Shown here: positions 1-64,000 of the stretch, in pieces | Layout: each line of letters opens with the position of its first letter | How positions within the stretch are numbered: position 1 is the stretch's first letter | Assembly (NCBI GenBank): GCA_964644035.1 | Contig: CAZXUH010000002.1 | Location: forward strand, 104,881 to 168,880 | Direction of reading: 5' to 3' | DNA: 64,000 nucleotides | DNA from: an uncultured Candidatus Saccharibacteria bacterium | GTDB taxonomy: Bacteria; Patescibacteriota; Minisyncoccia; Phycocordibacterales; DAORIS01 | The notes under the pieces: model-generated | What the model saw: the letters and a program-made list of their open reading frames with translations, nothing else | What the model was told of the DNA's origin: nothing | The model's database searches: none | Position numbers and translations under genes: made by a program

Positions 1-320
1 AGCAGAGCTTTACTGGTATTACTAAAAAAGATATAGAAAAAATGATCATAGCCTATGAACCGGTCTGGGCAATAGGCGCAGAGCAAGCTATGTCAGCCAA
101 TGATGTGCATGAAATGAGTCTGTTTATTAAAAAAGTCTTGCGCGAACAATGGAAGGGAATAAAGGTTGAATCGATACCTCTACTCTATGGAGGATCAGTC
201 GATGAAAACAATGCCGGCACTATTGTGCAGCAAGGTGAAGTGCAAGGGCTTCTTGTCGGCAGGCAGAGTCTCACCGTAGATAGTTTCAAGAGTATTATTT
301 CGACTCTCAATGGCCTATAA
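1..320 (+). CDS. tpiA: triosephosphate isomerase, C-terminal part (5' end lies outside the window)
   Basis: The open frame runs from the window edge. The translation QSFTGITKKDIEKMIIAYEPVWAIGAEQ... contains the TIM active-site motif AYEPVWAIG and a C-terminal GG..V loop. Confidence 0.85.
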   Translation, partial: QSFTGITKKDIEKMIIAYEPVWAIGAEQAMSANDVHEMSLFIKKVLREQWKGIKVESIPLLYGGSVDENNAGTIVQQGEVQGLLVGRQSLTVDSFKSIISTLNGL

Positions 321-1485
321 ATTTAAATCAATTCAGGATATTCCTGATCTGTGTAGTAAGCGCGTAATTGTAAGACTCGATTTCAACGTACCAATAGATG
401 CGGGCAAGGTAAGAGATGATTATCGAATTCGCAAAAGCATGAAAACGATCGATTTTCTTCGTCATGCTGGAGCAAAAGTAATCATTATCTCTCATGTAGA
501 AAACGAACCCCAAACTCTTAAACCGGTATTTGATCATATTCGAGTGCACTATCCGGACATGCACATTGTCTTTTGTGAAAATATTTTGGAAGAAGGCAGG
601 CAGTGTATTGAAAATCTCAAAGATGGCGGTGTGGCACTTTCTGAAAACATCAGACTCTATGACGGTGAGAAGAAAAATAGTGCTGATTTTGCAAAACAAC
701 TTGCTGCATTAGGAGATATGTACGTCAACGATGCTTTCTCTGTCTCACATCGAAAGCATGCTTCTATTGTCGGTGTACCTGCATATTTGCCGCACTATGC
801 TGGTTTTCAGTTTATTGAAGAGGTTGAACATATTTCAAAAAGCTTCAATCCAAGTCATCCCTTTCTATTTATCCTTGGCGGAGCGAAGTTTGATACCAAA
901 TTGCCTTTGATCAATAAATTCCTGCCAATAGCAGATGGAATATTTGTCGGGGGAGCATTGGCTCACAATTTTTATAAAGAAAATAATGAAGAAGTTGGAG
1001 TGTCGCTCGTATCACCAGGGTTTTATGACACCAAGAAGCTTATTGAAACTGAAAAAATAAATCTCCCCGAAGACTTTGTTGTGCTCACTGGTACTGAAAC
1101 AAGTGTGGTTGAACGCACACACGTGAAGCCTGATCAAAAGATTGTCGATGCTGGTCCCAAGACGATGCGGCTCCTTGAGAAATTTGTTAATGCATCGAAG
1201 TTTATACTTTGGAACGGTACGCTCGGCGAGTACGAGCAAGGGTATACTGAGCCGACAACGAAGCTCGCCTCGCTTATAGCAAAGCGCACTCGAGAGGATG
1301 CTGAGGTGTGTAGTATTGTCGGTGGAGGGGATACGTTAGCGGCAATCGCTGCGCTTGGTGTCGAAGAACACTTTAGCTTTGTCTCGACTGGCGGTGGTGC
1401 TATGCTCGATTTGCTGGCCAATGAAACATTGCCGGGAATAGTAGCTCTCGAAGCAAAAGTCGGTAAAACTAGTACCGAGGAATAA
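310..1485 (+). CDS. pgk: phosphoglycerate kinase
   Basis: 391 aa. N-terminal RVDFNVP-like substrate region (RLDFNVP) and overall PGK architecture. Overlaps the tpiA stop by 11 nt. Confidence 0.9.
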   Translation: MAYKFKSIQDIPDLCSKRVIVRLDFNVPIDAGKVRDDYRIRKSMKTIDFLRHAGAKVIIISHVENEPQTLKPVFDHIRVHYPDMHIVFCENILEEGRQCIENLKDGGVALSENIRLYDGEKKNSADFAKQLAALGDMYVNDAFSVSHRKHASIVGVPAYLPHYAGFQFIEEVEHISKSFNPSHPFLFILGGAKFDTKLPLINKFLPIADGIFVGGALAHNFYKENNEEVGVSLVSPGFYDTKKLIETEKINLPEDFVVLTGTETSVVERTHVKPDQKIVDAGPKTMRLLEKFVNASKFILWNGTLGEYEQGYTEPTTKLASLIAKRTREDAEVCSIVGGGDTLAAIAALGVEEHFSFVSTGGGAMLDLLANETLPGIVALEAKVGKTSTEE

Positions 1486-1795
1486 TATGAATATGAGTAT
1501 GGAAAATCACTTGTCCGGCACTCTGGCCGATATTGGTGGTGATATTCATACCCGATGGCTGGTATGTTGTTTTTAAAATATCACTCGTCTTTGAAACAAC
1601 TCTAATAAGTTTTTCTTTTAAATCATCTGGCGTCTCGAGAAAGTTTTCATGGTGAGCTTTTGATATGACGAGCGTGTGTCCTTTGCTGTTTGGGTGAGCG
1701 TCAAGAATAGCCAGACAGTCATCGTCTTGATACACGATTTCGGATTTGATTTCTCCTTTTACTATTTTGCAAAAAATGCAGTTTTCCATATACAT
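1469..1795 (-). CDS. HIT family protein (Hint-like histidine triad nucleotide-binding protein)
   Basis: 108 aa. N-terminal CIFCKI and C-terminal HxHxHxx motif (HTHIHIIPR). Confidence 0.85.
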   Translation of the reverse strand: MYMENCIFCKIVKGEIKSEIVYQDDDCLAILDAHPNSKGHTLVISKAHHENFLETPDDLKEKLIRVVSKTSDILKTTYQPSGMNITTNIGQSAGQVIFHTHIHIIPRY

Positions 1796-1809
1796 TTATT
1801 ATAATCGGC

Positions 1810-3477
1810 TTGACCCATATATGCTACAATTCGCACACTATGGACAATGCCCTTATCGATCAACTTCTCTACAATAGGGGAATACATACCGATGAAGAGA
1901 GGAATCGTTTCTTAGAACCGTCCTACGAAGAGCATATACATGATCCATTTCTATTGCCAAATATGGACAAGGCTGTCGAGCGTATTTTGTCTGCGATAAA
2001 AAATAATGAAAAAATCGTCATATATAGTGACTACGATGCCGACGGCATACCAGGTGCAGTAGTACTACATGATTTTTTTAAGAAAATAAATTATTCCAAT
2101 TTTTCAAATTATATTCCACATAGGCACGATGAAGGGTTTGGTCTCAATCTCGAAGCAATCGAGCAGTTTGTAGGAGACAAGGTAAAGCTTATGTTTACGA
2201 TCGATTGTGGTATTACCGATGTCGAGGAAGTAGCTCGCGCCCAAGCAGGCGGGATCGATGTGATTGTCACCGATCATCATATTCCGCACGGTGATTTGCC
2301 TGTTGCATATGCCATAGTCAATCCAAAACTTGCAGAGAGCCAGTATCCATTTCCAGACCTCTGCGGTGCGGCAGTGATTTTCAAGGTGGTGCAGGCGCTT
2401 ATCACAAAAGGCAATTTCAATATTACCGAAGGCTGGGAGAAATGGCTTCTTGATATGGTTGGTCTAGCAACACTTTCTGACATGGTTCCTCTCAAAGGTG
2501 AAAATCGTGTCCTTGCATACTATGGTCTCAAGGTATTAAAGAAATCTCCACGACCTGGTTTGGCAAAACTTTTTTCAAAAATGAATATGAAGCGTCACCA
2601 GATCTGCGAGGATGATATTACATTTATGATCGCTCCGCGTATCAATGCAGCTTCAAGAATGGGGCATCCGATCGATGCGTTCAATATGCTTGCAGAGCAA
2701 AAGCAGGATCAAGCTGCCTTTCATGCCGAACATCTGATTTCTCTCAATGACGAACGCAAACGTCTCACTGCATCGATCAATACTTCGATCAGAGCTATGT
2801 TGCATAAAAAAGAGCCGCGACCAGTACTTGTGATCGGCGATGTGTCGTGGAAACCGGGCGTACTTGGACTTGTTGCCAATAATCTGGCCGAAGAATACAA
2901 GCGGCCAATCTTTGTGTGGGGGAGAGACAATGGGACTTTGATAAAAGGATCGGTGCGCACTGGCAATAGTGCCAATATTGTCGATCTTATGGAAAAAGTC
3001 AAAGATATTTTTGTCGATTTTGGCGGGCATGCTATGTCGGGTGGATTTTCTATATCACATGAAAAGATCGATTATCTCGATGATGCACTCAATGGAGCGT
3101 ATCAGCTCATCACGGTACCTGAGCCAGAAAGCAATACGCAACTTTTCGAAAGCGAACTACCAATTGAAGCATTGACTGAGCGTACGCTTTCACAGATTGA
3201 AAAACTGTCTCCTTTTGGTGTTGGTAATATCAAGCCAATATTTCTTATCAAAAACGTAAAACCTATATCAATCAAGGCTTTTGGAAAGGGCAAAACACAT
3301 ACAGAGGTTATTGTTCAAGGTCCAAAAGGGCCAATACAGGCTGTAGCATTTTTCAAAACTCCAGACCAGTTTACTGCACTCTCAATAGACAATACAATTC
3401 AAGTTGTCGGTAGTCTCGAAAGGTCATATTGGCGTGGATCGTCACCCCTCAGGTTGCGCATTGTCGATATTCGTTGA
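1810..3477 (+). CDS. recJ: single-stranded-DNA-specific exonuclease RecJ (DHH/DHHA1). The true start may be the internal Met at 1840.
   Basis: DHH motif VIVTDHHIP, Asp-rich motifs (DYDADG), DHHA1-like C-terminus GGH. Confidence 0.8.
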   Translation: MTHICYNSHTMDNALIDQLLYNRGIHTDEERNRFLEPSYEEHIHDPFLLPNMDKAVERILSAIKNNEKIVIYSDYDADGIPGAVVLHDFFKKINYSNFSNYIPHRHDEGFGLNLEAIEQFVGDKVKLMFTIDCGITDVEEVARAQAGGIDVIVTDHHIPHGDLPVAYAIVNPKLAESQYPFPDLCGAAVIFKVVQALITKGNFNITEGWEKWLLDMVGLATLSDMVPLKGENRVLAYYGLKVLKKSPRPGLAKLFSKMNMKRHQICEDDITFMIAPRINAASRMGHPIDAFNMLAEQKQDQAAFHAEHLISLNDERKRLTASINTSIRAMLHKKEPRPVLVIGDVSWKPGVLGLVANNLAEEYKRPIFVWGRDNGTLIKGSVRTGNSANIVDLMEKVKDIFVDFGGHAMSGGFSISHEKIDYLDDALNGAYQLITVPEPESNTQLFESELPIEALTERTLSQIEKLSPFGVGNIKPIFLIKNVKPISIKAFGKGKTHTEVIVQGPKGPIQAVAFFKTPDQFTALSIDNTIQVVGSLERSYWRGSSPLRLRIVDIR

Positions 3478-3537
3478 GGCTACGCTTTATTTTTTCTTCA
3501 TTTAGGCATACTATAGCTGTGTCGTTAACTCGCCACC

Positions 3538-4434
3538 ATGCTACGCCGCCTTACATTACTCACCCTCGTCACACTCGTGTTTATGGGTGCCGTATATGCA
3601 ATCAGGGAAGTTGGTGTGCCGGCTCTTTCTTCGGCCATTCACAAGCAAGAGGTCAAGCAATTTGAGCTTGTGACCGATGAAACAGAATCAGCCGCAGTGA
3701 CCAAAGAAGTCCTGTTATCCTCACCGCTTATTATTTTGGGAAAAAGTGATGCTACTCCCTTTACTCCGACCCAAGTAGTGCTCGAGACCAATCGTCAGCG
3801 TGTCATGATGAATTTGCCTGAGCTTGTCGAGAATGAAGAATTGGCTGCAGCAGCAGAAATGAAAGTTCGAGATATGTTTGAGCATCAGTACTTCGAACAC
3901 AATTCTCCGCTCACTGGCGGTGGTCCCGATTCGCTTGCGCGCGCTGCTTCGTATGAATACGTTTCGCTCGGAGAAAATTTGGCACTTGGTAATTTTGGCG
4001 ATGAAGCTGCTCTTGTCGATGCGTGGATGAAAAGTCCGGGACATCGGGCAAATATTTTGCGTTCGCAATTCCAAGAGATTGGCATAGCAGTTGGCAGAGG
4101 AGAGTATCAGGGTAAGCAAGTGCTTATTGCAGTGCAGGAATTTGGTCGCCCTCTCAATAGTTGTCCTGCGGTAAAGGCTTCAGCCAAAAAATCGATCGAA
4201 GATGACAAGATTGCTTTGGCCGCTATAGGCGAAAAACTAACTAAAGCTCGCGCAGTAATTGAAACTCTTGAGAATGATCCAAAAGCCGATGATCAGGTCT
4301 ATCAGCAGAAAGTCAATGAATACAATACCCAAATTGGTGCTTACAATGCGCTTGTAGCTCAGATCAAGCAGAAGACAACTGCGTACAATGCTCAAGTCCG
4401 TGCATTTAATGCATGCCTTAAAACCTCCTCATAA
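3538..4434 (+). CDS. secreted or membrane-anchored CAP (SCP/PR-1, YkwD-like) domain protein with coiled C-terminal tail
   Basis: N-terminal hydrophobic signal anchor. CAP signatures (HQYFEHNSP...GENLA...W..SPGHRANIL). The C-terminus has heptad-like repeats (YNTQIGAYNALVAQIK...). Confidence 0.65.
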   Translation: MLRRLTLLTLVTLVFMGAVYAIREVGVPALSSAIHKQEVKQFELVTDETESAAVTKEVLLSSPLIILGKSDATPFTPTQVVLETNRQRVMMNLPELVENEELAAAAEMKVRDMFEHQYFEHNSPLTGGGPDSLARAASYEYVSLGENLALGNFGDEAALVDAWMKSPGHRANILRSQFQEIGIAVGRGEYQGKQVLIAVQEFGRPLNSCPAVKASAKKSIEDDKIALAAIGEKLTKARAVIETLENDPKADDQVYQQKVNEYNTQIGAYNALVAQIKQKTTAYNAQVRAFNACLKTSS

Positions 4435-4435
4435 T

Positions 4436-5206
4436 ATGAATATATTTTATGCAGCTATTCTTGGAATATTGGAAGGAGTAACAGAATTTATTCCTGTTTC
4501 TTCGACGGGACATCTTATTGTCGCTTCGCATTTGTTGAAGATTCCTCAAACAGATTTTCTAAAAATGTTTGAAGTGGTGATTCAGCTTGGTGCAGCATTG
4601 GCGGTATTGCCTTTATTTCTAAAAAGATTTTTCTCCGATAGAAAAGTTTTTTATCGATTGGTAATTGCTTTTATTCCTACAGCAATCGCTGGCGTGCTTT
4701 TTTATTCAGCGATTAAAACATTTTTCAATTCGCCCATGACAGTGATTATTAGTCTGGCTGTCGGGGGAGTAGCACTTATTGGCATTGAATACGTAGTAAA
4801 GAAAAAATCATCGAGCATGCTGCCGGCATCAGATTTTATTTCGTATAAAAAATCTTTTTTACTCGGCATGTTTCAAGCGATAGCAATTATCCCTGGCGTA
4901 TCACGATCAGGTGCAACGATTGCAGGGGGATTGCTTATGGGAATGTCACGGAGTGCTTTAGTAGAATTTAGTTTCTTACTCGCTTTGCCGACTATTGCTG
5001 CAGCATCAATATTTGATATCTACCAGACTCAGATAGCGTGGTCATCTCAGGAAATAACCTTGCTGGCTGTTGGTCTCATCGCGGCTTTTGTCACTGCGTA
5101 TTTTTCTATGAAATGGTTCTTGGCTTATATATCGAGGCATAGCTTCACTGTTTTTGGTATCTATCGCATCATTGCTGCGGCCGTATTTTTCTATATTCTT
5201 TTCTAA
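4436..5206 (+). CDS. uppP: undecaprenyl-diphosphatase UppP/BacA
   Basis: Starts immediately after the upstream stop. Conserved EGVTEFIPVSSTGHL and PGVSRSGATI motifs; multi-TM. Confidence 0.85.
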   Translation: MNIFYAAILGILEGVTEFIPVSSTGHLIVASHLLKIPQTDFLKMFEVVIQLGAALAVLPLFLKRFFSDRKVFYRLVIAFIPTAIAGVLFYSAIKTFFNSPMTVIISLAVGGVALIGIEYVVKKKSSSMLPASDFISYKKSFLLGMFQAIAIIPGVSRSGATIAGGLLMGMSRSALVEFSFLLALPTIAAASIFDIYQTQIAWSSQEITLLAVGLIAAFVTAYFSMKWFLAYISRHSFTVFGIYRIIAAAVFFYILF

Positions 5207-5230
5207 CATATCCTGTGATAGGATAGTCCC

Positions 5231-5719
5231 ATGAAACTATCAACACAGACCATCGTTATTGTGAGTATGATTGCTGGTATTGGCATTGTTGCCGCTGTAT
5301 TTCTTATGAGTCCTAAGAGCACCAAGGGCGACGAACTCATTCCATTTGCTGAATGTCTCAAGGATAACGGCGCTCTGTTCTACGGAGCTTTCTGGTGCCC
5401 ACATTGTCAGGCTCAAAAGGCACTTTTCGGCACAGCGGCAAAAAGCCTTCCATATATTGAATGTTCGACTCCAGATGCCAATGGTCAGCTTCCAGTGTGT
5501 GATGCCAAGGGTATAAAAAGCTATCCAACATGGTATTTTGCCGATGGTAGCAATCATGTAGGAGAACTCTCTCTTGCTGAACTTTCTGCGAAGACTTCAT
5601 GCCCACTTCCTGGCGATGAAGGATCTGCAACCTCAACTCCTGCGCAGACGATATCGACAAGCACGTCATCACAGCTTCCAGGAGCAACAATTGATTTTGG
5701 TGTTCCAGTCACAAACTAA
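5231..5719 (+). CDS. membrane-anchored thioredoxin-fold thiol:disulfide oxidoreductase (DsbA/BdbD-like) with S/T-rich C-terminal tail
   Basis: N-terminal TM, CxxC active site (WCPHCQ), cis-Pro region. The low-complexity STS-rich tail suggests surface exposure. Confidence 0.7.
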   Translation: MKLSTQTIVIVSMIAGIGIVAAVFLMSPKSTKGDELIPFAECLKDNGALFYGAFWCPHCQAQKALFGTAAKSLPYIECSTPDANGQLPVCDAKGIKSYPTWYFADGSNHVGELSLAELSAKTSCPLPGDEGSATSTPAQTISTSTSSQLPGATIDFGVPVTN

Positions 5720-5728
5720 AACCGCTAT

Positions 5729-6265
5729 ATGACACCACTTGCTCTCAATGCTACATATCTATTCTCGGCCGGGGTAGTGGTACTTCAGATTCTTGCAGTG
5801 GTGGTTTTCTTTCTTCTGATTCAGAAAAAAGAAGTATCTTTTCTTTCTAAAAAATCTTTCCACATTATCTTTTTAACTGCTTTGCTCGCAACGCTCGGCA
5901 GTCTTTTTTATTCTGAAGTCATTGGCTTCGTGCCGTGCAATCTGTGCTGGTATCAGCGAATCTTCATGTATCCTCAGGTTGTCTTGCTTCTTGTAGCGTA
6001 TTGGAAAAAAGATAAGACGATGGTCATCGACTACGTCATGTGGCTATCACTTATTGGTCTGCTTATTGCCGGTTATCATTACTACGGTCAAATGATCAAT
6101 ACTAGCGTCTTGCCGTGCAATTCTCCAGGTATTGGTGCAACGTGCTCTTCACGACCATTTGCGACACTTGGATATATTACGATTCCTATGATGGCTCTTA
6201 CGAGTTTCGTCTCCAACTTTCTTTTGTGCATCTACCACAAAAAGTTTAAAGGTTTCAATTCATAA
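5729..6265 (+). CDS. disulfide bond formation protein B (DsbB/BdbC family)
   Basis: 4-TM protein with the CNLCWYQRI motif (BdbC-type CxxCWYQR) and a second Cys pair (PCNSPGIGATCS). Lies directly downstream of the thioredoxin-fold gene. Confidence 0.75.
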   Translation: MTPLALNATYLFSAGVVVLQILAVVVFFLLIQKKEVSFLSKKSFHIIFLTALLATLGSLFYSEVIGFVPCNLCWYQRIFMYPQVVLLLVAYWKKDKTMVIDYVMWLSLIGLLIAGYHYYGQMINTSVLPCNSPGIGATCSSRPFATLGYITIPMMALTSFVSNFLLCIYHKKFKGFNS

Positions 6266-6277
6266 TCTGAAACCAAT

Positions 6278-6865
6278 ATGTCTTCTCTCATACCACTTAT
6301 CACCAGCTTCGGCTATTTGGGTGTTGGCTTGGTAGTATTTGCCGAATCAGGTTTTCTCTTGGGACTTTTCCTACCAGGCGATTCGCTTCTGATTGCTGTC
6401 GGACTTCTTGCGAGCAAAGGGTTCATGAATATATGGCTTCTTTTGATCATCGTTATCGTCGCGGCAATACTCGGTGACAATTTAGGCTATGCTACTGGCA
6501 GGAGATTTGGCCCCAAGGTCTTTAGTAGAGACGAATCATTCTTTTTTAAAAAAGATTATGTGGCGCGTACCGAAGCCTTTTTCCTTCGTCATGGCGCATT
6601 AGCTATTATTCTTGCTCGATTTACTCCGATCATTAGAACCTTTATACCGATCATGGCTGGAGTCGGTAAAATGCCTTACAAAACATTTCTTATCTGCAAT
6701 ATTGTTGGGGGATTTATTTGGGGTGGTGGAGTACTTCTTGCAGCGTATCTTGCTGGTCTTTATATTCCCGGTTTTGAAAAACACATAGAAACGATTATTA
6801 TTGTGGTGATTGCCGTCTCACTCGTGCCAGCCGTGCTACAATTTATAAAAAGCCGAATAAAATAA
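6278..6865 (+). CDS. DedA/VTT family membrane protein
   Basis: Conserved G(F/Y)[12 protein letters not shown] and ...RF.P..R motifs typical of DedA. Confidence 0.8.
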
Positions 6866-6866
6866 T

Positions 6867-7253
6867 ATGAAAAATTTCGTAAAAGAATTTAGAGAGTTTG
6901 CCATGAGGGGCAATGTTATGGATCTGGCTGTCGGAGTCATTATCGGTGCTGCATTTGGCAAGATTGTCACTTCGCTCGTCAATGATATTGTTATGCCGCT
7001 TATAGGTGTGCTTGTTGGCCGAGTCAATTTCTCTTCACTTACACTCAAATTTGATTCTGTAGAGATCAAATACGGCAGTTTCCTTCAAACAACACTCGAT
7101 TTTCTCATTGTCGCTTTTGTTATATTTCTCGTCATTCACGCTATCAATAAAATAAAAAGAAAGCAGGCAGCGTCAAAAACACCTCCACCACCAGCACCTC
7201 TTACCAAAGAAGAGACTCTACTTACTGAGATTCGCGATCTATTGAAAAAGTAA
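6867..7253 (+). CDS. mscL: large-conductance mechanosensitive channel
   Basis: Near-identical layout to E. coli MscL ([28 protein letters not shown]...[10 protein letters not shown]). Confidence 0.92.
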
Positions 7254-7256
7254 GAG

Positions 7257-7784
7257 TTATACTCTCGTATCTCTAAGTGTTTCCAAGACCTTGTCGTGAG
7301 CTTCTTGAATGACTTTCTTTACTGTCTCAGGATGAGCAGCATTGGTAATAATGAAATTTGATTTCTCACTTGCTGTCTGGAGAGTAACATTGCCGAAGTC
7401 GAGAAATGTAGCGACAATCCCTGCAACATCAGTTGTAATATCTTGAATATTCTCAAGGGGAAAGCTCGAAATCTGGCGATTGAAAAGGCCGTGTTGCTCT
7501 ATATCGATAATTCTTTTATTGGTGACGACAAGCACATCGAGATAATAGTCAGTCCAAAAATAGAAAAAAGAAATCCACACCATCATGAGCCAAATAGGGT
7601 AGAGGATGACGAGTGCGATGACAATATCTATTGCAGCGTCGGCACTGCTCATTGCTCTAATGCCGACAATGAGAAATAGAGGAAAGAGTGCTGCGGCAAT
7701 GTTGAATACCACTTCGGAGATTATAAAAAACCAGTGTTTTCGTACTTCCTTGATAATAATCTCGTCTTGTTCAAGTGGGACCAT
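7257..7784 (-). CDS. membrane-flanked bacterial PH-domain protein (YdbS/YdbT-like)
   Basis: Two N-terminal TM helices followed by a roughly 90-aa soluble region with a YdbS-like pattern. Weak, memory-based assignment. Confidence 0.4.
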   Translation of the reverse strand: MVPLEQDEIIIKEVRKHWFFIISEVVFNIAAALFPLFLIVGIRAMSSADAAIDIVIALVILYPIWLMMVWISFFYFWTDYYLDVLVVTNKRIIDIEQHGLFNRQISSFPLENIQDITTDVAGIVATFLDFGNVTLQTASEKSNFIITNAAHPETVKKVIQEAHDKVLETLRDTRV

Positions 7785-7787
7785 ATA

Positions 7788-8018
7788 TTATCTAAATATT
7801 ATAAGTAGGGCAGCCAAAGCCAGTAAAATTGCCCCGACGGCTATGTAGATACTCTGTACAGTTCTCATCAGCCGGTCATTGGTGCCGTAATTTCTCCAAT
7901 GATAGCTATAAACCACAGCTGAAATAATGAAGACAAGGAGTGTCAGGAACAATATAACCCACAAAATACTTCCATTGAGTGACAGATGTATATTCTGAAG
8001 GAGAGACTGCGTATTCAT
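7788..8018 (-). CDS. small hypothetical membrane protein (2 TM)
   Basis: 76-aa ORF with two hydrophobic helices, tightly packed before the PH-domain gene. No recognisable motif. Confidence 0.35.
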   Translation of the reverse strand: MNTQSLLQNIHLSLNGSILWVILFLTLLVFIISAVVYSYHWRNYGTNDRLMRTVQSIYIAVGAILLALAALLIIFR

Positions 8019-8052
8019 TGTATTTAAGTCTATTATATACTATACCTACACT

Positions 8053-8916
8053 ATGAATATAGACGTACTGACAACAGAAGCATCCAAGGATTATGAACTC
8101 ATCGACTCTGGAAATGGCGAAAAACTCGAGCGTTTTGGCGATATTACGCTTGTTCGCCCTGACCCACAGGCTCTTTGGGCACCAGCGCTAGATGCAGCTA
8201 CATGGTCAAAAGCCGATGGGCGCTTTGTGCGTGCTGGTGCATCGGGAAGCTGGAAGATGAGTCCAACAGTGCCTAAAGAATGGAAAATCTCTCTTGAAAA
8301 TCTTTCATTTGCTATAAAACCTTCTTCTTTCAAGCACGTTGGTGTTTTTCCAGAACATGCAGCCAATTGGAAATGGATTACATCAACTATTAAAAACTCT
8401 GGTAGGAAGATTTCCGTACTCAATCTTTTTGGATACACTGGTGGAGCAACATTGGCAGCACTGGCTGCAGGCGCAGAAGTCTGTCATGTCGATGGATCAA
8501 AAGCTGCTGTTGCAATTGCTAGCAGCAATGCCGAACTCTCAGGTTTCAAAGATGCAACAGTGCGTTGGATTGTCGATGATGTCATTGCTTTTATAAAAAG
8601 GGAAATCAAAAGAGGAAAGAAGTACGATGCGATCGTTATGGATCCGCCGGCATTTGGTAGAGGTCCAAAAGGGGAGGTCTGGAAGATTGAACATGACTTT
8701 AGTCAGCTTCTCACACTCTCAAAAGAACTGCTCACACCAACACCACTCTTTTTATTGGTAAATGGCTATGCGGCAGGCTATTCGGCGCTTGGCTATGCCA
8801 ATGCCCTTGAAGGTGTATTTTTGGGCTTAAAAAACTCTCATTGTGGTGAATTGACGATCAAAGATAGGTCGGGAAGGCTACTTCCGGCGGGCATATTTGG
8901 ACGGATTGAGTTCTAA
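8053..8916 (+). CDS. class I SAM-dependent (rRNA) methyltransferase, RlmI/YwbD-like
   Basis: Rossmann motif I (LNLFGYTGGATLAAL), acidic motif VDGS, and the DPPAF post-motif typical of RlmI/RlmK-type MTases. Confidence 0.6.
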   Translation: MNIDVLTTEASKDYELIDSGNGEKLERFGDITLVRPDPQALWAPALDAATWSKADGRFVRAGASGSWKMSPTVPKEWKISLENLSFAIKPSSFKHVGVFPEHAANWKWITSTIKNSGRKISVLNLFGYTGGATLAALAAGAEVCHVDGSKAAVAIASSNAELSGFKDATVRWIVDDVIAFIKREIKRGKKYDAIVMDPPAFGRGPKGEVWKIEHDFSQLLTLSKELLTPTPLFLLVNGYAAGYSALGYANALEGVFLGLKNSHCGELTIKDRSGRLLPAGIFGRIEF

Positions 8917-8965
8917 TGTATACTTTACAGACCGTAAGTATGGCCCCCTTCTTACGTCTTATCAC

Positions 8966-9478
8966 ATGAGCGTACCATCACAGAAAAAAGAGGCCTTTAT
9001 TAAGGCCTACGAGGAACATGCTGACAACTTATTCAGGTTTTGCCTCGTAAAACTGTCTCATAGGGATCAGGCCCTCGATACGGTCCAAGAAGTCTTTGCC
9101 AAGACTTGGCAATACCTCTCAAGCGGTAGCGAGATAGGGAATATCAAGTCGTTTTTATATACGACGGCCTATCATCTTATTGTCGACAGTTATCGCAAGA
9201 AAAAAAATGAATCCCTCGACTCGCTTCGGGAAGAAGGATTCGATCTTGCCGATGATCGCGGTGAAGTCCCTCTTTTATCTGTCGATTCGGAAAAAGTTCT
9301 CAAAGCGTTACACAAACTCGATGATAATTACAGAGAGATTGTAACAATGAGATACATCAACGAACTCACACCCAAGGAAATCGCCGAGGTGGTCGGTCTC
9401 AGCGAAAATGTTGTTTCGGTCCGCATACATCGGGGTCTTGAAAAGCTTCGAAATATGCTCAATATCACCAATGAATGA
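8966..9478 (+). CDS. ECF-type RNA polymerase sigma-70 factor
   Basis: Region 2 (FAKTWQYL ... YRKKK) and region 4 HTH (LTPKEIAEVVGLSENVVSVRIHRGLEKLR). Start taken at the internal Met after the upstream stop. Confidence 0.8.
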   Translation: MSVPSQKKEAFIKAYEEHADNLFRFCLVKLSHRDQALDTVQEVFAKTWQYLSSGSEIGNIKSFLYTTAYHLIVDSYRKKKNESLDSLREEGFDLADDRGEVPLLSVDSEKVLKALHKLDDNYREIVTMRYINELTPKEIAEVVGLSENVVSVRIHRGLEKLRNMLNITNE

Positions 9479-10544
9479 TGTAGAGAAAAAACTTATACAA
9501 TGTTCTCGAGAAATTCGAGAAAGCTATGTTCTTAAAAAAGAAGAGCGTATTCGGATTTCCGAAAATGTGCTCAATCATGCTCATCAGAACGACCACAAGG
9601 CAAAAATCCCTTCTCCATATCACAAGGTCAAGTTCCCACATTTCTTTTTTATGAATTACAGCAGCATAGCTCTGCTTTGCATCTTTATATTTACTGGCGT
9701 ACTGTCATATGTAGCCGAAAATGCTCTCCCAGGAGACCCTCTCTACAATGTTAAGACCAATTTCAATGAAAATCTCCAGTCTATTTTGACGGTTTCTCCC
9801 GAATCCAATGCAAAGTTCCAAACAACTCTCGTAAAGAAGCGTCTTCAGGAAGCAGAAGATCTCGCAGCAGCAGACAAGCTCTCGGGCGACAATGAAAAGA
9901 CACTCGCTATCAATTTTGAGAAAAACTTTGAAGATTTTAAACAGTCTATACAAGAAGTAGACAATTCTCAGTCATCGATTGCTTTGCTTAAAATATCTGC
10001 AACAACGAGCAAGATGGCGGTCACCGCAAGCACTACAGAAGAATTTTTGACATATGATGCCAAGACAATTGGTTTCGAAGCGGCCAAAAAGCTTTCATAT
10101 GCTGCGCTTCATGCTATATCACAGTCACTTGAAGATGTAGATGTCGATAGTGTCTTCTCGTCTTCATCGACAGCCAAGATTTTGAAGTATTCTACGTCTT
10201 CAATGCCAGCAGAATTTAGTATATCTCTTGCTACGACAAGCGATATTATTGCTTCTTCATCAATCGTAGTTGCTTCGACATCTCTCAAAGCTATTTCTCA
10301 CAGTTTTGCTTTTGAAATGTATATTATCGACATGCAAATACAGGCCAATGATGCCATCGCGCTCCTTCGAAAGGGAGAATATGCAGCTGCTTTTGAAAAC
10401 TTCCAGGAAGTGCTCGTAAAAATAGATTTTATAAAAGAAAAACTTGCTTTGACCCAAGTTCTCAATATAGATAGTGAATTGTCTCCAGAAACAGCAACTT
10501 CGACTGCAACAACAACTCTTTCCACAAACGTCACGTCGTCATAG
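9471..10544 (+). CDS. single-pass membrane protein, putative cognate anti-sigma factor
   Basis: Overlaps the sigma factor stop by 8 nt. Roughly 90-aa cytoplasmic N-terminus, one TM (IALLCIFIFTGVLSYV), large S/T-rich extracytoplasmic domain. Confidence 0.4.
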   Translation: MNDVEKKLIQCSREIRESYVLKKEERIRISENVLNHAHQNDHKAKIPSPYHKVKFPHFFFMNYSSIALLCIFIFTGVLSYVAENALPGDPLYNVKTNFNENLQSILTVSPESNAKFQTTLVKKRLQEAEDLAAADKLSGDNEKTLAINFEKNFEDFKQSIQEVDNSQSSIALLKISATTSKMAVTASTTEEFLTYDAKTIGFEAAKKLSYAALHAISQSLEDVDVDSVFSSSSTAKILKYSTSSMPAEFSISLATTSDIIASSSIVVASTSLKAISHSFAFEMYIIDMQIQANDAIALLRKGEYAAAFENFQEVLVKIDFIKEKLALTQVLNIDSELSPETATSTATTTLSTNVTSS

Positions 10545-10553
10545 AATAAGTAG

Positions 10554-11147
10554 ATGGAACGGTTTTATATTCTCGTAACTGCACTCGGCAATCCCGAAGT
10601 GATACTCAGTATCTTTGCCTTTCTTTTTGTTGTTGTTCTTATCAATCATCGTAAACATATCGTCAAAACTTTTCTTGGTGCACTTTTGACGGGCATCATT
10701 GTCGCCTTTGCAGTCAAGGAATATATCCAATCGCCACGCCCGTACAGTGATCTTCTTTTATATTCGCATGGTTATTCTTTTCCAAGTGCTCATGCTCTTA
10801 TTGCCACTGTTACCTATGGCTTCATAGGTTTCTATCTCTGGCGACTTGTCGGTACTCGTCTAGCTCGTATTGCAGGTGTGGTTATCGGTGTTGGTATTCC
10901 ATTCCTAGTTGGCCTTTCACGCCTCTATTTGGGCGTACATAGGACGATCGATGTCGTGGCTGGATGGGGAATCGGAGCGATCATTTTGGCCTCATGGATC
11001 GTCCATTTGGTAAGAGCTCAGAGAAGGGAGACATATCAGCCACATTTGTCGCGTTTGTCACATTTGTTCCTATTCCTCGTCATAGTATCTGAGGTTGTAT
11101 TTATAAGCGTATCGCTCTATTTTTTCCAATCTCGGATACCACTGTAA
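10554..11147 (+). CDS. PAP2 family membrane phosphatase
   Basis: PAP2 motifs KxxxxxxRP (QSPRPY), PSAH (SFPSAHA) and SRxxxxxHxxxD (SRLYLGVHRTIDVVAG). Confidence 0.8.
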   Translation: MERFYILVTALGNPEVILSIFAFLFVVVLINHRKHIVKTFLGALLTGIIVAFAVKEYIQSPRPYSDLLLYSHGYSFPSAHALIATVTYGFIGFYLWRLVGTRLARIAGVVIGVGIPFLVGLSRLYLGVHRTIDVVAGWGIGAIILASWIVHLVRAQRRETYQPHLSRLSHLFLFLVIVSEVVFISVSLYFFQSRIPL

Positions 11148-11187
11148 GATGGTATAATTAAAAATAATAGTAATTAATAATATTTAT

Positions 11188-11997
11188 ATGGAACCAAAGC
11201 ACATAGCGTATAACAAGCCGATTCAAATCGCACTTCTCATTCTCTTGATTGTCGGCTGCGTCGCCAGCCTCAAGGGATTGGCATTCGGAAAGATGGGTAA
11301 GGGTAGTGCACTAGATAAGCCAACAATTGTTGTCTATGGTACGGGCGAAGTATACGCATCACCCGATGTTGCTATGGTTTCTTTTGAAGTTCGCAAGGAG
11401 TCAAAGACTGTTGCTGATGCTCAGGACCAGGTCAACAAGATTATGGCAGACGTAAAGGCAGGACTCATTGCAAAGGGTATTGAGGAAAAAGATATAAAGA
11501 CCCAGTACTACAGCACCTACCCAGTCTATGATTATGTTCAGACTCCAGCGGTATCATGCAGTCCCTCATATTGCCCTCCATCAGGACAAAATCAGGTTCT
11601 TCGTGGTTATGAAGTGTCACAGAGCATAGAAGTAAAGATCAGAAATATCGACACCAGTGGTGACATCATTAGTCTCCTTGGTACCAAGTCAGTTACAAAC
11701 ATCAGTGGTCTAAATTTCACAATCGACAATGAAGATGCAGTCAAAGCGACAGCTCGCCAGCAGGCTATCGATGAAGCCAAGGCAAAAGCTGAAGCTCTGG
11801 CAGATCAACTCGGCGTGAAGCTTGTCAGAATCGTCAACTTCAACGAAGATATCAGTCCTGCATATCCAATGATGTACGCTCGTGGTGGCGCAATGGATGC
11901 GGTCAAACTCGAATCAGCAGTAGGCAATCCAGCCGTCCTCCCAACAGGCGAGAACAAGATCATCTCCAACGTCTCTATCGTCTACGAGATCCGATAA
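11188..11997 (+). CDS. SIMPL/DUF541 family envelope protein (YggE-like)
   Basis: N-terminal anchor, then SIMPL-type repeats (ASPDVAMVSFEV..., YEVSQSIEVKIRN..., ARQQAIDEAKAKAEALA). Confidence 0.7.
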   Translation: MEPKHIAYNKPIQIALLILLIVGCVASLKGLAFGKMGKGSALDKPTIVVYGTGEVYASPDVAMVSFEVRKESKTVADAQDQVNKIMADVKAGLIAKGIEEKDIKTQYYSTYPVYDYVQTPAVSCSPSYCPPSGQNQVLRGYEVSQSIEVKIRNIDTSGDIISLLGTKSVTNISGLNFTIDNEDAVKATARQQAIDEAKAKAEALADQLGVKLVRIVNFNEDISPAYPMMYARGGAMDAVKLESAVGNPAVLPTGENKIISNVSIVYEIR

Positions 11998-12014
11998 TAC
12001 AACATTTCTCTCAC

Positions 12015-12045
12015 CAAAAACCCCTCAACTATGAGGGGTTTTTGT
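12015..12045 (+). terminator. intrinsic terminator after the SIMPL gene
   Basis: Hairpin CCCCTCA-ACTA-TGAGGGG followed by TTTTTG. Confidence 0.7.
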
Positions 12046-12068
12046 ATGTCTGGTTTGATATACTGACA

Positions 12069-12097
12069 ATTGACAATGTGTATTACTAGCGGTAATA
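12069..12097 (+). promoter_or_regulatory. sigma70-type promoter for secE-nusG-rplK
   Basis: TTGACA, 17-nt spacer, TAATAT, about 35 nt upstream of secE. A GC hairpin plus T5 follows (see findings). Confidence 0.6.
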
Positions 12098-12134
12098 TGG
12101 GTGCATATTAGCCCCTCGGGGCTTTTTAATTAAC

Positions 12135-12320
12135 ATGAGCATCAACGACTATATCAGGGAAACACGAGCAGAAATGAAGCATGTCGTCTGGCCTACACGA
12201 GCCCAGACTATCGCTTACTCTCTGGCCGTCATTATTATTTCATTGGTAGTAGCAGCTATTCTTGGTGGGGCAGACAGCATCTTTAGCGTCGTTCTCAAGA
12301 GGCTTCTCGGAGCAGAATAA
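12135..12320 (+). CDS. secE: preprotein translocase subunit SecE
   Basis: 61 aa with a single TM and the conserved VVWP motif. Sits in the canonical position before nusG. Confidence 0.9.
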   Translation: MSINDYIRETRAEMKHVVWPTRAQTIAYSLAVIIISLVVAAILGGADSIFSVVLKRLLGAE

Positions 12321-12331
12321 TCATTATTTAA

Positions 12332-12877
12332 ATGTCGAAGCAAAAAATAGACGAAGGTAGAAATTGGTACGTTATTCATACCTATGCTGGCTATGAAAAT
12401 GCCGTGGCCCGCAATCTCAAGCAGCGCATCGAGTCCCTCAACATGCAGGACAAGATTTTCAACGTGCTCGTACCGACTGAAAAGAAGATCAAGGTCAAGG
12501 CAAGCAAGCGCGTCGAGGAAGAAGAAAAAATCTATCCTGGCTACATTCTTGTAGAAATGACCGTGACTGATGATTCTTGGTATGTTGTGCGCAATACTCC
12601 TCGCGTAACAGGCTTCGTCGGCTCAGGCGTCTATCCGGTACCTATTGATAAGAAAGAAATCGATTCTCTCTTTGCTCGCATGAATGCCGGTACTCCAAAA
12701 CACAATATCGATCTCGAAGTCGACGACCAGGTTCGCATTGCAGATGGTCCGTTCAAGGATCTCGAAGGCAAGGTCAATGAAATCGATGATGAACGAGGCA
12801 AGGTCAAGGTTCTCGTCAACATGTTCGGCCGCGAAACGCCGGTAGAACTCGATTTCTTGCAAGTGCACAAAATCTAG
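12332..12877 (+). CDS. nusG: transcription termination/antitermination factor NusG
   Basis: NGN domain (WYVIHTYAGYE) and C-terminal KOW motif (GPFKDLEGKV). Confidence 0.92.
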   Translation: MSKQKIDEGRNWYVIHTYAGYENAVARNLKQRIESLNMQDKIFNVLVPTEKKIKVKASKRVEEEEKIYPGYILVEMTVTDDSWYVVRNTPRVTGFVGSGVYPVPIDKKEIDSLFARMNAGTPKHNIDLEVDDQVRIADGPFKDLEGKVNEIDDERGKVKVLVNMFGRETPVELDFLQVHKI

Positions 12878-12901
12878 TGTAGTCTAAGCATTCCAAATAT
12901 T

Positions 12902-13324
12902 ATGGCAAAAACAGTCAAGAAAACATTAAAAATGATCATCCCAGCCGGCAAGGCAACTCCTGCGCCGCCAATTGGTCCTACCATTGGTCAGGCTGGTATC
13001 AACATTGGTGAATTCGTAAAACAGTTCAACGATAAATCTGCAAAGATGGCAGGTGATACAGTTACCGCAGTTGTTTCAGTCTACGACGACCGATCATTTA
13101 GCATTGCTATCAAAACTCCTCCAGCAAGCTCACTTATTCTCAAAGCCATCAAAGCAGAGAAGGGATCAGGCAAAAACAAGGCTTCAAAAGCTGGAACGAT
13201 CACCAAAGCTCAGGTGCGCGAAATTGCCGAGAAGAAACTCGTCGATCTCAACGCTCACGATGTAGAAGCTGCAATGAAAATCATCGAAGGTTCAGCCCGC
13301 TCAATGGGTGTGGAAGTAAAGTAA
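12902..13324 (+). CDS. rplK: 50S ribosomal protein L11
   Basis: PAGKATPAPPIGP(T)IGQ(A)GIN, the L11 N-terminal signature. Confidence 0.95.
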   Translation: MAKTVKKTLKMIIPAGKATPAPPIGPTIGQAGINIGEFVKQFNDKSAKMAGDTVTAVVSVYDDRSFSIAIKTPPASSLILKAIKAEKGSGKNKASKAGTITKAQVREIAEKKLVDLNAHDVEAAMKIIEGSARSMGVEVK

Positions 13325-13819
13325 TTAGACTCTCTCTAATTGAACGTAAGAATAGGGGACTGGCTCATTTGAGTGGTCCTCTTCTTGCTTTTTATGCTTA
13401 AATTCAGAATAGTCGGGGAAGAAGACATTGGCTTTTTCATGGGCATCGACAAGTGTCAGGTAGAGTCTGTCGGTCATGGGTAGTGCGGCAGTGTATATTT
13501 CTCCGCCTCCAATGATAAATATTTCATTGGAGTCTATTTTTTTTGCTATTGCAATCGCTTCATCGATCGACGAACACACCGTGCAGCCAGGAGCAGAGTA
13601 GTTGGCATTGCGAGTGATTATAATATTTGTTCTTTCAGGCAATGGACGGCCTATTGATTCGTACGTCTTTCTTCCCATAATAATTGGGTGATTGAGCGTG
13701 AGCCTTTTAAATCTTTTAAGATCTTCTGATATTTTCCAGAGCAGAGAACTGTCATAACCGATACCTCGATCGGTCTTTTGAAGTGCTGCAATAATACTGA
13801 TAGTAGGTTTTTTGTCCAT
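13325..13819 (-). CDS. folA: dihydrofolate reductase (ORF extends to 13837; start taken at the MDKK Met)
   Basis: DHFR motifs: ISIIAA...GIG, LPW, and the GRKT(Y/W)ESIG glycine-rich loop. Its stop codon directly abuts the rplK stop. Confidence 0.85.
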   Translation of the reverse strand: MDKKPTISIIAALQKTDRGIGYDSSLLWKISEDLKRFKRLTLNHPIIMGRKTYESIGRPLPERTNIIITRNANYSAPGCTVCSSIDEAIAIAKKIDSNEIFIIGGGEIYTAALPMTDRLYLTLVDAHEKANVFFPDYSEFKHKKQEEDHSNEPVPYSYVQLERV

Positions 13820-13862
13820 GATTGACCTTGGACCCATTATACATATACTTAAGTTAAATTAC

Positions 13863-14501
13863 ATGTATATGCCAAAAACCATCAAATCACCGAAGTCAAA
13901 AAAGGCAGCAAAAGTAGATTTAAGGAGTGTTTTGGACGCTAAAACAAATCTAAAAGATCGATTTGTTCTCAATTACAAAGAACTTTCTCCAGTTGTGGCT
14001 ATGCTTAAGCAGGCAGGTTATAGGATAGTTCTAACTCAAGGTGTGTGGGATCTCATTCACGAAGGACATGCGCTGTATCTAGAAGCTGCAAAATCTCTAG
14101 GTGATATTTTGATTGTCGGTGTTGACTCCGATGAACTCACACGTCGCCGCAAAGGGCCAAATCGTCCTATTGTTCCACAGGGTGAGCGAGTAAAAATGCT
14201 CGTGCACCTTAGGCATGTCGATCTCGTAACACTTCGCGAAGCCGATCAGGGTATTGGCGATCTTATCAAGCTCGTGCGTCCCGATGTACTTATTACTTCG
14301 GAGTCGACTAAAGATTTTACTAGGGATCAGATGAAACAGTATGGTAGTTATTGTGGCAAAATTGTAACATTGCCTCCACAGGCTGCTACTTCGACAACGG
14401 CACGTGTAAGAATGCTGGCTATAGAAGGAGCTGAAAAACTTGCAACAGAGGTTTCAAAACTCACTCATGAATTCCTCGAGAAAATAAGAAAAGGATTCTA
14501 A
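13863..14501 (+). CDS. HxGH-motif nucleotidyltransferase (cytidylyl/adenylyltransferase, RfaE-domain-II / HldE-C / TagD-like)
   Basis: GVWDLIHEGH (HIGH-type motif), then RRKGPNRPIVPQGER...LVHLRHVDLV...LIKLVRPDVLI...STT, which lines up with heptose-1-P adenylyltransferase domains. Confidence 0.55.
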   Translation: MYMPKTIKSPKSKKAAKVDLRSVLDAKTNLKDRFVLNYKELSPVVAMLKQAGYRIVLTQGVWDLIHEGHALYLEAAKSLGDILIVGVDSDELTRRRKGPNRPIVPQGERVKMLVHLRHVDLVTLREADQGIGDLIKLVRPDVLITSESTKDFTRDQMKQYGSYCGKIVTLPPQAATSTTARVRMLAIEGAEKLATEVSKLTHEFLEKIRKGF

Positions 14502-15331
14502 TGGATAAAAAGACAATCATTGCGTACATACCGGCGCTTCACAAGGGATATATTGATTTCTTAAAAAAACAATCAGGTAAGCTTCTGATCCTTGATCTCG
14601 ATTTGGTTAGAGAAATGCCACGTCTAGAAAGGGATATTAGAGCTATCTCAGCACAAGAAATGCAGAAAAGCATTGAGGTTTTGAATATATGCGATTCTGT
14701 CGAAGTGCTGGATAAGAAGGGAATGGCTGCGGTATCAAAAACAGAACATATCGTCATGCCCGATGAAGATGTCAGCCGTTTTTTCGCAGAACAGTACCTT
14801 AAAGATAATAAAATTAGTTATGAATCTGTATTTTTGCGTTGGGACAAACAAATATCAACTGTAGAACGTATTGTCCCAGAGGGCAGGGTAATATCCGCAG
14901 AACATTTCGATAAAGAAATCATGACCAAGGCTTTTACCGATGCAAAGAAAAGTTCTGATTGGTGGAGACAGATTGGAGCGGTGGTAGTCAAAGATGACAA
15001 ACCTATTCTTGTCGGGCACAACAAACCTCTTCCTTCAGATCAGGTCCACAATATTTTTGGAGATCCTCGAAGCAATTTTGATGCAGGACAAAATATAGAG
15101 CTTTCAAAATTTGTACATGCAGAAGCAAGTCTGATTGCCGAAGCAGCTAAGAGAGGAATAAGTCTTGAAGGTGCCTCAATCTATGTCACCACTTTTCCTT
15201 GTCCGGTGTGTGCAAAATCTGTGGCTTTGGCAGGTATACGCAAAGTATATTACACCAATGGATACTCCCTTCTAGATGCAGAAGACGTTCTTAAATCTTT
15301 CGGTATCGATATCGTAAAAGTAAATCTCTAA
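14501..15331 (+). CDS. dCMP (deoxycytidylate) deaminase with an approximately 130-aa N-terminal domain of unknown function
   Basis: C-terminal CDA-fold zinc motifs HAEASLI and PCPVCAK. The N-terminal 130 aa have no recognisable motif. The start (ATG) overlaps the upstream stop as TAATG. Confidence 0.75.
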   Translation: MDKKTIIAYIPALHKGYIDFLKKQSGKLLILDLDLVREMPRLERDIRAISAQEMQKSIEVLNICDSVEVLDKKGMAAVSKTEHIVMPDEDVSRFFAEQYLKDNKISYESVFLRWDKQISTVERIVPEGRVISAEHFDKEIMTKAFTDAKKSSDWWRQIGAVVVKDDKPILVGHNKPLPSDQVHNIFGDPRSNFDAGQNIELSKFVHAEASLIAEAAKRGISLEGASIYVTTFPCPVCAKSVALAGIRKVYYTNGYSLLDAEDVLKSFGIDIVKVNL

Positions 15332-15784
15332 TTAGCCAACGCGAGCCATGATGGGTGTATAGGTATTTGCAAATGGGTCGGACATTATAATGTGCGCATG
15401 TAAGTGACTGACACTGGCTCCTGTGTATTTTGTATCACCAAAGCGAATGAAGCAGGTACCACCTTTTATATCGAAATCCTTTTCAATATCACTGACCAAA
15501 GTATGAAATTCTGACCAAGCTTCAGGACGTATGTCTGAAATATCAACAATATGTTTTTTGTGAATAAAAAGTATGTGCAGAGCCGCACCTTTGTACGGAT
15601 ACATATTTTTTGTTGCCAACCACGATGTAGTCTCTCTCAGAATAGGATTTTTATGATATTTTTCCAATTGCTCAGGACAAAAAGGGCATACGCCATCTTT
15701 CTGTATCTGTTCAATGACGTTGTTGTAGCCGCTTTCTTTGTCTCTCTTTGAATTATCGAGATTTACGTATGAAGGATTGGTCAT
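15332..15784 (-). CDS. HIT superfamily protein, GalT/Ap4A-phosphorylase-like branch, with Cys zinc knuckle
   Basis: CPFCP plus the histidine triad HLHAHII. 150 aa, a single HIT domain. Confidence 0.6.
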   Translation of the reverse strand: MTNPSYVNLDNSKRDKESGYNNVIEQIQKDGVCPFCPEQLEKYHKNPILRETTSWLATKNMYPYKGAALHILFIHKKHIVDISDIRPEAWSEFHTLVSDIEKDFDIKGGTCFIRFGDTKYTGASVSHLHAHIIMSDPFANTYTPIMARVG

Positions 15785-15785
15785 A

Positions 15786-16721
15786 TTAAATCGGTGTTGG
15801 AATGCTCATCTTGGAATGTGGTTCGTAGTCTTCAAGAGTGAAGTGTTCTGGCCTAAAATCAAAAATATCCTTGATATCAGTATTTATTTTCATGGTTGGA
15901 AGTTTGCGTGGTTCTCGAGCAAGAAGTTCGCGGACTTTGTCATACTGACTTTCATACATATGCGCATCAGAGAAGGTATAGACTATTTCTTTGAATGAAT
16001 AATTTGTAAGATGGGCAATCATCAGTCCAAATGCTGCATACTGAATCATGTTGAACGGCACTCCAACTGGAAAATCACCTGATCGTTGAAAATGGTGAAT
16101 GCTTATTTCTTTGGTTTCTGGGAAAGCTAAGACATGAATCCAGCCGTGGCAGGGAGCGACGACGACTTTGCGGGTCAATCCTTCATGCTGAATGGTGTAT
16201 TGAGGAATCCAAGGGCTTATAAAATGCGTGCGTAGGTATGGCCTTTCTTTTATTTGCTGCACCACGTGGGCGATTTGATTGAAAGGTGCGCCTTCTTTGG
16301 TAGGGAATGTAGCCCAGGCTGCACCGTATGATCCATCTCCAAGATCGCCTGTAGGCAAGTCGAAGATATCGCATTTTTCTTTAGTGACCCATTTGCTCCA
16401 CCATTTGCAGCCAAATTTTTCCAGTTCTGCCTGAGTACGTGCTCCATGTAGAAAGGCAATATGTTCGGCTAGTGCTCCGGTGAATAGCGGGCCAGACAGA
16501 TCACGTTCACCAATAATAGGAAAACCGTTTTTCAAATCATATCGTAGCTGTATTCCCATAATCATTTTTGCTTTCTCACCGTGAATCGGTTTTACTTCGT
16601 GTCCTTGTTCGAGAATGCGTCTCAATGCATCTTGGTACTGACTATCGGGTGTACGTTCGTTGAGTGGTTTCATAATTTTATATTCTACACTACGAGGGTA
16701 ACGCTGTGCGAATTGCGCCAC
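15786..16721 (-). CDS. thyA: thymidylate synthase family protein (ThyA-like, divergent)
   Basis: Catalytic Cys in VAPCHGW, FQRSGD (R166/S167/D169 equivalents), PFNM (Asn for uracil), DAHMY and REPRKLP, with a ThyA-like C-terminus. The R21 and R127 equivalents are not conserved. Confidence 0.7.
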   Translation of the reverse strand: MAQFAQRYPRSVEYKIMKPLNERTPDSQYQDALRRILEQGHEVKPIHGEKAKMIMGIQLRYDLKNGFPIIGERDLSGPLFTGALAEHIAFLHGARTQAELEKFGCKWWSKWVTKEKCDIFDLPTGDLGDGSYGAAWATFPTKEGAPFNQIAHVVQQIKERPYLRTHFISPWIPQYTIQHEGLTRKVVVAPCHGWIHVLAFPETKEISIHHFQRSGDFPVGVPFNMIQYAAFGLMIAHLTNYSFKEIVYTFSDAHMYESQYDKVRELLAREPRKLPTMKINTDIKDIFDFRPEHFTLEDYEPHSKMSIPTPI

Positions 16722-16800
16722 AACAATAGTCTATTTGTACAATCTTTATATCTGTGGTCTAAAACTTCATTCTTATATATCTGCATGCTAAACTGGCTTT

Positions 16801-17988
16801 ATGAAAGACGCTCAAATCAAAAAACTGATTGATTCGGAAAAGAAGCGCCAGAAGAAGGTTATCAATCTCATCGCCTCTGAAAACTATGTTTCAAAGGATG
16901 TTCTCGAAGCTCTCGGCTCAGAACTGACCAATAAATACGCTGAAGGCTATCCAGGCAAGCGCTACTATGGTGGACAGACATTTGTCGACAAGATTGAAAC
17001 TCTCTGTATTGATCGTGCACTCAGTCTTTTCAATCTCCGTGCCAAAGAATGGCATGTAAATGTCCAAGCACTCTCTGGTTCGCCGGCAAATCTGGCTGTA
17101 TACACCGCACTCGTACCGCTTGGCGGTCAGGGCAAGATTATGGGTATGTCACTCGATCATGGTGGACATCTTACTCACGGTCACAAGGCTTCGGCTACAG
17201 GCAAAATGTGGACGCAGATTCCATATGGCGTAGATCCTAAGACTGAAATGATTGATTATGAAAATATCAGACAGATCGCTCTTAGGGAAAAGCCGCACAT
17301 TATCGTTGCTGGATTTACCGCATACCCTCGCATGATCGATTGGAAAAAATTTAGACAAATTGCCGATGCGGCTGGAGCGCTGCTTATGGTAGACATGTCG
17401 CATATTGCAGGATTAGTCGCCGGCGAAGCGTATCCAAGTCCTTTTCATTATGCTGATATTGTTACGACTACTACGCACAAGACACTTCGCGGACCGCGCA
17501 GCGCTATGATTTTTGCAAAGAAAGACAATCGCGAACTCGATAAGAAAATTGACAAGGCAGTGTTCCCAGGTCTTCAGGGAGGTCCGCATATGAATCAGAT
17601 TGCGGCTATTGCCATCACTCTTCGCGAGGACAACACTCCTTCATATAGAAAATATGCTCATCAGGTTATTAAAAATGCCAAGCGTCTAGCAGAAGAGCTC
17701 ACAAAAAGAGGTTGGAGAGTGGTTTCAGGGGGTACCGATACTCACTTGATCCTTTTGGATACATGGATGAGTGGTCAGGGTGTGTCTGGCAAAGAGGCGA
17801 GTGATCTTTTGGAAAAAGAAAATATTATCGTCAATAAAAATACTATTCCCGGAGAAACACGTTCACCTATGGATCCGTCTGGTATTCGTCTTGGCACTGC
17901 AGCAGAAACAACTCGCGGCAAAAAAGAAAAAGACATGGTCAAGATTGCTGACAAGATAGACAAAATACTTAAGAAAGGTAAACGCTAG
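16801..17988 (+). CDS. glyA: serine hydroxymethyltransferase
   Basis: SHMT motifs: IASENY, and the PLP-binding THKTLRGPR with lysine. Confidence 0.95.
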   Translation: MKDAQIKKLIDSEKKRQKKVINLIASENYVSKDVLEALGSELTNKYAEGYPGKRYYGGQTFVDKIETLCIDRALSLFNLRAKEWHVNVQALSGSPANLAVYTALVPLGGQGKIMGMSLDHGGHLTHGHKASATGKMWTQIPYGVDPKTEMIDYENIRQIALREKPHIIVAGFTAYPRMIDWKKFRQIADAAGALLMVDMSHIAGLVAGEAYPSPFHYADIVTTTTHKTLRGPRSAMIFAKKDNRELDKKIDKAVFPGLQGGPHMNQIAAIAITLREDNTPSYRKYAHQVIKNAKRLAEELTKRGWRVVSGGTDTHLILLDTWMSGQGVSGKEASDLLEKENIIVNKNTIPGETRSPMDPSGIRLGTAAETTRGKKEKDMVKIADKIDKILKKGKR

Positions 17989-17994
17989 TCTCTA

Positions 17995-18423
17995 ATGTCC
18001 ATAACCGTCAAAATCAAGCGTCTTCATGCCGATGCAAAGCTGCCTTCATATGCGCACTCGGGCGACGCTGGTATGGATATTTTTGCTCAGGAAAAAACAA
18101 TTATTAAAAGGGGCCAGATCGCAAAGATCGGCACTGGTGTTTCGATGGAACTTCCCGAAGGATATGTGGCACTTGTGTGGGATAAAAGCGGTCTTGCTTC
18201 TAACTATGGTCTCAAAAACCTTGGTGGTGTGATCGACGCTGGGTATCGTGGTGAATATTTTATTACGCTCGTCAATCTCGGCAATGAAGACTATACTATC
18301 GATAAGCATCACAAGATTGCCCAAATTCTCATTCAGAAGGTAGAGCATCCGATGCTTGAAGAAGTAGAAGTGCTTAGTGATACGTCGAGGGGACAGGGAG
18401 GATTTGGCAGTACGGGTAAATAA
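17995..18423 (+). CDS. dut: dUTP diphosphatase
   Basis: 142 aa with the dUTPase motifs AGMD(I/L), GVID.GYRGE and the C-terminal SxRGxGGFGSTG. Confidence 0.92.
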   Translation: MSITVKIKRLHADAKLPSYAHSGDAGMDIFAQEKTIIKRGQIAKIGTGVSMELPEGYVALVWDKSGLASNYGLKNLGGVIDAGYRGEYFITLVNLGNEDYTIDKHHKIAQILIQKVEHPMLEEVEVLSDTSRGQGGFGSTGK

Positions 18424-18424
18424 T

Positions 18425-20140
18425 ATGAAAGAAACACTCGAACAGGCATTTGAGGAAATTTTAAAAAAGCTCGGCATTGAAACTCCGAAAATAGTTTTGG
18501 AGCACCCTGATAATCTTGATTTTGGTGATTATACGACCAATGTCGCTCTTGCATACTCAAAAGATCTCAAAGAAAAACCTTTTACACTTGCTCAAAATAT
18601 AGTTGCCGAGCTCGAACATAAGAAAATTAGGCATGTAGAAAAAATATCAATTGCTGGTCCCGGTTTTATCAATATTTCTCTTGATAGAACATTTTTCGCC
18701 GAGGCAACAAAAGACATTCTTTCAAAAGCAGAAACATTTGGCAGCAATACTTCTAAGAAAGGCCAGAAGGTAATTATTGAATACACCAATACCAATGTTC
18801 TCAAGCCTATGCATATTGGTCATTTGATGGGCAATATCATTGGTGAATCGCTCTCAAGACTTTTTGAAAAAAGTGCAGCCGATCTCAAGAGAAACAATTA
18901 TCAAGGCGATGTTGGACTCAATATTGCAAAAGCAATATGGGGTATGCAGAGTCTGATGTCGGAAATGCCAAATGCAAAAGCTAGTCTTGCTGAGAAGACA
19001 CAATATATAGGCAAAGCATATGCAGCAGGTTCGGCAGCCTATGAAGATGATACACATGCTGCAGAAGAAATAAAAAATCTCAACAAACAGCTATTTGAAA
19101 AAAGCGATCTAGACATAAATAAGCTCTATGAATGGGGAAGACAGGCTAGCCTCGATCATTTTGAGGAATTGTATAAGAAGCTTGGAACCAAATTTGATTA
19201 TTATTTCTTTGAAAGCGAAGTGGCCGACGATGCGCTCAAGATTGTTAGAGAATATCTAAAGAAAGGGATTTTTGAAGAAAGTGATGGAGCGATAGTATTT
19301 CATGGAGAGAAATTTGATCCAAAACTGCACACTAGAGTATTTATCAATTCTCAAGGTTTGCCAACATATGAAGCCAAGGATATTGCGCATGCTCTTAGGA
19401 AATATAAAAAATTCCATTTCGACGAATCTATTATTGTCACCGCCAATGAACAAAATGGCTATTTCCAAGTCGTACTACGCGCTTTGCAGGAAATCGATGC
19501 TGATATAGCTCAAAAAACGCATCATCTATCACATGGTCTCTTACAGTTGCCAACAGGAAAAATGGGATCGAGAAAAGGCAATGTCATTACTGGAGAAGCA
19601 CTTATCAATGATGTAGAGGCTTTGGTAAAAGAAAAAATAAAAGACAGAGGATTTGGTAATGAAGAAGCAGAAGGGGTAGTAAGTAGCGTATCAATCGGTG
19701 CTATCAAATATTCTATTCTCAAACAATCACCTGGCAATGATATTATTTTTGATCTTGAAAAATCAGTCTCATTTGAAGGAGATTCTGGTCCGTATTTGCA
19801 ATATGCGTCGGTGCGAGCTGGTTCTCTGCTCACAAAAGCGCTTGAACAGGAAATAAAACCAAAAGTCGGTCTTGTTCCCGAAGAAGTAAGTATTGTAGAA
19901 AAATTGCTCTATCGTTTCCCAGAAATCGTGGAGCGTGCTCTCAATGAACGTGCGCCGCATTATATAGCACTCTATCTGACCCAGGTCGCCGGAGCGTTCA
20001 ATAGTTGGTATGGCAATACAAAAATTATCGATGCCAAGGATCCGTATTCTCAATACAAACTCGCTCTCACACAAGCTACAAAAAATATTTTAGACAGCGG
20101 ACTGTACTTACTAGGTATTGAAGTACCAGAAAAAATGTAA
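18425..20140 (+). CDS. argS: arginine--tRNA ligase (start at the Met directly after the dut stop)
   Basis: Class I motif PMHIGHLMGNIIGE, the ArgRS add-on N-domain and a DALR anticodon-binding C-terminus. Confidence 0.9.
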   Translation: MKETLEQAFEEILKKLGIETPKIVLEHPDNLDFGDYTTNVALAYSKDLKEKPFTLAQNIVAELEHKKIRHVEKISIAGPGFINISLDRTFFAEATKDILSKAETFGSNTSKKGQKVIIEYTNTNVLKPMHIGHLMGNIIGESLSRLFEKSAADLKRNNYQGDVGLNIAKAIWGMQSLMSEMPNAKASLAEKTQYIGKAYAAGSAAYEDDTHAAEEIKNLNKQLFEKSDLDINKLYEWGRQASLDHFEELYKKLGTKFDYYFFESEVADDALKIVREYLKKGIFEESDGAIVFHGEKFDPKLHTRVFINSQGLPTYEAKDIAHALRKYKKFHFDESIIVTANEQNGYFQVVLRALQEIDADIAQKTHHLSHGLLQLPTGKMGSRKGNVITGEALINDVEALVKEKIKDRGFGNEEAEGVVSSVSIGAIKYSILKQSPGNDIIFDLEKSVSFEGDSGPYLQYASVRAGSLLTKALEQEIKPKVGLVPEEVSIVEKLLYRFPEIVERALNERAPHYIALYLTQVAGAFNSWYGNTKIIDAKDPYSQYKLALTQATKNILDSGLYLLGIEVPEKM

Positions 20141-20175
20141 AAAAAGACCCGAGTCGGGGAAGACGACTCGGGTTA

Positions 20176-20305
20176 TTGCTGTACGGCCGGGCGAGCCGTC
20201 AGCGGGGGCAATGGGGGGTAGGAAGGAATGGGATTAAAAGATCGCCGGGGTGTCCCGGAGGGGGGGGAACCGGAACGGGGGAAACCCGGCGATCAATTCC
20301 GTAAA
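20176..20305. ncRNA. GC-rich structured element (candidate small ncRNA or cis-regulatory leader), identity unknown
   Basis: About 130 nt of roughly 70% GC in a roughly 40% GC genome. Contains a 10-bp helix (GATCGCCGGG...CCCGGCGATC) extended by GGAAT/ATTCC pairing, internal G-runs and an upstream 9-bp hairpin. The only ORF in it (20228-20410) is low-complexity and probably spurious. Confidence 0.4.
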
Positions 20306-20419
20306 GAACTATTTGATTACGCTTCTATTATACCATATTCATTTCAATATGCAAGGGGTTCTATAAATAGCAATAAAATGCTTACAAATATGAGAAAAAT
20401 GCTAATATAGCTATATTCT

Positions 20420-23400
20420 ATGGACACGGATGAAAAGAAAAAGAGCGCCGTAGCGCTCCGGGAAGAAGAAACTCTGGCTTTCTGGCAGAAGAATGAACTA
20501 TTTGAAAAAACTCTCAAAAAAGAGTCTCCAAAAGGCGAATATGTCTTTCTCGACGGGCCGCCATTTGCTACAGGTCTGCCACACTACGGTCATATACTAG
20601 CTAGTGCTATCAAAGATACGATTCCGCGTTACAAAACGATGCGAGGTTTCAATGTGCCTCGACGTTGGGGTTGGGATTGTCATGGTCTGCCTATTGAAAC
20701 GATTGTTGAGAAAGATCTCAATGTATCAGGACGTAAACAGATCGAAGAATTAGGGGTGGAGAAATTCAATGAACATGCTCGAAGCAAGGTTTTGACCTTT
20801 GTACATGACTGGAAAAAAACCGTCGATCGTATTGGTCGCTGGGTCAATTTTGACGGTGCATATATGACGATGGACAATTCATATATTGAATCTGTCTGGT
20901 GGGCACTCAAGGAATTGCACAAGAAAGATGCTATCTATGAAAGCACTCGTGTACTACCATACTGTCCGCGCTGTGAAACTCCAATCGCCAATTCCGAAAT
21001 AGCAATGGACAATAGCTACAAAGACATCACTGATATTTCAGTCTATGTAAAATTTGAACTCAAAGACAGACCAAAAACCTATTTATTGGCTTGGACAACA
21101 ACACCATGGACACTTCCTGGCAACTTTGCTCTCGCTGTTAATCCGGAACTGATCTATGTAACTGTCCAAGCAGAAAATGGAGAAAAATATATTGTTGCGA
21201 AAAGTAGATATGAAAAACTAACCGACAAATTTGTCGGCCATACAATTGTAAGTGAAGAAAAGGGAAGTATGCTTGTTGGTAAATCATATAAGCCCGCCTT
21301 TTCATACTTCACCAATACCGAATTTAAAAACAAAGACAAAGTCTGGAAAGTCTATGTTGCAGAATTTGTCACAGACAATGATGGTACGGGTATAGTGCAT
21401 ATTGCTCCAGGATATGGAGAAGACGATATGGCTCTGGCTAAAAAAGAAAACATAGCTTTTATTCATCATGTCACTACTGAGGGTAAATTTGCTTCTACAG
21501 CCACTGACTTTGCTGGGGAGCGTGTAAAGCCAAAAGAAGATCATCAGTCAGGTGATGTGCTTATCATTAAACATCTTGCCAAGGAAAATCTTCTATTTGC
21601 TAAAGAAAAGATTGTTCACTCATATCCGCATTGCTATCGCTGCGAAACGCCGCTTATTTACTACGCTCTCCCCGCTTGGTTTATCAATATTCAGAGTGTA
21701 AAGAAGCAACTGCTAAAAAAGAATGAAGAGATAGACTGGATACCAGAGCATCTCAAGCATGGTCGTTTCGAAAAAAGTATGGAAGGTGCGCCGGATTGGA
21801 ACTTTTCTCGAAATAGATTTTGGGCGTCACCTTTGCCGTTTTGGAAAAGTGCCGATGGAAAAGAATTGGAAGTGATAGGATCTCTTGAAGATCTAAAAAA
21901 GAAAACAAATAGAGGTAATACGTTTTTCTTCATGCGTCACGGTCAGGCGGAGAACAATGCTTCTAATACTCTAAATTCCACACCCAATACTTCGTATGGT
22001 CTTACCGATTTGGGTAAAGAGCAGGTCAAAGTGTCTGCACAACAGCTTAAGAAAAAGAAGATCGATGTTATCTACGCATCAGACTTCACCCGTACCAAAG
22101 AAACTGCCGAAATGGTAGCTCAGAGTATTGGCTATCCAAAAGAAAACATAATCTATGACAAAAGGCTTCGCGAGCTCGATTTCGGTGATCTCGACGGTAA
22201 GAATATTTCAGCATATAGAAATCTTTTCCCTGGGTATGAAGCCGCATTTGAAAAAAATATTCCAGGAGGGGAAAGTCTTCGCAATATCCATCGCCGAGTG
22301 GGGGATTTTATCTATCAAGCCGATGCCGATGCTCGAAATAAAAATATTCTTGTCATATCTCACGAAACACCACTGTGGATGTTGCAGTCGGTAGGTGGAC
22401 ACTTGTCGCAGAAGGAAATCATTGCTATGCGTGCAAGCGGGGAAGAGTTTATAAAAAATGGCGAACTTAGAGAAATTTCATTTGCTCGTATGCCTCACAA
22501 CGCTGACTATGAACTCGATTTTCACCGACCATATATCGATCAGATCTCATGGATGTCATCTTCTGGCAAGCTCATGACTCGTATTCCAGAAGTGATCGAC
22601 TGTTGGTTCGAATCAGGTGCCATGCCTTTTGCTTCAGAACATCGACCTTTCAATCCGGGCAGCACTCGACCGGCCGATTTTGTGGCTGAATATATAGCTC
22701 AAACAAGAACATGGTTTTATTACATGCATGTGTTGTCCGTGCAGCTTTTTGGACAAATACCTTTTAAACATGTGGTGACAACGGGTACGATCTTGGCAAA
22801 AGACGGACAGAAAATGTCGAAGTCAAAAAACAATTTCCCCGATCCATGGATTCTTTTTGATAAATACGGAGTAGACGCAATTCGATATTATTTGATGTCG
22901 TCACCGCTCATGAAATCTGAAGATCTCAATTTCTCAGAAGGGGATGTCGATAGTATTTATAAAAAATTAGTATTGCGTCTTGAAAATGTTCTCTCTTTCT
23001 ACGAATTGTACAAAGACGATTCTATACAAGCGGATAGCAATAGCGATGTGGTCATTGACCAATGGATCATTTCAAGACTCTCAGAAGTCCATGCCAAAGT
23101 GACAAAAGGTCTCGATGAATACGAAGTCGATGCTGCAATCAGACCATTTGATAAGTGTATCGATGATCTATCGACATGGTATTTGCGCAGATCTCGAGAT
23201 CGTCTTAAAGACGATACAAATATCGAAGATAAGAAAAAAGCTCTAGCCACAACCCGTTTTGTTCTTCTCCAGCTTTCGCATTTGTTGGCACCAGTCATGC
23301 CTTTTATCGCTGAACATATTTATCAAAAGACAAAAGATACAAAGCACGGCAAGGAAAGCGTGCATTTGGAAAACTGGCCTCAGGTTGCCGTGGATATTGC

Positions 23401-23863
23401 GTCGACTAAGATTCAAAAAATATTGGTCAATATGGAGACGGTCAGAAATATTGTGTCAGTTGCGCAAGATGCACGTGTCAAAGCAGGTATAAAAGTCAGA
23501 CAGCCACTCGCATCGCTCCATATAAAACAAACTCTTTCTGCAGAATATCTCGATCTTATAAAAGATGAAATCAATGTAAAGAAAGTAGAGGTCAATGAAT
23601 CTCAAGAAGGGGAAGTAGTGCTTGATACGACGATTACTCCAGAACTCAAATCAGAAGGAATCATGCGTGAACTATTGCGATCTATTCAGGACAAGCGCAA
23701 AGAAGCTGGTCTCATGCCGCGCGATATGGCGATAGTAAAAATCCCTCGCAATTCTGAAAATGAAGAAGTAGTCAAGACGTATGAGAAAAATATAAAAGCA
23801 GCTGCCTTTATCAAAGAAATTGCATTTGAAGATAGAGAAGATATATTTGTCGGGAAAATATAA
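20420..23863 (+). CDS. ileS: isoleucine--tRNA ligase carrying an in-frame histidine-phosphatase (PGAM-like) domain insertion
   Basis: HIGH-type PHYGHIL, CP1 editing region, KMSKS (KMSKSKNN) and an anticodon-binding C-terminus. Residues about 495-695 (nt about 21905-22500) form a histidine phosphatase fold: FMRHGQAENN ... VISHETPL. Confidence 0.9.
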   Translation: MDTDEKKKSAVALREEETLAFWQKNELFEKTLKKESPKGEYVFLDGPPFATGLPHYGHILASAIKDTIPRYKTMRGFNVPRRWGWDCHGLPIETIVEKDLNVSGRKQIEELGVEKFNEHARSKVLTFVHDWKKTVDRIGRWVNFDGAYMTMDNSYIESVWWALKELHKKDAIYESTRVLPYCPRCETPIANSEIAMDNSYKDITDISVYVKFELKDRPKTYLLAWTTTPWTLPGNFALAVNPELIYVTVQAENGEKYIVAKSRYEKLTDKFVGHTIVSEEKGSMLVGKSYKPAFSYFTNTEFKNKDKVWKVYVAEFVTDNDGTGIVHIAPGYGEDDMALAKKENIAFIHHVTTEGKFASTATDFAGERVKPKEDHQSGDVLIIKHLAKENLLFAKEKIVHSYPHCYRCETPLIYYALPAWFINIQSVKKQLLKKNEEIDWIPEHLKHGRFEKSMEGAPDWNFSRNRFWASPLPFWKSADGKELEVIGSLEDLKKKTNRGNTFFFMRHGQAENNASNTLNSTPNTSYGLTDLGKEQVKVSAQQLKKKKIDVIYASDFTRTKETAEMVAQSIGYPKENIIYDKRLRELDFGDLDGKNISAYRNLFPGYEAAFEKNIPGGESLRNIHRRVGDFIYQADADARNKNILVISHETPLWMLQSVGGHLSQKEIIAMRASGEEFIKNGELREISFARMPHNADYELDFHRPYIDQISWMSSSGKLMTRIPEVIDCWFESGAMPFASEHRPFNPGSTRPADFVAEYIAQTRTWFYYMHVLSVQLFGQIPFKHVVTTGTILAKDGQKMSKSKNNFPDPWILFDKYGVDAIRYYLMSSPLMKSEDLNFSEGDVDSIYKKLVLRLENVLSFYELYKDDSIQADSNSDVVIDQWIISRLSEVHAKVTKGLDEYEVDAAIRPFDKCIDDLSTWYLRRSRDRLKDDTNIEDKKKALATTRFVLLQLSHLLAPVMPFIAEHIYQKTKDTKHGKESVHLENWPQVAVDIASTKIQKILVNMETVRNIVSVAQDARVKAGIKVRQPLASLHIKQTLSAEYLDLIKDEINVKKVEVNESQEGEVVLDTTITPELKSEGIMRELLRSIQDKRKEAGLMPRDMAIVKIPRNSENEEVVKTYEKNIKAAAFIKEIAFEDREDIFVGKI

Positions 23864-23869
23864 AAGCGT

Positions 23870-24430
23870 ATGCATCGCATTTACAGCAGCATGGCACTTG
23901 TCGTCGAAAGCCGACCATATAGCGAAGCTGATCGGATGATTACTTGCTATACACGCGAATACGGTCTTATAAGTGCTGTTGCAAAAAGCGTGCGACTTGA
24001 GAAATCAAAACTACGTTATGCGCTGGCGCTCTACAGTATGTCGGAAATATCTTTGGTCAAAGGCAAAGAAATTTGGCGACTGACAAGTGCTATATATGAA
24101 AAAAGTTTCAGCGCCAATGCACAGGCAGTCAAAAAAATTCTTTCGACACTCAAAAGATTGATAGGGGAAGAAATACCTGATCAGTTTCTTTTTGATGCAC
24201 TGCGCGCATATCTCGAATACATGCATCAGAAAGGCGAAATCGATGCCAAAGCTGCTGAAGTAGGTATTATGCTCCACATCCTCAATCGTTCGGGATATCT
24301 GCAGGCCTCAATCCCGCTGGCAGATTTTCTATCCACACCATTTGCCCCCGAGAAACTAGGAGACGTCGCTATCCACAAAAAGGAGGCTATAGGGCTGATA
24401 AATCAAGCTCTAGAGCACGCGCATTTATAG
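23870..24430 (+). CDS. recO: DNA repair protein RecO (short form)
   Basis: N-terminal OB-fold pattern (ALVVESRPYSEADRMITCYTREYGLISAVAKS...); size and position match the short CPR RecO. Moderate confidence. Confidence 0.5.
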   Translation: MHRIYSSMALVVESRPYSEADRMITCYTREYGLISAVAKSVRLEKSKLRYALALYSMSEISLVKGKEIWRLTSAIYEKSFSANAQAVKKILSTLKRLIGEEIPDQFLFDALRAYLEYMHQKGEIDAKAAEVGIMLHILNRSGYLQASIPLADFLSTPFAPEKLGDVAIHKKEAIGLINQALEHAHL

Positions 24431-24437
24431 TATACTT

Positions 24438-26372
24438 ATGAGCATGGATTCAGAATTTGAGAATAGCCGCATTGAGCGGTTAAAAAAGCGCCTCTATTCA
24501 AAGAGCAATGATCAACCTATCCTTGATCCGACAAAAGGCGCTGTTCTCGAGCAAGCTCCGGTAGAAACTCCCGAAAGTCAGTGGGGAGAGACGCAGATTT
24601 TGGAAAGACCAGCTTCGGCATTGGCATACAAAAGCGCTGCGTCCAAATTTTTCAAAACACTTTTTCTTATTTCAATCATCTTTTGCGTGATTGCTGGCGG
24701 TATAGCGGCATTTATTTTTATTGGCAATCACAATCGTATTTCTTCGATTGATATTTCTGTCACTGGTCCAGTTTCTATTGCTGGTGGAGAAAAACTCGCA
24801 CTGCTCGTCGCTGTCGACAATCAAAACGGTGTTGATATGCTCAATGCTCGCGTGCGTATTGATTACCCCGAAGGCGCATATGTAAGTACCAACACGGCCA
24901 TGAGTCTTCCAAGAGACGAGCGTGTACTCGATACGATCAAGGCTGGTACTCAAAAACAAATAACCTTTGAATCGATTCTTTTTGGCGAAGAAAACATTCA
25001 GAAAGATTTTACAATTACTGTTGAATATGAAATCGCAGGTTCGAAAACTTCATATACCAATAACAAAGACTATAGTATTTTACTTACCAAAGCGCCGATC
25101 AGTCTCCTGATCGATTATGAAAAGACCGTTACTTCTGAACAAGATACGACGATTGTACTGACTGCCATTTCAAACTCGACCGCTAAGCTTGAAAACGTAC
25201 TTCTAAAGGGTATTTATCCTGTCGGTTGGTCATTTACTTCTGCTGATCCTGCAGCTGTGGCAACGACCAAGGATACGTGGCAACTCGGTAGCTTTATCCC
25301 AGGCGAAAAGAAAAAGATTACTCTGCGTGGCACGATCAAAGGACAAGAAGGTGAAGAAAAAGTATTTAGATTTTCTCTCGGTGCTCCGCAAGAGACCGAT
25401 GAAAACAAACTTTCGACTTCATTTGTCGACTCGATTGCGACCATGACTCTCGAAAGGCCGTTTATCTTAACCAAGCTTGAAATAGGTGAGGAAAACAAAG
25501 ACGGTGATATTGTAGCCAATCTTGGAGATTTACTCGATGGTACGCTCAATATTAAAAACAACACGTCTCGAGACCTTGTTGATGTAGTGGTAGAGATAAA
25601 ACCCGAAGGCCAAGTCTATGACAAATACTCTGTCAAAACGTCTGACGGCTTTTATAAATCAACAGAAAATACTCTGTATTGGGACAAAGTCATTAAGCAG
25701 GATTTGAAAATGATGACCCAAGGTAGCGATGTAAATGTAAGATTTATGTTTAAAACCTTTAGTCCAGAACAGCTTGTTCAGATTTTCCGCAATCCACAAA
25801 TGAATCTTAGGGTTTCTGTAACAGGCAAATCGATTGCCGATGACGAAGGCACAAAAAATATCAATATTGATTTTGTAAAGAAAATAAAATTCACTACTCA
25901 AGCATCAATGGAAGCGCGTACTCGCTACAATGTCGGCGCATTTAGAAATGTTGGTCCAGTACCACCTCAAGCTGAGCAAACTACTTCATACACGCTCTCC
26001 TTTGATCTCAAAAATACATTCAATCATATTTCTGAAGGCAAGGTCACTGCAGTGCTGCCATTTTATGTGCAGTGGGTACCGCAGGCCTCTTCATCGATAG
26101 AAAAGATCAGTTTTGATACTCAGACGAGAGTGGTGACGTGGAATGTGGGTGAATTGGCAGCTGGGGCTGGCTATACGGGCGCTACACGCACTGGATCCTT
26201 CCAGGTTACTATTGCGCCAAGTACCAGTCAGGTGGGCACGGTGCCGATCCTAGCGAGCGATATTGCCTTTATTGGCGTTGACCGCTTTACGGGTAACATG
26301 ATACAAATGAGGTCACCTGGTCTCACTACCCAAGTTGTAGATGAAAATCTCTCGGGCGTGGTACGGAAATAA
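24438..26372 (+). CDS. large membrane-anchored extracytoplasmic protein with repeated beta-rich (CARDB/DUF11-like) domains
   Basis: A 70-aa cytoplasmic N-terminus, one TM (LFLISIIFCVIAGGIAAFIFI), then about 550 aa of repeating beta-strand-rich segments. No catalytic motif. Confidence 0.45.
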   Translation: MSMDSEFENSRIERLKKRLYSKSNDQPILDPTKGAVLEQAPVETPESQWGETQILERPASALAYKSAASKFFKTLFLISIIFCVIAGGIAAFIFIGNHNRISSIDISVTGPVSIAGGEKLALLVAVDNQNGVDMLNARVRIDYPEGAYVSTNTAMSLPRDERVLDTIKAGTQKQITFESILFGEENIQKDFTITVEYEIAGSKTSYTNNKDYSILLTKAPISLLIDYEKTVTSEQDTTIVLTAISNSTAKLENVLLKGIYPVGWSFTSADPAAVATTKDTWQLGSFIPGEKKKITLRGTIKGQEGEEKVFRFSLGAPQETDENKLSTSFVDSIATMTLERPFILTKLEIGEENKDGDIVANLGDLLDGTLNIKNNTSRDLVDVVVEIKPEGQVYDKYSVKTSDGFYKSTENTLYWDKVIKQDLKMMTQGSDVNVRFMFKTFSPEQLVQIFRNPQMNLRVSVTGKSIADDEGTKNINIDFVKKIKFTTQASMEARTRYNVGAFRNVGPVPPQAEQTTSYTLSFDLKNTFNHISEGKVTAVLPFYVQWVPQASSSIEKISFDTQTRVVTWNVGELAAGAGYTGATRTGSFQVTIAPSTSQVGTVPILASDIAFIGVDRFTGNMIQMRSPGLTTQVVDENLSGVVRK

Positions 26373-26375
26373 TAT

Positions 26376-27728
26376 ATGGAAGAACTCATTTCTCTGCTCA
26401 AAAGAAGGGGATTTATATACCAAGGCTCCGAAATATACGGTGGTCTTGCTGGTACATGGGACTACGGTCCGCTTGGTGTTGCACTCAAAAACAATATCAA
26501 AGCTTTGTGGTGGAAGCGTTTCGTGACTGATAGAGAAGATATGTATGGTATCGACGCTTCGATACTAATGAATCAAAATGTCTGGAAAGCCTCAGGCCAT
26601 GTTGGTGGTTTTTCTGATCCTCTTGTCGAAGATGTCAAAACAAAAAAGCGCTATCGAGCCGACCATTTACTCGAGGAAGCAAGTGTCGATCCAAAAGGCA
26701 TGACAGTGGCTGATATGGATAAAGCTATAAAGGATAAAGGAATAAAAAGTCCTGATGGCAATGCGCTTGGCGATGTGCGTCAGTTCAATATGATGTTTAA
26801 GACGCACGTCGGTGCGACTGAAGACGAATCTTCTATTTCATACCTTAGACCTGAAACTGCTCAAGGCATGTTCGTCAATTTCAAAAATATTATTGATTCA
26901 TTTCATCCAAAAGTGCCTTTTGGTTTGGCTCAGATAGGCAAAGCATTTAGAAATGAAATTGCTCCTCGAGATTTTATATTTAGGACAAGAGAGTTTGAGC
27001 AAATGGAAATCGAATATTTTGTCGATCCTCGTGATGAGAAAAAAGTAAATGAAACATTCGACACTCTCTTCGATGAACAAATGAATTTCCTCAAAGATAT
27101 TGGTCTACCAAAATCAAAGATTCACAAACTAGAAGTAGCCGATGCTGACAGAGCACATTATTCGAAACGAAGCGTGGATACCGAGTTCGACTTTCCATTT
27201 GGAAAGAAAGAGTTGCTTGGTCTGGCGTATCGTACCGATTTTGATCTTGCAGCTCATACAAAAGCTAGTGGTATCGATCTTACGTATTTTGATGAAGAAT
27301 CTAAAGATCGATTTACACCGCATTGTATCGAACCAACCTTTGGTCTCGATCGTTTGGTGTTGGCCGTGACTTCACATGCATATACCGAAGATGAACTCGG
27401 TGGTGAGAAGAGAGTCTATCTCAAGCTTTCTCCAGACATTGCTCCTGTGCGAGTAGCTGTCTTTCCTCTTTTGAAAAATAAACCCCAGCTTATCGAAAAG
27501 GCGAGGGAAGTGTTTACCATGCTTAAGAAAGAATTTGGCGCAGTGCTCTTTGATGACAATGGAAATATTGGCAAGCGTTATCGCCGACAAGATGAAATCG
27601 GTACGCCGTATTGCGTCACAGTAGATTTCGATACTGTAGAAAAAGATAATACTGTCACTGTTCGTGATCGTGACACTGGAGAGCAGAAGAGGGTAGACAT
27701 CAAAGATTTGATCAAGGAGCTAGCTTAA
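26376..27728 (+). CDS. glyQS: glycine--tRNA ligase (alpha2 dimeric class II type)
   Basis: N-terminal RRGF(I/V)...(I/Y)GG..G..D(Y)GP.G and class II motifs 2 and 3 (FRNEI..R; GLDR). Confidence 0.92.
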   Translation: MEELISLLKRRGFIYQGSEIYGGLAGTWDYGPLGVALKNNIKALWWKRFVTDREDMYGIDASILMNQNVWKASGHVGGFSDPLVEDVKTKKRYRADHLLEEASVDPKGMTVADMDKAIKDKGIKSPDGNALGDVRQFNMMFKTHVGATEDESSISYLRPETAQGMFVNFKNIIDSFHPKVPFGLAQIGKAFRNEIAPRDFIFRTREFEQMEIEYFVDPRDEKKVNETFDTLFDEQMNFLKDIGLPKSKIHKLEVADADRAHYSKRSVDTEFDFPFGKKELLGLAYRTDFDLAAHTKASGIDLTYFDEESKDRFTPHCIEPTFGLDRLVLAVTSHAYTEDELGGEKRVYLKLSPDIAPVRVAVFPLLKNKPQLIEKAREVFTMLKKEFGAVLFDDNGNIGKRYRRQDEIGTPYCVTVDFDTVEKDNTVTVRDRDTGEQKRVDIKDLIKELA

Positions 27729-27812
27729 TTGCTGTTGTAGATTATTTAAAAACATTTATAATCAACTTACCCCTGTGTCGAGATAACCTTTTTCACCGGA
27801 GGCCTCGATACG

Positions 27813-27850
27813 ACCCCCTGCGAACACGCAAACGCAGGGGTGTTTTTATT
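27813..27850 (+). terminator. intrinsic terminator after glyQS
   Basis: CCCCTGCG...CGCAGGGG hairpin followed by TGTTTTTATTT. Confidence 0.65.
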
Positions 27851-27920
27851 TATTAAATTTGCTATATTAGACAAGTTTCCTTTCAATGTGACAGAGAAGG
27901 ATTCTCTGATTCACAGGTTA

Positions 27921-27957
27921 AGCCCCACAATTCGTACTTGTGGGGCTCTTTATTTTT
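27921..27957 (+). terminator. second plus-strand intrinsic terminator (possible sRNA 3' end)
   Basis: GCCCCACAA-TTCGTAC-TTGTGGGGC hairpin followed by TCTTTATTTTT. Confidence 0.6.
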
Positions 27958-27990
27958 AAAAATAAGCCGCAGCATTTTCTGCTGCGGCTT
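27953..27990 (-). terminator. minus-strand intrinsic terminator for the small ORF 28003-28182
   Basis: AAGCCGCAGC-ATTTTCT-GCTGCGGCTT hairpin. On the minus strand it is followed by a T-run (the plus-strand TTTTTAAAAAT block). Confidence 0.55.
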
Positions 27991-28002
27991 TGTGCCGACG
28001 TA

Positions 28003-28182
28003 TTATTCACGTCGGGGTATCGGTTGTCTCATGTGTGGAATCCACAATTCATTCTCTTTGCCCACATTTCTTTTCTCACGAAGGACTCTTTCTGTACCTT
28101 CGCCGATTTTTATCGACGTGCGATAAAGCTTTTTGGTCAGCTTTCGCAATTGATTCAACTGACCCTTACTTGGTTTGGACAT
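28003..28182 (-). CDS. small basic hypothetical protein (59 aa, below the ORF-track cutoff)
   Basis: My manual translation: MSKPSKGQLNQLRKLTKKLYRTSIKIGEGTERVLREKRNVGKENELWIPHMRQPIPRRE. Lys/Arg-rich, with its own downstream terminator. I do not recognise a family. Confidence 0.35.
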   Translation of the reverse strand: MSKPSKGQLNQLRKLTKKLYRTSIKIGEGTERVLREKRNVGKENELWIPHMRQPIPRRE

Positions 28183-28263
28183 ACTGCTCCTTGTTTGCGT
28201 CTACTCGTATCCTAGACGCTTAGTATATAGCTGTCAATTTATCAAATATGCTACACTCAGCTC

Positions 28264-29535
28264 ATGAAATTCTTCAAGGATGTATTGCCCAACGGAGCTA
28301 GAGTGGTGACGGTACCAATGCAAGATACATCTACAGTCACTGTCTTTGTGCTTGTCGAAACTGGTTCAAAATATGAAACCAAAGATGTCTCTGGTATTTC
28401 GCATTTCCTTGAGCATATGTGTTTCAAGGGTACGAAGAAGCGACCAAGTGCGCATATCATAAGCACAGAGCTCGATTCTATTGGTGCTGATTACAATGCA
28501 TTTACCAGTCAGGAATACACTGGCTATTATGCCAAAGCTCATAAAAAACATTTCAATCAAATACTCGATGTAATCGCAGATATCTATCAAGATCAGCGTT
28601 TTGACGAAGCTGAAATTGAGCGAGAAAAAGGTGTGATTATTGAAGAGATCAATATGTATGAAGACATTCCTCAGAAAAATGTTCAAGATCTTATTATGGA
28701 AGCACTCTATGGCGATCAACCAGCAGGATGGAATATTGCCGGCACAAAAGAGACCGTGCTCTCAATCGGTAAAAAAGAATTTGAAAAATATGTCACTGAA
28801 CATTATGTGGCCGAATCTACAGTGATCGCTGTAGCCGGAGCAGTAGAACATGAAGATGTCTTGAAAAAAGCACAGCAGGTTTTCAAAGACTTACGCCAAG
28901 CGCCAAAGAAAGAAAAATTGTCAGTAAAAGAACAACAAAAAGAAACGGTTGTTTTGGCAAAAAAGAAAAATTCCGATCAAACGCATATGGTATTGGCATT
29001 TCGTTCATACGATCTCTATGACGAGCGCAATTATGCTTTTAGTGTTCTTGGTGGAGTATTGGGCAAGGGAATGAGCTCGAGACTCTTTCAGCTCCTCAGA
29101 GAAAAAATGGGAGTGTGTTATTACGTCAGTGCCGGCAATGATACCTATACCGATCATGGTGCATTTGAAATCTCATCGGGTATTGATACTAAACGTGTGC
29201 CCGAGGTTATGAGCGCTATTGTCAATGAACTCAAGCGTTTGAAGACAGAATTGGTATCTGCAGAGGAAATAAATAAAGTAAAAGAATATTTGATAGGAAA
29301 AATGTATCTCGCTCTTGAGTCATCGGACAGTTTTGCCGATCATGTTGCTGGTCAGGAAATATTTAAACGCCCTATAAGAACACCAGAAGAAATAGCTCAA
29401 AAAATTCAGGCAGTGACGGCAGAAGATATACAGAAAATTGCCATAGAAGTATTTACTCCGCACAATGCCACAGTAGCCATGGTCAGTCCTTTTACTGATA
29501 CTGACGCTCTCAAGGAGATATTGAAGGGTCTTTAG
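28264..29535 (+). CDS. M16 family zinc metallopeptidase (pitrilysin/insulinase-like)
   Basis: Inverted zinc motif HFLEHMCFKGT (HxxEH) and M16 N- and C-domain architecture. Confidence 0.85.
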   Translation: MKFFKDVLPNGARVVTVPMQDTSTVTVFVLVETGSKYETKDVSGISHFLEHMCFKGTKKRPSAHIISTELDSIGADYNAFTSQEYTGYYAKAHKKHFNQILDVIADIYQDQRFDEAEIEREKGVIIEEINMYEDIPQKNVQDLIMEALYGDQPAGWNIAGTKETVLSIGKKEFEKYVTEHYVAESTVIAVAGAVEHEDVLKKAQQVFKDLRQAPKKEKLSVKEQQKETVVLAKKKNSDQTHMVLAFRSYDLYDERNYAFSVLGGVLGKGMSSRLFQLLREKMGVCYYVSAGNDTYTDHGAFEISSGIDTKRVPEVMSAIVNELKRLKTELVSAEEINKVKEYLIGKMYLALESSDSFADHVAGQEIFKRPIRTPEEIAQKIQAVTAEDIQKIAIEVFTPHNATVAMVSPFTDTDALKEILKGL

Positions 29536-29571
29536 GTTTATTGATGCAATATTCAATGATACTATGTAGGC

Positions 29572-30624
29572 ATGCAGGAATCTCAGAAAATGCGTGTTTC
29601 TATAACGACAGGCTCGATTGTACGAGTAGTTGCCGTCGTTGCTCTGGCACTCGGCGTATTTTTGCTCAAAGACATTCTTTTGGCAGTATTGGCATCGATT
29701 GTTATTGCTTCGGCTATAGAACCAGCAGTGAGATTGCTCACTAGATTTAGAATTCCTCGAGTTGCTGCGGTGGTTTTGATATATGGAGTACTGGTAGCGT
29801 GTGCTGCAATCTTCTTTTACTTCATTATGCCGGTCTTGATTCAGGAAATACTATCTCTGACAAAAACTCTACCGGAATTTATCGGTTCGCTTGATATAAA
29901 AAATACTGATATTACTTCTTTAGAAAATATTCTCAGAAGCCTTTCTTTGAGCGATACATTTGGTGAATACTTTACTGGTATTACGAGTGCATTGGCAGTA
30001 TTTGGCAGCAGTCCAATACAAGTTGCGACATATCTCTTTGGTGGCATGACAGCCCTAGCCCTTATTGTGGTACTCTCTTTCTATCTCAGTGCCCAAAAAG
30101 ATGGAGTGGGGGATTTTCTACGCACAGTTACTCCTATTAAATATGAACCATACGTAATCGGCCTTTGGAGACGCTCACAGCGCAATATCGGTCGTTGGAT
30201 GCAAGGACAACTCATGCTCGGAGTACTTGTTGGAGTGTTTGTGTTTATCGGTCTACATATGCTTGGTATCAGACATGCGCTCTTGCTTGCTATCATCTCT
30301 GCAATTTTCGAAATCATACCAGTCTTTGGTCCGATCCTCGGTGCATTGCCAGCTATTGCTGTAGCATTTGTCGATGGTGGTGTCAGCTTGTCTCTCTTGG
30401 TGTCGGGTCTCTATGTCGTCGTGCAGCAGCTTGAAAGCAATGTCATTTATCCGCTTGTAGTGAAAAAGGTCATAGGCGTGCCGCCGATCATTGTTATTAT
30501 TGCTCTCGTTGCTGGACTTAGTTTGGCTGGATTTATTGGTGTGATAGTATCGGTACCACTAGCAACCGTGCTTATGGAATATCTCAATGATCGAGAACGT
30601 TCCCGACGCATTGCTTCAGAATAA
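29572..30624 (+). CDS. AI-2E family transporter (PerM/UPF0118)
   Basis: Eight-TM pattern and the conserved signatures of the family (VPLATVLMEYLN at the C-terminus). Confidence 0.75.
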   Translation: MQESQKMRVSITTGSIVRVVAVVALALGVFLLKDILLAVLASIVIASAIEPAVRLLTRFRIPRVAAVVLIYGVLVACAAIFFYFIMPVLIQEILSLTKTLPEFIGSLDIKNTDITSLENILRSLSLSDTFGEYFTGITSALAVFGSSPIQVATYLFGGMTALALIVVLSFYLSAQKDGVGDFLRTVTPIKYEPYVIGLWRRSQRNIGRWMQGQLMLGVLVGVFVFIGLHMLGIRHALLLAIISAIFEIIPVFGPILGALPAIAVAFVDGGVSLSLLVSGLYVVVQQLESNVIYPLVVKKVIGVPPIIVIIALVAGLSLAGFIGVIVSVPLATVLMEYLNDRERSRRIASE

Positions 30625-30625
30625 T

Positions 30626-32080
30626 ATGTCCTCGAAAAACCATTTCTACCTGACAACCACTCTGCCTTATGTAAATGCCGAACCGCATATTGGTTTCGCC
30701 ATGGAAATCATACGTGCCGATTGCGTGGCCCGCTACAAGCTTCTTACGGGTCATGAAGTATTTTTCAATACTGGCACTGACGAGCATGGTACAAAAGTCT
30801 ATCGAAAAGCACAGGAGCAGGGTATTGATACTCAGGCCTATGTCGACACACTCGCAGAGCGATTCAAGAGTCTCAAGGAAACACTTGGTCTATGGGAAGG
30901 ACTCAATTTTATTCGTACTACTGATCCAGCTCACAAGGCTGCAACACAAGAGTTTTGGAAAAAGTGCAAAGAAGCAGGAGATATTTATAAAAAGACCTAT
31001 CAAGTAAAATATTGCGTGGGTTGCGAGCTCGAAAAAACAGAATCGGAGCTTGTAGAAGGTAAGTGTGCACTCCATCCAAATTTGGAAATAGAACTCATTG
31101 ATGAAGAAAATTATTTCTTCAGATTTTCAAAATATCAACAGCCACTTCTCGATCTCTACGCCAAGAATCCTGATTTTGTTCTTCCTTCTTTTAGATTCAA
31201 TGAAATAAAAGCATTTGTCGAAAGGGGACTTGAAGATTTTAGTATTTCAAGATTGGCTTCGAAAATGCCGTGGGGTGTCGCTGTGCCCGACGATGCTGAG
31301 CATGTCATGTATGTATGGTTTGATGCTCTAGTCAATTATATTTCTGCTATCGGCTGGCCGACAGATATGAAAAGTTTTGAAGCGTGGTGGCCAGTTACCC
31401 AATACGCCGGCAAAGACAATCTTCGCCAGCAGTCGGCAATGTGGCAAGCTATGCTCATGTCAGCTGGCATCGAACCGTCAAAACAAATTGCTATCAATGG
31501 CTTCGTAACTGGAGCTGGTGGAGTAAAAATGAGCAAATCACTTGGCAATACAGTCAGTCCATTTGATCTTGTTGCAGAATATGGCAAAGATGCACTTCGA
31601 TATTTTGTCGTTAGAGAACTATTGCCGTTTGAAGATTCACCATTTACCCCAGAGATTTTTAAGGACAGATACAATACCGGTTTGGCCAATGGATATGGCA
31701 ATCTTTCTTCAAGAATCCTTAAAATGGCTACAAATAACAATATTTCAGCAACTGCTGAAGTCAGTCTTTCACCTAAAAAAGAAGTTTTTGAAATAGAAGA
31801 ATATACCCAGGCATTCAAATCTTTTGAACTCAATAAAGCAGCGGATTATGTCTGGAATAAAATCACAGCCGCAGACAAATTTATCGGTGATCAAGAACCC
31901 TTTAAAAAAATAAAAACAGACAAAGCAGCTGGAGAAAAAGATATCAGATACCTGCTCGATGAATTGGTACATATTTCATATTTGCTTCTCCCGTTTATTC
32001 CAGAGAGTGCAGAAAAAGTACTGATGGCTATTAAAGAAAATAGATTGCTCGACAAACCACTCTTTGCGCGCAAAGACTAA
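30626..32080 (+). CDS. metG: methionine--tRNA ligase (short form lacking the C-terminal EMAP domain)
   Basis: PYVNAEPHIGF (HIGH variant), a Cys-rich knuckle (CVGCE...C) and KMSKS. Confidence 0.9.
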   Translation: MSSKNHFYLTTTLPYVNAEPHIGFAMEIIRADCVARYKLLTGHEVFFNTGTDEHGTKVYRKAQEQGIDTQAYVDTLAERFKSLKETLGLWEGLNFIRTTDPAHKAATQEFWKKCKEAGDIYKKTYQVKYCVGCELEKTESELVEGKCALHPNLEIELIDEENYFFRFSKYQQPLLDLYAKNPDFVLPSFRFNEIKAFVERGLEDFSISRLASKMPWGVAVPDDAEHVMYVWFDALVNYISAIGWPTDMKSFEAWWPVTQYAGKDNLRQQSAMWQAMLMSAGIEPSKQIAINGFVTGAGGVKMSKSLGNTVSPFDLVAEYGKDALRYFVVRELLPFEDSPFTPEIFKDRYNTGLANGYGNLSSRILKMATNNNISATAEVSLSPKKEVFEIEEYTQAFKSFELNKAADYVWNKITAADKFIGDQEPFKKIKTDKAAGEKDIRYLLDELVHISYLLLPFIPESAEKVLMAIKENRLLDKPLFARKD

Positions 32081-32095
32081 TACAAGAGGATTAAT

Positions 32096-32863
32096 ATGGA
32101 TTTTGAATACATAGATATACATTCTCACCTCAACTTTCCTCAATACGATATAGATAGGGAAGAAGTGATTGCAAATCTCAAAGCAAAAAACATAGCTACT
32201 ATTACAGTGGGTACAGATTTACAGAAATCTAAACAGGCTGTAGAGCTCGCAGACAAATATGAACACCTTTTTGCAACAATCGGTGTCCATCCAGATGATG
32301 ATGCGAAATCAGGTTTTGATGAAAATGAATTTAAAGCACTCGTCGCTCATCCAAAGGTAGTAGCAATAGGTGAATGTGGTCTCGATTATGCGCGTGAGCA
32401 CGATAAAGTCTTTCAGAAAAATCTTTTTGAAAAACAAATTGATTTTGCAGTCGCGCACAACAAACCTCTCATGATTCATTGTCGAGAAGCATATCCAGAC
32501 ACACTCGATATTCTTTCTTCAAAGAAAAAATACTATGGCGACAAACTCAAGGCTAATTTTCATTTCTTTACCGAGCCGATAGAGACTGCTCGAAAAATAC
32601 TTGATCTAGGTTTCACTGTTTCATTTACTGGTGTTATTACCTTCGTTAAACAGTACGCCGATATCGTTTCATACGTTCCCCTCGAAAGTATGATGTCTGA
32701 AACCGATGCTCCCTATGTCTCACCAGCGCCAGAGCGTGGCAAGCGCAATGAACCGGCATATGTGGTACATATTGTCGAAAAGATCGCCAATATCAAGAAA
32801 ATACCCTTAGAAACGGTCAAAAAACAGCTCAAGGATAACGCAAAAGCTGTTTTTGGGGTCTAA
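32096..32863 (+). CDS. tatD: TatD family metal-dependent hydrolase/DNase
   Basis: IDIHSHL at the N-terminus, GECGLDY, and a C-terminal ETDAPY. Confidence 0.85.
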   Translation: MDFEYIDIHSHLNFPQYDIDREEVIANLKAKNIATITVGTDLQKSKQAVELADKYEHLFATIGVHPDDDAKSGFDENEFKALVAHPKVVAIGECGLDYAREHDKVFQKNLFEKQIDFAVAHNKPLMIHCREAYPDTLDILSSKKKYYGDKLKANFHFFTEPIETARKILDLGFTVSFTGVITFVKQYADIVSYVPLESMMSETDAPYVSPAPERGKRNEPAYVVHIVEKIANIKKIPLETVKKQLKDNAKAVFGV

Positions 32864-32900
32864 GTTGCGAAAAGGCCTCTCGCGTGGTATTCTTTGCCGC

Positions 32901-33374
32901 ATGACAAAACATAACGATAAGCATCAGGACGAACGAGTCCAGCTCTATGAAATAGGCTATCTCGTCGTTCCTACAGTTGCTGAAGAGCAACTTCCTGGTG
33001 TCGTAGAGGGCATTCATAAAATCCTCAAAGATAACCAGGCTGAAGTCACGTTTGAAGGAGCGCCAGTTCTTAGACAGCTTGCATACGAAATTGCAAAGGT
33101 TTCAGTAGGTAAGCGTCACAAGTTCGACACAGCATATTTTGGATTCGTTGTTTTCAAAACAACTCCGGATATGGCTCCAGCGATCAACAAAGCCTTGGAA
33201 AATATTGAAAAAATTCTCCGCTTTATCCTCATCAAGACCGATGAAGAGACAGCAATGGCTCCAAAGATCGTACCGGAAGCGCTCGAAGAGAAATCAGACG
33301 AGACGCCAGCAACTGAAGCAAAGATTTCCGAGGAAGACCTGGACAAGAAGATTGACACACTTGTTACTAGTTAA
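32901..33374 (+). CDS. rpsF: 30S ribosomal protein S6 (with short N- and acidic C-terminal extensions)
   Basis: YEIGYLVVP...LAYEI pattern. Lies in the canonical position before ssb and rpsR. Confidence 0.8.
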   Translation: MTKHNDKHQDERVQLYEIGYLVVPTVAEEQLPGVVEGIHKILKDNQAEVTFEGAPVLRQLAYEIAKVSVGKRHKFDTAYFGFVVFKTTPDMAPAINKALENIEKILRFILIKTDEETAMAPKIVPEALEEKSDETPATEAKISEEDLDKKIDTLVTS

Positions 33375-33385
33375 AAAATAAACAA

Positions 33386-33829
33386 ATGTACCTTAACAAA
33401 GCGTTTCTTATCGGAAACCTTACCCGCGACCCGGAGCTCAAATCGCTGCCGTCGGGAATAAAAGTCGCTTCTCTCTCACTTGCAACCAATCGTGTCTGGA
33501 AAGACAAGAACGGTGCCAAGCAGGAATCAAGTGATTTTCACAACGTCGTCGTTTTCGGTGCCCAGGCCGAGACTGTGTCGCAATATCTCAAGAAGGGCAG
33601 TTCTCTTCTTGTAGAAGGAAGGATTCAGACACGCAGTTGGGATGCACAGGACGGTACCAAGAAGTATCGCACCGAAATCGTCGCAGACCGCATTCAGTTT
33701 GGTCCTCGCCGAGAAGGTGGATCAGCAGGCAGCTCTGCTCCTTCGGAAAAAGGCGGCGCACCTAAAAAGGAACTTGATACAATCGAGTATCCATCGGAAG
33801 AAATTAACCCAGAAGATATACCATTTTAA
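33386..33829 (+). CDS. ssb: single-stranded DNA-binding protein
   Basis: OB-fold ([16 protein letters not shown]...) and an acidic C-terminal tail ending DIPF. Confidence 0.92.
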
Positions 33830-33834
33830 ATTTT

Positions 33835-34059
33835 ATGTTAAAAACAAATACACCAGCAGCAAAGAAGACTTCGCATTCACAGCTTCAGGCTCATCTCATC
33901 GACTACAAGAACGTCGATCTTTTGAAGAAATTCCTGAATCCTCATGCGCGAATCGTCAGCAAGAAGCGCACAGGAGTAAGTGCCAAGCACCAGCGCTTGA
34001 TTGCCAATGCCATCAAGAGAGCTCGTTTCCTCGGCCTTCTCCCTTACGTCTCAAGATAA
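33835..34059 (+). CDS. rpsR: 30S ribosomal protein S18
   Basis: [12 protein letters not shown]....GKI...R.TG and [21 protein letters not shown]. Confidence 0.93.
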
Positions 34060-34065
34060 ATCATC

Positions 34066-34098
34066 AAAAAACTCCCCACATGTGTGGGGAGTTTTTGT
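34066..34098. terminator. bidirectional intrinsic terminator shared by rpsR (+) and efp (-)
   Basis: CTCCCCACA-TG-TGTGGGGAG hairpin flanked by an A-run and a T-run. Confidence 0.7.
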
Positions 34099-34127
34099 TT
34101 GCCAGAGAAGTAACAGAGAAATAGAAT

Positions 34128-34709
34128 TTAGAATTTCTTTTCACCAACTCTTTCGACGTATTCGCCAGTTTCAGTATTGATTCTGATGATCTCTCCTTCG
34201 TCGATAAAGAGTGGTCCATTGATCACCGCACCCGTCTCGAGCGTAATCTGTTTGCTGCCGCCGCTGACCGTATTGCCTTTGACTGCTGGTGGAGCGTCAG
34301 TGACCTTGAGGTCAACCTTGATCGGTAGTTTGATGCCGATCATCTTGTCTTCAAAGGTCATAACATCGATAAGAGAATTTCCTTTCATAAACTTGGCTGC
34401 ATTGCCGAGTATCGCTTCTTCGATCTTAAATCGCTTTGAAGGATCGTTTTCTTCACTAAACCAGAACTCACCTCTGTTGGCGTACAGAAACTTCACTTTT
34501 CTTGTGGTGATTTCAGCTTCTTCTACCTTTTCAGATACATGGAAAGAGATTTCCTTGATGTTTCCACTAATGAGATTCTTTAGTTTTGTAGCATTGACCG
34601 GCTTTCGCTGTTGTTTGCGGAAGACATGTGAGTCGAGGACTTCGTAAGGCTGACCTTCGTAGATAATGATCTTGCGAAGGGTGATTTCATTGTATTCGAG
34701 CATTGCCAT
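34128..34709 (-). CDS. efp: elongation factor P
   Basis: 193 aa with the EF-P three-domain pattern (GQPYEV...; KVKFLYANRGEFWFSE). Confidence 0.9.
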   Translation of the reverse strand: MAMLEYNEITLRKIIIYEGQPYEVLDSHVFRKQQRKPVNATKLKNLISGNIKEISFHVSEKVEEAEITTRKVKFLYANRGEFWFSEENDPSKRFKIEEAILGNAAKFMKGNSLIDVMTFEDKMIGIKLPIKVDLKVTDAPPAVKGNTVSGGSKQITLETGAVINGPLFIDEGEIIRINTETGEYVERVGEKKF

Positions 34710-34784
34710 GTCTATATTTCCGTTTATTTAATAGTCTCTGGATTTTAGACGACAGGCGCTAAATAGGCAAGTAGTACAGGCTTT

Positions 34785-35834
34785 TTATTCTCCGCCGCTT
34801 TGAGTAATATTTTCTCCCGAAGCTAGATGTTCGCGGATTTCTTTGAGTATTTTGTTTTTAATAACCGGTGTAGCACGCAAGAACTGGCGAGTAGCATCAT
34901 AGCCTCGGCCGAGTTTTTCTTCCCCATAACTATAGCTTGTACCTGATTTCTGAATGATACCCATCTTTTCTCCTAGAGCAATCATTTCTCCTTCCTGAGA
35001 AATACCTTCATTGTAGATAAGGTCAAATTCTGACTGTCTGAAAGGTGCTGCAACTTTGTTCTTGACCACCTTGACCCTGACGCGGCCTCCTACAACCTCT
35101 TCACCCTTTTTGATCTGAGCGATTCTTCGTATATCGATACGTACTGATGTATAAAACTTAAGTGCCTTGCCTCCAGGAGTGGTTTCAGGATTGCCAAACA
35201 TAACACCAATCTGCATTCGGATTTGGTTGATAAAGATAACGATCGTCTTTGAGCGTGCTACTATGCTCGTGAGTTTTCGTAGAGCCTGTGACATGAGACG
35301 AGCTTGCTTACCCACATGGTGTGCTCCCATTTCTCCTTCGATCTCATCTTTTGGAGTCAGAGCTGCAACCGAGTCGATTACCACGACGTCGAGTTTACCG
35401 CTGCGTACCAAGCTTTCGCAAATTTCGAGCGCCTGTTCGCCAGTGTCTGGCTGTGAGATAAGCAATTCTTCTATTTTTACACCAAGCTTTTTTGCGTACT
35501 CAGGATCCATGGCATGTTCAGCATCGATAAATGCGCAGATACCGTTTTTCTTCTGAGCCTCAGCTACTACATGCAGTGCAAGTGTTGTCTTACCTGAAGA
35601 TTCTGGACCAAATATTTCTATAATTCTTCCGCGGGGTAGGCCTCCGACACCGAGTGCGGCATCGAGACCAATCGAACCAGTTGAGACGGTATCGATATCT
35701 ACCTTGGGCTTATCGCCAAGCATCATGATTGCCTCGTCGCCAAATTTTGATTTGATTTCTCTGATTGTGTCCTGAACACGGTTTGTACCCGCTTCTTTGA
35801 CTGGAACTTTTACTTCTTTTTCTTTTTTTGCCAT
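34785..35834 (-). CDS. recA: recombinase RecA
   Basis: Walker [11 protein letters not shown], and the L1/L2 loops. Confidence 0.95.
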
Positions 35835-35889
35835 ATATTTTGTGTAGGTATTATATCTCTTTGCTAATAAAATATATCTTCAGAAAAGA

Positions 35890-36234
35890 TCATTTATTTC
35901 TAAATACAGTAACTCGACGGATAATTTCATTGCCGAATTTGTCGTCTGCTTTCAATTCTAACACGTTTGTACCCATAGCCACGATCGTGGTTTCTCGGAA
36001 TATTCCTTCGTCGTCGGTAAAGATCTTTTTATTGTTTAAGTACAAAAAGGCAATATTCTGAGCTTCTCCGGTAATGATTATTTCACTTTGTTCGACTATC
36101 TGACCATCAGTTGGACTTGTAATATTCACCAACGGCCCTTCTATAATCTTTCTAGCTTGAAACACTGCGTATCCAAGAATAAAGAGTGAGATGCAGCAGA
36201 AGAGGATTATTTTGGCAATTCTTCGAGCTCTCAT
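35890..36234 (-). CDS. small signal-anchored hypothetical protein
   Basis: N-terminal TM (IAKIILFCCISLFILGYAVF). ATGA start/stop overlap with ftsK. Confidence 0.4.
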   Translation of the reverse strand: MRARRIAKIILFCCISLFILGYAVFQARKIIEGPLVNITSPTDGQIVEQSEIIITGEAQNIAFLYLNNKKIFTDDEGIFRETTIVAMGTNVLELKADDKFGNEIIRRVTVFRNK

Positions 36235-38468
36235 GCCTGTGGAGGAGCTTGTTCCTGACGACTGACAAGGATTTCACGTGGCTTTGCGCCTTCTCCATGC
36301 CCAATGACTCCTTTTTCTTCGAGCATGTCGATCAGGCGAGCGGCACGAGCATATCCTATGCTCAATTTTCGTTGTAGAAGGGAAGTTGAGGCTTTACCCA
36401 TACTAATAACTGTTTCCTTGGCTTCTTCATACAATTCATCTTCTTCGCCTCCGCCATCGTCAAATGATGATGTGAAGATAGCGTTTTTGTCTTCCACTGC
36501 TTCAGGTGAGAGATTGATTTCTGAAGGAACACCATCTACCCAGTTGTCGGTAATATGCTTCACTACTCGCTTGAGCTCTTGTTCTGTTATATATGCAGAT
36601 TGAATGCGGGCTGGTTTTGACATTTCTCCCGACATAAAGAGCATGTCTCCAGCACCCAAGAGCTTCTCAGCACCAGCCATATCAAGAATAGTACGAGAAT
36701 CGATCTGAGAGGTGACCTGTAAGGCAATACGAGAAGGAACGTTGGCCTTGATGAGACCGGTGATGACATTGACCGAAGGGCGCTGTGTCGAAAGAATAAG
36801 ATGTATACCCACTGCTCGGCTCATTTGAGCCAGACGGACGATGCCCGATTCGAGCTCTCTAGGATATGCCTGCATGATATCCGCCAATTCGTCGATAATG
36901 ACTACTATATATGGCATGGTCTCTGGTGAATCTTCCTCGGGTATTTCTTCCTCACCTTTTTTCTTTGCTCGCTCGAGAGCTGGAATGACTACGTTTTTGT
37001 GATACGACTCGATATCACGAACCTTTTTCGTTTCAAGCAGGTCGTATCGTCGATCCATTTCTTTTGCTGCCCATCGCAGTGCCATAATAGCTTTCTTTGC
37101 GTCAGTAATGACCGGCGTGAGTAGGTGAGCGATGCCGTTGTACATCGTGAGCTCCACGCGCTTAGGGTCGATCATGATGAATTTGAGCTGATCAGGCGAG
37201 TTTCTATATAGTAGAGAAGTAAGTATGGCATGAATGGTAACCGATTTGCCCGATCCAGTTGCTCCGGCAATAAGGAGGTGAGGAGCTTTGGCGAGATTGG
37301 CAAAATGAGATTTGCCCGATATACCCTTGCCCAATGAAACGAGGAGAGGTTTGTCTGAATTGGCATATTCATCTTCAGAGAGGAGTGTAGCAAGACCAAC
37401 AGTGGTCTTTGTGGTGTTTGGGATCTCAATACCTACAAGTGATTTGCCTGGGATCGGTGCCTCTATACGAAGTGGATGTGCAGCAAGAGCAAGAGCCAGG
37501 TCATTTTGCAAAGTCACGATACGTGAGAGCTTCATACCTTCTGCAGGTTTAAGGGCATAGCGGGTAACCGAAGGTCCAATAGAGATCTCATCCATTTCGA
37601 CATTGATGCCGAAGTTTTGGAGTGTTCTCTTAATGATATTGGCATTGGCCTTGATATCGCCGACACCTGGCTTACCCTTGTCTCTTTCAAGAAGTGAAAG
37701 TGGTGGAGGAGTATACGTAGTAAGGGTAATCTTTCTGGACTGTGGCATGAGCGGCATGTCACTCTCTTTTTTAAATGTGCCCAACTTCTTATTTTCTTCT
37801 ACCGGTCTTTCTTCTTTTACTTCTGGTACAACGATAGGTTTCTCCTCGATCATTTCCTTGTCACCGTCTTTCACAACAACATCGGAGCCTTCCTCATCGT
37901 CTTCACCTTCCTTTTCACGTCTCCAAAATGCAAGGGTACTTGGCAGTCTCAAATGTGTATCAAAAATCACTAATACTGATACAACAACAAAAGCGAATAG
38001 AAACGCTACCGTGGCATATACATCGAAGGCTTTGATAAGAGGAACAGATACGAGCTTACCAATGAGACCGGCTGTGTCTTTAAAAAAGGTATCGATAAGA
38101 CCCAATCCTGAACACATAAAGATGATGAACCCAATAACCTGCAGTACTGAGAAACTTTGCTTGATGGATTTGAAAAAGGCGATTGAGAGCATGATGAGAG
38201 CAAGGGGGAGAAGGGCATATCCGACACCAAATAAAAAGTGAATGATTGAATACGTGTACATGCCTGCCTTACCGGCTGCATTGAAGCCGTCGCCGTTATT
38301 GAAGTAGGCAAGGGTAAAGAACAAGGCCAAGACAATACAGCCTATACCATATATAGCCATCATTGTTTCTTCCTTCAATCCCTTTTTATTCTTTCTACTT
38401 TCTTCTATCTTTTTTTTGCGAGGAGATTTTTCGTAGTCTTCGTAATCAGATTTATTTTTTCGAGCCAT
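36231..38468 (-). CDS. ftsK: DNA translocase FtsK/SpoIIIE
   Basis: N-terminal 4-TM, linker, motor domain with Walker A GATGSGKS, and a C-terminal gamma winged helix (LLQRKLSIGYARAARLID). Confidence 0.9.
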   Translation of the reverse strand: MARKNKSDYEDYEKSPRKKKIEESRKNKKGLKEETMMAIYGIGCIVLALFFTLAYFNNGDGFNAAGKAGMYTYSIIHFLFGVGYALLPLALIMLSIAFFKSIKQSFSVLQVIGFIIFMCSGLGLIDTFFKDTAGLIGKLVSVPLIKAFDVYATVAFLFAFVVVSVLVIFDTHLRLPSTLAFWRREKEGEDDEEGSDVVVKDGDKEMIEEKPIVVPEVKEERPVEENKKLGTFKKESDMPLMPQSRKITLTTYTPPPLSLLERDKGKPGVGDIKANANIIKRTLQNFGINVEMDEISIGPSVTRYALKPAEGMKLSRIVTLQNDLALALAAHPLRIEAPIPGKSLVGIEIPNTTKTTVGLATLLSEDEYANSDKPLLVSLGKGISGKSHFANLAKAPHLLIAGATGSGKSVTIHAILTSLLYRNSPDQLKFIMIDPKRVELTMYNGIAHLLTPVITDAKKAIMALRWAAKEMDRRYDLLETKKVRDIESYHKNVVIPALERAKKKGEEEIPEEDSPETMPYIVVIIDELADIMQAYPRELESGIVRLAQMSRAVGIHLILSTQRPSVNVITGLIKANVPSRIALQVTSQIDSRTILDMAGAEKLLGAGDMLFMSGEMSKPARIQSAYITEQELKRVVKHITDNWVDGVPSEINLSPEAVEDKNAIFTSSFDDGGGEEDELYEEAKETVISMGKASTSLLQRKLSIGYARAARLIDMLEEKGVIGHGEGAKPREILVSRQEQAPPQA

Positions 38469-38535
38469 AACAGAGTAATTGTATCGATTTTATCGCCAAA
38501 TACCAAGCAGGGTTTAGCACAAACAACCCAAGGCT

Positions 38536-38563
38536 TTTGACAGCGTAAAAGACAGGTATATAA
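38536..38563 (+). promoter_or_regulatory. sigma70-type promoter for the 38606 gene
   Basis: TTGACA, 16-nt spacer, TATAAT, about 40 nt upstream of the start. Confidence 0.55.
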
Positions 38564-38605
38564 TACGCTCACACGTCCTTAATAAAAAAGAAAATTTTAA
38601 AAGCC

Positions 38606-39349
38606 ATGAACGAATTAAAAGACATAAATAACCAAAAGGACAGCATCACGTACCTTATTAAGAGGTGGGAGAAAATATCAATAGCTGTATACATGGTTTC
38701 GTCTTTTATAAAGGACATGGACAATATTAAGTGGGATATGCGCAATCGATCGCTGTCGATATTGTCGTCACTCCATCAGGTCAGTGAGGATGCAATAGAA
38801 AGGCATGTCATGCTCGATGAATGTCTTAAAGAACTCAACATCCTTACTTCTGAACTCCAACTCGCATTTTCTGCAGCACTTATTGGAAGGATGAACTTCG
38901 TACTTATTTTTGAAGAAATCGAGCTTTATAAGAGGGAAGTATTCGACTATAAGATAAAAGATGCTGTCCTCTCTCCCCTCCAAAAAGATTTCATGCGAGT
39001 TGAAAAAGATTTCCCCGAGTCTATTGGCCCTACAGAGGATAAAGGACACTTTCTCTATAAAGGACATGAATCTATAAAGGACAAGATAAAGGACAGTCAG
39101 TCAGCAAAGGCTCCCCAAAAAGTACAACCCGAGAAGCCAATTCAAGAGAACCGTATTGAAAGAAGAAAGGCTATAATTAACCTCATCAAAAACAAGGATC
39201 AGGTCTCTATAAAAGACATATCAACTGCCATGAAAGATTGCAGTGAAAAAACCATTCAAAGAGAGCTTCTTTCTCTGGTTGCTGAAGGTGTCCTTAACAA
39301 AAAAGGAGACAGGCGTTGGAGCACATATTCGTTGAGACAGAAGCCCTAA
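38606..39349 (+). CDS. hypothetical protein with C-terminal winged-HTH (DeoR/ArsR-like) domain
   Basis: C-terminus ...SIKDISTAMKDCSEKTIQRELLSLVAEGVLNKKGDRRWSTY. The N-terminal 150 aa are uncharacterised. The DNA contains an embedded TATAAAGGACA tandem repeat. Confidence 0.45.
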   Translation: MNELKDINNQKDSITYLIKRWEKISIAVYMVSSFIKDMDNIKWDMRNRSLSILSSLHQVSEDAIERHVMLDECLKELNILTSELQLAFSAALIGRMNFVLIFEEIELYKREVFDYKIKDAVLSPLQKDFMRVEKDFPESIGPTEDKGHFLYKGHESIKDKIKDSQSAKAPQKVQPEKPIQENRIERRKAIINLIKNKDQVSIKDISTAMKDCSEKTIQRELLSLVAEGVLNKKGDRRWSTYSLRQKP

Positions 39350-39863
39350 TAGCCTTAGGTTAAAATTGGGTCAAAATATGCTAAAAATAGCCCTTGTAAG
39401 AACCTACCCCTTTCTGCGTCATAACTCCTAGATACCTATGCTTTTCCTTTGACTTTTGGGCAATTATATGAGAAAGTATCGTGGGACTTATCCACATGCT
39501 TCCATGTTGCTCTAAGTCGTAATTTGGCTATATAATGTGTCGGTGTTCGTTGACAACTCAATAGGTGGTCAAAATCTCCAGAAATACCTCATTTCCTTGG
39601 GTTCAGTTAAGCCGTATATTCAGTCCAAATTTCGCAAGCTATTCCTTTGTTTGTGTCGATAAACAAAAACGAAGGATTAGTATAAAAAGTTTTTAGTTTC
39701 TGCTTTTGGAACGTATTCAGGAAACTAAAAATTAAGCATCTTTCGTGCGGTGTCTGTCGAAAGCACACACGAAAGGTACAGAATATGTTTCGCTAATAAT
39801 TTCTTCCCACTTCATTTATTAGTAAAGCGGGAAGAGATTGTTTTTAAATTATTTAAAAAAATT

Positions 39864-41741
39864 ATGTCAAAGAAAATTATCGCTGGCATTGTTGCGCTCG
39901 TTGCAGTCTTCGCTTTCGTGGTGACTGTTTCAGCTCAGACAAGCCTCACTTCTGACCTCACAGTCGGATCAACAGGTGCTGAAGTCGTAACACTTCAGTC
40001 ATTCCTAGAAAGCAAAGGCTTCCTAGTTATGCCTGCAGGCGTTGCAAAGGGTTACTTTGGTTCACTCACAAAGTCAGCTCTCGCACGATATCAGTCATCA
40101 AAGGGAATCACACCAGCAGTTGGTTACTTCGGTCCTATCACCCGAGCAGCTGTAAATGCTGAAGGTGGAGTTTCAACTACACCTGGTTGCCCAGCTGGCG
40201 CAATGTACAACACATTGACCGGCGCACCTTGCTCAACAACTCCAGTTACACCTGGTTGCCCAGCAGGCGCAGCATACAACTACATGACAGGTCAGCCTTG
40301 CTCATCATCAACACCTTCAACATCTTCAACAGAAGGTACACTTGATGTCCGACAGGCTGGTTCACCTGCTAACAATGCAAACATCCAGACTTCAGTAGAT
40401 GTACCAGTATATGGTCTTACACTCAAGGCTACGATTGCAGATGTTACAGTTGACCGTCTCGACCTCGAAGTACGAGTAAGCAGCACGGCGAACGGTACAG
40501 AAACACCTTCAAACTTGATCAATACAATCAAGCTTTGGGATGGTTCAACTGTTCTCAAGACTTGGAACGTTACATCTTCTGATTTCATCAAGGATGTTAA
40601 CAACAGTTCTCAGTACTATGTCCGACTATCAGGTCTTAACTTCGTAGTTCCTAAGGATGCTACAAAGTCACTTGTCCTCTCGTTCTCAACAAACAGTGGC
40701 ATTGACACGACCCGAACAGTCTACATTGCTGGCTACGGTTCTAACTCTCTCCGAGCAGTTAGCGGAAACAACATTACGAGCTACTACAACATCTCAGGCA
40801 TCACACGATCACACTCGTTCTTGAAGCCAGGTGCAGGTACTCTTACTGTTAGCTCCGACTCAAATGCAGCAGTATCAAACAACAACAAGGTCAGCACGAC
40901 AAATGGCGTAACAGGCGTAACAGTCGGTTCGTTCAATGTTAAGGCTGAAACAGGTGATGTTAACGTCACAGACGTAACAGTTCCTGTAGTTGTTGGTGGT
41001 GGTGCTACAAACCCTTCAACTGTATTCCTCTACAGCGGATCAACATTGCTTGATTCACGTTCAGGTCCTACAACACAGGGTGGTGGTAGCGTTACATTCA
41101 GCAACTTGAACATTCCTGTTTCAAAGGATGTTACCAAGACTCTTACAGTCAAGGTTGACATGCCTTCAACAACTGCTACAGGTACGTCTATCTCGATCTC
41201 ATCATCGACGACAAACAGCCTCGCAGTCACATACACGAAGCCTAATGGAAACACAGCTTCAGCGTACGTAACAGGAGTTGATTCAGATGCTCAGTACTTC
41301 TTCCCAGTTGCAGCTCAGATCACATTGGTCTCAGCTACAGCTACAGCAGGTGGTACAACGCAGACAGGTTCTACAACAGCTCCATCAGCAGTCTTCGTCT
41401 TCAAGATCAAGCCTGTCGGTGGTTCAATCGTAGCTCCAACAGCAGCTTCAACAACTGTTAAATTCAGCACCTCAACGCTTTCAACAGCGACAACCCTCGG
41501 TGTAGCAACTAACCTCACAATTGAGGGTAACCCTACGATCCTTGCTGAGGATGCAGAATACACAGTCACAGTATCTGCAAACATCACTCCGTTCACGAAC
41601 ACTACGGTTGCAGCTGGTAACTCTATCGTTACCTTCTACATCACTGGTATTCAGTGGGCACCTTCAGTTGGCTTGGTCACTGTCTCTCAGACATGGGGCT
41701 TGGACAACTACAAGACAAATCCAATCACAGTTACAAAATAG
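39864..41741 (+). CDS. secreted cell-surface protein: signal peptide, peptidoglycan-binding domain, two Cys-containing GCPAGA repeats, long S/T/V-rich beta region
   Basis: Start refined to the ATG at 39864 (MSKKIIAGIVALVAVFAFVVTVSAQ). PG_binding_1-like LQSFLESKGF...GYFGSLTKSALARYQ. TPGCPAGA.YN..TG.PCS appears twice. Confidence 0.6.
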   Translation: MSKKIIAGIVALVAVFAFVVTVSAQTSLTSDLTVGSTGAEVVTLQSFLESKGFLVMPAGVAKGYFGSLTKSALARYQSSKGITPAVGYFGPITRAAVNAEGGVSTTPGCPAGAMYNTLTGAPCSTTPVTPGCPAGAAYNYMTGQPCSSSTPSTSSTEGTLDVRQAGSPANNANIQTSVDVPVYGLTLKATIADVTVDRLDLEVRVSSTANGTETPSNLINTIKLWDGSTVLKTWNVTSSDFIKDVNNSSQYYVRLSGLNFVVPKDATKSLVLSFSTNSGIDTTRTVYIAGYGSNSLRAVSGNNITSYYNISGITRSHSFLKPGAGTLTVSSDSNAAVSNNNKVSTTNGVTGVTVGSFNVKAETGDVNVTDVTVPVVVGGGATNPSTVFLYSGSTLLDSRSGPTTQGGGSVTFSNLNIPVSKDVTKTLTVKVDMPSTTATGTSISISSSTTNSLAVTYTKPNGNTASAYVTGVDSDAQYFFPVAAQITLVSATATAGGTTQTGSTTAPSAVFVFKIKPVGGSIVAPTAASTTVKFSTSTLSTATTLGVATNLTIEGNPTILAEDAEYTVTVSANITPFTNTTVAAGNSIVTFYITGIQWAPSVGLVTVSQTWGLDNYKTNPITVTK

Positions 41742-41791
41742 TAACTCTGTTGGCATGAGCTTACTCGGCAAGATCGCCTAGTACGCACAAC

Positions 41792-41826
41792 AAAAACCCG
41801 CAAGGCTAAACCCTTGCGGGTTTTTG
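41792..41826 (+). terminator. intrinsic terminator after the surface-protein gene
   Basis: CCCGCAAGG-CTAAAC-CCTTGCGGG followed by TTTTTG. Confidence 0.75.
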
Positions 41827-41921
41827 CGTTGCATGGATTTCTGAAATAAAACTGAAGGCAAAATGTTTTTCTATATTAAATCTTCAGTTTTTCTTCATAC
41901 TACTTTTGAGACAATGCTGGC

Positions 41922-44627
41922 ATGAAAAAGTTAATCAAAAGAATAATCATCGTCTGCATATTTTTATCAATACTATTTATTAGTAATACTGTTTTTGCTG
42001 AGACTAGAATCTCAAGTTCAATCGAACAAGATTTTGTCTGGATAAAATCAGCCGATCCGTATATTCTCGATAGTGATATAGATGTGTCAGAAAACGTAAA
42101 ACTTACGGTAGAGCCTGGAACAGAAATAAATCTAAACGGACATGAATTGTCAGTATTTGGGTCTATACACACAAATGGTTCTGTAGGGGAAAAGGTAAAA
42201 ATATATAGCAATGGCAGTGGACAAATATCCATAGAGAACAATCACGCTACTTCAAGTTTTATCTTTACTGATATAGAAAATGTGCGTTTAATTACTTCAT
42301 TTGGAGGTGGCACTATCTATGACAATGTTTCATTTGTAAAAACAGGCATTGCTCAGTCAAAGGGATTTTTAGATATAAGAAGAAGTAGCTTTTTTGGTGG
42401 TGCTCGAGGAATAAGTATTAGAAATGCTACCGCAACTTTAGATCATGTGTCGTTAAAAGATATTCAAAACAATGCTATATACATTTTCAAATCAACATTA
42501 CGTGGATCATATCTTGAGGTAGAAAATAGTAAATCAGGCATTCTTATTCAAGATAAAGGGCCAGTGCTCGTCTTTCTAAACAAAATATTTAAACCTGTGA
42601 CAGTTCTTGCGGATGGTGATTATTCTGTAAAAATTTCTAGCAGTACTATAGCTTCGAATCAAAATTTTAATGTAAGTAATGATACAGAATCAACAGTTGA
42701 TGCGCGAAACAATTGGTGGGGAAGTGATACGGGGCCAGGCGGGACTACTATTGGCAATGTGCTTTTCAGTCCTTGGCTTTTGACCAAACCTCAAGAAGAA
42801 GTGTTGCCAGAAATTATTTGTTGCTCAAATATATTGTTCCTGCCAGGGCTTCAATCGAGCAGACTTTTTTCGAACGGTCTTTTGGGAACTGAAAACCAGC
42901 TTTGGGAACCTAATAGAAACAAAGATGCTCAAAAGCTTTATCTAAACAAAGAAGGCAAGAGTATTACCAAAAATGTGTATGCAAAGGAGATTATTTCAGA
43001 AACTAATATTCTTCCTGTAGCAAAGATACCAATCTACAAATCTTTTATCTCAAATATGGATGCATTAGTTGCGTCTGGCACGATCAAGCAATGGCAGTCA
43101 CTACCGTATGATTGGCGTCTATCGCTAGAAGATGTCTATATCAAAAGTGATATTGGGAATGTCGTTTCTGGTCTAGCATCGACTTCTTTGTCTGGAAAAG
43201 TAACTGTTATTTCCCATAGCAATGGAGGGTTGCTGGCTAAATATGTTTTAGCTCAACTTGAGAAAAGTCAGAAGGAACATTTAATTGATAAGGTTTTATT
43301 TGTGGCAGTGCCGCATTTTGGTACGCCAAAAGCTATAGCTTCTTTATTGTATGGTGAAGATCAGGCAATTGCTGGAGGAGTGATCATGTCAAAAACCACC
43401 GCGAAAGGCTTGTCTGAAAATATGCCGTCAGCATTCAATCTGTTGCCGTCCCAAAAATATTTCAATGGATCAAATAACAACGTTATTACTACTCCAACTA
43501 CTACGGTGGATAGTGTATTGAAACTCAATAGTTTTTTGTCTCCACAGAACCAGTCTTTATTGTCTTCAGCAAATACAGTACATAGCTGGCTAGATAATTG
43601 GCAGCCACCAAACGGTATCGGTACCTATCAAATTATTGGAGATAATCTCTCCACTTTATTAGGTTTGTCCTATGTGAAACTTGCTAATGGTAGTCTAGAT
43701 CATCAACCAATTACTACCAAGAGAGGGGACGGTACTGTTGTATATCACAGTGCTTTGGCTGACTTTGCTTCGACAACAAAGATGGTTGATATGCGCAAAG
43801 AAAGTGCTGATCTAAAGAAAAATGTTACTCATGCCGCCATACTTGAAATACCCTCGGTCAATACCTGCATAGCATCATTTATCTCTAATGGTTTGTGTCC
43901 GAAATTGGCTCAGGCCTCAACGTTACCTACAATACCTTCAATCAATCTTCAGCGTTCAATGATTAACGGAGTTCATTCTCCTGTTGATATTGGTATGACA
44001 GATAAAGATGGCAACTATACAGGCAGAATATATCCAGAGACCGATTCCGATTTTGACTTCTATCGAGAAGATATTCCCGGAAGTAAATATATGGAAATAG
44101 GCGAAGGCAAGTATGTTGTTGTGGATGATATGAAAACTATTGAAAGTATTAGTATAAAGGGTACAGGCTTTGGAACTTTCTCTTATACGTTAGCCACGAG
44201 CACAGACAGTGGTGTTGCACTAAGTTTTGAATTTCAAGATATACCCGTCACTCCGGATACTATAGCAACTATCTCGCCAGACAAACCGCATCTCATGAAT
44301 ATAGATTTTGATGGCAATGGATCTATTGATGCCACTACTTCTGATAGTACAGCATTTGATCCATTGCTCTACATTTCAAGTATGAAGTTTTTTGTGGAAA
44401 AACTTTCCGTTTCCAAACCTGTTAAAGATCTTTTAATTCGCAGATTGGATAAAATATCAAAGAAAATAGAAAAAAATAATACTCCAGCTGTACGCCGAAC
44501 AGTGTACAAACTTGTCAGAAATATTAATTTTAAGAAACATGGCTTCAAGAAAATATCTAAAGAAGACATGGCTGCACTGCATGATCTTTTTATTAGATTT
44601 GCCGACGGTCTTGAAAAGATTCAATAA
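41922..44627 (+). CDS. secreted right-handed beta-helix domain protein fused to an LCAT/PGAP1-like alpha/beta-hydrolase (lipase/esterase) domain
   Basis: Signal peptide. Parallel beta-helix repeats ending in NNWWGSDTGP. Lipase nucleophile elbow VISHSNGG (GxSxG variant) and VPHFGTPKA downstream. Confidence 0.6.
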   Translation: MKKLIKRIIIVCIFLSILFISNTVFAETRISSSIEQDFVWIKSADPYILDSDIDVSENVKLTVEPGTEINLNGHELSVFGSIHTNGSVGEKVKIYSNGSGQISIENNHATSSFIFTDIENVRLITSFGGGTIYDNVSFVKTGIAQSKGFLDIRRSSFFGGARGISIRNATATLDHVSLKDIQNNAIYIFKSTLRGSYLEVENSKSGILIQDKGPVLVFLNKIFKPVTVLADGDYSVKISSSTIASNQNFNVSNDTESTVDARNNWWGSDTGPGGTTIGNVLFSPWLLTKPQEEVLPEIICCSNILFLPGLQSSRLFSNGLLGTENQLWEPNRNKDAQKLYLNKEGKSITKNVYAKEIISETNILPVAKIPIYKSFISNMDALVASGTIKQWQSLPYDWRLSLEDVYIKSDIGNVVSGLASTSLSGKVTVISHSNGGLLAKYVLAQLEKSQKEHLIDKVLFVAVPHFGTPKAIASLLYGEDQAIAGGVIMSKTTAKGLSENMPSAFNLLPSQKYFNGSNNNVITTPTTTVDSVLKLNSFLSPQNQSLLSSANTVHSWLDNWQPPNGIGTYQIIGDNLSTLLGLSYVKLANGSLDHQPITTKRGDGTVVYHSALADFASTTKMVDMRKESADLKKNVTHAAILEIPSVNTCIASFISNGLCPKLAQASTLPTIPSINLQRSMINGVHSPVDIGMTDKDGNYTGRIYPETDSDFDFYREDIPGSKYMEIGEGKYVVVDDMKTIESISIKGTGFGTFSYTLATSTDSGVALSFEFQDIPVTPDTIATISPDKPHLMNIDFDGNGSIDATTSDSTAFDPLLYISSMKFFVEKLSVSKPVKDLLIRRLDKISKKIEKNNTPAVRRTVYKLVRNINFKKHGFKKISKEDMAALHDLFIRFADGLEKIQ

Positions 44628-44629
44628 GT

Positions 44630-44816
44630 ATAGTAACGTATCGACATAAGGCCGAAGACAAGAGGCATTGGGCTGTATCGCTCCTCACGGAGCTCCATGA
44701 GCCAGATAAGCCCTCTCGAGGCTTCTAGTAACACTAGAACGATTCTCTATACTGGTTTACCAGTCACTGAAATCGGCCTTTTATTAGGTCGATTTTAATT
44801 TTGTTCAACACAAAAC
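44630..44816 (+). promoter_or_regulatory. structured 5' leader of rplJ-rplL (candidate L10 autoregulatory leader)
   Basis: 187-nt untranslated, comparatively GC-rich region directly upstream of rplJ. Its ends can pair (GGCCGAAG ... AATCGGCC). L10 leaders are typical at this position. Confidence 0.4.
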
Positions 44817-45308
44817 ATGCCGATATCAAAAGAAAAAAAGAAGGGAATATTCAAAGATGTCACCGAAACACTCGGAGTTAAGGGTGCGGTAGTCTTTGTC
44901 AATTTCCATGGCGTCACGGTCGCAGATTCTACGATCATGCGCAAAAAGCTCAAGAGCGAAGGGGTAGGATACCTCGTTGCAAAAAAGAGCATCGTCAAGA
45001 AGATTCTTGGTGAAATGAAAGTTCCTGGAACATTGCCTACACTCGAAGGAGAATTGGCAATCGTATCTGGTAGCGATCTCATTGCTCCAGCTAGGGAAAT
45101 CTTCGACTTCCAAAAGAAGCTCGACAATAAGATTTCTATCCTTGGTGGCATCTTCGAAGGCAAGTACATGTCGAAAGAAGAGATGACTTCGATCGCAACT
45201 ATCCCAAGCGCTCACACGCTTCAGGCTATGTTCGTCAATGTTATCAGTTCGCCTATTAGCGGATTTGTCAGAGCTCTCGACGCTATTGCAAAGCAGAAGA
45301 CAGCATAA
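44817..45308 (+). CDS. rplJ: 50S ribosomal protein L10
   Basis: 163 aa, L10-like N-terminus (KEKKKGIFKDVTETL...VVFVNFHGVTVADSTIMRKKL). Confidence 0.88.
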   Translation: MPISKEKKKGIFKDVTETLGVKGAVVFVNFHGVTVADSTIMRKKLKSEGVGYLVAKKSIVKKILGEMKVPGTLPTLEGELAIVSGSDLIAPAREIFDFQKKLDNKISILGGIFEGKYMSKEEMTSIATIPSAHTLQAMFVNVISSPISGFVRALDAIAKQKTA

Positions 45309-45329
45309 ATTAATAATTACATAACAACT

Positions 45330-45725
45330 ATGTCAGACACAGAAAACACACAGGTAGAAGTTCCTGCGAAATTCAAGTCAGTCGTCGACACCATCGAACA
45401 GATGTCAGTCCTCGATCTCAATGAACTCGTCAAACTTCTCGAAAAGAAATTCGGAGTATCAGCAGCGGCAGTTGCCGTCGCAGGTCCCGCAGCCGGTCCA
45501 GCAGCAGAAGAGAAATCTTCATACAACGTTCATCTTACAGATGGCGGTGCTCAGAAGATCGCTGTTATCAAGGTAGTCAAAGAGGCTCTTGCCCTTGGTC
45601 TCAAGGAAGCAAAAGATCTCGTCGATGCCGCTCCATCAGTCCTCAAAGAAGGAATGAAGAAGGAAGATGCAGAAGCTCTCAAGAAGCAGATCGAAGCAGC
45701 AGGCGGAAAAGTAGACCTCAAATAG
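45330..45725 (+). CDS. rplL: 50S ribosomal protein L7/L12
   Basis: Ala/Pro hinge ([13 protein letters not shown]) and the C-terminal domain [24 protein letters not shown]...GGKVDLK. Confidence 0.95.
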
Positions 45726-45747
45726 GCCTTATTTACCGACTTATGTC

Positions 45748-45785
45748 AAAAACACCTCTCACGTCTGTGAGGGGTGTTTTTGTAT
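45748..45785 (+). terminator. intrinsic terminator after rplL
   Basis: ACACCTCTCAC-GTCT-GTGAGGGGTGT followed by TTTTTG. Confidence 0.7.
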
Positions 45786-45826
45786 TGGGCAATGGTATAC
45801 TAGGACGATAATAAATACCGCATACT

Positions 45827-46441
45827 ATGAAGACCTTGGAAAAACTGTTTGGCAGCCTAGCGAAGGTAAAACTCATGAGGATGTTTCTGTTCAATCCAGA
45901 CAGTGCTTTTGACCTCCATACGATAGCCGATCGTTCCAAGGTGCCTACCAGACAAACAAGAACAGAGCTCAATAGACTAAGCGAAATGGGTCTTGTAAAA
46001 AAGCGTTCGGTCATTAAAACATACCCACCAAGAAAAAAAGATGGTAATCCAAGAAAGAAAAAGGTAGATGGCTGGACTCTCGATACTTCATTTATCTATA
46101 TCAATGAGCTTCGTCAGCTTCTGCTCAATTCGACGCTGATCAAAAATTCGGATATTATTATGCGCTTACAAAAAGGTGGTCGCATGAAACTCATTATTGT
46201 GGCAGGTATTTTTATTCAAAACCAAGACAGTCGACTCGATATGTTTGTGGTGGGAGATGGTATCAAGAAGGGAAGTTTGGAAAATGCTATTAAAATCATT
46301 GAATCTGAAATAGGCAAGGAATTGCGTTATGTATGGTTTGATACTGAAGAGTTCAAATATCGCTTGGCAATGTATGACAAGCTTATCAGAGATATTCTTG
46401 ATTTTCCTCACGAGAAAATCCTCAACAAGCTAACGTTCTAA
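45827..46441 (+). CDS. hypothetical protein: N-terminal winged-HTH plus C-terminal domain of unknown function (weakly nucleotidyltransferase-like)
   Basis: wHTH pattern LHTIADRSKVPTRQTRTELNRLSEMGLV. C-terminal GIFIQNQDSRLDMFVVGDG is loosely reminiscent of minimal NTase motifs. Confidence 0.35.
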   Translation: MKTLEKLFGSLAKVKLMRMFLFNPDSAFDLHTIADRSKVPTRQTRTELNRLSEMGLVKKRSVIKTYPPRKKDGNPRKKKVDGWTLDTSFIYINELRQLLLNSTLIKNSDIIMRLQKGGRMKLIIVAGIFIQNQDSRLDMFVVGDGIKKGSLENAIKIIESEIGKELRYVWFDTEEFKYRLAMYDKLIRDILDFPHEKILNKLTF

Positions 46442-46444
46442 TGC

Positions 46445-47278
46445 ATGCTTCCACTTGTCACCCTGCTTCGGCCATATAACTGGATAAAGAATCTTTTTCT
46501 TTTTGTACCACTTTTTTTCGCTAAAGAATTTTTTAATACAGAAAAAATAGTTCCTACTACGTGGGCGTTTATTGCGTTTTGTCTGACTGCTAGTGCGGTC
46601 TATATCATCAATGATATTGCTGACAAAGATCAGGATAGCAAGCACTCGCTTAAAAAGTATCGACCAATTGCCTCTGGAAAAATATCTTCGGTGACAGCGT
46701 GGATTGCGGCCACTGTCTTAATGATTGCAGTTGCGGCAATTGTATATGTGAAGATTCCGGAAATCTTTCTTTTATTGCTCACATATTTTGTACTCAATAT
46801 TCTATATTCGCTCTGGCTTAAGCATGAAGCAGTAGTCGATATCCTTTTGGTAGCAACCTTTTATTCTTTGCGAATTATGATTGGAGGAGTGGCTGCAGAT
46901 GTCCCGGTTTCTCATTGGCTCATACTCTGCACGATTTTCATTTCACTCTTTTTGATTGTTGGTAAAAGAATGGCTGAATATGGGCAAGAGAATAAAAGAA
47001 GGGTTTTGGCCGCCTATACACCGACGTTTCTTCAGGCTCTACTTATCATTTCAGCTACACTGTCGATTATTTCTTACAGTCTCTATGCTGTACTTGTGCT
47101 CGATACCAACCTAGCAGCTTTCTCGGTATTCTTTGTACTTCTTGGTGTTATGCGCTATACATCGCTTATTCTCACTTCTCAAAAGGCCGAATATCCAGAA
47201 AAAGCTCTCGTAGGTGATGGGGTGATCGTAGTAAGTGGCTTGTTGTGGCTTGGTATGATGTATTTTATTTTTTACTAA
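46445..47278 (+). CDS. UbiA-family polyprenyl-phosphate 5-phosphoribosyltransferase (decaprenyl-phosphate phosphoribosyltransferase / DPPR synthase homolog)
   Basis: RPYNWIKNLFLF..P, YIINDIADKDQD (NDxxDxxxD), K(K)YRPIASG, LKHEAVVDIL, LR...GG.AA..PVS.W and SLFLIVGKRMAEY all match the Rv3806c family as I recall it. Confidence 0.75.
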   Translation: MLPLVTLLRPYNWIKNLFLFVPLFFAKEFFNTEKIVPTTWAFIAFCLTASAVYIINDIADKDQDSKHSLKKYRPIASGKISSVTAWIAATVLMIAVAAIVYVKIPEIFLLLLTYFVLNILYSLWLKHEAVVDILLVATFYSLRIMIGGVAADVPVSHWLILCTIFISLFLIVGKRMAEYGQENKRRVLAAYTPTFLQALLIISATLSIISYSLYAVLVLDTNLAAFSVFFVLLGVMRYTSLILTSQKAEYPEKALVGDGVIVVSGLLWLGMMYFIFY

Positions 47279-47282
47279 ACAT

Positions 47283-48317
47283 ATGAAATTTCTTATCACT
47301 GGCGGTTCAGGATTCCTTGGAATAAATTTTATACGCTATGCCCTTGATAGAGGGAATACGATTGTATCTCTCGATAAAGAAGATTTTGATTATCCTGAGA
47401 AAAATAAAATCACCAGTATTGTGGGTGATATTCGTGACAAAGATACTTTGAACAAAGCTATGATTGGTATCGATGTCGTCGTGCATACTGCTGCGGCACT
47501 TCCGTTGTATACCAAACAAGAAATATTTTCTACTGATATCGATGGTACAAAAAATGTATTGGAAGCCGCTTTTAAAAACAATGTATCGAGAGTGATACAT
47601 ATTTCTTCTACTGCTGTATATGGCATACCCGATCATCATCCCTTGCTCGAAACCGATACACTCGATGGTGTCGGACCATATGGCCAGGCAAAAATCTTGG
47701 CCGAAGAAGCGTGTCTGGAATATCGTAAGCAAGGCAAGTGTGTGTCTATCATACGACCAAAATCGTTTGTAGGTCCGGAGAGATTGGGTGTCTTTGCATT
47801 GTTTTATGACTGGGCACAAGATGGCAAGAATTTTCCAATGATTGGTAGTGGTAAAAATCGCTATCAACTACTCGATGTCGAAGATCTCTGTCAGGCGATT
47901 TATAGCTGTGCAACGCTTGATACTAAGATCGTCAACGATACATTCAATATCGGTGCCAAAGAATTTACTACTATGAAAGAAGATTATCAGGCTGTGCTCG
48001 ATAAGGCTGGTTTTGGAAAGAAGATAGTAGGTCTTCCAGCTAAGCCGGTTATTTGGACACTTCGACTTCTTGAATTGTTGCATTTGTCGCCATTGTACAA
48101 ATGGGTCTATGAAACAGCATCTGAAGATTCATTTGTATCTATAGAAAAAGCAGAGCGCAAGCTTGGGTACAAACCGCAGTATTCAAACAAGCAAGCTATG
48201 ATCCGCAACTATGAATGGTATTTGGAGAATCAGAAGAACTTCAAAGGCCTTTCTGGTGTGTCGCATCGCGTGCCTTGGAAGCAGGGTATATTGAAAATAG
48301 CCAAGATATTCTTTTAA
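47283..48317 (+). CDS. NAD-dependent epimerase/dehydratase (extended SDR)
   Basis: N-terminal ITGGSGFLG Rossmann motif and catalytic YGQAK (YxxxK). Confidence 0.8.
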   Translation: MKFLITGGSGFLGINFIRYALDRGNTIVSLDKEDFDYPEKNKITSIVGDIRDKDTLNKAMIGIDVVVHTAAALPLYTKQEIFSTDIDGTKNVLEAAFKNNVSRVIHISSTAVYGIPDHHPLLETDTLDGVGPYGQAKILAEEACLEYRKQGKCVSIIRPKSFVGPERLGVFALFYDWAQDGKNFPMIGSGKNRYQLLDVEDLCQAIYSCATLDTKIVNDTFNIGAKEFTTMKEDYQAVLDKAGFGKKIVGLPAKPVIWTLRLLELLHLSPLYKWVYETASEDSFVSIEKAERKLGYKPQYSNKQAMIRNYEWYLENQKNFKGLSGVSHRVPWKQGILKIAKIFF

Positions 48318-48328
48318 TACATACTACA

Positions 48329-49972
48329 ATGCTCAATTTCTTTTCTTCACCAACATACAATAAGATTTTCAAGATTTGTTTTGTGCTCTATATATTGTTT
48401 GCCGCATTGCTCATAGCCCGTTCGTCTTCTGTTGGTATCGATGGTCAGAGGCATTTTGTGCTTTTCGATGATGCAATGATCTCTATGCGTTATGCCGACA
48501 ACCTCGCTCATGGCAATGGCTTGGTTTGGAATATTGGCGAGAAGGTAGAAGGCTTCACCAATCCGCTCATGGTATTTATTATGTCTGTTGCTATTGTGAT
48601 ATTTGGGAATAATTACTCAATGCTGTTTATCCAACTCCTCGGTCTTGCATGTCTTGCAACAAATATATTTTTGGCCCACAAGATTATTTCTCGACTTCTA
48701 CATTCAGACGAGCAAAAAGACTTTCTGAAGTTTATTGGATTGCTTCTAGTGATGGTATGGTATCCGGTTATGTACTGGTCAGTATTTGGAATGGAGACAG
48801 GGTATCTCACTACATTACTGCTCTATATTTTCTATCTTTCTATATATAAAGATACGCAGAATAAAATCAGTATTGTTGTTCCGATCTTGCTTTCACTCGT
48901 CTATCTTTCTCGTCCTGAGGGAATTTTGTTTATTGGTATTTTCCTTCTATTTAGATTGATACAGCGCTGGCCGATAAAGAAAAACATGTTGCCTGTTGTT
49001 GTCGAGGGACTCATTGCTGCAGTGCCTATTGTTGGCTATCAAATATTTAGAGTTATGTATTATGGTCAGAGGTATCCCAATACATATATTCTCAAAGTCA
49101 CAGGTATGTCGATCGACGACCGTCTCAAAAATGGTTTTGGTTTCTATCAGCCATTCATCGACAGAGTAGAGATATTTATTGGCGCTGTCGTTATTTTCTT
49201 TTTTATCTATGCCTGGAAGAGCGGCATCCCAGTAAAAGAAAAAGTAAAGAATATTTTTGTCGGTTCATATCGCTATGTGACTATGTCTGTTCTTTTGTTC
49301 ATGACATATAGCGCATATCAGATTTGGGTTGGGGGAGATCCGTGGCCACCATTTTGGCGCATGACCGTCCCATATACTGTTCTCTTTTTCTTAGCTTTTG
49401 TCGTAGTGCTCGATGAATTGAGAAAACTCTTTACTATCAAAGCAGATATGTTCAAGGCTCTCGTAAGTATCATTGTCTTTGGTTTCCTTATGTTCATTCC
49501 ATACGACTATCATTTTGATTTCATGAGGCTTGAGCCATATCAGACTAGAAACAATGCAGAAAATATCAATATTGCTTTGGCGATCAAAGAAGTGACCGAT
49601 AGCAAAGCAACAGTAGCATCGTTTTGGGCTGGCACGATCCCATATCTTAGTGAACGCATGTCATTTGATCCACTTGGAAAGACCGATGCGTATATTGCTA
49701 CATTGTCGCCAGATGTTTCAGGTGCGGTGGCCAATCCAAACCGCGGACTCTACAGCATGCCAGGGCACAACAAATACGATCTCAACTATACGTTTGTAGA
49801 AAAGAAGCCAGATGTAATCATTTATATGGATGTTAATGGACACTACTGTGCGTGGGGTAAACAAAATCTCGAAGAATGGTGTAAGCGCAATTATTCTCTT
49901 ATCACGCACAAGGGAATACGATTGCTTGTGAAGAAAAACTCAAGTCACGTTTTGTGGGATAATATTAAATAA
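48329..49972 (+). CDS. GT-C fold polytopic membrane glycosyltransferase (ArnT/PMT/arabinosyltransferase-like)
   Basis: Start refined to the Met at 48329 after the epimerase stop. A dozen or more TM helices, first extracytoplasmic loop with acidic FDDAMISMRY, and a large C-terminal soluble domain. Confidence 0.55.
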   Translation: MLNFFSSPTYNKIFKICFVLYILFAALLIARSSSVGIDGQRHFVLFDDAMISMRYADNLAHGNGLVWNIGEKVEGFTNPLMVFIMSVAIVIFGNNYSMLFIQLLGLACLATNIFLAHKIISRLLHSDEQKDFLKFIGLLLVMVWYPVMYWSVFGMETGYLTTLLLYIFYLSIYKDTQNKISIVVPILLSLVYLSRPEGILFIGIFLLFRLIQRWPIKKNMLPVVVEGLIAAVPIVGYQIFRVMYYGQRYPNTYILKVTGMSIDDRLKNGFGFYQPFIDRVEIFIGAVVIFFFIYAWKSGIPVKEKVKNIFVGSYRYVTMSVLLFMTYSAYQIWVGGDPWPPFWRMTVPYTVLFFLAFVVVLDELRKLFTIKADMFKALVSIIVFGFLMFIPYDYHFDFMRLEPYQTRNNAENINIALAIKEVTDSKATVASFWAGTIPYLSERMSFDPLGKTDAYIATLSPDVSGAVANPNRGLYSMPGHNKYDLNYTFVEKKPDVIIYMDVNGHYCAWGKQNLEEWCKRNYSLITHKGIRLLVKKNSSHVLWDNIK

Positions 49973-49973
49973 C

Positions 49974-50333
49974 ATGGCAACCATATATCTCATCGCAGCA
50001 TTTCTGCTCAATGGTACGGCAAATATTCTACTTAAGATCGGATCGAAAAAGGGAATAGTGTTTGATGGTGTGAGTCTGCAAACCATCACTGCCAATTATC
50101 TTTTTATTTTGGGACTCATATGTTTTGCACTCAATGCACTGTTTTATTTTCTTGCGCTTAAAGCTTTGCCTCTGACAGTTGCATATCCGGTTATGATCGG
50201 CATGAGCTTGATCATTATCAATGCCTTCGCGCTTATCTATCTCAATGAAAGTATCAACTTCATGCAGATGATCGGGTATGGGTTGTTGGTCATTGGGGTT
50301 GGATTTATTTTTTATTTTTCATCAGCACGATAA
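49974..50333 (+). CDS. small 4-TM SMR/DMT-like membrane protein (ArnE/ArnF-like flippase candidate)
   Basis: 119 aa, four hydrophobic helices, sequence pattern like EamA/ArnE (NGTANILLKIGSKK...). Confidence 0.5.
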   Translation: MATIYLIAAFLLNGTANILLKIGSKKGIVFDGVSLQTITANYLFILGLICFALNALFYFLALKALPLTVAYPVMIGMSLIIINAFALIYLNESINFMQMIGYGLLVIGVGFIFYFSSAR

Positions 50334-50800
50334 TGCGTACATATTTTGAAAATCTCAATATCGATGGTTGGTCAGGACAGACAGTGCTTGTCGATATCGA
50401 TGGCACACTGACCGTCGATGGTAGTGCTGAAGTCAGTCAGCAAGCAGTCGCTCAAATGAAACGCATTCTTAGTGCCAATACAGTATTTCTCACTTCCAAT
50501 AAAAGAAAACCTGAGCGCAATTATCAAGTAGCTCAAATGCTCAATGTGCCGTTTATCGACAGTCCATTTAAAAAGCCAAACAAAAAAGTTATTGAACGTT
50601 TCTCACACCTCTTTAAACAAAATGTTTTGGTGATTGGAGACAAGTTTTTGACCGACGGTCTATTTGCTAAAAACATAGGTGCACGGTTTATCAAAATCAG
50701 ACGTCTGACTTCCAAAAGTGACAGTGTGAAGACCAAAATTACCTATTTTGTAGATGATGTTGTTTCAGCCCTTTTAAGTCCCTTTTTCAGGTCATTTTAG
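50333..50800 (+). CDS. HAD superfamily phosphatase (subfamily IIIA, YqeG-like)
   Basis: Motif I VLVDIDGTL, motif III K(K)P, motif IV VIGDKFLTD. Confidence 0.7.
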   Translation: MRTYFENLNIDGWSGQTVLVDIDGTLTVDGSAEVSQQAVAQMKRILSANTVFLTSNKRKPERNYQVAQMLNVPFIDSPFKKPNKKVIERFSHLFKQNVLVIGDKFLTDGLFAKNIGARFIKIRRLTSKSDSVKTKITYFVDDVVSALLSPFFRSF

Positions 50801-50839
50801 GCCTTTGTATAGGCCAATATAAGCCTCTATCCCTATCGC

Positions 50840-50867
50840 TTGACGCTCTGGGGGGTCTTGGTATATA
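50840..50867 (+). promoter_or_regulatory. strong sigma70-type promoter in the rRNA leader
   Basis: TTGACG, 16-nt spacer, TATATA, about 340 nt upstream of the 23S 5' end. Confidence 0.55.
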
Positions 50868-50950
50868 CTGTCTTTCACTTGAATATGTTGAACACAAATA
50901 GCCAAAGATTGAAGCGGTCCTAAGACTCCGGTCTTAGCTTTTGCAAAAAA

Positions 50951-50985
50951 GCCGCTTCAAAAAGCGGTTTTTTTGTTCAAAGAAT
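50951..50985 (+). terminator. terminator-like hairpin plus U-tract inside the rRNA leader
   Basis: AAAAAAGCCGCTT-CAAA-AAGCGGTTTTTTT. Preceded by a second hairpin CTAAGAC-TCCG-GTCTTAG at 50927-50946. Confidence 0.5.
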
Positions 50986-51741
50986 GTTCAAGTAAGACAT
51001 GGTCTTTGACAACTGAATCCTGCGACAATACTCAAACTCAAAATTTGAAATGGTGTCGAACACCGTATTGGACGCAGATTGAATTGATTGTAGGTAATTG
51101 AAGTTATATAAAATTTTCTCCTTGTCAGGCTAGTAACTTGGCGAGGGGGTCTTTCATTTTATGTAACAGGATAAAGTAGAATATAAGATTGTGGTTCTTA
51201 CATTTCCTAATAAGGAAATTAAGGGCATATGGTGGATGCCTTGACTCTACATGGCGATGAAGGACGCAGCATGGCGGCGATACGCTTCGGGGAGGTGCCT
51301 AGCAACCTTTGATCCGAAGATGTCCGAATGGGGTAACCCCTCTGTTAATCAGAGACGTACGCACATTAGCGTACGTGCATACCCAGGGAAGTAAAACATT
51401 TCAGTACCTGGAGGAATAGAAACCAATTGGTATTTCCTTAGTAGCGGCGAGCGAAAAGGAAGAAGCTCAAACTCAGCTCTCAACTTTGTTATTGGAGATT
51501 TATTTTTCCAATTCAAAGTTGATAGCTGGGGGTTGTAAGGTAGCAGCGTGATTTTTAAAATCAGAAAAGTTACAAAACAAATTGTTAGAAGAACAACCTG
51601 GAAAGGTTGACCATAGTGGGTAATAGTCCCGTATTTGAAAATAATTTGTCTTTTCAGTTGTTATTCTTGAGTACTTCGAGACACGAGTGGCTCGGAGGAA
51701 TCTGCCGGAACTAACCGGTAAAGCTAAATACATGTAGAGAT

Positions 51742-51778
<37 letters not shown>

Positions 51779-52353
51779 AAGCCCGGAAGGGCAGTGAAAT
51801 AGAACTGAAACCATATGTCTACAAGGAGTCGATGCGGGTATTTATATCCGCTACGGCGTGCCTATTGAAGAATGAGCCAACGAGTTGATGCATAGTGTAC
51901 GCTAAGGGCGAGAGCCTGGAGCGATAGGGAAACCGAGTGTTAATAGCGCGCCTATACTATTCATCAGACCCGAAACCAGAGCGAGCTAATTATGAGCAGG
52001 GTGAACTTCAGAGAAATCTGGAGGGAGGCCCGAACGGTTGAGCCGTGCAATACTCTCCGATGACTTGTGATTAGAAGTGAAAAGCTAACCGAGCCTGGTA
52101 ATAGCTGGTTCTCTCCGAAATAGCTTTTGGGCTAGCGTCATGTGTTCCCCTCGGGGGTAGAGCACTGGAAGGTCTCGACAGGGAGAAATCTCGCGAGACC
52201 TATCAAACTCCGAATACCGAGGATTAAAAGCGTGGCAGTTAGACTGTGGGGGCTAAGCTCCATTGGTCAAAAGGGAAACAGCCCGGATCTCAATTTAAGG
52301 TCCCTAAATCTATGCTAAGTGCACTTAAGGTAGTGTTTCGTCTATGACACTGA

Positions 52354-52385
<32 letters not shown>

Positions 52386-53189
52386 GAAAGCGTAACAGCT
52401 CACTCAGTAAGACGCGATGCGCCGAAGATAATCGGGGCTAAGCATAGTACCGAAACTGAGGATTGTACATTTTTTCGAATTTGTACACTGGTAGGAGAGT
52501 TTTCTTGTCTGCGATGAAGGCAAAGGGGTGACCCATGCTGGAGCGTCAAGAAGTAAGAATGTTGGCACAAGTAACCACAAGGTTTGTGAAAACCAAACCC
52601 GCCGAAAGAACAAGGTTTCCTTCGCGATGACAATCAGCGAAGGGTAAGTCGGGCCTAAGGCAATGACGAGAGTCGCAGCCGATGGACACACGGTTAATAT
52701 TCCGTGACTTTTATTGCAAGTGATGGGAGGACGGAGTGTAGTATGTATCGCGCATTATTGGATTTGACGTTCGTGTTCTGAGTGTGGCTTCCTGGCAAAT
52801 CCGGAAGCGGCCGCAAGGCGCACACAAGGAAAGCGAAAATGCTCAGGGCTTGCTCTGAGTAAATGATACAAAGCACGCTTCCAAGAAAAGTCTCTAAACT
52901 TATTGTAATGAAAACCGTACCGCAAACCGACACAGGTGTTCAGCTCGAGTAGAGCAAGGCGAACGGGTGAGGGGTCTCCAAGGAACTCGGCAAAAAAGCA
53001 GCCGTAACTTCGGAATAAGGCTTGCCTTCAGCAATGAAGGCCGCAGCTAAAGTATGCTTGGCAACTGTTTATCAAAAACACAGCTCCCTGCGAACTCGCA
53101 AGAGGATGTATAGGGGGTGACACTTGACCAATGCCAGAAGGTCAAACGTTGGCGGTGAGATTATATCAAGCTGACTGATGTAAGCCCTG

Positions 53190-53224
<35 letters not shown>

Positions 53225-53536
53225 TCTCTGTTGATACAGGTGTAAATATCTGGATGAACAGAGAAGGATTGGGGCTGTTATATGTTTGTGAATTGATAAC
53301 AAAAGGAGCCGTAATATGTCATAGAAAGAGGAATTAATTAAAAACGCTACCCTTCATGAGTGATCATGAAGTCCAAAACTGACTGTATGTGTACAATCTA
53401 CTTAAGATTGCTACGCAGGAAAGACTCGAATATTCGAAAGAATGATCGAGAATCCCCAGAGACCAGACGTCAGGCTAGATCGCAAGGTCTAGTAAGAAAG
53501 AGTCCATACTCAATAGCAATATTGAGCTTATAATAG
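53225..53536 (+). other. ORF-less group I intron in 23S rRNA at E. coli position L1931 (312 nt)
   Basis: Interrupts GGTCCTAAGGT|AGCGAAATTCC. The 5' exon ends in U and the intron ends in G. R-like (CAGAGACCAG) and S-like (AAGAAAGAGTCC) core elements are present. Confidence 0.7.
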
Positions 53537-54199
53537 AGCGAAATTCCTTGTCAGGTAAGTTCTGACGCGCACGAATAGTGTAATGACTGAGCAACTGTCT
53601 CGGAGACTCGCCCGGTGAAAATACAATACCGGTGAAGATGCCGGTTACCTGCAGATAGACGAAAAGACCCTAGAAGCTTTACTACAACTTGGTATTGAGC
53701 GTATGTTTTTACTGCGTAGCATAGAGGTGAGACTTTGAAGTTTCGTTTTCGGATGAAATGGAGTCGTCAGTGAAATAGCCTTCTGTCAAAATATACGTTC
53801 TAACCTCGAGGGAAAAAACCGCGAGAGACAGTATCTGGTGGGTAGTTTTAGTGGGGCGCTATCCTCCTAAAAAGTAACGGAGGAGTTTATTAAGGTCAGC
53901 TAACCGCGAATGGAAACCGTGGTAATAGTGTAATGGCACAAGCTGGCTTAACTGTAAGACGTACTTGTCGAGCAGATGCGAAAGCAGAACATAGTGAACC
54001 GACCATACGCGTTAGATGCGGTGGAAGATTATCGGACAAAAGCTACTCTAGGGATAACAGGCTGGTACTGCCTAAGAGTCCATATCGACGGCAGTGTTCG
54101 GCACCTCGATGTCGGCTCATCTTATCCTGGGGGCGGAGAAGCTCCCAAGGGTTTGGCTGTTCGCCAATTAAAAAGATACGCGAGCTGGGTTCAGACCGT

Positions 54200-54649
54200 T
54201 AAGGAGCTATTTAGATTGCTTCTTAAAAACAGTATTTTCGAAATGCACGCATAATTTTCTGTTGAAAATTTGCTCCTGCTCGGCCTCACGGCCTGTGCAA
54301 GGCATTTCTCAAACATGTTTTTAAGTTGTATAAATAGCGGCTCTTTAACAGTCTGAATCCCGAGGAAACTTTCACTAAACGTATTTCATGCATATTCATT
54401 TATGCGAGTACGTGATACCCAGAAGAAAGTCTGTTACTAACCATATTCACGGCGGTTATTCGAAGTAATTCGTATAACTCAAAACACAACTAATATCGGT
54501 AAAACCCGGGAGGGCAATACCGAGAGAACTCACAAATTTATTTTGTGAGGCTCGTAGAGACTAAACGTTGTGCTCCTCTGATTTCTATTAATATGAAGTT
54601 TGAGGATGAAGCTATAGTCCAATGCCCGGAGCAATCTGGGAAAAACATG
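54200..54649 (+). other. ORF-less group I intron in 23S rRNA at E. coli position L2593 (450 nt)
   Basis: Interrupts AGACCGT|CGTGAGACAG. The intron ends in G. R-like (GTAGAGACTAAA) and S-like (GAAGCTATAGTCC) core elements are present. Confidence 0.7.
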
Positions 54650-55038
54650 CGTGAGACAGGTTGGTCTCCTATCTACTGCAGGCGTTGATTCTTGAGGAGA
54701 TTTGTCTTTAGTACGAGAGGACCGAGATGAACTGACCTCTGGTCTGGGAGCTCTGCCGCCAGGTGGACCGCTCCGTAGCTATGTCAGGCACAGATAACCT
54801 CTGAATGCATCTAAGAGGGAAGCTGTCTCCAAGATGAGGAATCGTTTAGACTCCTGAGAGATGATCAGGTTGATAGGCACTAGGTGTACGCATAGTAATA
54901 TGTTGAGCCGAGGTGTACTAATAAGTCGATTCTTATTAGGAAATGTGTGAATTACATCTTACGTTAGAACTTTATCCTGTTACATGGAATGAAATTCCAT
55001 GAGAGACAGTATTTACAATCAATTTAGTATTTGAATTT

Positions 55039-55156
55039 TCTGTTCTGGTGGTTTGTCGCGGGGGTCACACCTGATCTCATTCCGAACTCAGAAGTTAAGC
55101 CCCGTTGAGGCGATGATATCCTTATGGAGGGGAAAGTAGCTAGCCGCCGGTACAGA
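55039..55156 (+). rRNA. rrf: 5S ribosomal RNA
   Basis: CCTGATCTCATTCCGAACTCAGAAGTTAAGCC core. Helix I pairs TCTGTTCTGGTGG with CCGCCGGTACAGA. Confidence 0.85.
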
Positions 55157-55223
55157 GTATTCAAATTTGCGAAGAAACTAGAGCTTGCCAATAGGTACAG
55201 AGAATTTAAATGAAATTATAGAC

Positions 55224-55252
55224 AAAACCATCCGAAAGGGTGGTTTTTGTTT
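55224..55252 (+). terminator. intrinsic terminator after 5S rRNA
   Basis: AACCATCC-GAAA-GGGTGGTT followed by TTTGTTTTG. Confidence 0.7.
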
Positions 55253-55269
55253 TGTGTTACAATAATGCC

Positions 55270-56637
55270 ATGAATTGGGCGACGCGCAGAAAGCTGTTTT
55301 ATCTCGGTATTTTCTTTATCCTATTTTTTGGCCTTGTAGCTGGAGCTTATTTTGCTTTTTTTAGACAAACCGCAAACTGTTTTGATGGTAAGCAAAATGG
55401 CTTAGAAACGGGACTCGACTGTGGTGGAGCTTGCACCCGACTATGTCCATTGGAAAATCTCGATCCAATTGTCGAATGGTCACGAGCATTTGAACTCAAT
55501 GCCACGACGCATAGCTTGGTGGCTTATGTAGAAAATCCAAATATAAATGCCGGAGTTTCATATGCACCGTATACTTTTGTGGTCTTCGATGCTCAGAATA
55601 AAGAAATATTTAAAAAGGAAGGCGCGACGATCATTCCTCCAGGAAAGCGTTTTGCTGTATTTGAAGGTCCGGTGAGTATTGAAGGAACACCAAGCAAGGT
55701 AGAATTTTCTTTTGGTTCACTAGTCTGGGATAAAATGGATCGCAACGATCTCGCCATCAAAACATCGCAGATACGCATGACTCGTGATGTACCCACGCCT
55801 CGTGTCGATGCGACGATCTCCAATGAATCTCTCAATGAAGCAGGCAATATAGAAGCTGTAGCGATCGTCTACGACGAAACAGGCAATGCTATTGCTGCAT
55901 CTCGAACACTCGTTGATACGGTGGCCAAAGAAGGTTCACAAGGAATTGTATTTACATGGCCAAAGCCTTTTAAAGAACAATATGCTCGATGCGAAGTGCC
56001 AAGCAATGTAGGCCTAGTTATCGATCGCTCAGGCAGCATGGCAAGCGATTCGGCCAACCCGCCAGAACCTCTAACGTCAGTCAAAAATGCAGCCAAGACA
56101 TTTGCAACCGGAATAGGTAAGGGTATTGATGTCTCCCTTGTGTCTTTTGCTGGTACTGCTTCTAATCCTGCTGATTTGCAGCTGACTGCATCAAGAGAGC
56201 GACTCACAGCTGCAATAGATGCTATCAATATCGGCATGACTGGTATACAAGAGACCAATATTGCCGATGCGCTCGATGCTGGTCAGAAAACTCTTATGAA
56301 CAGTGCCTCTACTACTGTCACTAGAAAAGTAATTATTCTTCTTACCGACGGTGAGCCTACTCTGCCAAAAAGTGCTAAAGAAAAAGACTACCCAGCTCTT
56401 ATGGCAAGTCAAAAAGCTCTTGAACTCAAGAACAATGGCATAGAAATATACTCAATCGGTCTTGGAAACAAGCTCAATGAACAGCTGCTTCTTGATATTG
56501 CCACAGACCCTGATCACTATTTCAAAGCACCGACCAAGACTGATGTCGGAGCAATCTATTCTCGTATCGCCACAAGTCTTTGTGTAAAGCATCCAATCAT
56601 CGAAATAATTACCCGCGTTTTCCCGACGAATAACTAA
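55270..56637 (+). CDS. membrane-anchored von Willebrand factor type A (VWA) domain protein
   Basis: Start refined to the Met after the terminator. N-terminal TM; MIDAS motif DRSGSM...S..T...DG. Confidence 0.7.
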   Translation: MNWATRRKLFYLGIFFILFFGLVAGAYFAFFRQTANCFDGKQNGLETGLDCGGACTRLCPLENLDPIVEWSRAFELNATTHSLVAYVENPNINAGVSYAPYTFVVFDAQNKEIFKKEGATIIPPGKRFAVFEGPVSIEGTPSKVEFSFGSLVWDKMDRNDLAIKTSQIRMTRDVPTPRVDATISNESLNEAGNIEAVAIVYDETGNAIAASRTLVDTVAKEGSQGIVFTWPKPFKEQYARCEVPSNVGLVIDRSGSMASDSANPPEPLTSVKNAAKTFATGIGKGIDVSLVSFAGTASNPADLQLTASRERLTAAIDAINIGMTGIQETNIADALDAGQKTLMNSASTTVTRKVIILLTDGEPTLPKSAKEKDYPALMASQKALELKNNGIEIYSIGLGNKLNEQLLLDIATDPDHYFKAPTKTDVGAIYSRIATSLCVKHPIIEIITRVFPTNN

Positions 56638-56638
56638 T

Positions 56639-57811
56639 ATGTTTTCAATTTTCGGAAAGAAATCCCATACCGACTGGATTTTACTCGTCTCTGCAATGCT
56701 GATCACACTTGCTGGAGCGGTGACGATGTATTCGTTTAGAGATAGCGGTACAGCAGCGTGGTATGACGGTGGAATATTTTTCAATAGACAACTTCTTTAT
56801 CTAGCAGTGTCATTTATCGTGGCTATTGTATTTGCTTCGATCGATTTTAGATTTATGCGTAATACAAGTGTGGTCGTCTCGCTATTTACAGGTTCGCTCT
56901 TCTTTCTCGGACTTTTGTTTGTGCTCGGTCATGTGGCCAAGGGTGCACAAAGCTGGTTTCGCATCGGTGGATTTTCATTTCAACCTGTTGATCTAGCAAA
57001 GATTGCTCTGATCATTCTGTTGGCGAAATACTTCAGTCGTAGGCATATTGAGATCAGAAATATCCGTCATATTATCGTGTCGGGTGTATATGCAAGTGCA
57101 GTCTTCTTTCTCGTCTTGCTTCAGCCCGATTTCGGATCGGCCGTCATTATATTCCTTGTTTGGTTTGGTATGGTGCTTGTGTCAGGTATTTCATACAAAC
57201 ATATATTACTTGTAGTAAGTATCGGTGTTATTTCAAGTCTGGTGTTGTGGGGTTTTGTATTTAAAGATTATCAGAAAGCCAGAATCAGAACCTTCGTCAA
57301 TCCGCTCACAGATATACGTGGCGCAGGCTACAATGCCTATCAATCCATGATCGCTGTCGGATCTGGGCAAATGCTTGGAAAGGGTATTGGTTATGGTACT
57401 CAATCGAGACTACGATTCTTACCTGAATATCAGACCGACTTTATATTTGCAGCGTTTGCTGAAGAGTGGGGATTTATAGGTGCTTTTATTTTGCTTGGTT
57501 TGTATGCGACGCTCTTGTGGCGCATTTTCCATCATTCTATACGAGGGGAAAGTAACTTCGAAATTCTTTTCGGATTTGGTATCGGTATTTTGTTTTTAGT
57601 GCTTGCTTCGGTCAATGTTGGTATGAATATTGGCGTTTTACCTGTGACCGGCGTACCACTACCCTTTATGAGTTATGGAGGTAGTCATTTACTTACAGAA
57701 TATATTGCACTCGGTCTGCTTATGGGTATGAGCTCATATGCTCGACCCACTCATCGAAGTGTCCTTAAAAGAGAAATAGAGAGTGTTACTCCTACTAATA
57801 TTACCAAGTAG
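56639..57811 (+). CDS. SEDS family peptidoglycan glycosyltransferase (FtsW/RodA)
   Basis: 10-TM protein with a conserved loop (QPDFGSA...; LPVTGVPLPFMSYGGS). Confidence 0.88.
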   Translation: MFSIFGKKSHTDWILLVSAMLITLAGAVTMYSFRDSGTAAWYDGGIFFNRQLLYLAVSFIVAIVFASIDFRFMRNTSVVVSLFTGSLFFLGLLFVLGHVAKGAQSWFRIGGFSFQPVDLAKIALIILLAKYFSRRHIEIRNIRHIIVSGVYASAVFFLVLLQPDFGSAVIIFLVWFGMVLVSGISYKHILLVVSIGVISSLVLWGFVFKDYQKARIRTFVNPLTDIRGAGYNAYQSMIAVGSGQMLGKGIGYGTQSRLRFLPEYQTDFIFAAFAEEWGFIGAFILLGLYATLLWRIFHHSIRGESNFEILFGFGIGILFLVLASVNVGMNIGVLPVTGVPLPFMSYGGSHLLTEYIALGLLMGMSSYARPTHRSVLKREIESVTPTNITK

Positions 57812-58316
57812 AAGCTCCTGAAGTGTAGACTGCAATGCTCTGATCAGATGTAGATGGTCGATCAAATGGATGTGCTGGACTGTTTGGATCAAAGTTTTCT
57901 GCGCCATTGTATGCTGCAAGCATGTATTCAGATCCGTCTGATCGATAAATATAGCAGCGTGTACCGGCGCCAGGTAGAGGGTCTTCAGAAAGAGTAGAAA
58001 TATATGTTGGTACTACGCCTGGTATGTAGCCCGTTGGTCCGTATCCTTGTGCTGGTACAGCAGCTCCTGCGCATGTACCTGCTCCAGCTCTAAACTGGCC
58101 CGATGTATTTGGGAATGACCCGTATTCATTTCTATAGAGTTCAATTGCTTTTTGCATTTCACGAAGGTCGCGCATGCGCTCTGTGTCGCGGGCTTTCTTT
58201 TTGGTGCCGACTGTCTGAGCAAAAATAATTGATGCCAAGAAGGTGATAATCGAGACGACAACCATCAATTCTATTAGGGTAAAGCCTTTGCGTGTCTTAG
58301 CGGTGAGGATTTTCAT
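57801..58316 (-). CDS. type IV pilin / pseudopilin
   Basis: Class III signal peptide MKILTAKTRKG|FTLIELMVVVSII (G-1, F+1, E+5) followed by a soluble globular domain. Confidence 0.8.
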   Translation of the reverse strand: MKILTAKTRKGFTLIELMVVVSIITFLASIIFAQTVGTKKKARDTERMRDLREMQKAIELYRNEYGSFPNTSGQFRAGAGTCAGAAVPAQGYGPTGYIPGVVPTYISTLSEDPLPGAGTRCYIYRSDGSEYMLAAYNGAENFDPNSPAHPFDRPSTSDQSIAVYTSGASTW

Positions 58317-59424
58317 AGACTTCTTTTAACTTATCTATCATTGTAGCATGGCTGAAATTATCTTTCACTTGCTTATAAAGTGCTTCAGAAAGGAAGTCCT
58401 TATCGGTATTGGAAGTAATATATTCTAGACCTTCAAAAAAACTACCGGCATTTGACGGCTCAACAAGAACACCATTTACCCTATCTGTTATAAGTTCTGG
58501 TATTCCACCTACTTTTGAGGCAACAACTGGTAGGTGGGCTAGTGCAGCTTCAAGAGGGACGTAGGGGAAAGCCTCAGTTCTTGAAGTGAGAGTGAAAATA
58601 TCAAAAGCCTTGAGATATCTGGCGGCATCTTTTACAAATCCTGCCAGAGTGACATGGAGCCACAAATTATTGTCACGAATATATGTTTCAAGTTCTTTTC
58701 TCTGTTCGCCTTCACCGACGATTATAAAATGCGAAAGAGGGTTATTATTTCTAAACTGATTGAAACCTTGTAGTGCTATATCCAAACCTTTATTTCTATG
58801 AAGTTCCGATATGGTACCAATTACCAGTGTGCCAGGCTTCAGCGTCCCTATACCAAGCATTTCTCGAGCATTCTCACGAGGTATGAAATCGATATCTCCA
58901 ATGCCGTTGTATATGACTTTGATTTTTTTGGAAACCCAAGGAAGGGTATTGATATCATTCTTTATTTTTTCTGCCACGGCGATGGTGGTATGGGAAAGCA
59001 TGACGGTAATCCAGTGTACGATAAGTATTATTTTCTTCTGAAGCCATGGTCTGTTTTCATTGAAGGCCCAACCGTGTCCAGTAAAAATGATATTGGGAAC
59101 TTTTGCGAAGCGAGCAGCCAAGGCGCCGATGCCGCCGATTTTAGAACTATTGAGATGAACAATATCAGGCTTTTCCTTTTTAAAAATAGACATAAGCTCG
59201 AACAAAGAACGAATGTCTTTTATAAAAGAAATATCTCGGACGAGAGATTTCATTGAAATAGTACGAATATTTTTTTCAGCTAGTTTTTCAAAAAGAACGC
59301 CGTTGCCACCACCGATGACGGCTACGTCATACTGGCTATTTAGATGGGTTGCAACATCGTAGACATATCTCTGTGCACCACCAAAATTGGTCTTGGTAAT
59401 AATCAGGAAGAGTTTCTTCTTCAT
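58297..59424 (-). CDS. GT4 family (GT-B) glycosyltransferase
   Basis: C-terminal E..G.P..E motif region (EAFPYVPLEAALAHLPVVASKVGGIPELI). Confidence 0.8.
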   Translation of the reverse strand: MKKKLFLIITKTNFGGAQRYVYDVATHLNSQYDVAVIGGGNGVLFEKLAEKNIRTISMKSLVRDISFIKDIRSLFELMSIFKKEKPDIVHLNSSKIGGIGALAARFAKVPNIIFTGHGWAFNENRPWLQKKIILIVHWITVMLSHTTIAVAEKIKNDINTLPWVSKKIKVIYNGIGDIDFIPRENAREMLGIGTLKPGTLVIGTISELHRNKGLDIALQGFNQFRNNNPLSHFIIVGEGEQRKELETYIRDNNLWLHVTLAGFVKDAARYLKAFDIFTLTSRTEAFPYVPLEAALAHLPVVASKVGGIPELITDRVNGVLVEPSNAGSFFEGLEYITSNTDKDFLSEALYKQVKDNFSHATMIDKLKEVYENPHR

Positions 59425-59491
59425 GCAATCAATATACCATGCATTTGGCGTCAGACGGGACAGAAAAGGCTTATTTTGCTAGACTATCGCC

Positions 59492-60832
59492 ATGGATCAT
59501 ATTCCTCGTTCCAGCCGATTATTTATCTTTTTCGGGGACGTCATTCTTCTCTATGTAGCACTTGTTGCTGCCCTTTGGATTCGTTATCCTCGCGGAATCT
59601 CTCGAGAAATTGTTGAAGTACATATTCTACCGTTCTCAATTCTGTTCGTATTGTGGATCACTGTATTTTTGATTGCTGGATTGTATAAAAAACATCTTAG
59701 TGTCAGAAAAAATCGTTTGCCGAGCACTATTCTTAGAGTTCAGATTATCAACAGTGTGTTGGCGGTTATCTTTTTCTATTCGACAACCTATTTCGGAATT
59801 GCTCCGAAGACGACGCTCTTTATTTATCTACTCGTATCTTTTTTCATGATTACGCTCTGGCGTATGTACGGACCTATTCTGCTTGGTAATAGGGCAGACT
59901 TGGCAATTTTCATTACTGCAGGCGGAGAATCAAATGAACTCACTGAAGAACTTCGCAGGTACAAAGGGTATCCAATTGCAGTAGCCCAAGTGATCGATTT
60001 AGAAAAAGAAACAGATGTTGTCGGTGCTCTCAAAGCGGCTGTTGCCAACAATCCCGAGGCATCGATACTCGTATCTGATCTCGACGATGTACGAATGAAT
60101 CCTGCTTTGCAGTATGTCTACGAACTCGTTAGTCGTGGCTATGCGTATTTTAGTATTCACAGCGTCTATGAAGAAGTATTTCAGCGTTTGCCTGTCTCGC
60201 TTCTCGACGATCGCTGGCTGATTGAGCATATGTCGCTTTTCCCGGGCCGGGCATACGATATTCTCAAAAGGACTGTCGATATTGTGGCTGGCACGCTGGC
60301 TTTTATCATCTCTCTTCCTTTTTATATAATTGCTTTCATACTTATCAAGCTCGATGACGGTGGACCACTGTATTTTGTCCATGAACGCGTCGGTCAGAAA
60401 AACAGGCCGATCAGGATCGTAAAATTTAGAAGCATGTCCGTGCATGACGAAAAAGATGGTTTGGCAAAAGAAAAGAAATTGACACGCGTTGGTACCTTTC
60501 TTAGGAAATCTCGTATCGATGAACTGCCTCAGCTTTGGAATGTGATAAAGGGTGATCTTTCACTTATTGGTCCGCGTTCCGAACTTCCAAAGCTCGTTGC
60601 TGTCTATGAAAAAGAAATTCCTTACTATGCACTTCGCCATAGCGTGAAGCCAGGACTTTCGGGCTGGGCACAGATCAATCAAAAGACGCCGCCAAAGTTT
60701 TTTGCCGATTCAGAACTCACTAAGCAGAAAGTTTCTTATGATCTCTATTACATACAACACCGATCATTTATGCTCGATATGTTGATTGTGTTGCAAACGA
60801 TTCGTGAACTTGTTTCAAGTAGGGGAATATAA
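59492..60832 (+). CDS. initiating polyprenyl-phosphate sugar-phosphate transferase (bacterial sugar transferase family, WbaP/CpsE-like)
   Basis: N-terminal TM bundle plus a C-terminal Bac_transf domain (KFRSM...DELPQLWNVIKGDLSLIGPR). Confidence 0.82.
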   Translation: MDHIPRSSRLFIFFGDVILLYVALVAALWIRYPRGISREIVEVHILPFSILFVLWITVFLIAGLYKKHLSVRKNRLPSTILRVQIINSVLAVIFFYSTTYFGIAPKTTLFIYLLVSFFMITLWRMYGPILLGNRADLAIFITAGGESNELTEELRRYKGYPIAVAQVIDLEKETDVVGALKAAVANNPEASILVSDLDDVRMNPALQYVYELVSRGYAYFSIHSVYEEVFQRLPVSLLDDRWLIEHMSLFPGRAYDILKRTVDIVAGTLAFIISLPFYIIAFILIKLDDGGPLYFVHERVGQKNRPIRIVKFRSMSVHDEKDGLAKEKKLTRVGTFLRKSRIDELPQLWNVIKGDLSLIGPRSELPKLVAVYEKEIPYYALRHSVKPGLSGWAQINQKTPPKFFADSELTKQKVSYDLYYIQHRSFMLDMLIVLQTIRELVSSRGI

Positions 60833-60840
60833 TACATATA

Positions 60841-61734
60841 ATGAATAAAAAAGTAGTTGTCACCGGCGGTGCAGGATTTATCGGGTCAAATCTTGTCGAC
60901 GGTCTGATTGCTGCTGGATATGATGTGCATGTCATTGATAATTTGATTGCTGGCAAAAAAGAACAGGTCAATCCAAAAGCTACGCTACATATAAAAGACA
61001 TTTGTTCTGTTTCAGATATTGAACCTATTTTGAAAAATACCGATGTGGTATTTCATCTTGCGGCATTGCCTCGCGTGCAGGATTCGATCGACAATCCAGC
61101 GCAAGTACATGAAGTCAATGTCACTGGCACACTCAATATGCTCGTCGCTTCTTCTAAAGCAAAGGTCAGAAGGTTTATATTCACATCTTCCGCTGCAGTG
61201 TATGGTGATCAGCAGGATTTGCCACTCAAAGAAAGTCATATTCCAACTCCTAAAAGTCCATATGGACTTCACAAACAAATAGGTGAGCAATATGCGCGTT
61301 TGTGGAATGAATTGTACGGTCTTGAGACTGTGTCTCTTCGATATTTCAATGTCTATGGTCCAAGACAAAGTGCCCAAGGCTCATATCCATTGGTCATAGC
61401 AAAATTCATTGATCTCAAAAAACAAAACAAACCTCTTACGATTACCGGTAGTGGGGAACAAACAAGAGATTTTGTGCATGTGAGCGATATTGTTGCAGCA
61501 AATATTGCAGCGGCAGAAAATAAAAGTATAGGAAAAGGTGAAGTGATCAATATCGGCAGCGGCGTAGAAACTTCGGTCAAAACCGTCGCGTCTACTGTTG
61601 GCGGGCAGATTGAGTATATTGCAGCTCGAGTGGAACCAAGTCGTTCGGTAGCCGATGTTTCACTTGCGGCAAAACTTTTGCAATGGAAAAGCAAAGTAGA
61701 TTTTAAAAAGGGTATAGCTGATCTCCTTATATAA
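60841..61734 (+). CDS. NAD-dependent epimerase/dehydratase (GalE-like short SDR)
   Basis: VTGGAGFIGSNL and catalytic YGLHK (YxxxK). Confidence 0.8.
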   Translation: MNKKVVVTGGAGFIGSNLVDGLIAAGYDVHVIDNLIAGKKEQVNPKATLHIKDICSVSDIEPILKNTDVVFHLAALPRVQDSIDNPAQVHEVNVTGTLNMLVASSKAKVRRFIFTSSAAVYGDQQDLPLKESHIPTPKSPYGLHKQIGEQYARLWNELYGLETVSLRYFNVYGPRQSAQGSYPLVIAKFIDLKKQNKPLTITGSGEQTRDFVHVSDIVAANIAAAENKSIGKGEVINIGSGVETSVKTVASTVGGQIEYIAARVEPSRSVADVSLAAKLLQWKSKVDFKKGIADLLI

Positions 61735-61778
61735 GCAATTTGATTTTTAGGCTTTAGCACGGTAGCATAGCCCTACAT

Positions 61779-63107
61779 ATGAAATACAGGATTTACGCAG
61801 TTGTACTGCTTATTGTCGCTTTTGGTTTTGGCTACGGTATATATGCCTCAGAACTCTCTACAGCAAAAGGTTTTTTGGCAAAGTTCCCCTTTAAACTCGG
61901 TCTCGATCTCGCTGGTGGTACAGAACTGCTCTATACCGCTGATACATCAAAACTCGCTTCGGGAGATGTGAGCGATTCAATGGCTGCACTTCGTGATGTG
62001 ATTGAAACTCGCGTCAATGCGTTTGGAGTGTCAGAACCTGTGGTACAAGTTCAGAAAAGTGGTGCTCTTGGAAATGGTAGCGATCAATTGCTCGTAGAAT
62101 TGCCTGGTGTCACAGATGTGCAGGCTGCTATCGATCAGATTGGGAAGACACCTGTCTTGGAATTCAAACTAGCCGAAATCGTACCAGTGGGAGGGACGTC
62201 TGCTACTTCAACTGGAAGTTCGACAGTTACCTTTACAGACACAGGACTCACTGGCCGATATCTCGAGCGTTCAATGGTTCAATTTGATCCAAATACCAAT
62301 GCTCCTGTTATCACTCTTCAATTCAACAATGAAGGTCAGGAACTTTTTGCTGAACTGACAAAAGCTCATGTTGGAAAGCCTCTTGCAATATTCCTCGATG
62401 GCAATATCCTTTCCATGCCGTATATAAGAGAGCAGGTGCTCGGTGGTCAGGCTCAGATCACGGGCAGCTTTACAACCAAAGAAGCACAGACACTTGTGCG
62501 CAATCTCAACTACGGTGCTCTTCCAGTACCAATTAGTCTTTCAAGTACGCAATCAATCGGTCCATCACTCGGTGAAGCGGCAGTCAATGCCGGAGTTTTT
62601 GCTGGTATTGTAGGATTTGCTGCTCTCGCACTCTTCTTGCTCTTCTGGTATCGATTACCAGGTCTTATTGCAGTCATCGCTCTTGCTCTCTACGTTATTT
62701 TGAGCTTAGTAATCTTCAAACTTATTCCAGTCACCATGACTGCCGCTGGTATTGCCGGATTTATATTGTCAGTAGGTATGGCTGTAGACGCAAATATTCT
62801 CATCTTCGAGCGTATGAAGGAAGAGCTTAAGCGTGGCAAATCGGTCAGCGATGCTATCCACGAAGGTTTTCATCGAGCGTGGCTTTCTATTAGAGATTCA
62901 AACATCTCAAGTATCATTACAGCCTGCGTCCTTTTCTGGCTCGGTACGTCGTCGGTCAAAGGTTTTGCACTGACACTCGGCGTCGGTGTCGCAGTCAGCA
63001 TGTTTACGGCTATTACCGCCTCACGAACATTCCTATACTCGATTGCTCCCAAGAAAAGCAATGCCTTCAGTCGATTCCTTTTTAGCAATGGTCTTCATAT
63101 CAAATAA
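61779..63107 (+). CDS. secD: protein translocase subunit SecD
   Basis: N-terminal TM, periplasmic domain LGLDLAGGTELLY, and a C-terminal 6-TM domain. Confidence 0.88.
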   Translation: MKYRIYAVVLLIVAFGFGYGIYASELSTAKGFLAKFPFKLGLDLAGGTELLYTADTSKLASGDVSDSMAALRDVIETRVNAFGVSEPVVQVQKSGALGNGSDQLLVELPGVTDVQAAIDQIGKTPVLEFKLAEIVPVGGTSATSTGSSTVTFTDTGLTGRYLERSMVQFDPNTNAPVITLQFNNEGQELFAELTKAHVGKPLAIFLDGNILSMPYIREQVLGGQAQITGSFTTKEAQTLVRNLNYGALPVPISLSSTQSIGPSLGEAAVNAGVFAGIVGFAALALFLLFWYRLPGLIAVIALALYVILSLVIFKLIPVTMTAAGIAGFILSVGMAVDANILIFERMKEELKRGKSVSDAIHEGFHRAWLSIRDSNISSIITACVLFWLGTSSVKGFALTLGVGVAVSMFTAITASRTFLYSIAPKKSNAFSRFLFSNGLHIK

Positions 63108-63118
63108 TCCTACGATCC

Positions 63119-64000
63119 ATGTTTATCATCACCTATAGAAAAGTATTCTACGCCCTGTCGATTGTCCTGATCGCTCTTTCCATTGTGACTTTTTGGAAGC
63201 CTGGTGTACATTTTGGCATTGATTTTGTCGGAGGTAGTATTACTGAAGTCAGCTATGCTGAACGTCCCGAAAAAACAATTGTAGATGAAAATATTGAAAA
63301 ACTTTCTCTTGGTACGGTTCTCGTTCAACCAGTAGGAGACAATAAGTATGTTGTTAGAAGTAAAGAACTCACTGAAGAAGAAAAAGCATCGCTTCTTACC
63401 GCTTTGACCGTAGGCGAGACCAAACTCGAACGCTTCAATTCTATTGGTCCAGTTGTCGGCAATGAACTTCGTCAGAAAGCATACTTGGCTATTGCGCTCG
63501 TGATCGCCTTCATTGTCTTGTTTGTGACATTTGCATTCAGAAAAGTGTCTGAACCGGTGTCTTCGTGGAAATTTGGTTTGGCTACGATTATTGCTTTGGC
63601 GCACGATGTGATCATTCCCGCTGGAGGATTTATCATTGTCTCTCATTATTTGGGTGGGGAAATAGACATGCTTTTCATGTCGGCTATCTTGGCTATTCTT
63701 GGCTTCTCAGTTCATGACACGATTGTCGTATTTGATCGCGTTAGAGAACATCTCGCTACAAATAAAAGAGATCGTGTGCACGAATCATTCGAAACCACTG
63801 TCGGCAAAAGCGTTACCGAAACATTTGGCCGCTCGATCAATACTTCGGTCACGATATTTATCGTTCTTCTTGCTCTCTTTATACTCGGTCCAGAAACAAC
63901 AAGAAACTTCACTCTTACGTTGATTATCGGTATCGTCGCTGGTACATACTCTTCGATATTCATCGCTTCTCCACTTCTTGTGACCTTTGAGAAGATGCAA
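63119..64000 (+). CDS. secF: protein translocase subunit SecF (3' end beyond the window; absent from the ORF track because it has no stop)
   Basis: I translated it manually from the ATG at 63119: MFIITYRKVFYALSIVLIALSIVTFWKPGVHFGIDFVGGS...LRQKAYLAIALVIAFIVLFV...DTIVVFDRVRE. This is the canonical SecF and it directly follows secD. Confidence 0.85.
   Translation, partial: MFIITYRKVFYALSIVLIALSIVTFWKPGVHFGIDFVGGSITEVSYAERPEKTIVDENIEKLSLGTVLVQPVGDNKYVVRSKELTEEEKASLLTALTVGETKLERFNSIGPVVGNELRQKAYLAIALVIAFIVLFVTFAFRKVSEPVSSWKFGLATIIALAHDVIIPAGGFIIVSHYLGGEIDMLFMSAILAILGFSVHDTIVVFDRVREHLATNKRDRVHESFETTVGKSVTETFGRSINTSVTIFIVLLALFILGPETTRNFTLTLIIGIVAGTYSSIFIASPLLVTFEKMQ

Follow-up and report, generated by a model that had tools for sequence, protein, structure and literature searches.

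The argS–ileS Locus and Its Host

The stretch of DNA analysed here (64 kb in length, referred to as the window) stems from an uncultured member of the Patescibacteria (Paceibacteria/Parcubacteria) and contains two neighbouring, NCBIfam-confirmed genes, argS (18377/18425–20140, with its stop codon at 20138–20140) and ileS (20420–23863, with its ATG at 20420), which are accompanied by glyA and dut on the upstream side and by recO downstream. The spacer between them accommodates a GC-rich island, and the GC maximum of the window is located at 20132–20313, where the GC content reaches 69% per 100 nt, versus a mean of 42% (sd 5.7%). The best non-self matches of the ArgS protein are metagenomic proteins of 70–75% identity; matches at approximately 60% identity and lower are labelled Paceibacterota, Parcubacteria or Patescibacteria, and the related genomes retrieved bear similar labels.

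The island is base-for-base the same in two contigs from two further sequencing runs (L004 and L092), the latter showing 0 differences from the window over 4977 nt; hence, an assembly artefact is excluded. All available assemblies of the organism are 100% identical across the island, the ArgS cluster comprises a single distinct organism, and a search for strain variants that could reveal covariation, which is the customary evidence for a structured RNA, returned none.

Composition and Structure of the Island

The original prediction described a segment of roughly 70% GC at 20176–20305; the elevation is real, but the measured value is 63.8%, and 69% is reached only as the 100-nt peak. The plus strand of the island shows a strong skew of G over C. 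The statement that GC spikes elsewhere in the window correspond to rRNA only does not hold, given that weaker spikes (0.58–0.62) occur also within protein-coding regions. Several structural elements had been proposed, all of which are present at the positions given—a helix between GATCGCCGGG (20240–20249) and CCCGGCGATC (20285–20294), its extension by GGAAT (20225–20229) and ATTCC (20296–20300), and G-tracts, among them a G8 run at 20260–20267. A hairpin of ACCCGAGTCG and CGACTCGGGT is located at 20147–20173 as proposed, but with a stem of 10 bp instead of 9 bp, closed by a 7-nt loop. Runs of five or more G residues are found 25 times over both strands of the window, with four of them being inside the island.

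Both strands of the island are predicted to fold with high stability. The minus strand reaches −66 kcal/mol (z −6.5) and the plus strand −79.8 kcal/mol (z −6.0), and, in either case, 0 of 200 dinucleotide shuffles yielded an energy as low. Neither the window nor the contigs L001–L004 contain a second copy of the island or any similarity to it, and no terminal inverted repeats were seen to flank it. A reading as mobile element was rejected, since the flanking GTAAA is too short for a target-site duplication and no repeat copy is present.

The Island Is Not a Leader of ileS

A cis-regulatory role upstream of ileS had been considered possible; the arrangement of transcription signals lends no support to it. 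The core promoter of ileS is predicted as an extended −10 element, TGCTAATAT, at 20400–20408 on the plus strand, 12 nt 5′ of the ileS ATG. The same motif is present at equal distance from the ATG in two of the closest relatives (L001, TGGTAATAT; L002, TGCTAGGAT) and in many relatives devoid of a T-box, where the layout aaaa-TGCTAnnAT-ATG recurs before ileS. With this promoter at 20400–20408, the ileS transcript would begin approximately 100 nt downstream of the island, which is thus, judged by these signals, outside the ileS transcription unit. A promoter-motif scan revealed no plus-strand promoter preceding the island. Furthermore, no plus-strand hairpin followed by a U-tract is contained in it, which implies that it harbours no attenuator. 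The genome is nearly devoid of Shine-Dalgarno (SD) sequences, so that the island does not qualify as a switch of the SD-sequestering kind either.

The T-box question deserves closer consideration, because many relatives possess such an element in precisely this place. A profile constructed with nhmmer from the T-box leaders of nine relatives detects ileS T-box leaders in 19 related Paceibacteria loci; these carry an AUC specifier, GGUGGUACCACG and a terminator. They resemble the island insofar as they occupy the same slot, the argS–ileS spacer, and are structured, locally GC-enriched and approximately 140–200 nt long; however, they are encoded on the strand opposite to the candidate RNA described below. 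The Rfam T-box model (RF00230) assigns 45.7 bits (E 2.6e-9) to the leader of one relative, which is below the gathering cut-off of 93 due to a truncated Stem I, and, hence, a scan at gathering level misses the T-boxes of these relatives. In the present case, the Rfam model gave no match in 19900–20600 at E up to 10, and the clade-specific profile, run with --max at the same E limit, matched nothing in the window. The T-box sequence GGUGGUACC, the context of an AUC specifier loop and a terminator/antiterminator pair are all absent from the window. On this sequence evidence, a T-box at the island is excluded. The locus is therefore a trap for annotation, where the island is not the ileS leader although many relatives hold an ileS T-box at that position.

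Transcription Signals on the Minus Strand

The original prediction had alternatively suggested an independent small RNA. This part gains support from a putative promoter and a U-tract terminator; however, both are located on the minus strand, which is opposite to the strand analysed at that time. A motif scan identified a perfect extended −10 element, TGGTATAAT, at 20327–20335 on the minus strand as putative promoter of a minus-strand RNA. It is preceded by a −35-like hexamer, TTGCAT (20349–20354, minus strand), which lies at a distance of 16 nt from the −10 hexamer and agrees with TTGACA at three of six positions. Weak −35 elements are usual among extended −10 promoters.

The extended −10 element is the usual promoter type of this genome, being found before ileS and the genes at 11188 and 29572, as well as in the rRNA promoter. 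The pattern TGNTANWAT occurs 20 times over both strands of the window; among these 20, the intergenic matches (TGnTAnnAT) lie 7–30 nt before start codons, and the match at 9338 is inside a coding region. Over 128 kb of strand sequence, the perfect form TGGTATAAT exists in only two copies, of which the second is located 30 nt ahead of the gene at 11188 and drives it; the chance of the perfect form occurring in a given 100-nt stretch is approximately 1%, as estimated from base composition. In the three closest relatives, from which the island is missing, the spacers contain no minus-strand promoter motif either.

At the opposite end of the island, the hairpin next to argS assumes the features of an intrinsic terminator when read on the minus strand (20139–20173). 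A 10-bp stem of ACCCGAGUCG and CGACUCGGGU, in which 7 of 10 pairs are G-C, encloses the loop UCUUCCC and is followed by CUUUUUUU, a U-tract that overlaps with the stop codon of argS. Only on the minus strand is there a tail of U7; the plus-strand tail reads UAUUGCUG, and, in this direction, the hairpin probably terminates argS transcripts as well, if less strongly. In the 60 kb scanned, terminator-like sites with at least 10 pairs and at least six G-C pairs number three. The other two of these strong terminators are found at the 3′ ends of transcription units in matching orientation, and one of them ends a promoter-bearing 59-aa gene.

A small RNA (sRNA) gene can be defined, in generic terms, as a promoter–terminator unit of 50–300 nt on one strand of an intergenic region. 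At the present locus, a promoter of its own and an intrinsic terminator delimit, by sequence signals, an intergenic unit of approximately 181 nt. Transcription would start from the extended −10 element TGGTATAAT on the minus strand and would end at the hairpin and U7 tract abutting the argS stop codon, so that the putative RNA gene would be divergent from ileS and convergent with argS. We favour the interpretation that the island forms the main part of an sRNA of approximately 181 nt that is specific to this lineage and transcribed independently from the minus strand; as the case is built on sequence signals, we give this interpretation an even chance of being correct. The sequence signals, the stable fold, the biased composition, the lack of an ORF, the absence of the island from relatives and the exclusion of a T-box or leader of ileS are established by the analysis, whereas that the RNA is made, its exact ends and its whole mode of action are what we infer. 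Counting against this interpretation are the weak −35 element and the fact that the closest relatives are devoid of the island.

Anatomy of the Predicted RNA

The predicted minus-strand RNA extends from approximately 20320 down to approximately 20139–20142, is approximately 181 nt long and is expected to fold into four hairpins. Its start, a G at approximately 20320, was placed 7 nt downstream of the −10 hexamer. The AU-rich 5′ segment (20295–20320, minus strand; RNA positions 1–26) would form a weak 6-bp hairpin only. It is followed by the large hairpin 1 (20240–20294, minus strand; RNA 27–81), which is predicted to consist of a 10-bp stem of GAUCGCCGGG and CCCGGCGAUC and a 7-bp upper stem, separated by the internal loop UUUCCCCC and capped by the apical loop UUCCCCCCCCU; together with the subsequent UCUUUUAAU, this hairpin may act as a weak internal terminator, to judge from its make-up. 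The upper stem includes one U-G pair, at which position the plus strand would have a C-A mismatch.

Next in the predicted molecule is a 36-nt pyrimidine-rich linker, UUUUAAUCCCAUUCCUUCCUACCCCCCAUUGCCCCC (20204–20239, minus strand; RNA 82–117), with a calculated unpaired probability of approximately 0.7–0.99, which, according to the folding model, is most likely the contact surface of the RNA. Hairpin 2 (20178–20203, minus strand; RNA 118–143) comprises a predicted 10-bp stem with one bulged A and the loop CGCCC; its closing U-G pair is a standard pair on the minus strand only, which brings the number of such strand-discriminating U-G pairs in the predicted RNA to two. The terminator hairpin corresponds to RNA positions 148–174, to which the U7 tract is appended.

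The base composition of the predicted fold is markedly partitioned. The unpaired bases amount to 43 C, 34 U, 16 A and 3 G, and the paired bases to 32 G, 28 C, 15 U and 11 A; thus, G is nearly confined to the stems.

Coding Capacity

No credible ORF was recognized on either strand of the island, which is also what is generally expected of an sRNA gene. The plus-strand ORF at 20228–20410, which had been noted as low-complexity, is present and fits that description. The sole minus-strand ORF begins with TTG (20296–20234) and would encode a proline-rich peptide of 20 aa, MIAGFPPFRFPPLRDTPAIF, from within the predicted transcript. None of the island ORFs matched Pfam. A spurious 60-aa ORF, called by one gene caller (in contig L092), was used for a search of 5.8 billion predicted proteins, a query chosen for reaching the Logan, ENA and NCBI assemblies, and returned a self match only.

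Distribution of the Island

At the argS–ileS locus of the three closest relatives (L001–L003, 70–75% ArgS identity), the island is absent. The spacer of L001 is AT-rich and comprises 180 nt, that of L002 contains an inserted ORF, and, in L003, the downstream gene is a different one. A further 80 argS loci from GTDB genomes were screened, and the argS–ileS pair was found to be syntenic in approximately 60 of 84 loci; the spacer between the two genes measures 1–2865 nt. The spacers of the clade contain small ORFs, T-boxes and unrelated elements, and the relatives likewise have a hairpin straight after argS. Since the hairpin of the present locus is situated where relatives have the argS terminator, its presence does not require a minus-strand gene.

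Similar GC-rich, skewed islands of relatives are nearly all coding. They were considered as analogues and rejected; the one in L054 is a small Cys-rich ORF and that in L065 an unrelated long hairpin.

A covariance model (R1) was built from the single island sequence and its structure. Run over 1.43 Mb (the window plus 83 related loci of approximately 1.36 Mb), it retrieved the self match only; a 16-bit match in L008 was dismissed as homologue, since it corresponds to the terminator of an ORF in convergent orientation. The JGI metagenomes were scanned with a pattern of exact loops and R/Y stems and with a pattern of the linker; each gave 0 matches. Scans of viral contigs revealed no homologue, and, of the 16-mer loci found there, the covariance model matched just a terminator-like hairpin. 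Blastn against plasmids gave no match, and, against phages, a 42-nt mycobacteriophage match (E 0.2, 23% of the query) that was taken as chance. As far as these searches extend, the candidate RNA is found only in one uncultured Patescibacteria species, with the proviso that homologues which are diverged and non-syntenic would escape both a model built on one sequence and scans for exact patterns. A young gene and an insertion of functionless DNA would both be expected to be absent from relatives in this manner.

Comparison with Known RNA Families

At gathering level, Rfam recovers 23S and 5S rRNA only from the whole window. The original prediction had found no convincing resemblance to SRP RNA, 6S RNA, tmRNA, RNase P or a T-box, and this is borne out—for the island region, Rfam lists none of these families even at E up to 10, and ARAGORN reports nothing. 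A 6S-like architecture was rejected also on structural grounds, since the predicted RNA has four independent hairpins and no rod, and its 5′ end, being AU-rich, is unable to pair with the GC-rich 3′ end. What Rfam reports for the island region at E up to 10 are weak matches to 6C, NsiR1 and ceN54 only.

The best of these is 6C (RF01066), with 21.3 bits and E 2.2 on the minus strand at 20139–20204, versus a gathering cut-off of 47; the match covers hairpin 2 and the terminator of the candidate RNA. The likeness is one of architecture only and concerns tandem G-C stems, loops with C-runs and a last hairpin that is the terminator, the corresponding loops of the candidate RNA being CGCCC and UCUUCCC, followed by U7. 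6C, which includes the 6C/B11 RNA of M. tuberculosis, is conserved throughout high-GC Gram-positive bacteria and binds mRNAs via its C-rich loops without the aid of chaperones (PMC6486639). Its hosts are Actinobacteria, whereas the candidate RNA is from the Patescibacteria, and its model has 75 positions, as opposed to the 181 nt of the candidate RNA, which, unlike 6C, would possess an extra large hairpin with two C-rich loops and the 36-nt C/U-rich linker. Since no homologues of the candidate RNA were found in the collections searched, common descent with 6C cannot be claimed.

Comparable designs are known from other phyla. The RsaE/RoxS RNAs of Firmicutes and the CcsR “cuckoo” RNAs of Alphaproteobacteria expose several unpaired C-rich or CCUCC-type loop motifs, have a promoter of the sigma-70 type at one end and an intrinsic terminator at the other, and pair with G-rich sites of mRNAs, which are mostly SD regions. 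The C-rich loops are common to these RNAs and the candidate RNA; however, the genome of the latter is essentially devoid of SD sequences.

Two further types of element were compared with the island. Like a bidirectional intrinsic terminator, the hairpin at 20147–20173, which immediately follows argS, has an A-run on one side and a tail containing U on the other; however, such an element would account for 35 of approximately 180 nt, and a dedicated promoter and three other hairpins would be left over. A plus-strand sponge of the CsrB/RsmZ type was rejected, because the GGA triplets on the plus strand of the island (eight, counted by eye) are near the expectation from composition (approximately 6.7, an estimate) and neither a plus-strand promoter nor a terminator is present. 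To our knowledge, no sRNA has been characterised in bacteria of the Candidate Phyla Radiation (CPR), and a survey of the literature on sRNAs in Patescibacteria brought up nothing relevant. The candidate RNA belongs to no known family and would be of the ordinary promoter-to-terminator type of sRNA gene, with C-rich loops.

Proposed Mode of Action

According to the proposed mechanism, the RNA would fold as four hairpins with G-C stems, thereby exposing C/U-rich, nearly G-free loops and the 36-nt linker. It would act in trans, with the C-rich loops and the linker pairing with G- or purine-rich partner RNAs by few strong G-C pairs, for which a chaperone would not be needed, as in 6C and RsaE/RoxS. 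Trans base-pairing is proposed on account of the C-rich-loop architecture, the weak 6C match and the chaperone-free pairing of 6C, and is, by this analogy, the mode of action that we consider most likely. Alternatively, the RNA may titrate a protein with affinity for C-rich motifs, or may have a cis-antisense or insulator role against read-through from argS.

The classical target of such RNAs is unavailable in this genome, where SD sequences are nearly absent; GGAG, GGAGG or AGGAG is found upstream of 0 of 59 genes, and an anti-SD mechanism was, accordingly, rejected. The −10-like boxes just before many ATGs suggest, as a matter of sequence, that leaderless mRNAs are produced. If the RNA is expressed, its partners would thus be other than ribosome-binding sites, and they might be sought among the G-runs that occur, if rarely, within rRNA or coding regions, or in a titrated protein of the KH-domain type that binds C-motifs. 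Considering that runs of five or more G residues are rare in the window, real G-run targets would be few. A scan of the window for duplexes with the linker yielded a best energy of −30.5 kcal/mol, which is no improvement on the −30 to −35 kcal/mol obtained with six shuffled linkers.

The further-reaching proposal that the locus specifies an expressed, recently evolved regulatory RNA of the CPR, on whose G-C scaffold five to seven single-stranded motifs rich in C would be displayed, is put forward tentatively, and we deem it rather unlikely. If real, the RNA would offer a testable candidate for an sRNA in an uncultured Patescibacteria symbiont with a reduced genome, a member of a group whose post-transcriptional regulation is essentially uncharted, and it would exemplify the emergence of the C-rich-loop design in a genome without SD-led translation. 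If unexpressed, the island would be a species-specific GC-rich insertion into a spacer, of little consequence.

Alternative Explanations

The last-mentioned scenario, a functionless lineage-specific insertion derived from a fragment of a GC-rich source or from the local expansion of G/C-runs within a spacer tolerant of insertions, in which the hairpin is simply the argS terminator and the −10 box a chance occurrence in AT-rich DNA, is the foremost alternative, albeit one to which we assign a minor share of the probability. It agrees with the fact that neither the closest relatives nor any of the collections searched contain the island, with the high plasticity of the argS–ileS spacer in the clade (1–2865 nt), with the hairpin that relatives, too, have right after argS, and with the target scan of the window, which yielded none. 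It has difficulty, however, in explaining how three perfect or near-perfect 10-bp stems and nearly G-free loops could have arisen without selection (z −6.5; 0/200 shuffles), and why a perfect TGGTATAAT, expected in approximately 1% of 100-nt stretches, is located precisely where a unit ending in U7 should begin; moreover, flanking inverted repeats and another copy in the window are lacking, and the phage and plasmid searches gave no significant match. A role confined to the locus itself, in which the island is a bidirectional terminator/insulator or a cis-antisense unit whose minus-strand RNA would pair with transcripts extending beyond argS, and that limits argS read-through into ileS or shapes the 3′ end of the argS mRNA, is considered improbable. 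The geometry of the hairpin, 6 nt past the argS stop and with an A-run and a U-containing tail, is indeed bidirectional; the weak plus-strand tail UAUUGCUG makes read-through plausible, the minus-strand RNA would find its perfect complement in any read-through transcript, and ileS has a separate promoter further downstream. Yet relatives manage with a single hairpin; neither the extra 130 nt of structure nor a dedicated promoter is needed for termination, and the plus-strand hairpins of the island have no U-tract. In a variant of this explanation, the C-rich, G-poor minus-strand RNA is also a Rho-loading site; such sites are normally unstructured, whereas the candidate RNA is mostly stem.

Function on the plus strand, be it as a 5′ leader or riboswitch of ileS, such as a divergent T-box, or as a GGA sponge similar to CsrB/RsmZ, is very improbable. 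Its appeal derives from the 19 related loci bearing an ileS T-box leader at this position, from the stable plus-strand fold (−79.8 kcal/mol, z −6.0) and from the eight GGA triplets of the island. The number of these triplets is, however, about what composition predicts (approximately 6.7), and the plus strand offers no promoter upstream and no terminator downstream, while the ileS promoter, conserved in relatives, lies between the island and the ATG; the Rfam T-box model and the clade profile both remain without a match in the window, although the leaders of the relatives are detected, and neither a GGUGGUACC box nor an attenuator is present. Least credible, and hardly to be expected at all, is a minus-strand unit that encodes the 20-aa proline-rich peptide MIAGFPPFRFPPLRDTPAIF. 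The ORF exists and is wholly within the predicted transcript, but it would depend on a TTG start with no ribosome-binding signal and has no Pfam match; furthermore, it coincides with hairpin 1, in whose 10-bp G-C stem the start would be buried, and the proline richness of its product is an automatic result of the C-runs.

ileS Leaders and Intergenic Units in Related Genomes

Among the argS loci of related genomes that were compared with the window, 19 loci of Paceibacteria carry a T-box leader of ileS (L009, L012, L028, L031, L033, L034, L035, L038, L041, L047, L051, L052, L055, L062, L067, L070, L078, L081 and L084; e.g., L035:11756–11925). In these leaders Stem I is truncated, whereas the AUC specifier, GGUGGUACCACG and the terminator are all present; in 18 of the 19 loci the leader is located upstream of an identified ileS gene, while at L081 the locus is cut by the contig end. 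With the Rfam model RF00230, the relatives' ileS leader reaches a score of 45.7 bits (E 2.6e-9); as this is below the gathering cut-off of 93, the leaders are missed by standard annotation.

In two further relatives, the argS–ileS spacer is occupied by a promoter-to-terminator unit of ~300 nt on the plus strand (L030:11870–12215 and L039:11775–12085). No ORF is conserved between these two units and neither of them is matched by either T-box model, i.e., RF00230 or the nhmmer profile built from the leaders of nine relatives; the L039 unit contains a T-box-like GGAGGUGGUACAACGG. Both units may represent a further, divergent leader class.

The dut–argS spacer of L065, a relative with 31% GC, is filled by a long, GC-enriched hairpin of ~80 nt (TTCTCTTCTTGAGAGG...CCTCAAGAGGAGAA; L065:5620–5715), which has no sequence relation to the GC-rich island between argS and ileS of the window.

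IleS Architecture and Translation Starts

The IleS protein of the window (1147 amino acids; 20420–23863) is interrupted by an inserted histidine-phosphatase/phosphoglycerate-mutase-like domain at residues about 492–670, and this His_Phos_1 insertion is shared with IleS of L001 and L002, two of the closest relatives.

Shine-Dalgarno sequences are nearly absent from the genome, with GGAG, GGAGG or AGGAG found upstream of none of the 59 called genes when all gene starts of the window are considered; one exception is AAGGAG at a small gene (28182–28003). Often, only 5–30 nt separate a −10-like box from the ATG, and this proximity suggests that leaderless or very short-leader mRNAs are widespread.

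Additional Elements of the Window

That small gene, on the minus strand within the region 27760–28240, encodes a basic protein of 59 amino acids and is equipped with a promoter (TTGACA-17-TAGGAT) and a strong terminator (27990–27964), both on the minus strand. Back to back with this unit lies a strong plus-strand terminator (27921–27947), and near 27835–27810, in sequence otherwise devoid of annotation, there is a further G-C hairpin (cccctgcg...cgcagggg).

The 23S rRNA (51209–54939) spans 3731 nt versus the 2925 positions of the model, so that insertions account for ~800 nt of its length. It has no adjoining 16S rRNA, and no tRNA was found anywhere in the 64 kb. Approximately 230 nt upstream of the 23S rRNA lies a plus-strand element (50840–50976). 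Its promoter, TTGACG-N18-TATACT, contains a G6 run in the spacer, and downstream of this promoter come hairpins and the terminator-like aagccgcttcaaaaagcggttttttt; the element may constitute a short leader or attenuator, or an RNA of ~100 nt.

What the first reader, a model, noticed from the sequence alone, without database searches (positions are those of the whole stretch)
21905..22500. Isoleucyl-tRNA synthetase with an inserted histidine-phosphatase (PGAM-like) domain
ileS (20420-23863) encodes a continuous 1147-aa protein with bona fide IleS sequence on both sides. Upstream of the insert are the HIGH motif, the CP1 editing region and ...FWASPLPFWKSADGKELEVIGSLEDL. Downstream are DFHRPYIDQISW..., KMSKS and the anticodon-binding domain. 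Between them sit about 200 extra residues. The insert has the two catalytic signatures of the histidine phosphatase superfamily branch 1 (PGAM/SixA/PhoE): FMRHGQAENN (RHG phospho-acceptor His) and VISHETPL (second catalytic His). Canonical bacterial IleS has only about 30-40 aa here. This is a domain acquisition inside an essential aaRS, with catalytic residues retained, and I do not recognise it as a described architecture. The phosphatase could act on a nucleotide such as Ap4A, (p)ppGpp or a phospho-tRNA intermediate, or it could regulate aminoacylation.
Basis: partly seen in the sequence, partly recalled or inferred. Interest (0 to 1): 0.8.

Follow-up and report, generated by a model that had tools for sequence, protein, structure and literature searches.

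The report
Histidine phosphatase inserted inside IleRS
The isoleucyl-tRNA synthetase of this Patescibacteria (CPR) genome carries a complete, apparently active histidine-phosphatase enzyme spliced into a loop of its catalytic domain. In relatives that lack the insertion, the same phosphatase is nearly always a separate gene directly upstream of ileS, which points to an unrecognised partnership between the two enzymes.

Summary
ORF 20420-23863 (+) is one continuous 1147-aa type-2 IleRS that passes the TIGR00392 cut-off. Residues ~498-690 (nt 21911-22489) are a full His_Phos_1 domain (Pfam E 8e-32). They replace a 5-6-residue loop in the CP3 subdomain.

It is not an assembly chimera:
- The same architecture occurs in at least 80 verified species genomes (515 or more candidates).
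- It occurs in 148 of the 150 best 50%-identity cluster representatives.
- It occurs in 119 of the 120 closest homologues, all Patescibacteria/Paceibacteria.

Catalytic residues R506, H507, R558 and H648 are invariant in 118/118 orthologues, and E585 in 117/118. The rest of the insert evolves faster than the IleRS body.

New here: the insert equals a whole free-standing ~190-aa gene. In insert-less relatives that gene lies between argS and ileS. IleRS was found directly downstream in 47 of 58 free-standing metagenomic loci; the other 11 end or hold other small ORFs before it could be seen. No locus has both forms. Trees indicate repeated free/inserted transitions.

The parts
20420..23863 (+). 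ileS: a continuous 1147-aa type-2 isoleucyl-tRNA synthetase with an inserted domain (stop codon included)
   Evidence: ORF listing. TIGR00392 scores 840.7 bits, above the 621.4 cut-off. AF2 model has pLDDT 92 and pTM 0.86. Best structural matches are IleRS2 8C8V, yeast IleRS 8WND and T. thermophilus 1ILE.
20420..21910 (+). IleRS N-terminal part (res 1-497): first half of the Rossmann fold, CP core, CP1 editing domain, CP2, and the N-terminal half of CP3
   Evidence: Pfam tRNA-synt_1 covers 18-499. Alignment to 1ILE 395-481 and 7D5C 407-493. CP nomenclature follows PMC7955072 and PMC7191050.
20582..20593 (+). HIGH motif (HYGH, res 55-58)
   Evidence: Read from the sequence. H55 and H58 are invariant in 118 orthologues.
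21092..21124 (+). Editing-domain Thr-rich motif WTTTPWTLPGN (res 225-235)
   Evidence: Read from the sequence. W225, T226, T227, T228, P229 and W230 are invariant.
21788..21826 (+). CP2-3 linker APDWNFSRNRFWA (res 457-469). It is homologous to the yeast IleRS linker 453-465 that lines the tRNA A76 / reveromycin pocket.
21911..22489 (+). Inserted histidine-phosphatase (His_Phos_1) domain, res 498-690. It is equivalent to a complete free-standing ~190-aa gene.
21935..21943 (+). RHG motif (R506, H507, G508). H507 is the predicted phospho-acceptor.
   Evidence: Aligned to the RH of PspA. R506 and H507 are present in 118/118 orthologues.
22091..22093 (+). R558, the second phosphate-binding Arg
   Evidence: 118/118. 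Aligned to the conserved RT motif of PspA.
22172..22174 (+). E585, the predicted proton donor (motif LRELDFGDLDG)
   Evidence: 117/118, with one Asp. Aligned to the Glu of PspA 'IIEIDHG'.
22361..22363 (+). H648, the second catalytic His (motif VISHETP)
   Evidence: 118/118. Aligned to PspA 'VVSHTVP'.
22490..23860 (+). IleRS C-terminal part (res 691-1147): C-terminal half of CP3, second half of the Rossmann fold with KMSKS (nt 22811-22825), anticodon-binding domain, and C-terminal DUF5915 domain
18377..20140 (+). argS (arginyl-tRNA synthetase), the conserved upstream neighbour. In relatives the free phosphatase gene lies between argS and ileS.
   Evidence: ORF listing. Synteny in L001, L082, L087, L088 and most of the metagenomic loci.
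23870..24430 (+). recO, the conserved downstream neighbour
   Evidence: Pfam RecO_N and RecO_C. Synteny.

Best explanation
What is shown. A complete branch-1 histidine-phosphatase gene of ~190 aa has been spliced in frame into the middle of the CP3 subdomain of a housekeeping type-2 IleRS. In related Patescibacteria the same gene is a separate ORF in the operon argS-hp-ileS-recO. The enzyme body keeps its HIGH, KMSKS and editing motifs. The insert folds as an independent, confidently modelled domain on short linkers. It keeps every catalytic residue of the family.

What is inferred, step 1. The domain is an active phosphomonoesterase that works through a phospho-His507 intermediate. It is an accessory partner of IleRS, not part of the aminoacylation chemistry, because close relatives lack it.

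What is inferred, step 2. Three things suggest its job benefits from being made with, and held next to, the IleRS catalytic domain: it is genetically tied to ileS in every state (adjacent or inserted, never both), it has moved between those states more than once, and it sits ~30 residues after the linker that lines the A76/adenylate pocket.

What is inferred, step 3 (weakest). The substrate is a small phosphorylated molecule, most plausibly nucleotide-like. It could be a by-product, or an inhibitory analogue, handled at the synthetic site. A protein substrate looks less likely.

Origin (inference only). A tandem duplication of hp-ileS followed by in-frame deletions would place the upstream gene inside the downstream one without ever losing a functional ileS.
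For: Architecture and its reality:
- establish the ORF, the domains and the insertion point.
- 69 of 81 genome loci give one full-length in-frame HSP through the insert.
- 148 of 150 cluster representatives carry the domain.
- 119 of 120 best homologues carry PF00300. The window protein itself is found on 5 contigs from NCBI and Logan.

Active enzyme:
- R506, H507, R558, R626 and H648 are 118/118, and E585 is 117/118.
- Meanwhile the insert's mean pairwise identity is only 38.5%, against 62% for the IleRS body.
- The catalytic residues align to PspA.

Fold:
- Insert-only model pLDDT 95.3.
- In the full-length model, pLDDT across the insert and both linkers is 92-97 apart from one block at 81, and pTM is 0.86.

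Coupling to IleRS:
- The free homologues P0019, P0012, P0026 and P0015 all lie directly upstream of insert-less ileS genes that pass TIGR00392.
- The metagenome scan gave 58 free and 22 inserted loci. IleRS lies directly downstream in 47 of the free loci. None of the remaining 11 offers enough sequence to contradict this.
- None of 170 loci, nor the 64-kb window, has both forms.

Repeated transitions:
- Fused P0004 pairs with free L084 at 100% bootstrap.
- The window pairs with insert-less P0297 at 83% bootstrap.

Location: CP3, next to the CP2-3 linker of the A76 pocket.

Theme: other IleRS variants carry NUDIX, GNAT, Ser_hydrolase or a second His_Phos_1 domain.
Against: - No activity or substrate has been measured.
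Whether the phosphatase active site faces the IleRS synthetic site or the tRNA path is therefore unknown.
- argS and recO are also conserved neighbours of ileS with no obvious functional link. Adjacency alone may reflect operon inertia in these genomes.
- P0297 lacks the domain both in cis and immediately upstream, so it is dispensable in at least one lineage.
- The closest characterised folds are ordinary metabolic phosphatases. All NCBIfam equivalog models score below their cut-offs, so no specific substrate class is supported.
- I could not check whole genomes for a second ileS or a second phosphatase copy.
- The trees are NJ only. The count of 7-10 transitions is probably inflated.
Confidence: 0.5

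Rival explanations
1. Passenger fusion. The phosphatase is an ordinary metabolic, broad-specificity enzyme (PhoE/GpmB/PspA-like) with no mechanistic link to IleRS. It sits next to ileS through operon inertia. It was captured into a permissive surface loop (CP3), and it is kept only because its own housekeeping activity is needed.
For: - The closest folds are metabolic phosphatases.
- recO and argS are equally conserved neighbours with no known link to IleRS.
- CP3 tolerates other inserts such as Ser_hydrolase and GNAT, and its topology varies among IleRSs.
- P0297 functions without the insert.
- The insert evolves faster than the IleRS body.
Against: - The gene lies between argS and ileS, and sometimes overlaps the argS stop codon. 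Even so, every fusion seen is with IleRS and always in the same CP3 loop.
- At least two well-supported independent free/inserted transitions occurred.
- The two states are strictly mutually exclusive at the locus level.
- The linkers are short and confidently modelled, and pTM is high, which suggests a fixed orientation and not a loose tether.
- Inserting a neighbour into the middle of an essential gene is a rare multi-step event. It is unlikely to become fixed repeatedly without some benefit.
Confidence: 0.3
2. tRNA-end phosphatase. The domain removes a 2'/3'-phosphate, or a (pyro)phosphate, from the A76 end of tRNA(Ile). Such ends could arise from nuclease cleavage or from toxin-mediated pyrophosphorylation. 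Removal would license the tRNA for charging on the same enzyme.
For: - The insert lies in CP3, ~30 residues after the linker that lines the A76 pocket.
- A terminal phosphomonoester is within the chemistry of the family (established knowledge).
- A distant free homologue sits next to an HD_4 gene, which is SpoT- or small-alarmone-hydrolase-like.
- Toxin-antitoxin-like genes are wedged into some hp-ileS loci.
Against: - The fold is closest to capped small-molecule phosphatases.
- No RNA-end phosphatase is known to me in this family.
- The HD_4 neighbour belongs to a homologue outside the IleRS-linked clade, at 31-33% identity.
- The geometry relative to the tRNA path was not testable here.
Confidence: 0.1
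3. Protein phosphatase. The domain dephosphorylates IleRS itself, for example a Ser in or near the KMSKS loop targeted by HipA-like toxin kinases. Alternatively it dephosphorylates another phosphoprotein, or a phospho-His protein, as SixA, PGAM5 and the MutT1 C-terminal domain do.
For: - Family precedents exist: SixA, PGAM5, Sts, and MutT1 acting on histidine kinases and NDK (papers listed).
- aaRS phosphorylation by toxin kinases is known (my own knowledge, not tested here).
- The domain is attached to the catalytic domain.
Against: - The domain retains the two-helix cap region (H596-602 and H606-611). On general knowledge of the family I associate such a cap with small-molecule enzymes.
- There is no kinase in the conserved neighbourhood.
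Confidence: 0.07
4. Catalytically dead structural module, or an artefact. Either the insert merely stabilises CP3, replacing the lost zinc knuckle, or the ORF is an assembly chimera.
For: The window protein has lost the four Cys of the CP3 zinc knuckle.
Against: - All catalytic residues are invariant across 118 orthologues.
- 49 of 118 fused orthologues keep the zinc-knuckle Cys together with the insert.
- The architecture recurs in hundreds of independent assemblies, and the identical protein is found on 5 contigs.
- There is no compositional break across the insert.
Confidence: 0.03

Closest known systems
Type-2 (eukaryote-like, mupirocin-resistant type) IleRS, e.g. T. thermophilus IleRS (1ILE), Priestia megaterium IleRS2 (8C8V) and yeast IleRS (7D5C, 8WND)
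   Same: - Same enzyme family and domain order: Rossmann fold, CP core, CP1 editing domain, CP2, CP3, anticodon-binding domain and a C-terminal junction domain.
- HIGH, KMSKS and editing motifs are intact.
- TM-score normalised to the target is 0.80-0.89.
- TIGR00392 is passed.
   Different: - A 193-residue enzyme domain replaces the 5-6-residue CP3 loop.
- The CP3 zinc-knuckle cysteines present in T. thermophilus IleRS are lost in the window protein.
Small-molecule branch-1 histidine phosphatases: PspA phosphoserine phosphatase (4IJ5), PhoE (1H2E), glucosyl-3-phosphoglycerate phosphatase (6S2Q) and CobC (6E4B)
   Same: - Same catalytic Arg-His...Arg...Glu...His set.
- The 'E-x-D-F-G' motif of the phosphatase-type members is present, not the mutase-type motif.
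   Different: - Sequence identity is only 21-25%.
- It scores below the cut-off of every NCBIfam equivalog for these enzymes.
- It is embedded inside another enzyme, or, when free, is dedicated to the argS-hp-ileS operon.
- The substrate is unknown.
NCBIfam NF040702 'ileS_w_GNAT' (IleRS containing an N-acetyltransferase domain)
   Same: It is a bacterial IleRS that has acquired an extra catalytic domain. Some Patescibacteria IleRSs carry both GNAT and His_Phos_1 (P0194, P0203).
   Different: The window protein has no GNAT domain. It scores 321.9 bits against a cut-off of 1999. The extra domain belongs to a different superfamily.
CP1 editing domain of IleRS, ValRS and LeuRS
   Same: It is a precedent for a hydrolytic domain inserted into the Rossmann fold of a class Ia synthetase, one that acts on a product of the synthetic site.
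   Different: CP1 is universal, ancient and acts on aminoacyl esters. This insert is clade-specific and recently mobile. It has a phosphatase fold, lies in CP3, and has no demonstrated link to aminoacylation products.
Multidomain proteins with a His_Phos_1 module: Rv2228c RNase H/acid phosphatase (NF005567) and mycobacterial MutT1 (Nudix plus histidine phosphatase)
   Same: - A His_Phos_1 module is combined with a nucleic-acid or nucleotide enzyme.
- The C-terminal half of NF005567 is the best NCBIfam hit to the insert.
- P0145 combines IleRS, NUDIX and His_Phos_1.
   Different: - Those are end-to-end fusions, not insertions into a loop.
- The score is far below the cut-off, at 88.9 against 326 bits.

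Membership tests
Histidine phosphatase superfamily, branch 1 (Pfam PF00300 His_Phos_1) | Profile match above Pfam's gathering score | tested here: met
   110.9 bits within the whole protein and 115.9 bits for the insert alone, against a gathering score of 21.7.
Histidine phosphatase superfamily, branch 1 (Pfam PF00300 His_Phos_1) | RHG motif supplying the nucleophilic His and its adjacent Arg | tested here: met
   R506-H507-G508 aligns to the RH of PspA 4IJ5. R and H are 118/118 and G is 115/118.
Histidine phosphatase superfamily, branch 1 (Pfam PF00300 His_Phos_1) | Second Arg, acid/base Glu and second His completing the phosphate pocket | tested here: met
   R558 is 118/118, E585 is 117/118 and H648 is 118/118. 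Each aligns to the corresponding PspA position.
Histidine phosphatase superfamily, branch 1 (Pfam PF00300 His_Phos_1) | Alpha/beta fold of the superfamily | tested here: met
   [not shown]
Histidine phosphatase superfamily, branch 1 (Pfam PF00300 His_Phos_1) | Phosphoryl transfer through a phospho-histidine intermediate (enzymatic activity) | not testable with these tools
   Requires biochemistry.
Cofactor-dependent phosphoglycerate mutase (dPGM) | Match to the dPGM equivalog models above their cut-offs | tested here: not met
   dPGM_arch scores 86.6 against 225, pgm_1 scores 42.8 against 81.7, and the PRK14115-14120 models score 16-36 against 305-421. The motif after the catalytic Glu is LDFGDLDG, the phosphatase-type pattern (sequence; the assignment of the pattern is from my own knowledge of the family).
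Specific characterised phosphatases (PspA, CobC, GpmB, SixA, acid phosphatase PRK13462) | Equivalog model score at or above the curated cut-off | tested here: not met
   PspA scores 65.9 against 350, cobC 81.3 against 162.9, GpmB 66.2 against 261, and sixA 40.1 against 74.5.
Isoleucyl-tRNA synthetase (TIGR00392 ileS) | Equivalog model score at or above the cut-off | tested here: met
   840.7 bits against 621.4, split into two stretches by the insert.
Isoleucyl-tRNA synthetase (TIGR00392 ileS) | Class I signature motifs HIGH and KMSKS, and CP1 editing motifs | tested here: met
   HYGH at 55-58, KMSKS at 798-802, WTTTPWTLPGN at 225-235 and GTGIVHIAPGYGEDD at 322-336. The key residues are invariant across 118 orthologues.
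Isoleucyl-tRNA synthetase (TIGR00392 ileS) | Aminoacylation of tRNA(Ile) | not testable with these tools
   Inferred from intact motifs and from orthologous synteny (argS-ileS-recO) shared with insert-less IleRS.
Type-2 IleRS (IleRS2, eukaryote-like) | Closer in sequence and structure to IleRS2 and eukaryotic IleRS than to type-1 IleRS | tested here: met
   Foldseek identity and E-values are 29-32% and 1e-66 to 2e-81 for IleRS2, yeast and T. thermophilus. They are 19-22% and 1e-46 to 7e-55 for type-1 IleRS from P. megaterium, H. pylori and S. aureus. The best partial NCBIfam hits are MupA and MupB.
Acquired mupirocin-resistance IleRS (MupA / MupB) | 'Exception' model score at or above 1900 bits | tested here: not met
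   694.9 and 639.2 bits against 1900.
ileS_w_GNAT (NF040702) | Model score at or above 1999 bits; GNAT domain present | tested here: not met
   321.9 bits, and no GNAT Pfam hit in the window protein.

The most novel reading that the evidence does not exclude
IleRS in Patescibacteria may act as an 'armoured' synthetase. On this reading it serves as a docking platform for a changing set of small detoxifying or repair enzymes: the histidine phosphatase (nearly universal in one large clade, and operon-linked elsewhere), plus GNAT, NUDIX and alpha/beta-hydrolase modules in other lineages. These enzymes would act on molecules that attack the isoleucyl-adenylate / tRNA-A76 site, such as aminoacyl-nucleotide antibiotics, toxic nucleotides or toxin-modified tRNA ends. 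This would be analogous to the MccE, MccF and HinT immunity enzymes against microcin C. If so, the phosphatase is a built-in immunity or repair activity for an essential translation enzyme in organisms that live as episymbionts under chemical warfare.
Probability: 0.12. Interest if true: 0.9.

Novelty: new variant of a known kind. Interest (0 to 1): 0.68.

Why it matters
Aminoacyl-tRNA synthetases are among the most conserved enzymes known. Acquiring a second, catalytically intact enzyme inside the catalytic domain is rare, and in bacteria it is almost undocumented.

This acquisition is not a one-off. It characterises the IleRS of a large part of the Paceibacteria/Parcubacteria radiation, across hundreds of species. 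It also comes with an independent line of evidence for functional partnership: the same phosphatase is an operon neighbour of ileS wherever it is not inserted, the two states exclude one another, and they have interconverted.

That is a classic Rosetta-stone signal. It predicts an interaction or shared pathway between IleRS and a phosphatase, which to my knowledge no current model of aminoacylation includes. The prediction is directly testable with recombinant proteins.

The finding also has a practical side. Fragments of these genes are annotated as 'PhoE' or 'gpmB / K15634 phosphoglycerate mutase'. Automated metabolic reconstructions of CPR genomes could therefore be credited with a glycolytic enzyme they may not have.

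Finally, the locus offers a natural series (free gene, inserted domain, clean loss) for studying how domains enter and leave essential genes.

Tried and rejected
1. Assembly chimera or frameshift artefact. Rejected: the ORF is continuous, GC is flat, the identical protein sits on 5 contigs, and the architecture is found in hundreds of genomes.

2. Phosphoglycerate mutase identity. Rejected: all dPGM models score far below their cut-offs.

3. An N-terminal HP-IleRS fusion in L121. My first script flagged it, but translation shows a stop codon after the phosphatase. L121 is free-standing.

4. First bootstrap run. It gave meaningless low supports because the Kimura correction produced NaNs. I redid it with capped distances. 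An earlier Biopython bootstrap timed out.

5. First regex-based ORF check. It missed many loci, so I replaced it with tblastn/blastp.

6. The search for related loci with the 7-sequence alignment A2 failed because there was no conserved stretch. I repeated it with the closer 4-sequence alignment A3.

7. Defence-system link. There are no PADLOC hits. The only PHROG hit is an uncharacterised His_Phos family.

8. T-box or other leader RNA between argS and ileS. Nothing scored above chance. The promoter/terminator scan was unremarkable apart from a hairpin after argS.

9. Measuring the distance and orientation between the phosphatase and IleRS active sites. This was not possible because model coordinates are not exposed in /data.

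10. Literature. Nine full-text searches and the AARS Online catalogue paper gave no description of an IleRS-phosphatase architecture. The library excludes most subscription journals, so absence there is not proof of absence.

11. MutT1-like Nudix plus phosphatase analogy. I kept it only as a distant analogy. The window protein has no Nudix domain, and the MutT1 phosphatase domain is a weaker structural neighbour.
Full report
**Observation**

The window holds a single continuous ORF at 20420-23863 on the + strand, encoding 1147 aa. Base composition is flat across it.

Pfam finds these domains:
- tRNA-synt_1, split into two stretches;
- His_Phos_1 at residues 503-657 (E 8.2e-32, 110.9 bits, gathering score 21.7);
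- Anticodon_1;
- DUF5915.

The NCBIfam ileS equivalog TIGR00392 is passed at 840.7 bits against a cut-off of 621.4. MupA, MupB and ileS_w_GNAT are far below their cut-offs.

HIGH (HYGH 55-58), KMSKS (798-802) and the CP1 editing motifs are intact. They are invariant in orthologues.

In a phmmer alignment to the solved phosphoserine phosphatase PspA (4IJ5) they fall on the catalytic Arg-His and on the second His. R558 and E585 fall on the second Arg and the acid/base Glu.

**Where exactly the insert sits**

Aligning residues 411-780 to solved IleRS sequences shows where homology breaks. It stops at residue ~497 and resumes at ~699. That corresponds to T. thermophilus IleRS 481->488 and yeast IleRS 493->499.

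According to the yeast and Candida IleRS structure papers, this loop is in the middle of the CP3 subdomain:
- In yeast, CP3 is residues 459-526.
- The preceding CP2-3 linker (453-465) lines the pocket that binds tRNA A76 and reveromycin A (PMC7955072).
- CP3 varies in topology among IleRSs and carries a zinc knuckle in T. thermophilus (PMC7191050).

The window protein has lost those four cysteines. 49 of 118 insert-bearing orthologues keep them.

**Not a chimera, and widespread**

- A junction-spanning query found fragments from independent assemblies with IleRS sequence on both sides of a His_Phos_1 domain.
The best 80 all span both junctions. They come from Campbell-, Taylor-, Nomura-, Vogel-, Lloyd- and Yonathbacteria and other Paceibacteria/Parcubacteria.
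- 69 of 81 loci give one full-length in-frame HSP to the window IleRS straight through the insert, at 41-54% identity. The rest are cut by contig ends or frameshifts.
- An exhaustive HMMER search of 1.84 billion cluster representatives returned 148 of the best 150 with the insert-like domain. Complete ones are typically 1150-1200 aa.
- The full-length search found the window protein itself at 100% identity (on 5 contigs, from NCBI and Logan). 119 of the best 120 homologues carry PF00300. They are annotated only as 'isoleucine--tRNA ligase' or 'class I tRNA ligase family protein'.

**Is the domain alive?**

Across 118 full-length orthologues at 54-61% identity to the window protein:
- R506, H507, R558, R626 and H648 are invariant.
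- E585 is 117/118 and N513 is 113/118.
- The insert as a whole is much less conserved than the synthetase body. Mean pairwise identity is 38.5% against 62%, and mean column entropy is 2.1 bits against 0.8-1.3 bits for the catalytic core and CP regions.

Fixed catalytic residues on a fast-evolving scaffold are what an active enzyme domain looks like. A decaying passenger or a purely structural spacer would not show this pattern.

Structure predictions:
- AlphaFold2 with this alignment gives pLDDT 92 and pTM 0.86. The 10-residue blocks across the insert and both linkers are 92-97, except one at 81.
- The whole model matches type-2 and eukaryote-like IleRS best.
- The insert modelled alone has pLDDT 95.3.
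- The protein phosphatases of the fold rank lower: SixA 16.1, PGAM5 14.8, Sts-2 14.5 and the MutT1 C-terminal domain 14.2.
- No NCBIfam equivalog for any characterised member is passed, so the subfamily has no assigned substrate.

**The main new result: the insert is a relocated neighbour gene**

The closest free-standing relatives of the insert are complete ~190-aa proteins. Their first and last residues coincide with the insert boundaries, from ~5 residues before RHG to the strand '...GELRE..'.

All four whose context I could read lie directly upstream of an insert-less ileS that passes TIGR00392 in one stretch. Three of them show argS upstream:
- L082: ArgRS, hp, a 208-aa ORF, IleRS, RecO.
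- L087: ArgRS, hp, IleRS starting 2 nt after the hp stop, RecO.
- L088: ArgRS, hp, IleRS.
- L084: hp, IleRS.

The window has the same argS-ileS-recO synteny, with hp inside ileS instead.

A metagenome scan seeded with the free form returned 80 loci: 22 CP3-inserted and 58 free.
- Of the free ones, 47 have IleRS directly downstream. In most the gap to the IleRS match is only tens of nucleotides, with a range of 6-1119 nt.
- 6 end within 82 nt of the hp stop.
- 5 hold other small ORFs, including toxin-antitoxin-like genes, before the contig ends.
- None with enough sequence lacks ileS.
- ArgRS lies upstream in all but one of the free loci that have more than a few hundred nt of upstream sequence.

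No locus among 170, nor the 64-kb window, carries both a free and an inserted copy. Every fusion seen is with IleRS and in the same loop. This holds even though hp lies between argS and ileS and sometimes overlaps the argS stop codon.

**Evolutionary dynamics**

In an NJ tree of the phosphatase, the ileS-adjacent free genes group together inside the radiation of inserted domains:
- The fused Nealsonbacteria fragment P0004 pairs with the free L084 gene at 100% bootstrap. They share 59% identity, against 37-41% to the window insert.
- The clade of free genes plus P0004 gets 69%.

In an NJ tree of the IleRS body with insert columns removed, neither state is monophyletic:
- Fitch parsimony needs 7-10 changes across 300 bootstrap trees. 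This is probably inflated by NJ noise.
- The window's closest relative is the insert-less P0297, at 66% body identity and 83% bootstrap.

P0297 has a short loop and an intact zinc knuckle at the site. It has neither hp nor argS immediately upstream. The domain has therefore entered or left ileS more than once, or been exchanged by recombination, and it can be lost.

A route that never inactivates ileS would be a tandem duplication of hp-ileS followed by in-frame deletions. That is my inference and is not tested.

**Mechanism**

Shown:
- architecture and insertion site;
- conservation of the catalytic machinery;
- independent folding of the insert;
- operon and fusion linkage to ileS;
- dispensability in one lineage.

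Inferred:
- The domain is an active phosphomonoesterase and an accessory partner of IleRS.
- Its function gains from co-production with, and proximity to, the IleRS catalytic domain.
- The fold neighbours favour a small phosphorylated substrate. I consider a nucleotide-like compound handled at the synthetic site the most plausible.

This last step is weak. I could not obtain model coordinates to see whether the phosphatase pocket faces the adenylate/A76 site.

Rivals:
- The main rival is a passenger fusion of an ordinary metabolic phosphatase (0.3).
- tRNA-end repair (0.1) and protein dephosphorylation (0.07) are possible but less supported.
- Dead-domain or artefact readings are effectively excluded.

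**Context noticed on the way**

Other Patescibacteria IleRSs carry further catalytic modules next to the phosphatase:
- a second His_Phos_1 (P0071, P0088);
- NUDIX (P0145);
- GNAT (P0194, P0203);
- Ser_hydrolase inside CP3 (P0020).

NCBIfam already recognises an IleRS-with-GNAT family. IleRS in this group thus looks like a hub for small hydrolase and transferase domains.

This is the basis for the most novel reading I cannot exclude: a synthetase with built-in detoxification or repair enzymes. The resemblance to microcin C immunity enzymes comes from my own knowledge and is a lead, not a test.

**Comparison with what is known, and novelty**

- The host enzyme is a member of IleRS, type 2.
- The insert is a member of His_Phos_1 branch 1, but of no characterised subfamily.
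- Inserted hydrolytic domains in class Ia synthetases (CP1) and extra domains on synthetases are known kinds.
- An intact histidine phosphatase inside CP3, and its operon-linked free form, are not described in any paper I could find. The sequences sit unremarked in public databases.

I therefore rate it a new variant of a known kind, with interest 0.68. It would surprise synthetase specialists, and it gives a directly testable prediction of an IleRS-phosphatase partnership. Its function is still unknown, and a passenger explanation remains viable.

Noticed in passing
window 51209-54939 (+), with 5S rRNA at 55044-55152: The 23S rRNA match spans 3731 nt against a 2925-nt model, so the gene holds ~800 nt of insertions. 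There is no ORF of 150 aa or more inside it, and no intron family was reported at gathering threshold. No 16S rRNA was found in the window.
   Followed up: no
P0071, P0088, P0145, P0194, P0203 (cluster representatives) and P0020: Other Patescibacteria IleRS variants carry additional catalytic domains: a second His_Phos_1, NUDIX, GNAT (next to the phosphatase, or in the CP1 region), and a Ser_hydrolase inserted in CP3 just after HRPYID. IleRS appears to be a hub for domain accretion in this group.
   Followed up: partly
L089 8001-9111 and L090 6961-8071: A more distant free-standing homologue (P0038, 31-33% identity) is not next to ileS. It lies immediately upstream of an HD_4 (SpoT / small-alarmone-hydrolase-like) gene, in a context that includes an archaeal-type AdoMet synthase and an F420 ligase.
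   Followed up: no
L132 ~5872-7130, L142 ~1334-1610, L149 ~2393-2650: In some loci, small toxin-antitoxin-like ORFs (a RelE/ParE-like sequence and a possible antitoxin) are wedged downstream of the free phosphatase gene, before the contig ends. The RelE/ParE assignment is by eye only.
   Followed up: no
window 21839-21862 and 22547-22570 (res 474-481 and 710-717): The CP3 zinc-knuckle ligands (CxxC...CxC in T. thermophilus IleRS, P0002 and P0297) are replaced by KSADG and MSSSG in the window protein. 49 of 118 insert-bearing orthologues still have the cysteines, so loss of zinc binding is independent of the insertion.
   Followed up: partly
L001 4745-8243: In a 61-kb ENA contig with the same synteny, the fused ileS is called as three ORFs of 431, 526 and 205 aa. 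These are probably frameshift errors in the assembly and not a split gene.
   Followed up: no
P0005, P0007, P0027: Fragments of the fused gene are annotated by their sources as 'COG0406 K15634' (gpmB, probable phosphoglycerate mutase) or 'broad specificity phosphatase PhoE'. Automated metabolic reconstructions of CPR genomes may count this IleRS insert as a glycolytic mutase.
   Followed up: no
L082 8663-9289 and L083 7695-8309: A conserved ORF of 204-208 aa with no Pfam or PHROG match sits between the free phosphatase gene and ileS in one lineage. Several metagenomic loci also have 386-1119 nt of extra sequence at this position.
   Followed up: no
window 20141-20419: The 279-nt argS-ileS spacer is unusually G-rich (GC up to 0.48) and has a strong hairpin right after argS (20147-20173). 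It contains a 60-aa ORF (20228-20410) with no family match, and shows no Rfam hit above chance and no remnant of a phosphatase gene.
   Followed up: partly
P0022 and P0027: A divergent IleRS lineage ('class I tRNA ligase family protein, Patescibacteria group', 32 member sequences) has a longer (~235-240 aa) and much more divergent phosphatase-like insert at the same CP3 position. It has an RHG motif, but alignment around the catalytic Glu is uncertain.
   Followed up: no

Follow-up and report, generated by a model that had tools for sequence, protein, structure and literature searches.

Five consecutive genes of an uncultured Candidatus Saccharibacteria bacterium probably constitute a single operon for extracytoplasmic pentofuranosylation by way of a polyprenyl-phosphate-linked donor. 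The module is very probably a Patescibacteria member of the three-component systems for pentofuranose side-chain glycosylation that Kelly et al. (PNAS 2024, PMC11127046) defined in Citrobacter youngae O1 and O2 and called widespread; the DPA pathway of mycobacteria is a relative. The genes lie within the window, that is, the whole 64-kb stretch of DNA that was analysed, as follows:

46445..47278, + strand, 277 aa: UbiA-type protein, candidate polyprenyl-phosphate 5-phosphoribosyltransferase (PPPRS/DPPR-synthase type)
47283..48317, + strand, 344 aa: extended SDR, NAD-dependent; candidate lipid-linked-pentose epimerase
48329..49972, + strand, 547 aa: GT-C (GT-C_A) glycosyltransferase, AftB-like, with a C-terminal extracytoplasmic alpha/beta domain
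49974..50333, + strand, 119 aa: small, probably four-helix, SMR/DMT-like membrane protein; candidate lipid-linked-pentose flippase
50333..50800, + strand, 155 aa: HAD-IIIA protein (YqeG/PGP-phosphatase-like); candidate polyprenyl-P-ribose-5-phosphate 5'-phosphatase

The spacers between these genes measure, in gene order, 4, 11, 1 and -1 nt, the last being a TAATG overlap at the junction of the SMR-like and HAD genes, and the first-pass annotation, which had described a co-directional run from 46445 to 50800 with spacers of 1-11 nt, was essentially right. The five motifs it had quoted for the UbiA protein (YIINDIADKDQD, KKYRPIASG, LKHEAVVDIL, PVSHW and GKRMAEY) were all found in the translation, and the role it had given to each of the five proteins was matched by our family and structure searches. 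For the GT-C gene, the longest open reading frame runs from 48215 and overlaps the SDR gene; starting from the ATG at 48329 gives the 547-aa product, which equals database entry P0121 in sequence and length. A 204-aa gene (45827-46441) that stops 3 nt ahead of the UbiA gene was considered as a sixth member and left out of the module because it has no homolog among about 170 related loci. Promoter and terminator scans of the locus gave nothing above shuffled expectation; the sole good promoter-like site (50840-50869) lies past the end of the operon, ahead of the 23S rRNA. BacA/UppP and FtsW are also encoded in the window, which indicates that a polyprenyl-phosphate carrier cycle is present in the organism.

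The first enzyme is the firmest part of the module, and its homology strongly supports a candidate polyprenyl-phosphate 5-phosphoribosyltransferase activity. The 277-aa protein matches Pfam UbiA (6.1e-25) and scores 205.9 bits against the NCBIfam model for decaprenyl-phosphate phosphoribosyltransferase (NF008978), 1 bit under a cutoff of 207, and 193 bits against NF008977 (cutoff 234), both models being mainly actinobacterial. On the models for heme-o synthase, 4-hydroxybenzoate and other prenyltransferases it reaches at most 49 bits, and on the ubiA models at most 31. It aligns with the solved structure of Rv3806c (PDB 8j8j) over residues 4-270 with an E value of 1.5e-39, so that its assignment as a DPPR synthase rather than a quinone prenyltransferase, made earlier from motifs, was borne out. 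We mapped onto it the residues that bind Mg, PRPP and the 5'-phosphate in Rv3806c (PMC10994848). R9, K15, Y53, N56, D60, K70, R73, Y121, K126 and Y140 are identical to R22, K28, Y70, N73, D77, K87, R90, Y138, K143 and Y157 of Rv3806c, with two substitutions elsewhere (Q135 to N118, and K208 to R), and 8 of the 10 residues forming the ribose, 5'-phosphate and K/R diphosphate cluster are the same. The N-D-x-x-D-x-x-x-D motif for Mg2+ and diphosphate in the first cytoplasmic loop (N56, D57, D60 and D64, corresponding to N73, D74, D77 and D81) is invariant in 36 UbiA homologs, as are most of the mapped PRPP-site residues. A search of phage sequences with the UbiA protein gave one unannotated match.

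The grouping of these genes recurs well beyond this contig. A contig scan with the single UbiA sequence returned no relatives, and an alignment-based scan found them: 34 independent related loci, mostly from Patescibacteria, carry a UbiA gene and an SDR ortholog no more than 4 kb apart on the same strand, so that chance does not explain the grouping. They come from Saccharibacteria, Paceibacterota, Peregrinibacteria, Spirochaetes and Lachnospiraceae, and in 30 of them the SDR gene lies directly downstream of UbiA; most of the gaps between the two genes do not exceed 50 nt. A HAD gene of the same type is present in 24 of the 34 and an SMR-like gene in 15, and the genes first grouped here by adjacency are thus co-conserved in relatives. 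A different arrangement is found in the Acinetobacter locus L067, in which genes for a PAP2 phosphatase, a DprE1-like FAD_binding_4 protein and a DprE2-like classical short SDR flank the homologous UbiA gene. Judged by these families, this is the mycobacterial set in the place where the CPR loci carry an extended SDR and a HAD protein, and we read it as a non-orthologous displacement.

The role of the extended SDR is debatable. It belongs to the Pfam Epimerase family (3.3e-38), has no NCBIfam equivalog, and shows the motifs GGSGFLG, D31, SSTAVYG and YGQAK, of which SSTAVYG is GalE-like and lacks the Asp-Glu pair of the 4,6-dehydratases. Its AF2 model (pLDDT 84.7) has a generic GalE/RmlB-like fold, and the structure search returned generic matches of that kind only, none above 25% identity, which gave no hint of what the substrate is. 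Between distant phyla the SDR is 74-81% identical, far above the 34-61% of the neighbouring UbiA proteins; 40 of the 55 SDR-centred metagenome loci with enough flank have no UbiA neighbour, and in Serpentinicella, Chloroflexia, Spirochaetales and many metagenome contigs the gene stands alone amid housekeeping genes. This conservation and the frequent lack of a UbiA neighbour mean that the SDR may have a wider or a different role. Indeed, the module might make and transfer plain ribofuranose, with an SDR that acts on another, more general substrate and is just a companion of the operon where genomes are small, a reading that would suit its only generic resemblance to nucleotide-sugar enzymes and the fact that the Citrobacter O1 system needs no epimerase. 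We nevertheless consider it unlikely: the near-zero-spacing, same-strand pairing with UbiA recurs in the 34 loci, and does so independently in haloarchaea, Streptomyces and Lachnospiraceae (in the first two, the SDR orthologs adjoin UbiA genes on plasmids); the extended SDR sits where the Acinetobacter locus has its DprE1/DprE2 pair; and the phyla with stand-alone SDRs carry PPPRS homologs elsewhere. One of the candidate loci in the list of Kelly et al., from Rhizobium sp. CCGE531, also contains a 33%-identical SDR homolog.

The third protein has its nearest kin, in sequence as in fold, in mycobacterial AftB. Its sole sequence match in the PDB is AftB (9dlf; E 6.3e-11 with the single sequence, 1.1e-18 with a profile), the terminal beta-(1->2)-arabinofuranosyltransferase of CAZy family GT89. 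It matches the NCBIfam beta-arabinofuranosyltransferase with an E value of 3.9e-12, and scores 45 bits on NF041481, whose cutoff is 1050; the match in sequence spans only residues 40-289, or reaches to about residue 340 with the profile. The AF2 model is a confident GT-C fold (pLDDT 93.9), and Foldseek places AftB first (E 1.2e-9, TM 0.56, 18% structural identity), followed by ArnT, then the oligosaccharyltransferases PglB and AglB, ALG9 and AftA. By alignment, D62, E172, R221 and T274 of AftB correspond to D48, E156, R195 and T252, and R372 falls within 1-2 residues of R344; these five residues are invariant or nearly so in 40 homologs. The DD catalytic motif (D47-D48) opens helix 47-60, the first juxtamembrane helix, and the catalytic loop on which the GT-C assignment had been made to depend is thus present. 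On its sequence and predicted fold, the protein is a homolog of AftB rather than an ortholog or equivalog.

Among relatives, the GT-C is the variable part of the module: orthologs of the AftB-like type accompany it in a few genomes only, distant homologs stand alone, and some CPR loci have PMT_2-type or unclassified polytopic proteins instead. One predicted protein that looked like a UbiA-GT-C fusion (P0236) was scored as an adjacency only, because its UbiA segment is partial (residues 22-155), and it may be a miscalled gene. As the least conserved gene of its neighbourhood, the GT-C could be a chance neighbour using another polyprenyl-phosphate sugar, such as a hexose, while the pentose donor serves a transferase encoded elsewhere. 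This is very improbable in our view, since its sole solved relative depends on arabinofuranosyl-P-decaprenol and the residues that contact the phosphate and the pentose are kept, since the gene lies inside the operon with spacers of 11 nt and 1 nt, and since at least three other CPR genomes have an ortholog at this position (L003/L004; a 168,679-bp contig with P0122/P0008/P0247; and a 135,839-bp contig with P0129/P0015). Exchange of the GT-C between similar systems would, moreover, be expected where the acceptors differ.

The two small proteins would supply the remaining functions. The 119-aa protein matches Pfam Multi_Drug_Res (29.4 bits, cutoff 23.7) and EamA (28.8 bits, cutoff 28.2), and its best NCBIfam match is ArnF (5.3e-9; 36.6 bits, cutoff 99); a simple hydropathy scan gives four to five hydrophobic segments. 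Its TM1 lacks acidic residues, and the coupling Glu of EmrE-type transporters is therefore absent. The HAD protein, in which HAD motifs I-IV are present (DIDGT and GDKFLTD among them), scores above cutoff on Pfam PGP_phosphatase (30.5 bits) and below it on TIGR01668 (5e-14; 52.2 bits, cutoff 89.1) and TIGR01662 (34.1 bits, cutoff 44.6), and on these scores it is related to YqeG and is not a YqeG equivalog. HAD domains of the same type, 38-40% identical, are fused N-terminally to UbiA in the loci L007, L010 and L016 and, with five more, in eight related loci in all, in the domain order of Citrobacter ORF15; in L103/L104 a HAD fused to a 9-TM protein adjoins UbiA. The model for the fused type of HAD (NF006088, PRK08238-type) gave no match to the HAD protein of the module, which is thus homologous to the published PRP domain no more closely than as a member of one superfamily. 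That the UbiA protein might simply be a prenyltransferase for aromatics or quinones, the HAD protein a housekeeping YqeG and the cluster unrelated to pentoses, as the automatic JGI name of many homologs ('4-hydroxybenzoate polyprenyltransferase') and the rank of YqeG as the best HAD model might suggest, is effectively refuted by the phosphoribosyltransferase score set against those on the ubiA models, by the retention of 5'-phosphate- and ribose-binding residues that true UbiA prenyltransferases do not conserve, and by the HAD-UbiA fusions together with the sub-cutoff YqeG score.

Comparison with three known systems shows both the kinship of the module and its particularities: (i) In Citrobacter, the components are ORF15 (PRP-PPPRS), ORF14 (a flippase described as ArnE/ArnF-like), ORF12 (GT-C/GT136, closest to ArnT) and an optional single SDR, ORF13, whose C3 epimerisation gives xylofuranose, O1 working without an epimerase (PMC11127046). 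The module shares with them a PRPP-using UbiA-type PPPRS, a candidate 5'-phosphatase of the HAD family, a GT-C, a small protein that may be an ArnE/ArnF-like flippase, and one cytoplasmic SDR resembling GalE, likened to ORF13 by description and context rather than by sequence, and here too the PPPRS, the flippase candidate and the GT-C lie in one operon, with spacers of at most 11 nt. It differs in that the HAD is a separate gene of the YqeG/PGP-like subfamily, in that the GT-C is AftB-like and not ArnT-like (ORF12 being set apart by its description), and in that its host, a Patescibacterium, has neither outer membrane nor O antigen and must therefore use an acceptor other than that of Citrobacter. 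(ii) With the mycobacterial DPA pathway (Rv3806c, Rv3807c, DprE1/DprE2, Rv3789, AftB and other arabinofuranosyltransferases), it shares a homologous first enzyme with the active-site residues kept, a transferase homologous to AftB with the catalytic Asp and the donor-contacting residues kept, and the same order of steps, from building the donor on lipid through dephosphorylation, epimerisation and flipping to transfer. In contrast to that pathway, one extended SDR occupies the place of the FAD-dependent DprE1 and the classical short SDR DprE2, the phosphatase is a HAD and not a PAP2 protein, the flippase candidate is SMR-like and not GtrA-like, and there is a single transferase, with no arabinan polymerases. 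(iii) The Gram-negative ArnT/ArnE-ArnF system for undecaprenyl-phosphate-L-Ara4N likewise combines an SMR-like flippase with a GT-C_A transferase using an undecaprenyl-phosphate-linked pentose, and the likeness shows in the scores: the 119-aa protein finds its best NCBIfam match in ArnF, and in the structure search with the GT-C only AftB ranks above ArnT. However, the Arn donor comes from a nucleotide sugar via a GT2 enzyme, whereas here it would come from PRPP via a UbiA-type enzyme, and a single SMR-like gene stands in place of the ArnE/ArnF pair.

We propose the following route. At the cytoplasmic face, the UbiA-type enzyme would move 5-phosphoribose from PRPP onto polyprenyl phosphate, probably undecaprenyl-P, a step strongly supported by homology. 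The HAD protein would then strip the 5'-phosphate to give polyprenyl-P-ribofuranose, as the gene fusions and co-conservation suggest. The NAD-bound extended SDR may transiently oxidise and re-reduce one ring hydroxyl, a role to which its gene position and the displacement of DprE1/DprE2 point; the product would be xylofuranose (C3, as with Citrobacter ORF13) or arabinofuranose (C2, as with DprE1/E2), between which the sequence does not discriminate. A dimer of the SMR-like protein, to judge from its family and context, would flip the lipid-linked pentose to the outer leaflet, where the AftB-like GT-C, whose fold and active-site residues are those of such an enzyme, would put the pentofuranose on an envelope acceptor; the linkage would be beta if the GT-C shares the retaining chemistry of AftB.

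The nature of the donor and the novelty of the system both need to be put more modestly than in the first-pass annotation. A lipid-linked pentose derived from PRPP, of the DPA/DPR type it had named, is supported, but arabinose is not singled out: systems that make arabinofuranose use DprE1/DprE2, a scan of the operon and of 37 window proteins found neither a DprE1-like FAD_binding_4 protein nor a DprE2-like adh_short one, and the one single-SDR version characterised by experiment gives xylofuranose. A DPA-like donor is for these reasons one possibility only, with arabino-, xylo- and ribofuranose all being candidates. The system had also been presented as undescribed, and is less novel than that, since Kelly et al. 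(2024, PMC11127046) had already reported the type and called it widespread. What is new here is a Patescibacteria example, in which the transferase is AftB-like and the HAD is a gene of its own, of a kind of pathway known since 2024.

We raise tentatively, as a possibility that is less likely than not, that the extended SDR is a single-protein, NAD-only polyprenyl-phospho-ribose epimerase that replaces the FAD/quinone-dependent DprE1/DprE2 where respiratory chains are absent, yielding arabino- or xylofuranose donors in Patescibacteria, Chloroflexota, Spirochaetes, Clostridia and haloarchaea, and that pentofuranosylated envelopes, possibly beta-linked through an AftB-like retaining GT-C, are widespread and conserved on CPR surfaces. 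If the SDR does work in this way, pentofuranosylated envelopes would not be confined to mycobacteria and a few O antigens. The module in any case points to an extended SDR family that is conserved like translation factors, and with it the PRPP-derived pentofuranose pathway, defined only recently, reaches into a large uncultured radiation. Patescibacteria live attached to their hosts and depend on surface contacts, and their surface glycans are almost uncharted experimentally; a compact and conserved operon that predicts an unusual envelope sugar is a concrete target for chemical analysis, labelling and inhibition in cultivated Saccharibacteria.

The five consecutive genes to which the first-pass annotation had assigned the synthesis and transfer of a lipid-linked pentose donor lie exactly where it had placed them, all on the + strand and with spacers of 4, 11, 1 and -1 nt, and its functional reading is supported by family matches, residue conservation and co-conservation. 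As called from open reading frames, they are:

46445-47278, + strand, UbiA-family gene
47283-48317, + strand, SDR gene
48329-49972, + strand, large membrane protein gene (GT-C), from the ATG at 48329
49974-50333, + strand, SMR-like gene (119 aa)
50333-50800, + strand, HAD gene

The longest reading frame of the GT-C gene opens at 48215, within the SDR gene; translation from the ATG at 48329 yields a 547-aa product identical to the public database entry P0121. The genome is of the Patescibacteria/Parcubacteria type, the closest named homologs belonging to Patescibacteria, Parcubacteria and Minisyncoccia, and the operon is flanked by rplJ-rplL on one side and by a 23S-5S rRNA pair on the other. 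The 23S rRNA begins ~400 nt past the operon end, and the region's best promoter-like site (50840-50869) lies in between; its match spans 3731 nt (51209-54939) compared with a 2925-nt model, with insertions of ~800 nt, the 5S follows at 55044-55152, and neither a 16S gene nor a tRNA was found upstream of the 23S rRNA. At the opposite end, the gene of a 204-aa protein (45827-46441) stops 3 nt ahead of the UbiA start codon; this protein has a weak N-terminal winged-helix/DUF4423 match and no homolog among ~170 related loci; it is possibly a regulator particular to this genome and transcribed together with the operon. Just upstream of rplJ is encoded a 901-aa secreted or membrane-anchored protein (41922-44627), whose residues 371-530 form an alpha/beta-hydrolase domain of the LCAT type (lecithin:cholesterol acyltransferase-like). 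Elsewhere in the window, an IleRS-like class I aminoacyl-tRNA synthetase of 1147 aa (20420-23863) has its catalytic domain split by a His_Phos_1 (histidine-phosphatase) insert at residues 503-657.

The UbiA protein, in whose translation every motif quoted by the first-pass annotation is present, scores 205.9 bits against the NCBIfam decaprenyl-phosphate phosphoribosyltransferase model (cutoff 207) and at most 49 bits against the heme-o synthase, 4-hydroxybenzoate and other prenyltransferase models, and it matches the solved structure of Rv3806c over nearly its full length (E 1.5e-39). The Rv3806c residues that bind Mg2+, diphosphate, ribose and the 5'-phosphate have been tabulated, and those binding the phosphoribose are absent from true prenyltransferases (PMC10994848). 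In the HMMER alignment, 10 of 12 such ligand residues are identical in our protein (R9, K15, Y53, N56, D60, K70, R73, Y121, K126 and Y140) and the other two are conservative swaps (Q135 to N118, K208 to R); most of these PRPP-site positions are invariant among 36 UbiA homologs. The HAD protein carries DxDGT and GDxxxTD motifs and is nearest to the YqeG/PGP-type HAD-IIIA phosphatases, with scores under the equivalog cutoffs. In 8 loci the UbiA enzyme carries a HAD as an N-terminal fusion, with 38-40% and 43-46% identity to the two window proteins, and this domain order is also that of the enzyme characterised in Citrobacter. The arrangement differs in L103 and L104, where a continuous 585-aa ORF (7395-9152) immediately ahead of UbiA and SDR encodes an unclassified membrane domain of nine helices (9-TM) followed by a C-terminal, window-type HAD (37% identity).

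The large membrane protein has no Pfam match, and its sole match among all PDB sequences is AftB (E 6.3e-11 alone, 1.1e-18 as a profile). Its AlphaFold model (pLDDT 93.9, pTM 0.93) also retrieved AftB first with Foldseek (E 1.2e-9, TM 0.56 over 531 columns), with ArnT, oligosaccharyltransferases, ALG9 and AftA ranking next; together these make up the GT-C_A set. AftB has its catalytic residue, D62, in a DD motif that sits at the tip of juxtamembrane helix 1; two arginines (R221 and R372) hold the phosphate, and the arabinofuranose is touched by E172 and T274 (PMC12041299). Residues D62, R221, E172 and T274 align to D48, R195, E156 and T252 of the window protein, whose R344 falls within one or two residues of R372, and all five are invariant or nearly so among 40 homologs. 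The 119-aa protein scores above the Pfam SMR and EamA cutoffs and has ArnF as its best named match. EmrE-type drug/proton antiporters carry an acidic residue in TM1; such a role is unlikely for this protein, since its TM1 has none.

We scored the ORFs of two sets of 80 loci each, one centred on UbiA and drawn from species-representative genomes, the other centred on SDR and drawn from metagenomes, against the window proteins and profiles. UbiA and an SDR ortholog lie within 4 kb of each other in 34 loci, always on the same strand, in UbiA-to-SDR order in 30, and with gaps mostly of 50 nt or less; of these 34 loci, 24 contain a window-type HAD, 15 an SMR-like gene and 24 a large polytopic membrane protein (AftB-like in only 6), these counts being lower bounds because many contigs are short. 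Three UbiA-homolog neighbourhoods contain UbiA, SDR, HAD, a small membrane protein and at least one large polytopic protein, in varying order. The named loci with both genes belong to Saccharibacteria, Paceibacterota and Peregrinibacteria, plus a few to Spirochaetes and one to a Lachnospiraceae genome. In at least three further genomes of the CPR (Patescibacteria), an AftB-like GT-C ortholog (52-62% identity) is found on the same contig as UbiA and SDR orthologs. In an Acinetobacter locus (L067), the homologous UbiA gene is flanked by a FAD_binding_4 protein, a classical short SDR and a PAP2 phosphatase, the DprE1/DprE2/Rv3807c set of mycobacteria, so that in the CPR loci the extended SDR and the HAD take the epimerase and phosphatase places. 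A third layout of the system is that of Ignavibacteria/Bacteroidota (L035 at 8421-11821, from Ignavibacteria, and L030, L038 and L051), where a distant AftB-like GT-C (~80 bits) precedes the UbiA gene with neither an epimerase nor a phosphatase adjacent; in L035 a ten-helix EamA transporter follows UbiA.

The SDR, an extended NAD-type protein (GGSGFLG, Asp31, SSTAVYG, YGQAK) without an NCBIfam equivalog, has motifs resembling those of GalE-type epimerases, the Asp-Glu pair of 4,6-dehydratases being missing. Its best 120 database matches, which span Patescibacteria, Peregrinibacteria, Spirochaetales, Serpentinicella (Clostridia), Chloroflexota and Ignavibacterium, are all 74-81% identical, whereas the adjacent UbiA shows only 34-61% identity over the same range. 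Mean column identity in a 30-sequence alignment is 77%, and the C-terminal tail, modelled at low confidence, is invariant. This extremely conserved SDR represents an uncharacterised subfamily. In larger genomes it usually stands alone amid unrelated genes, and among the 55 SDR-centred loci whose upstream flank is long enough, UbiA is a neighbour in only 15; homologs of the polyprenyl-phosphate 5-phosphoribosyltransferase occur elsewhere in the same phyla, so a dispersed arrangement is plausible. Distant orthologs (40-50% identity) adjoin UbiA genes on haloarchaeal and Streptomyces plasmids, the haloarchaeal clusters also carrying a PHP-domain phosphatase, GT-C enzymes and an MprF-like flippase domain. 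One of them, on a Natronococcus sp. CG52 plasmid (NZ_CP099392.1, 195464-210489), groups a 50%-identical SDR ortholog with a UbiA-family gene and all of these, including two PMT/GT39-like GT-C genes, and seems to be an archaeal form of this pathway in which the phosphatase is again of a different type.

The same pathway logic has been characterised in Citrobacter youngae by Kelly, Duong, Nothof, Lowary and Whitfield (PNAS 2024; PMC11127046), so that the module is a Patescibacteria case of a known type of system, here joining the PRPP-derived donor branch to an AftB-like transferase. In C. youngae, ORF15 fuses a HAD phosphatase to a UbiA-type polyprenyl-phosphoribose synthase and converts PRPP to lipid-P-ribofuranose, ORF14 is a small ArnE/ArnF-like flippase, and ORF12 is the GT-C founding member of GT136; in serotype O2 one cytoplasmic GalE-like SDR, ORF13, switches the side chain from ribofuranose to xylofuranose, while arabinofuranose-adding systems have DprE1/E2 homologs instead (PMC11127046). 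The strategy was termed widespread, with no mention of Patescibacteria (PMC11127046), and our full-text literature search found no paper linking it to the CPR. A locus on their list, from Rhizobium sp. CCGE531, encodes an SDR homologous to that of the window (33% identity); alongside it are an SMR transporter, a GMC oxidoreductase, another SDR and a fused HAD-UbiA protein.

Taken together, these data suggest the following pathway: (i) the UbiA enzyme, by residue-level homology, would act as a PRPP:polyprenyl-phosphate phosphoribosyltransferase; (ii) the HAD, given the fusions and co-conservation, would remove the 5'-phosphate; (iii) the SDR would epimerise the lipid-linked ribose, as its gene position, motif type, apparent displacement of DprE1/DprE2 and the ORF13 precedent indicate; (iv) the SMR-like protein, from its family and context, may flip the donor; and (v) the GT-C, whose fold and conserved residues indicate that it is active and that its donor site is AftB-like, would transfer the pentose presumably made by its neighbours. 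Two products are about equally likely. Xylofuranose would be favoured by the published rule (single SDR for Xylf, DprE1/E2 for Araf) if the SDR is an ORF13 homolog; arabinofuranose would fit the AftB-like transferase and the conserved Thr252, because in AftB the corresponding Thr touches the donor analogue at its C2 substituent. More speculatively, the linkage could be beta, since AftB is a retaining enzyme. The predicted BacA/UppP (4388-5206) and FtsW/RodA (56639-57811) show that the organism has a polyprenyl-phosphate carrier cycle. The acceptor glycan could be built by proteins encoded at 58297-61734, some 8-10 kb downstream: a GT4 glycosyltransferase (- strand), an initiating phosphoglycosyltransferase of the Bac_transf family and another extended SDR (297 aa).

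The module introduces no new principle, and its interest is moderate; it provides a testable prediction on the surface chemistry of the CPR.
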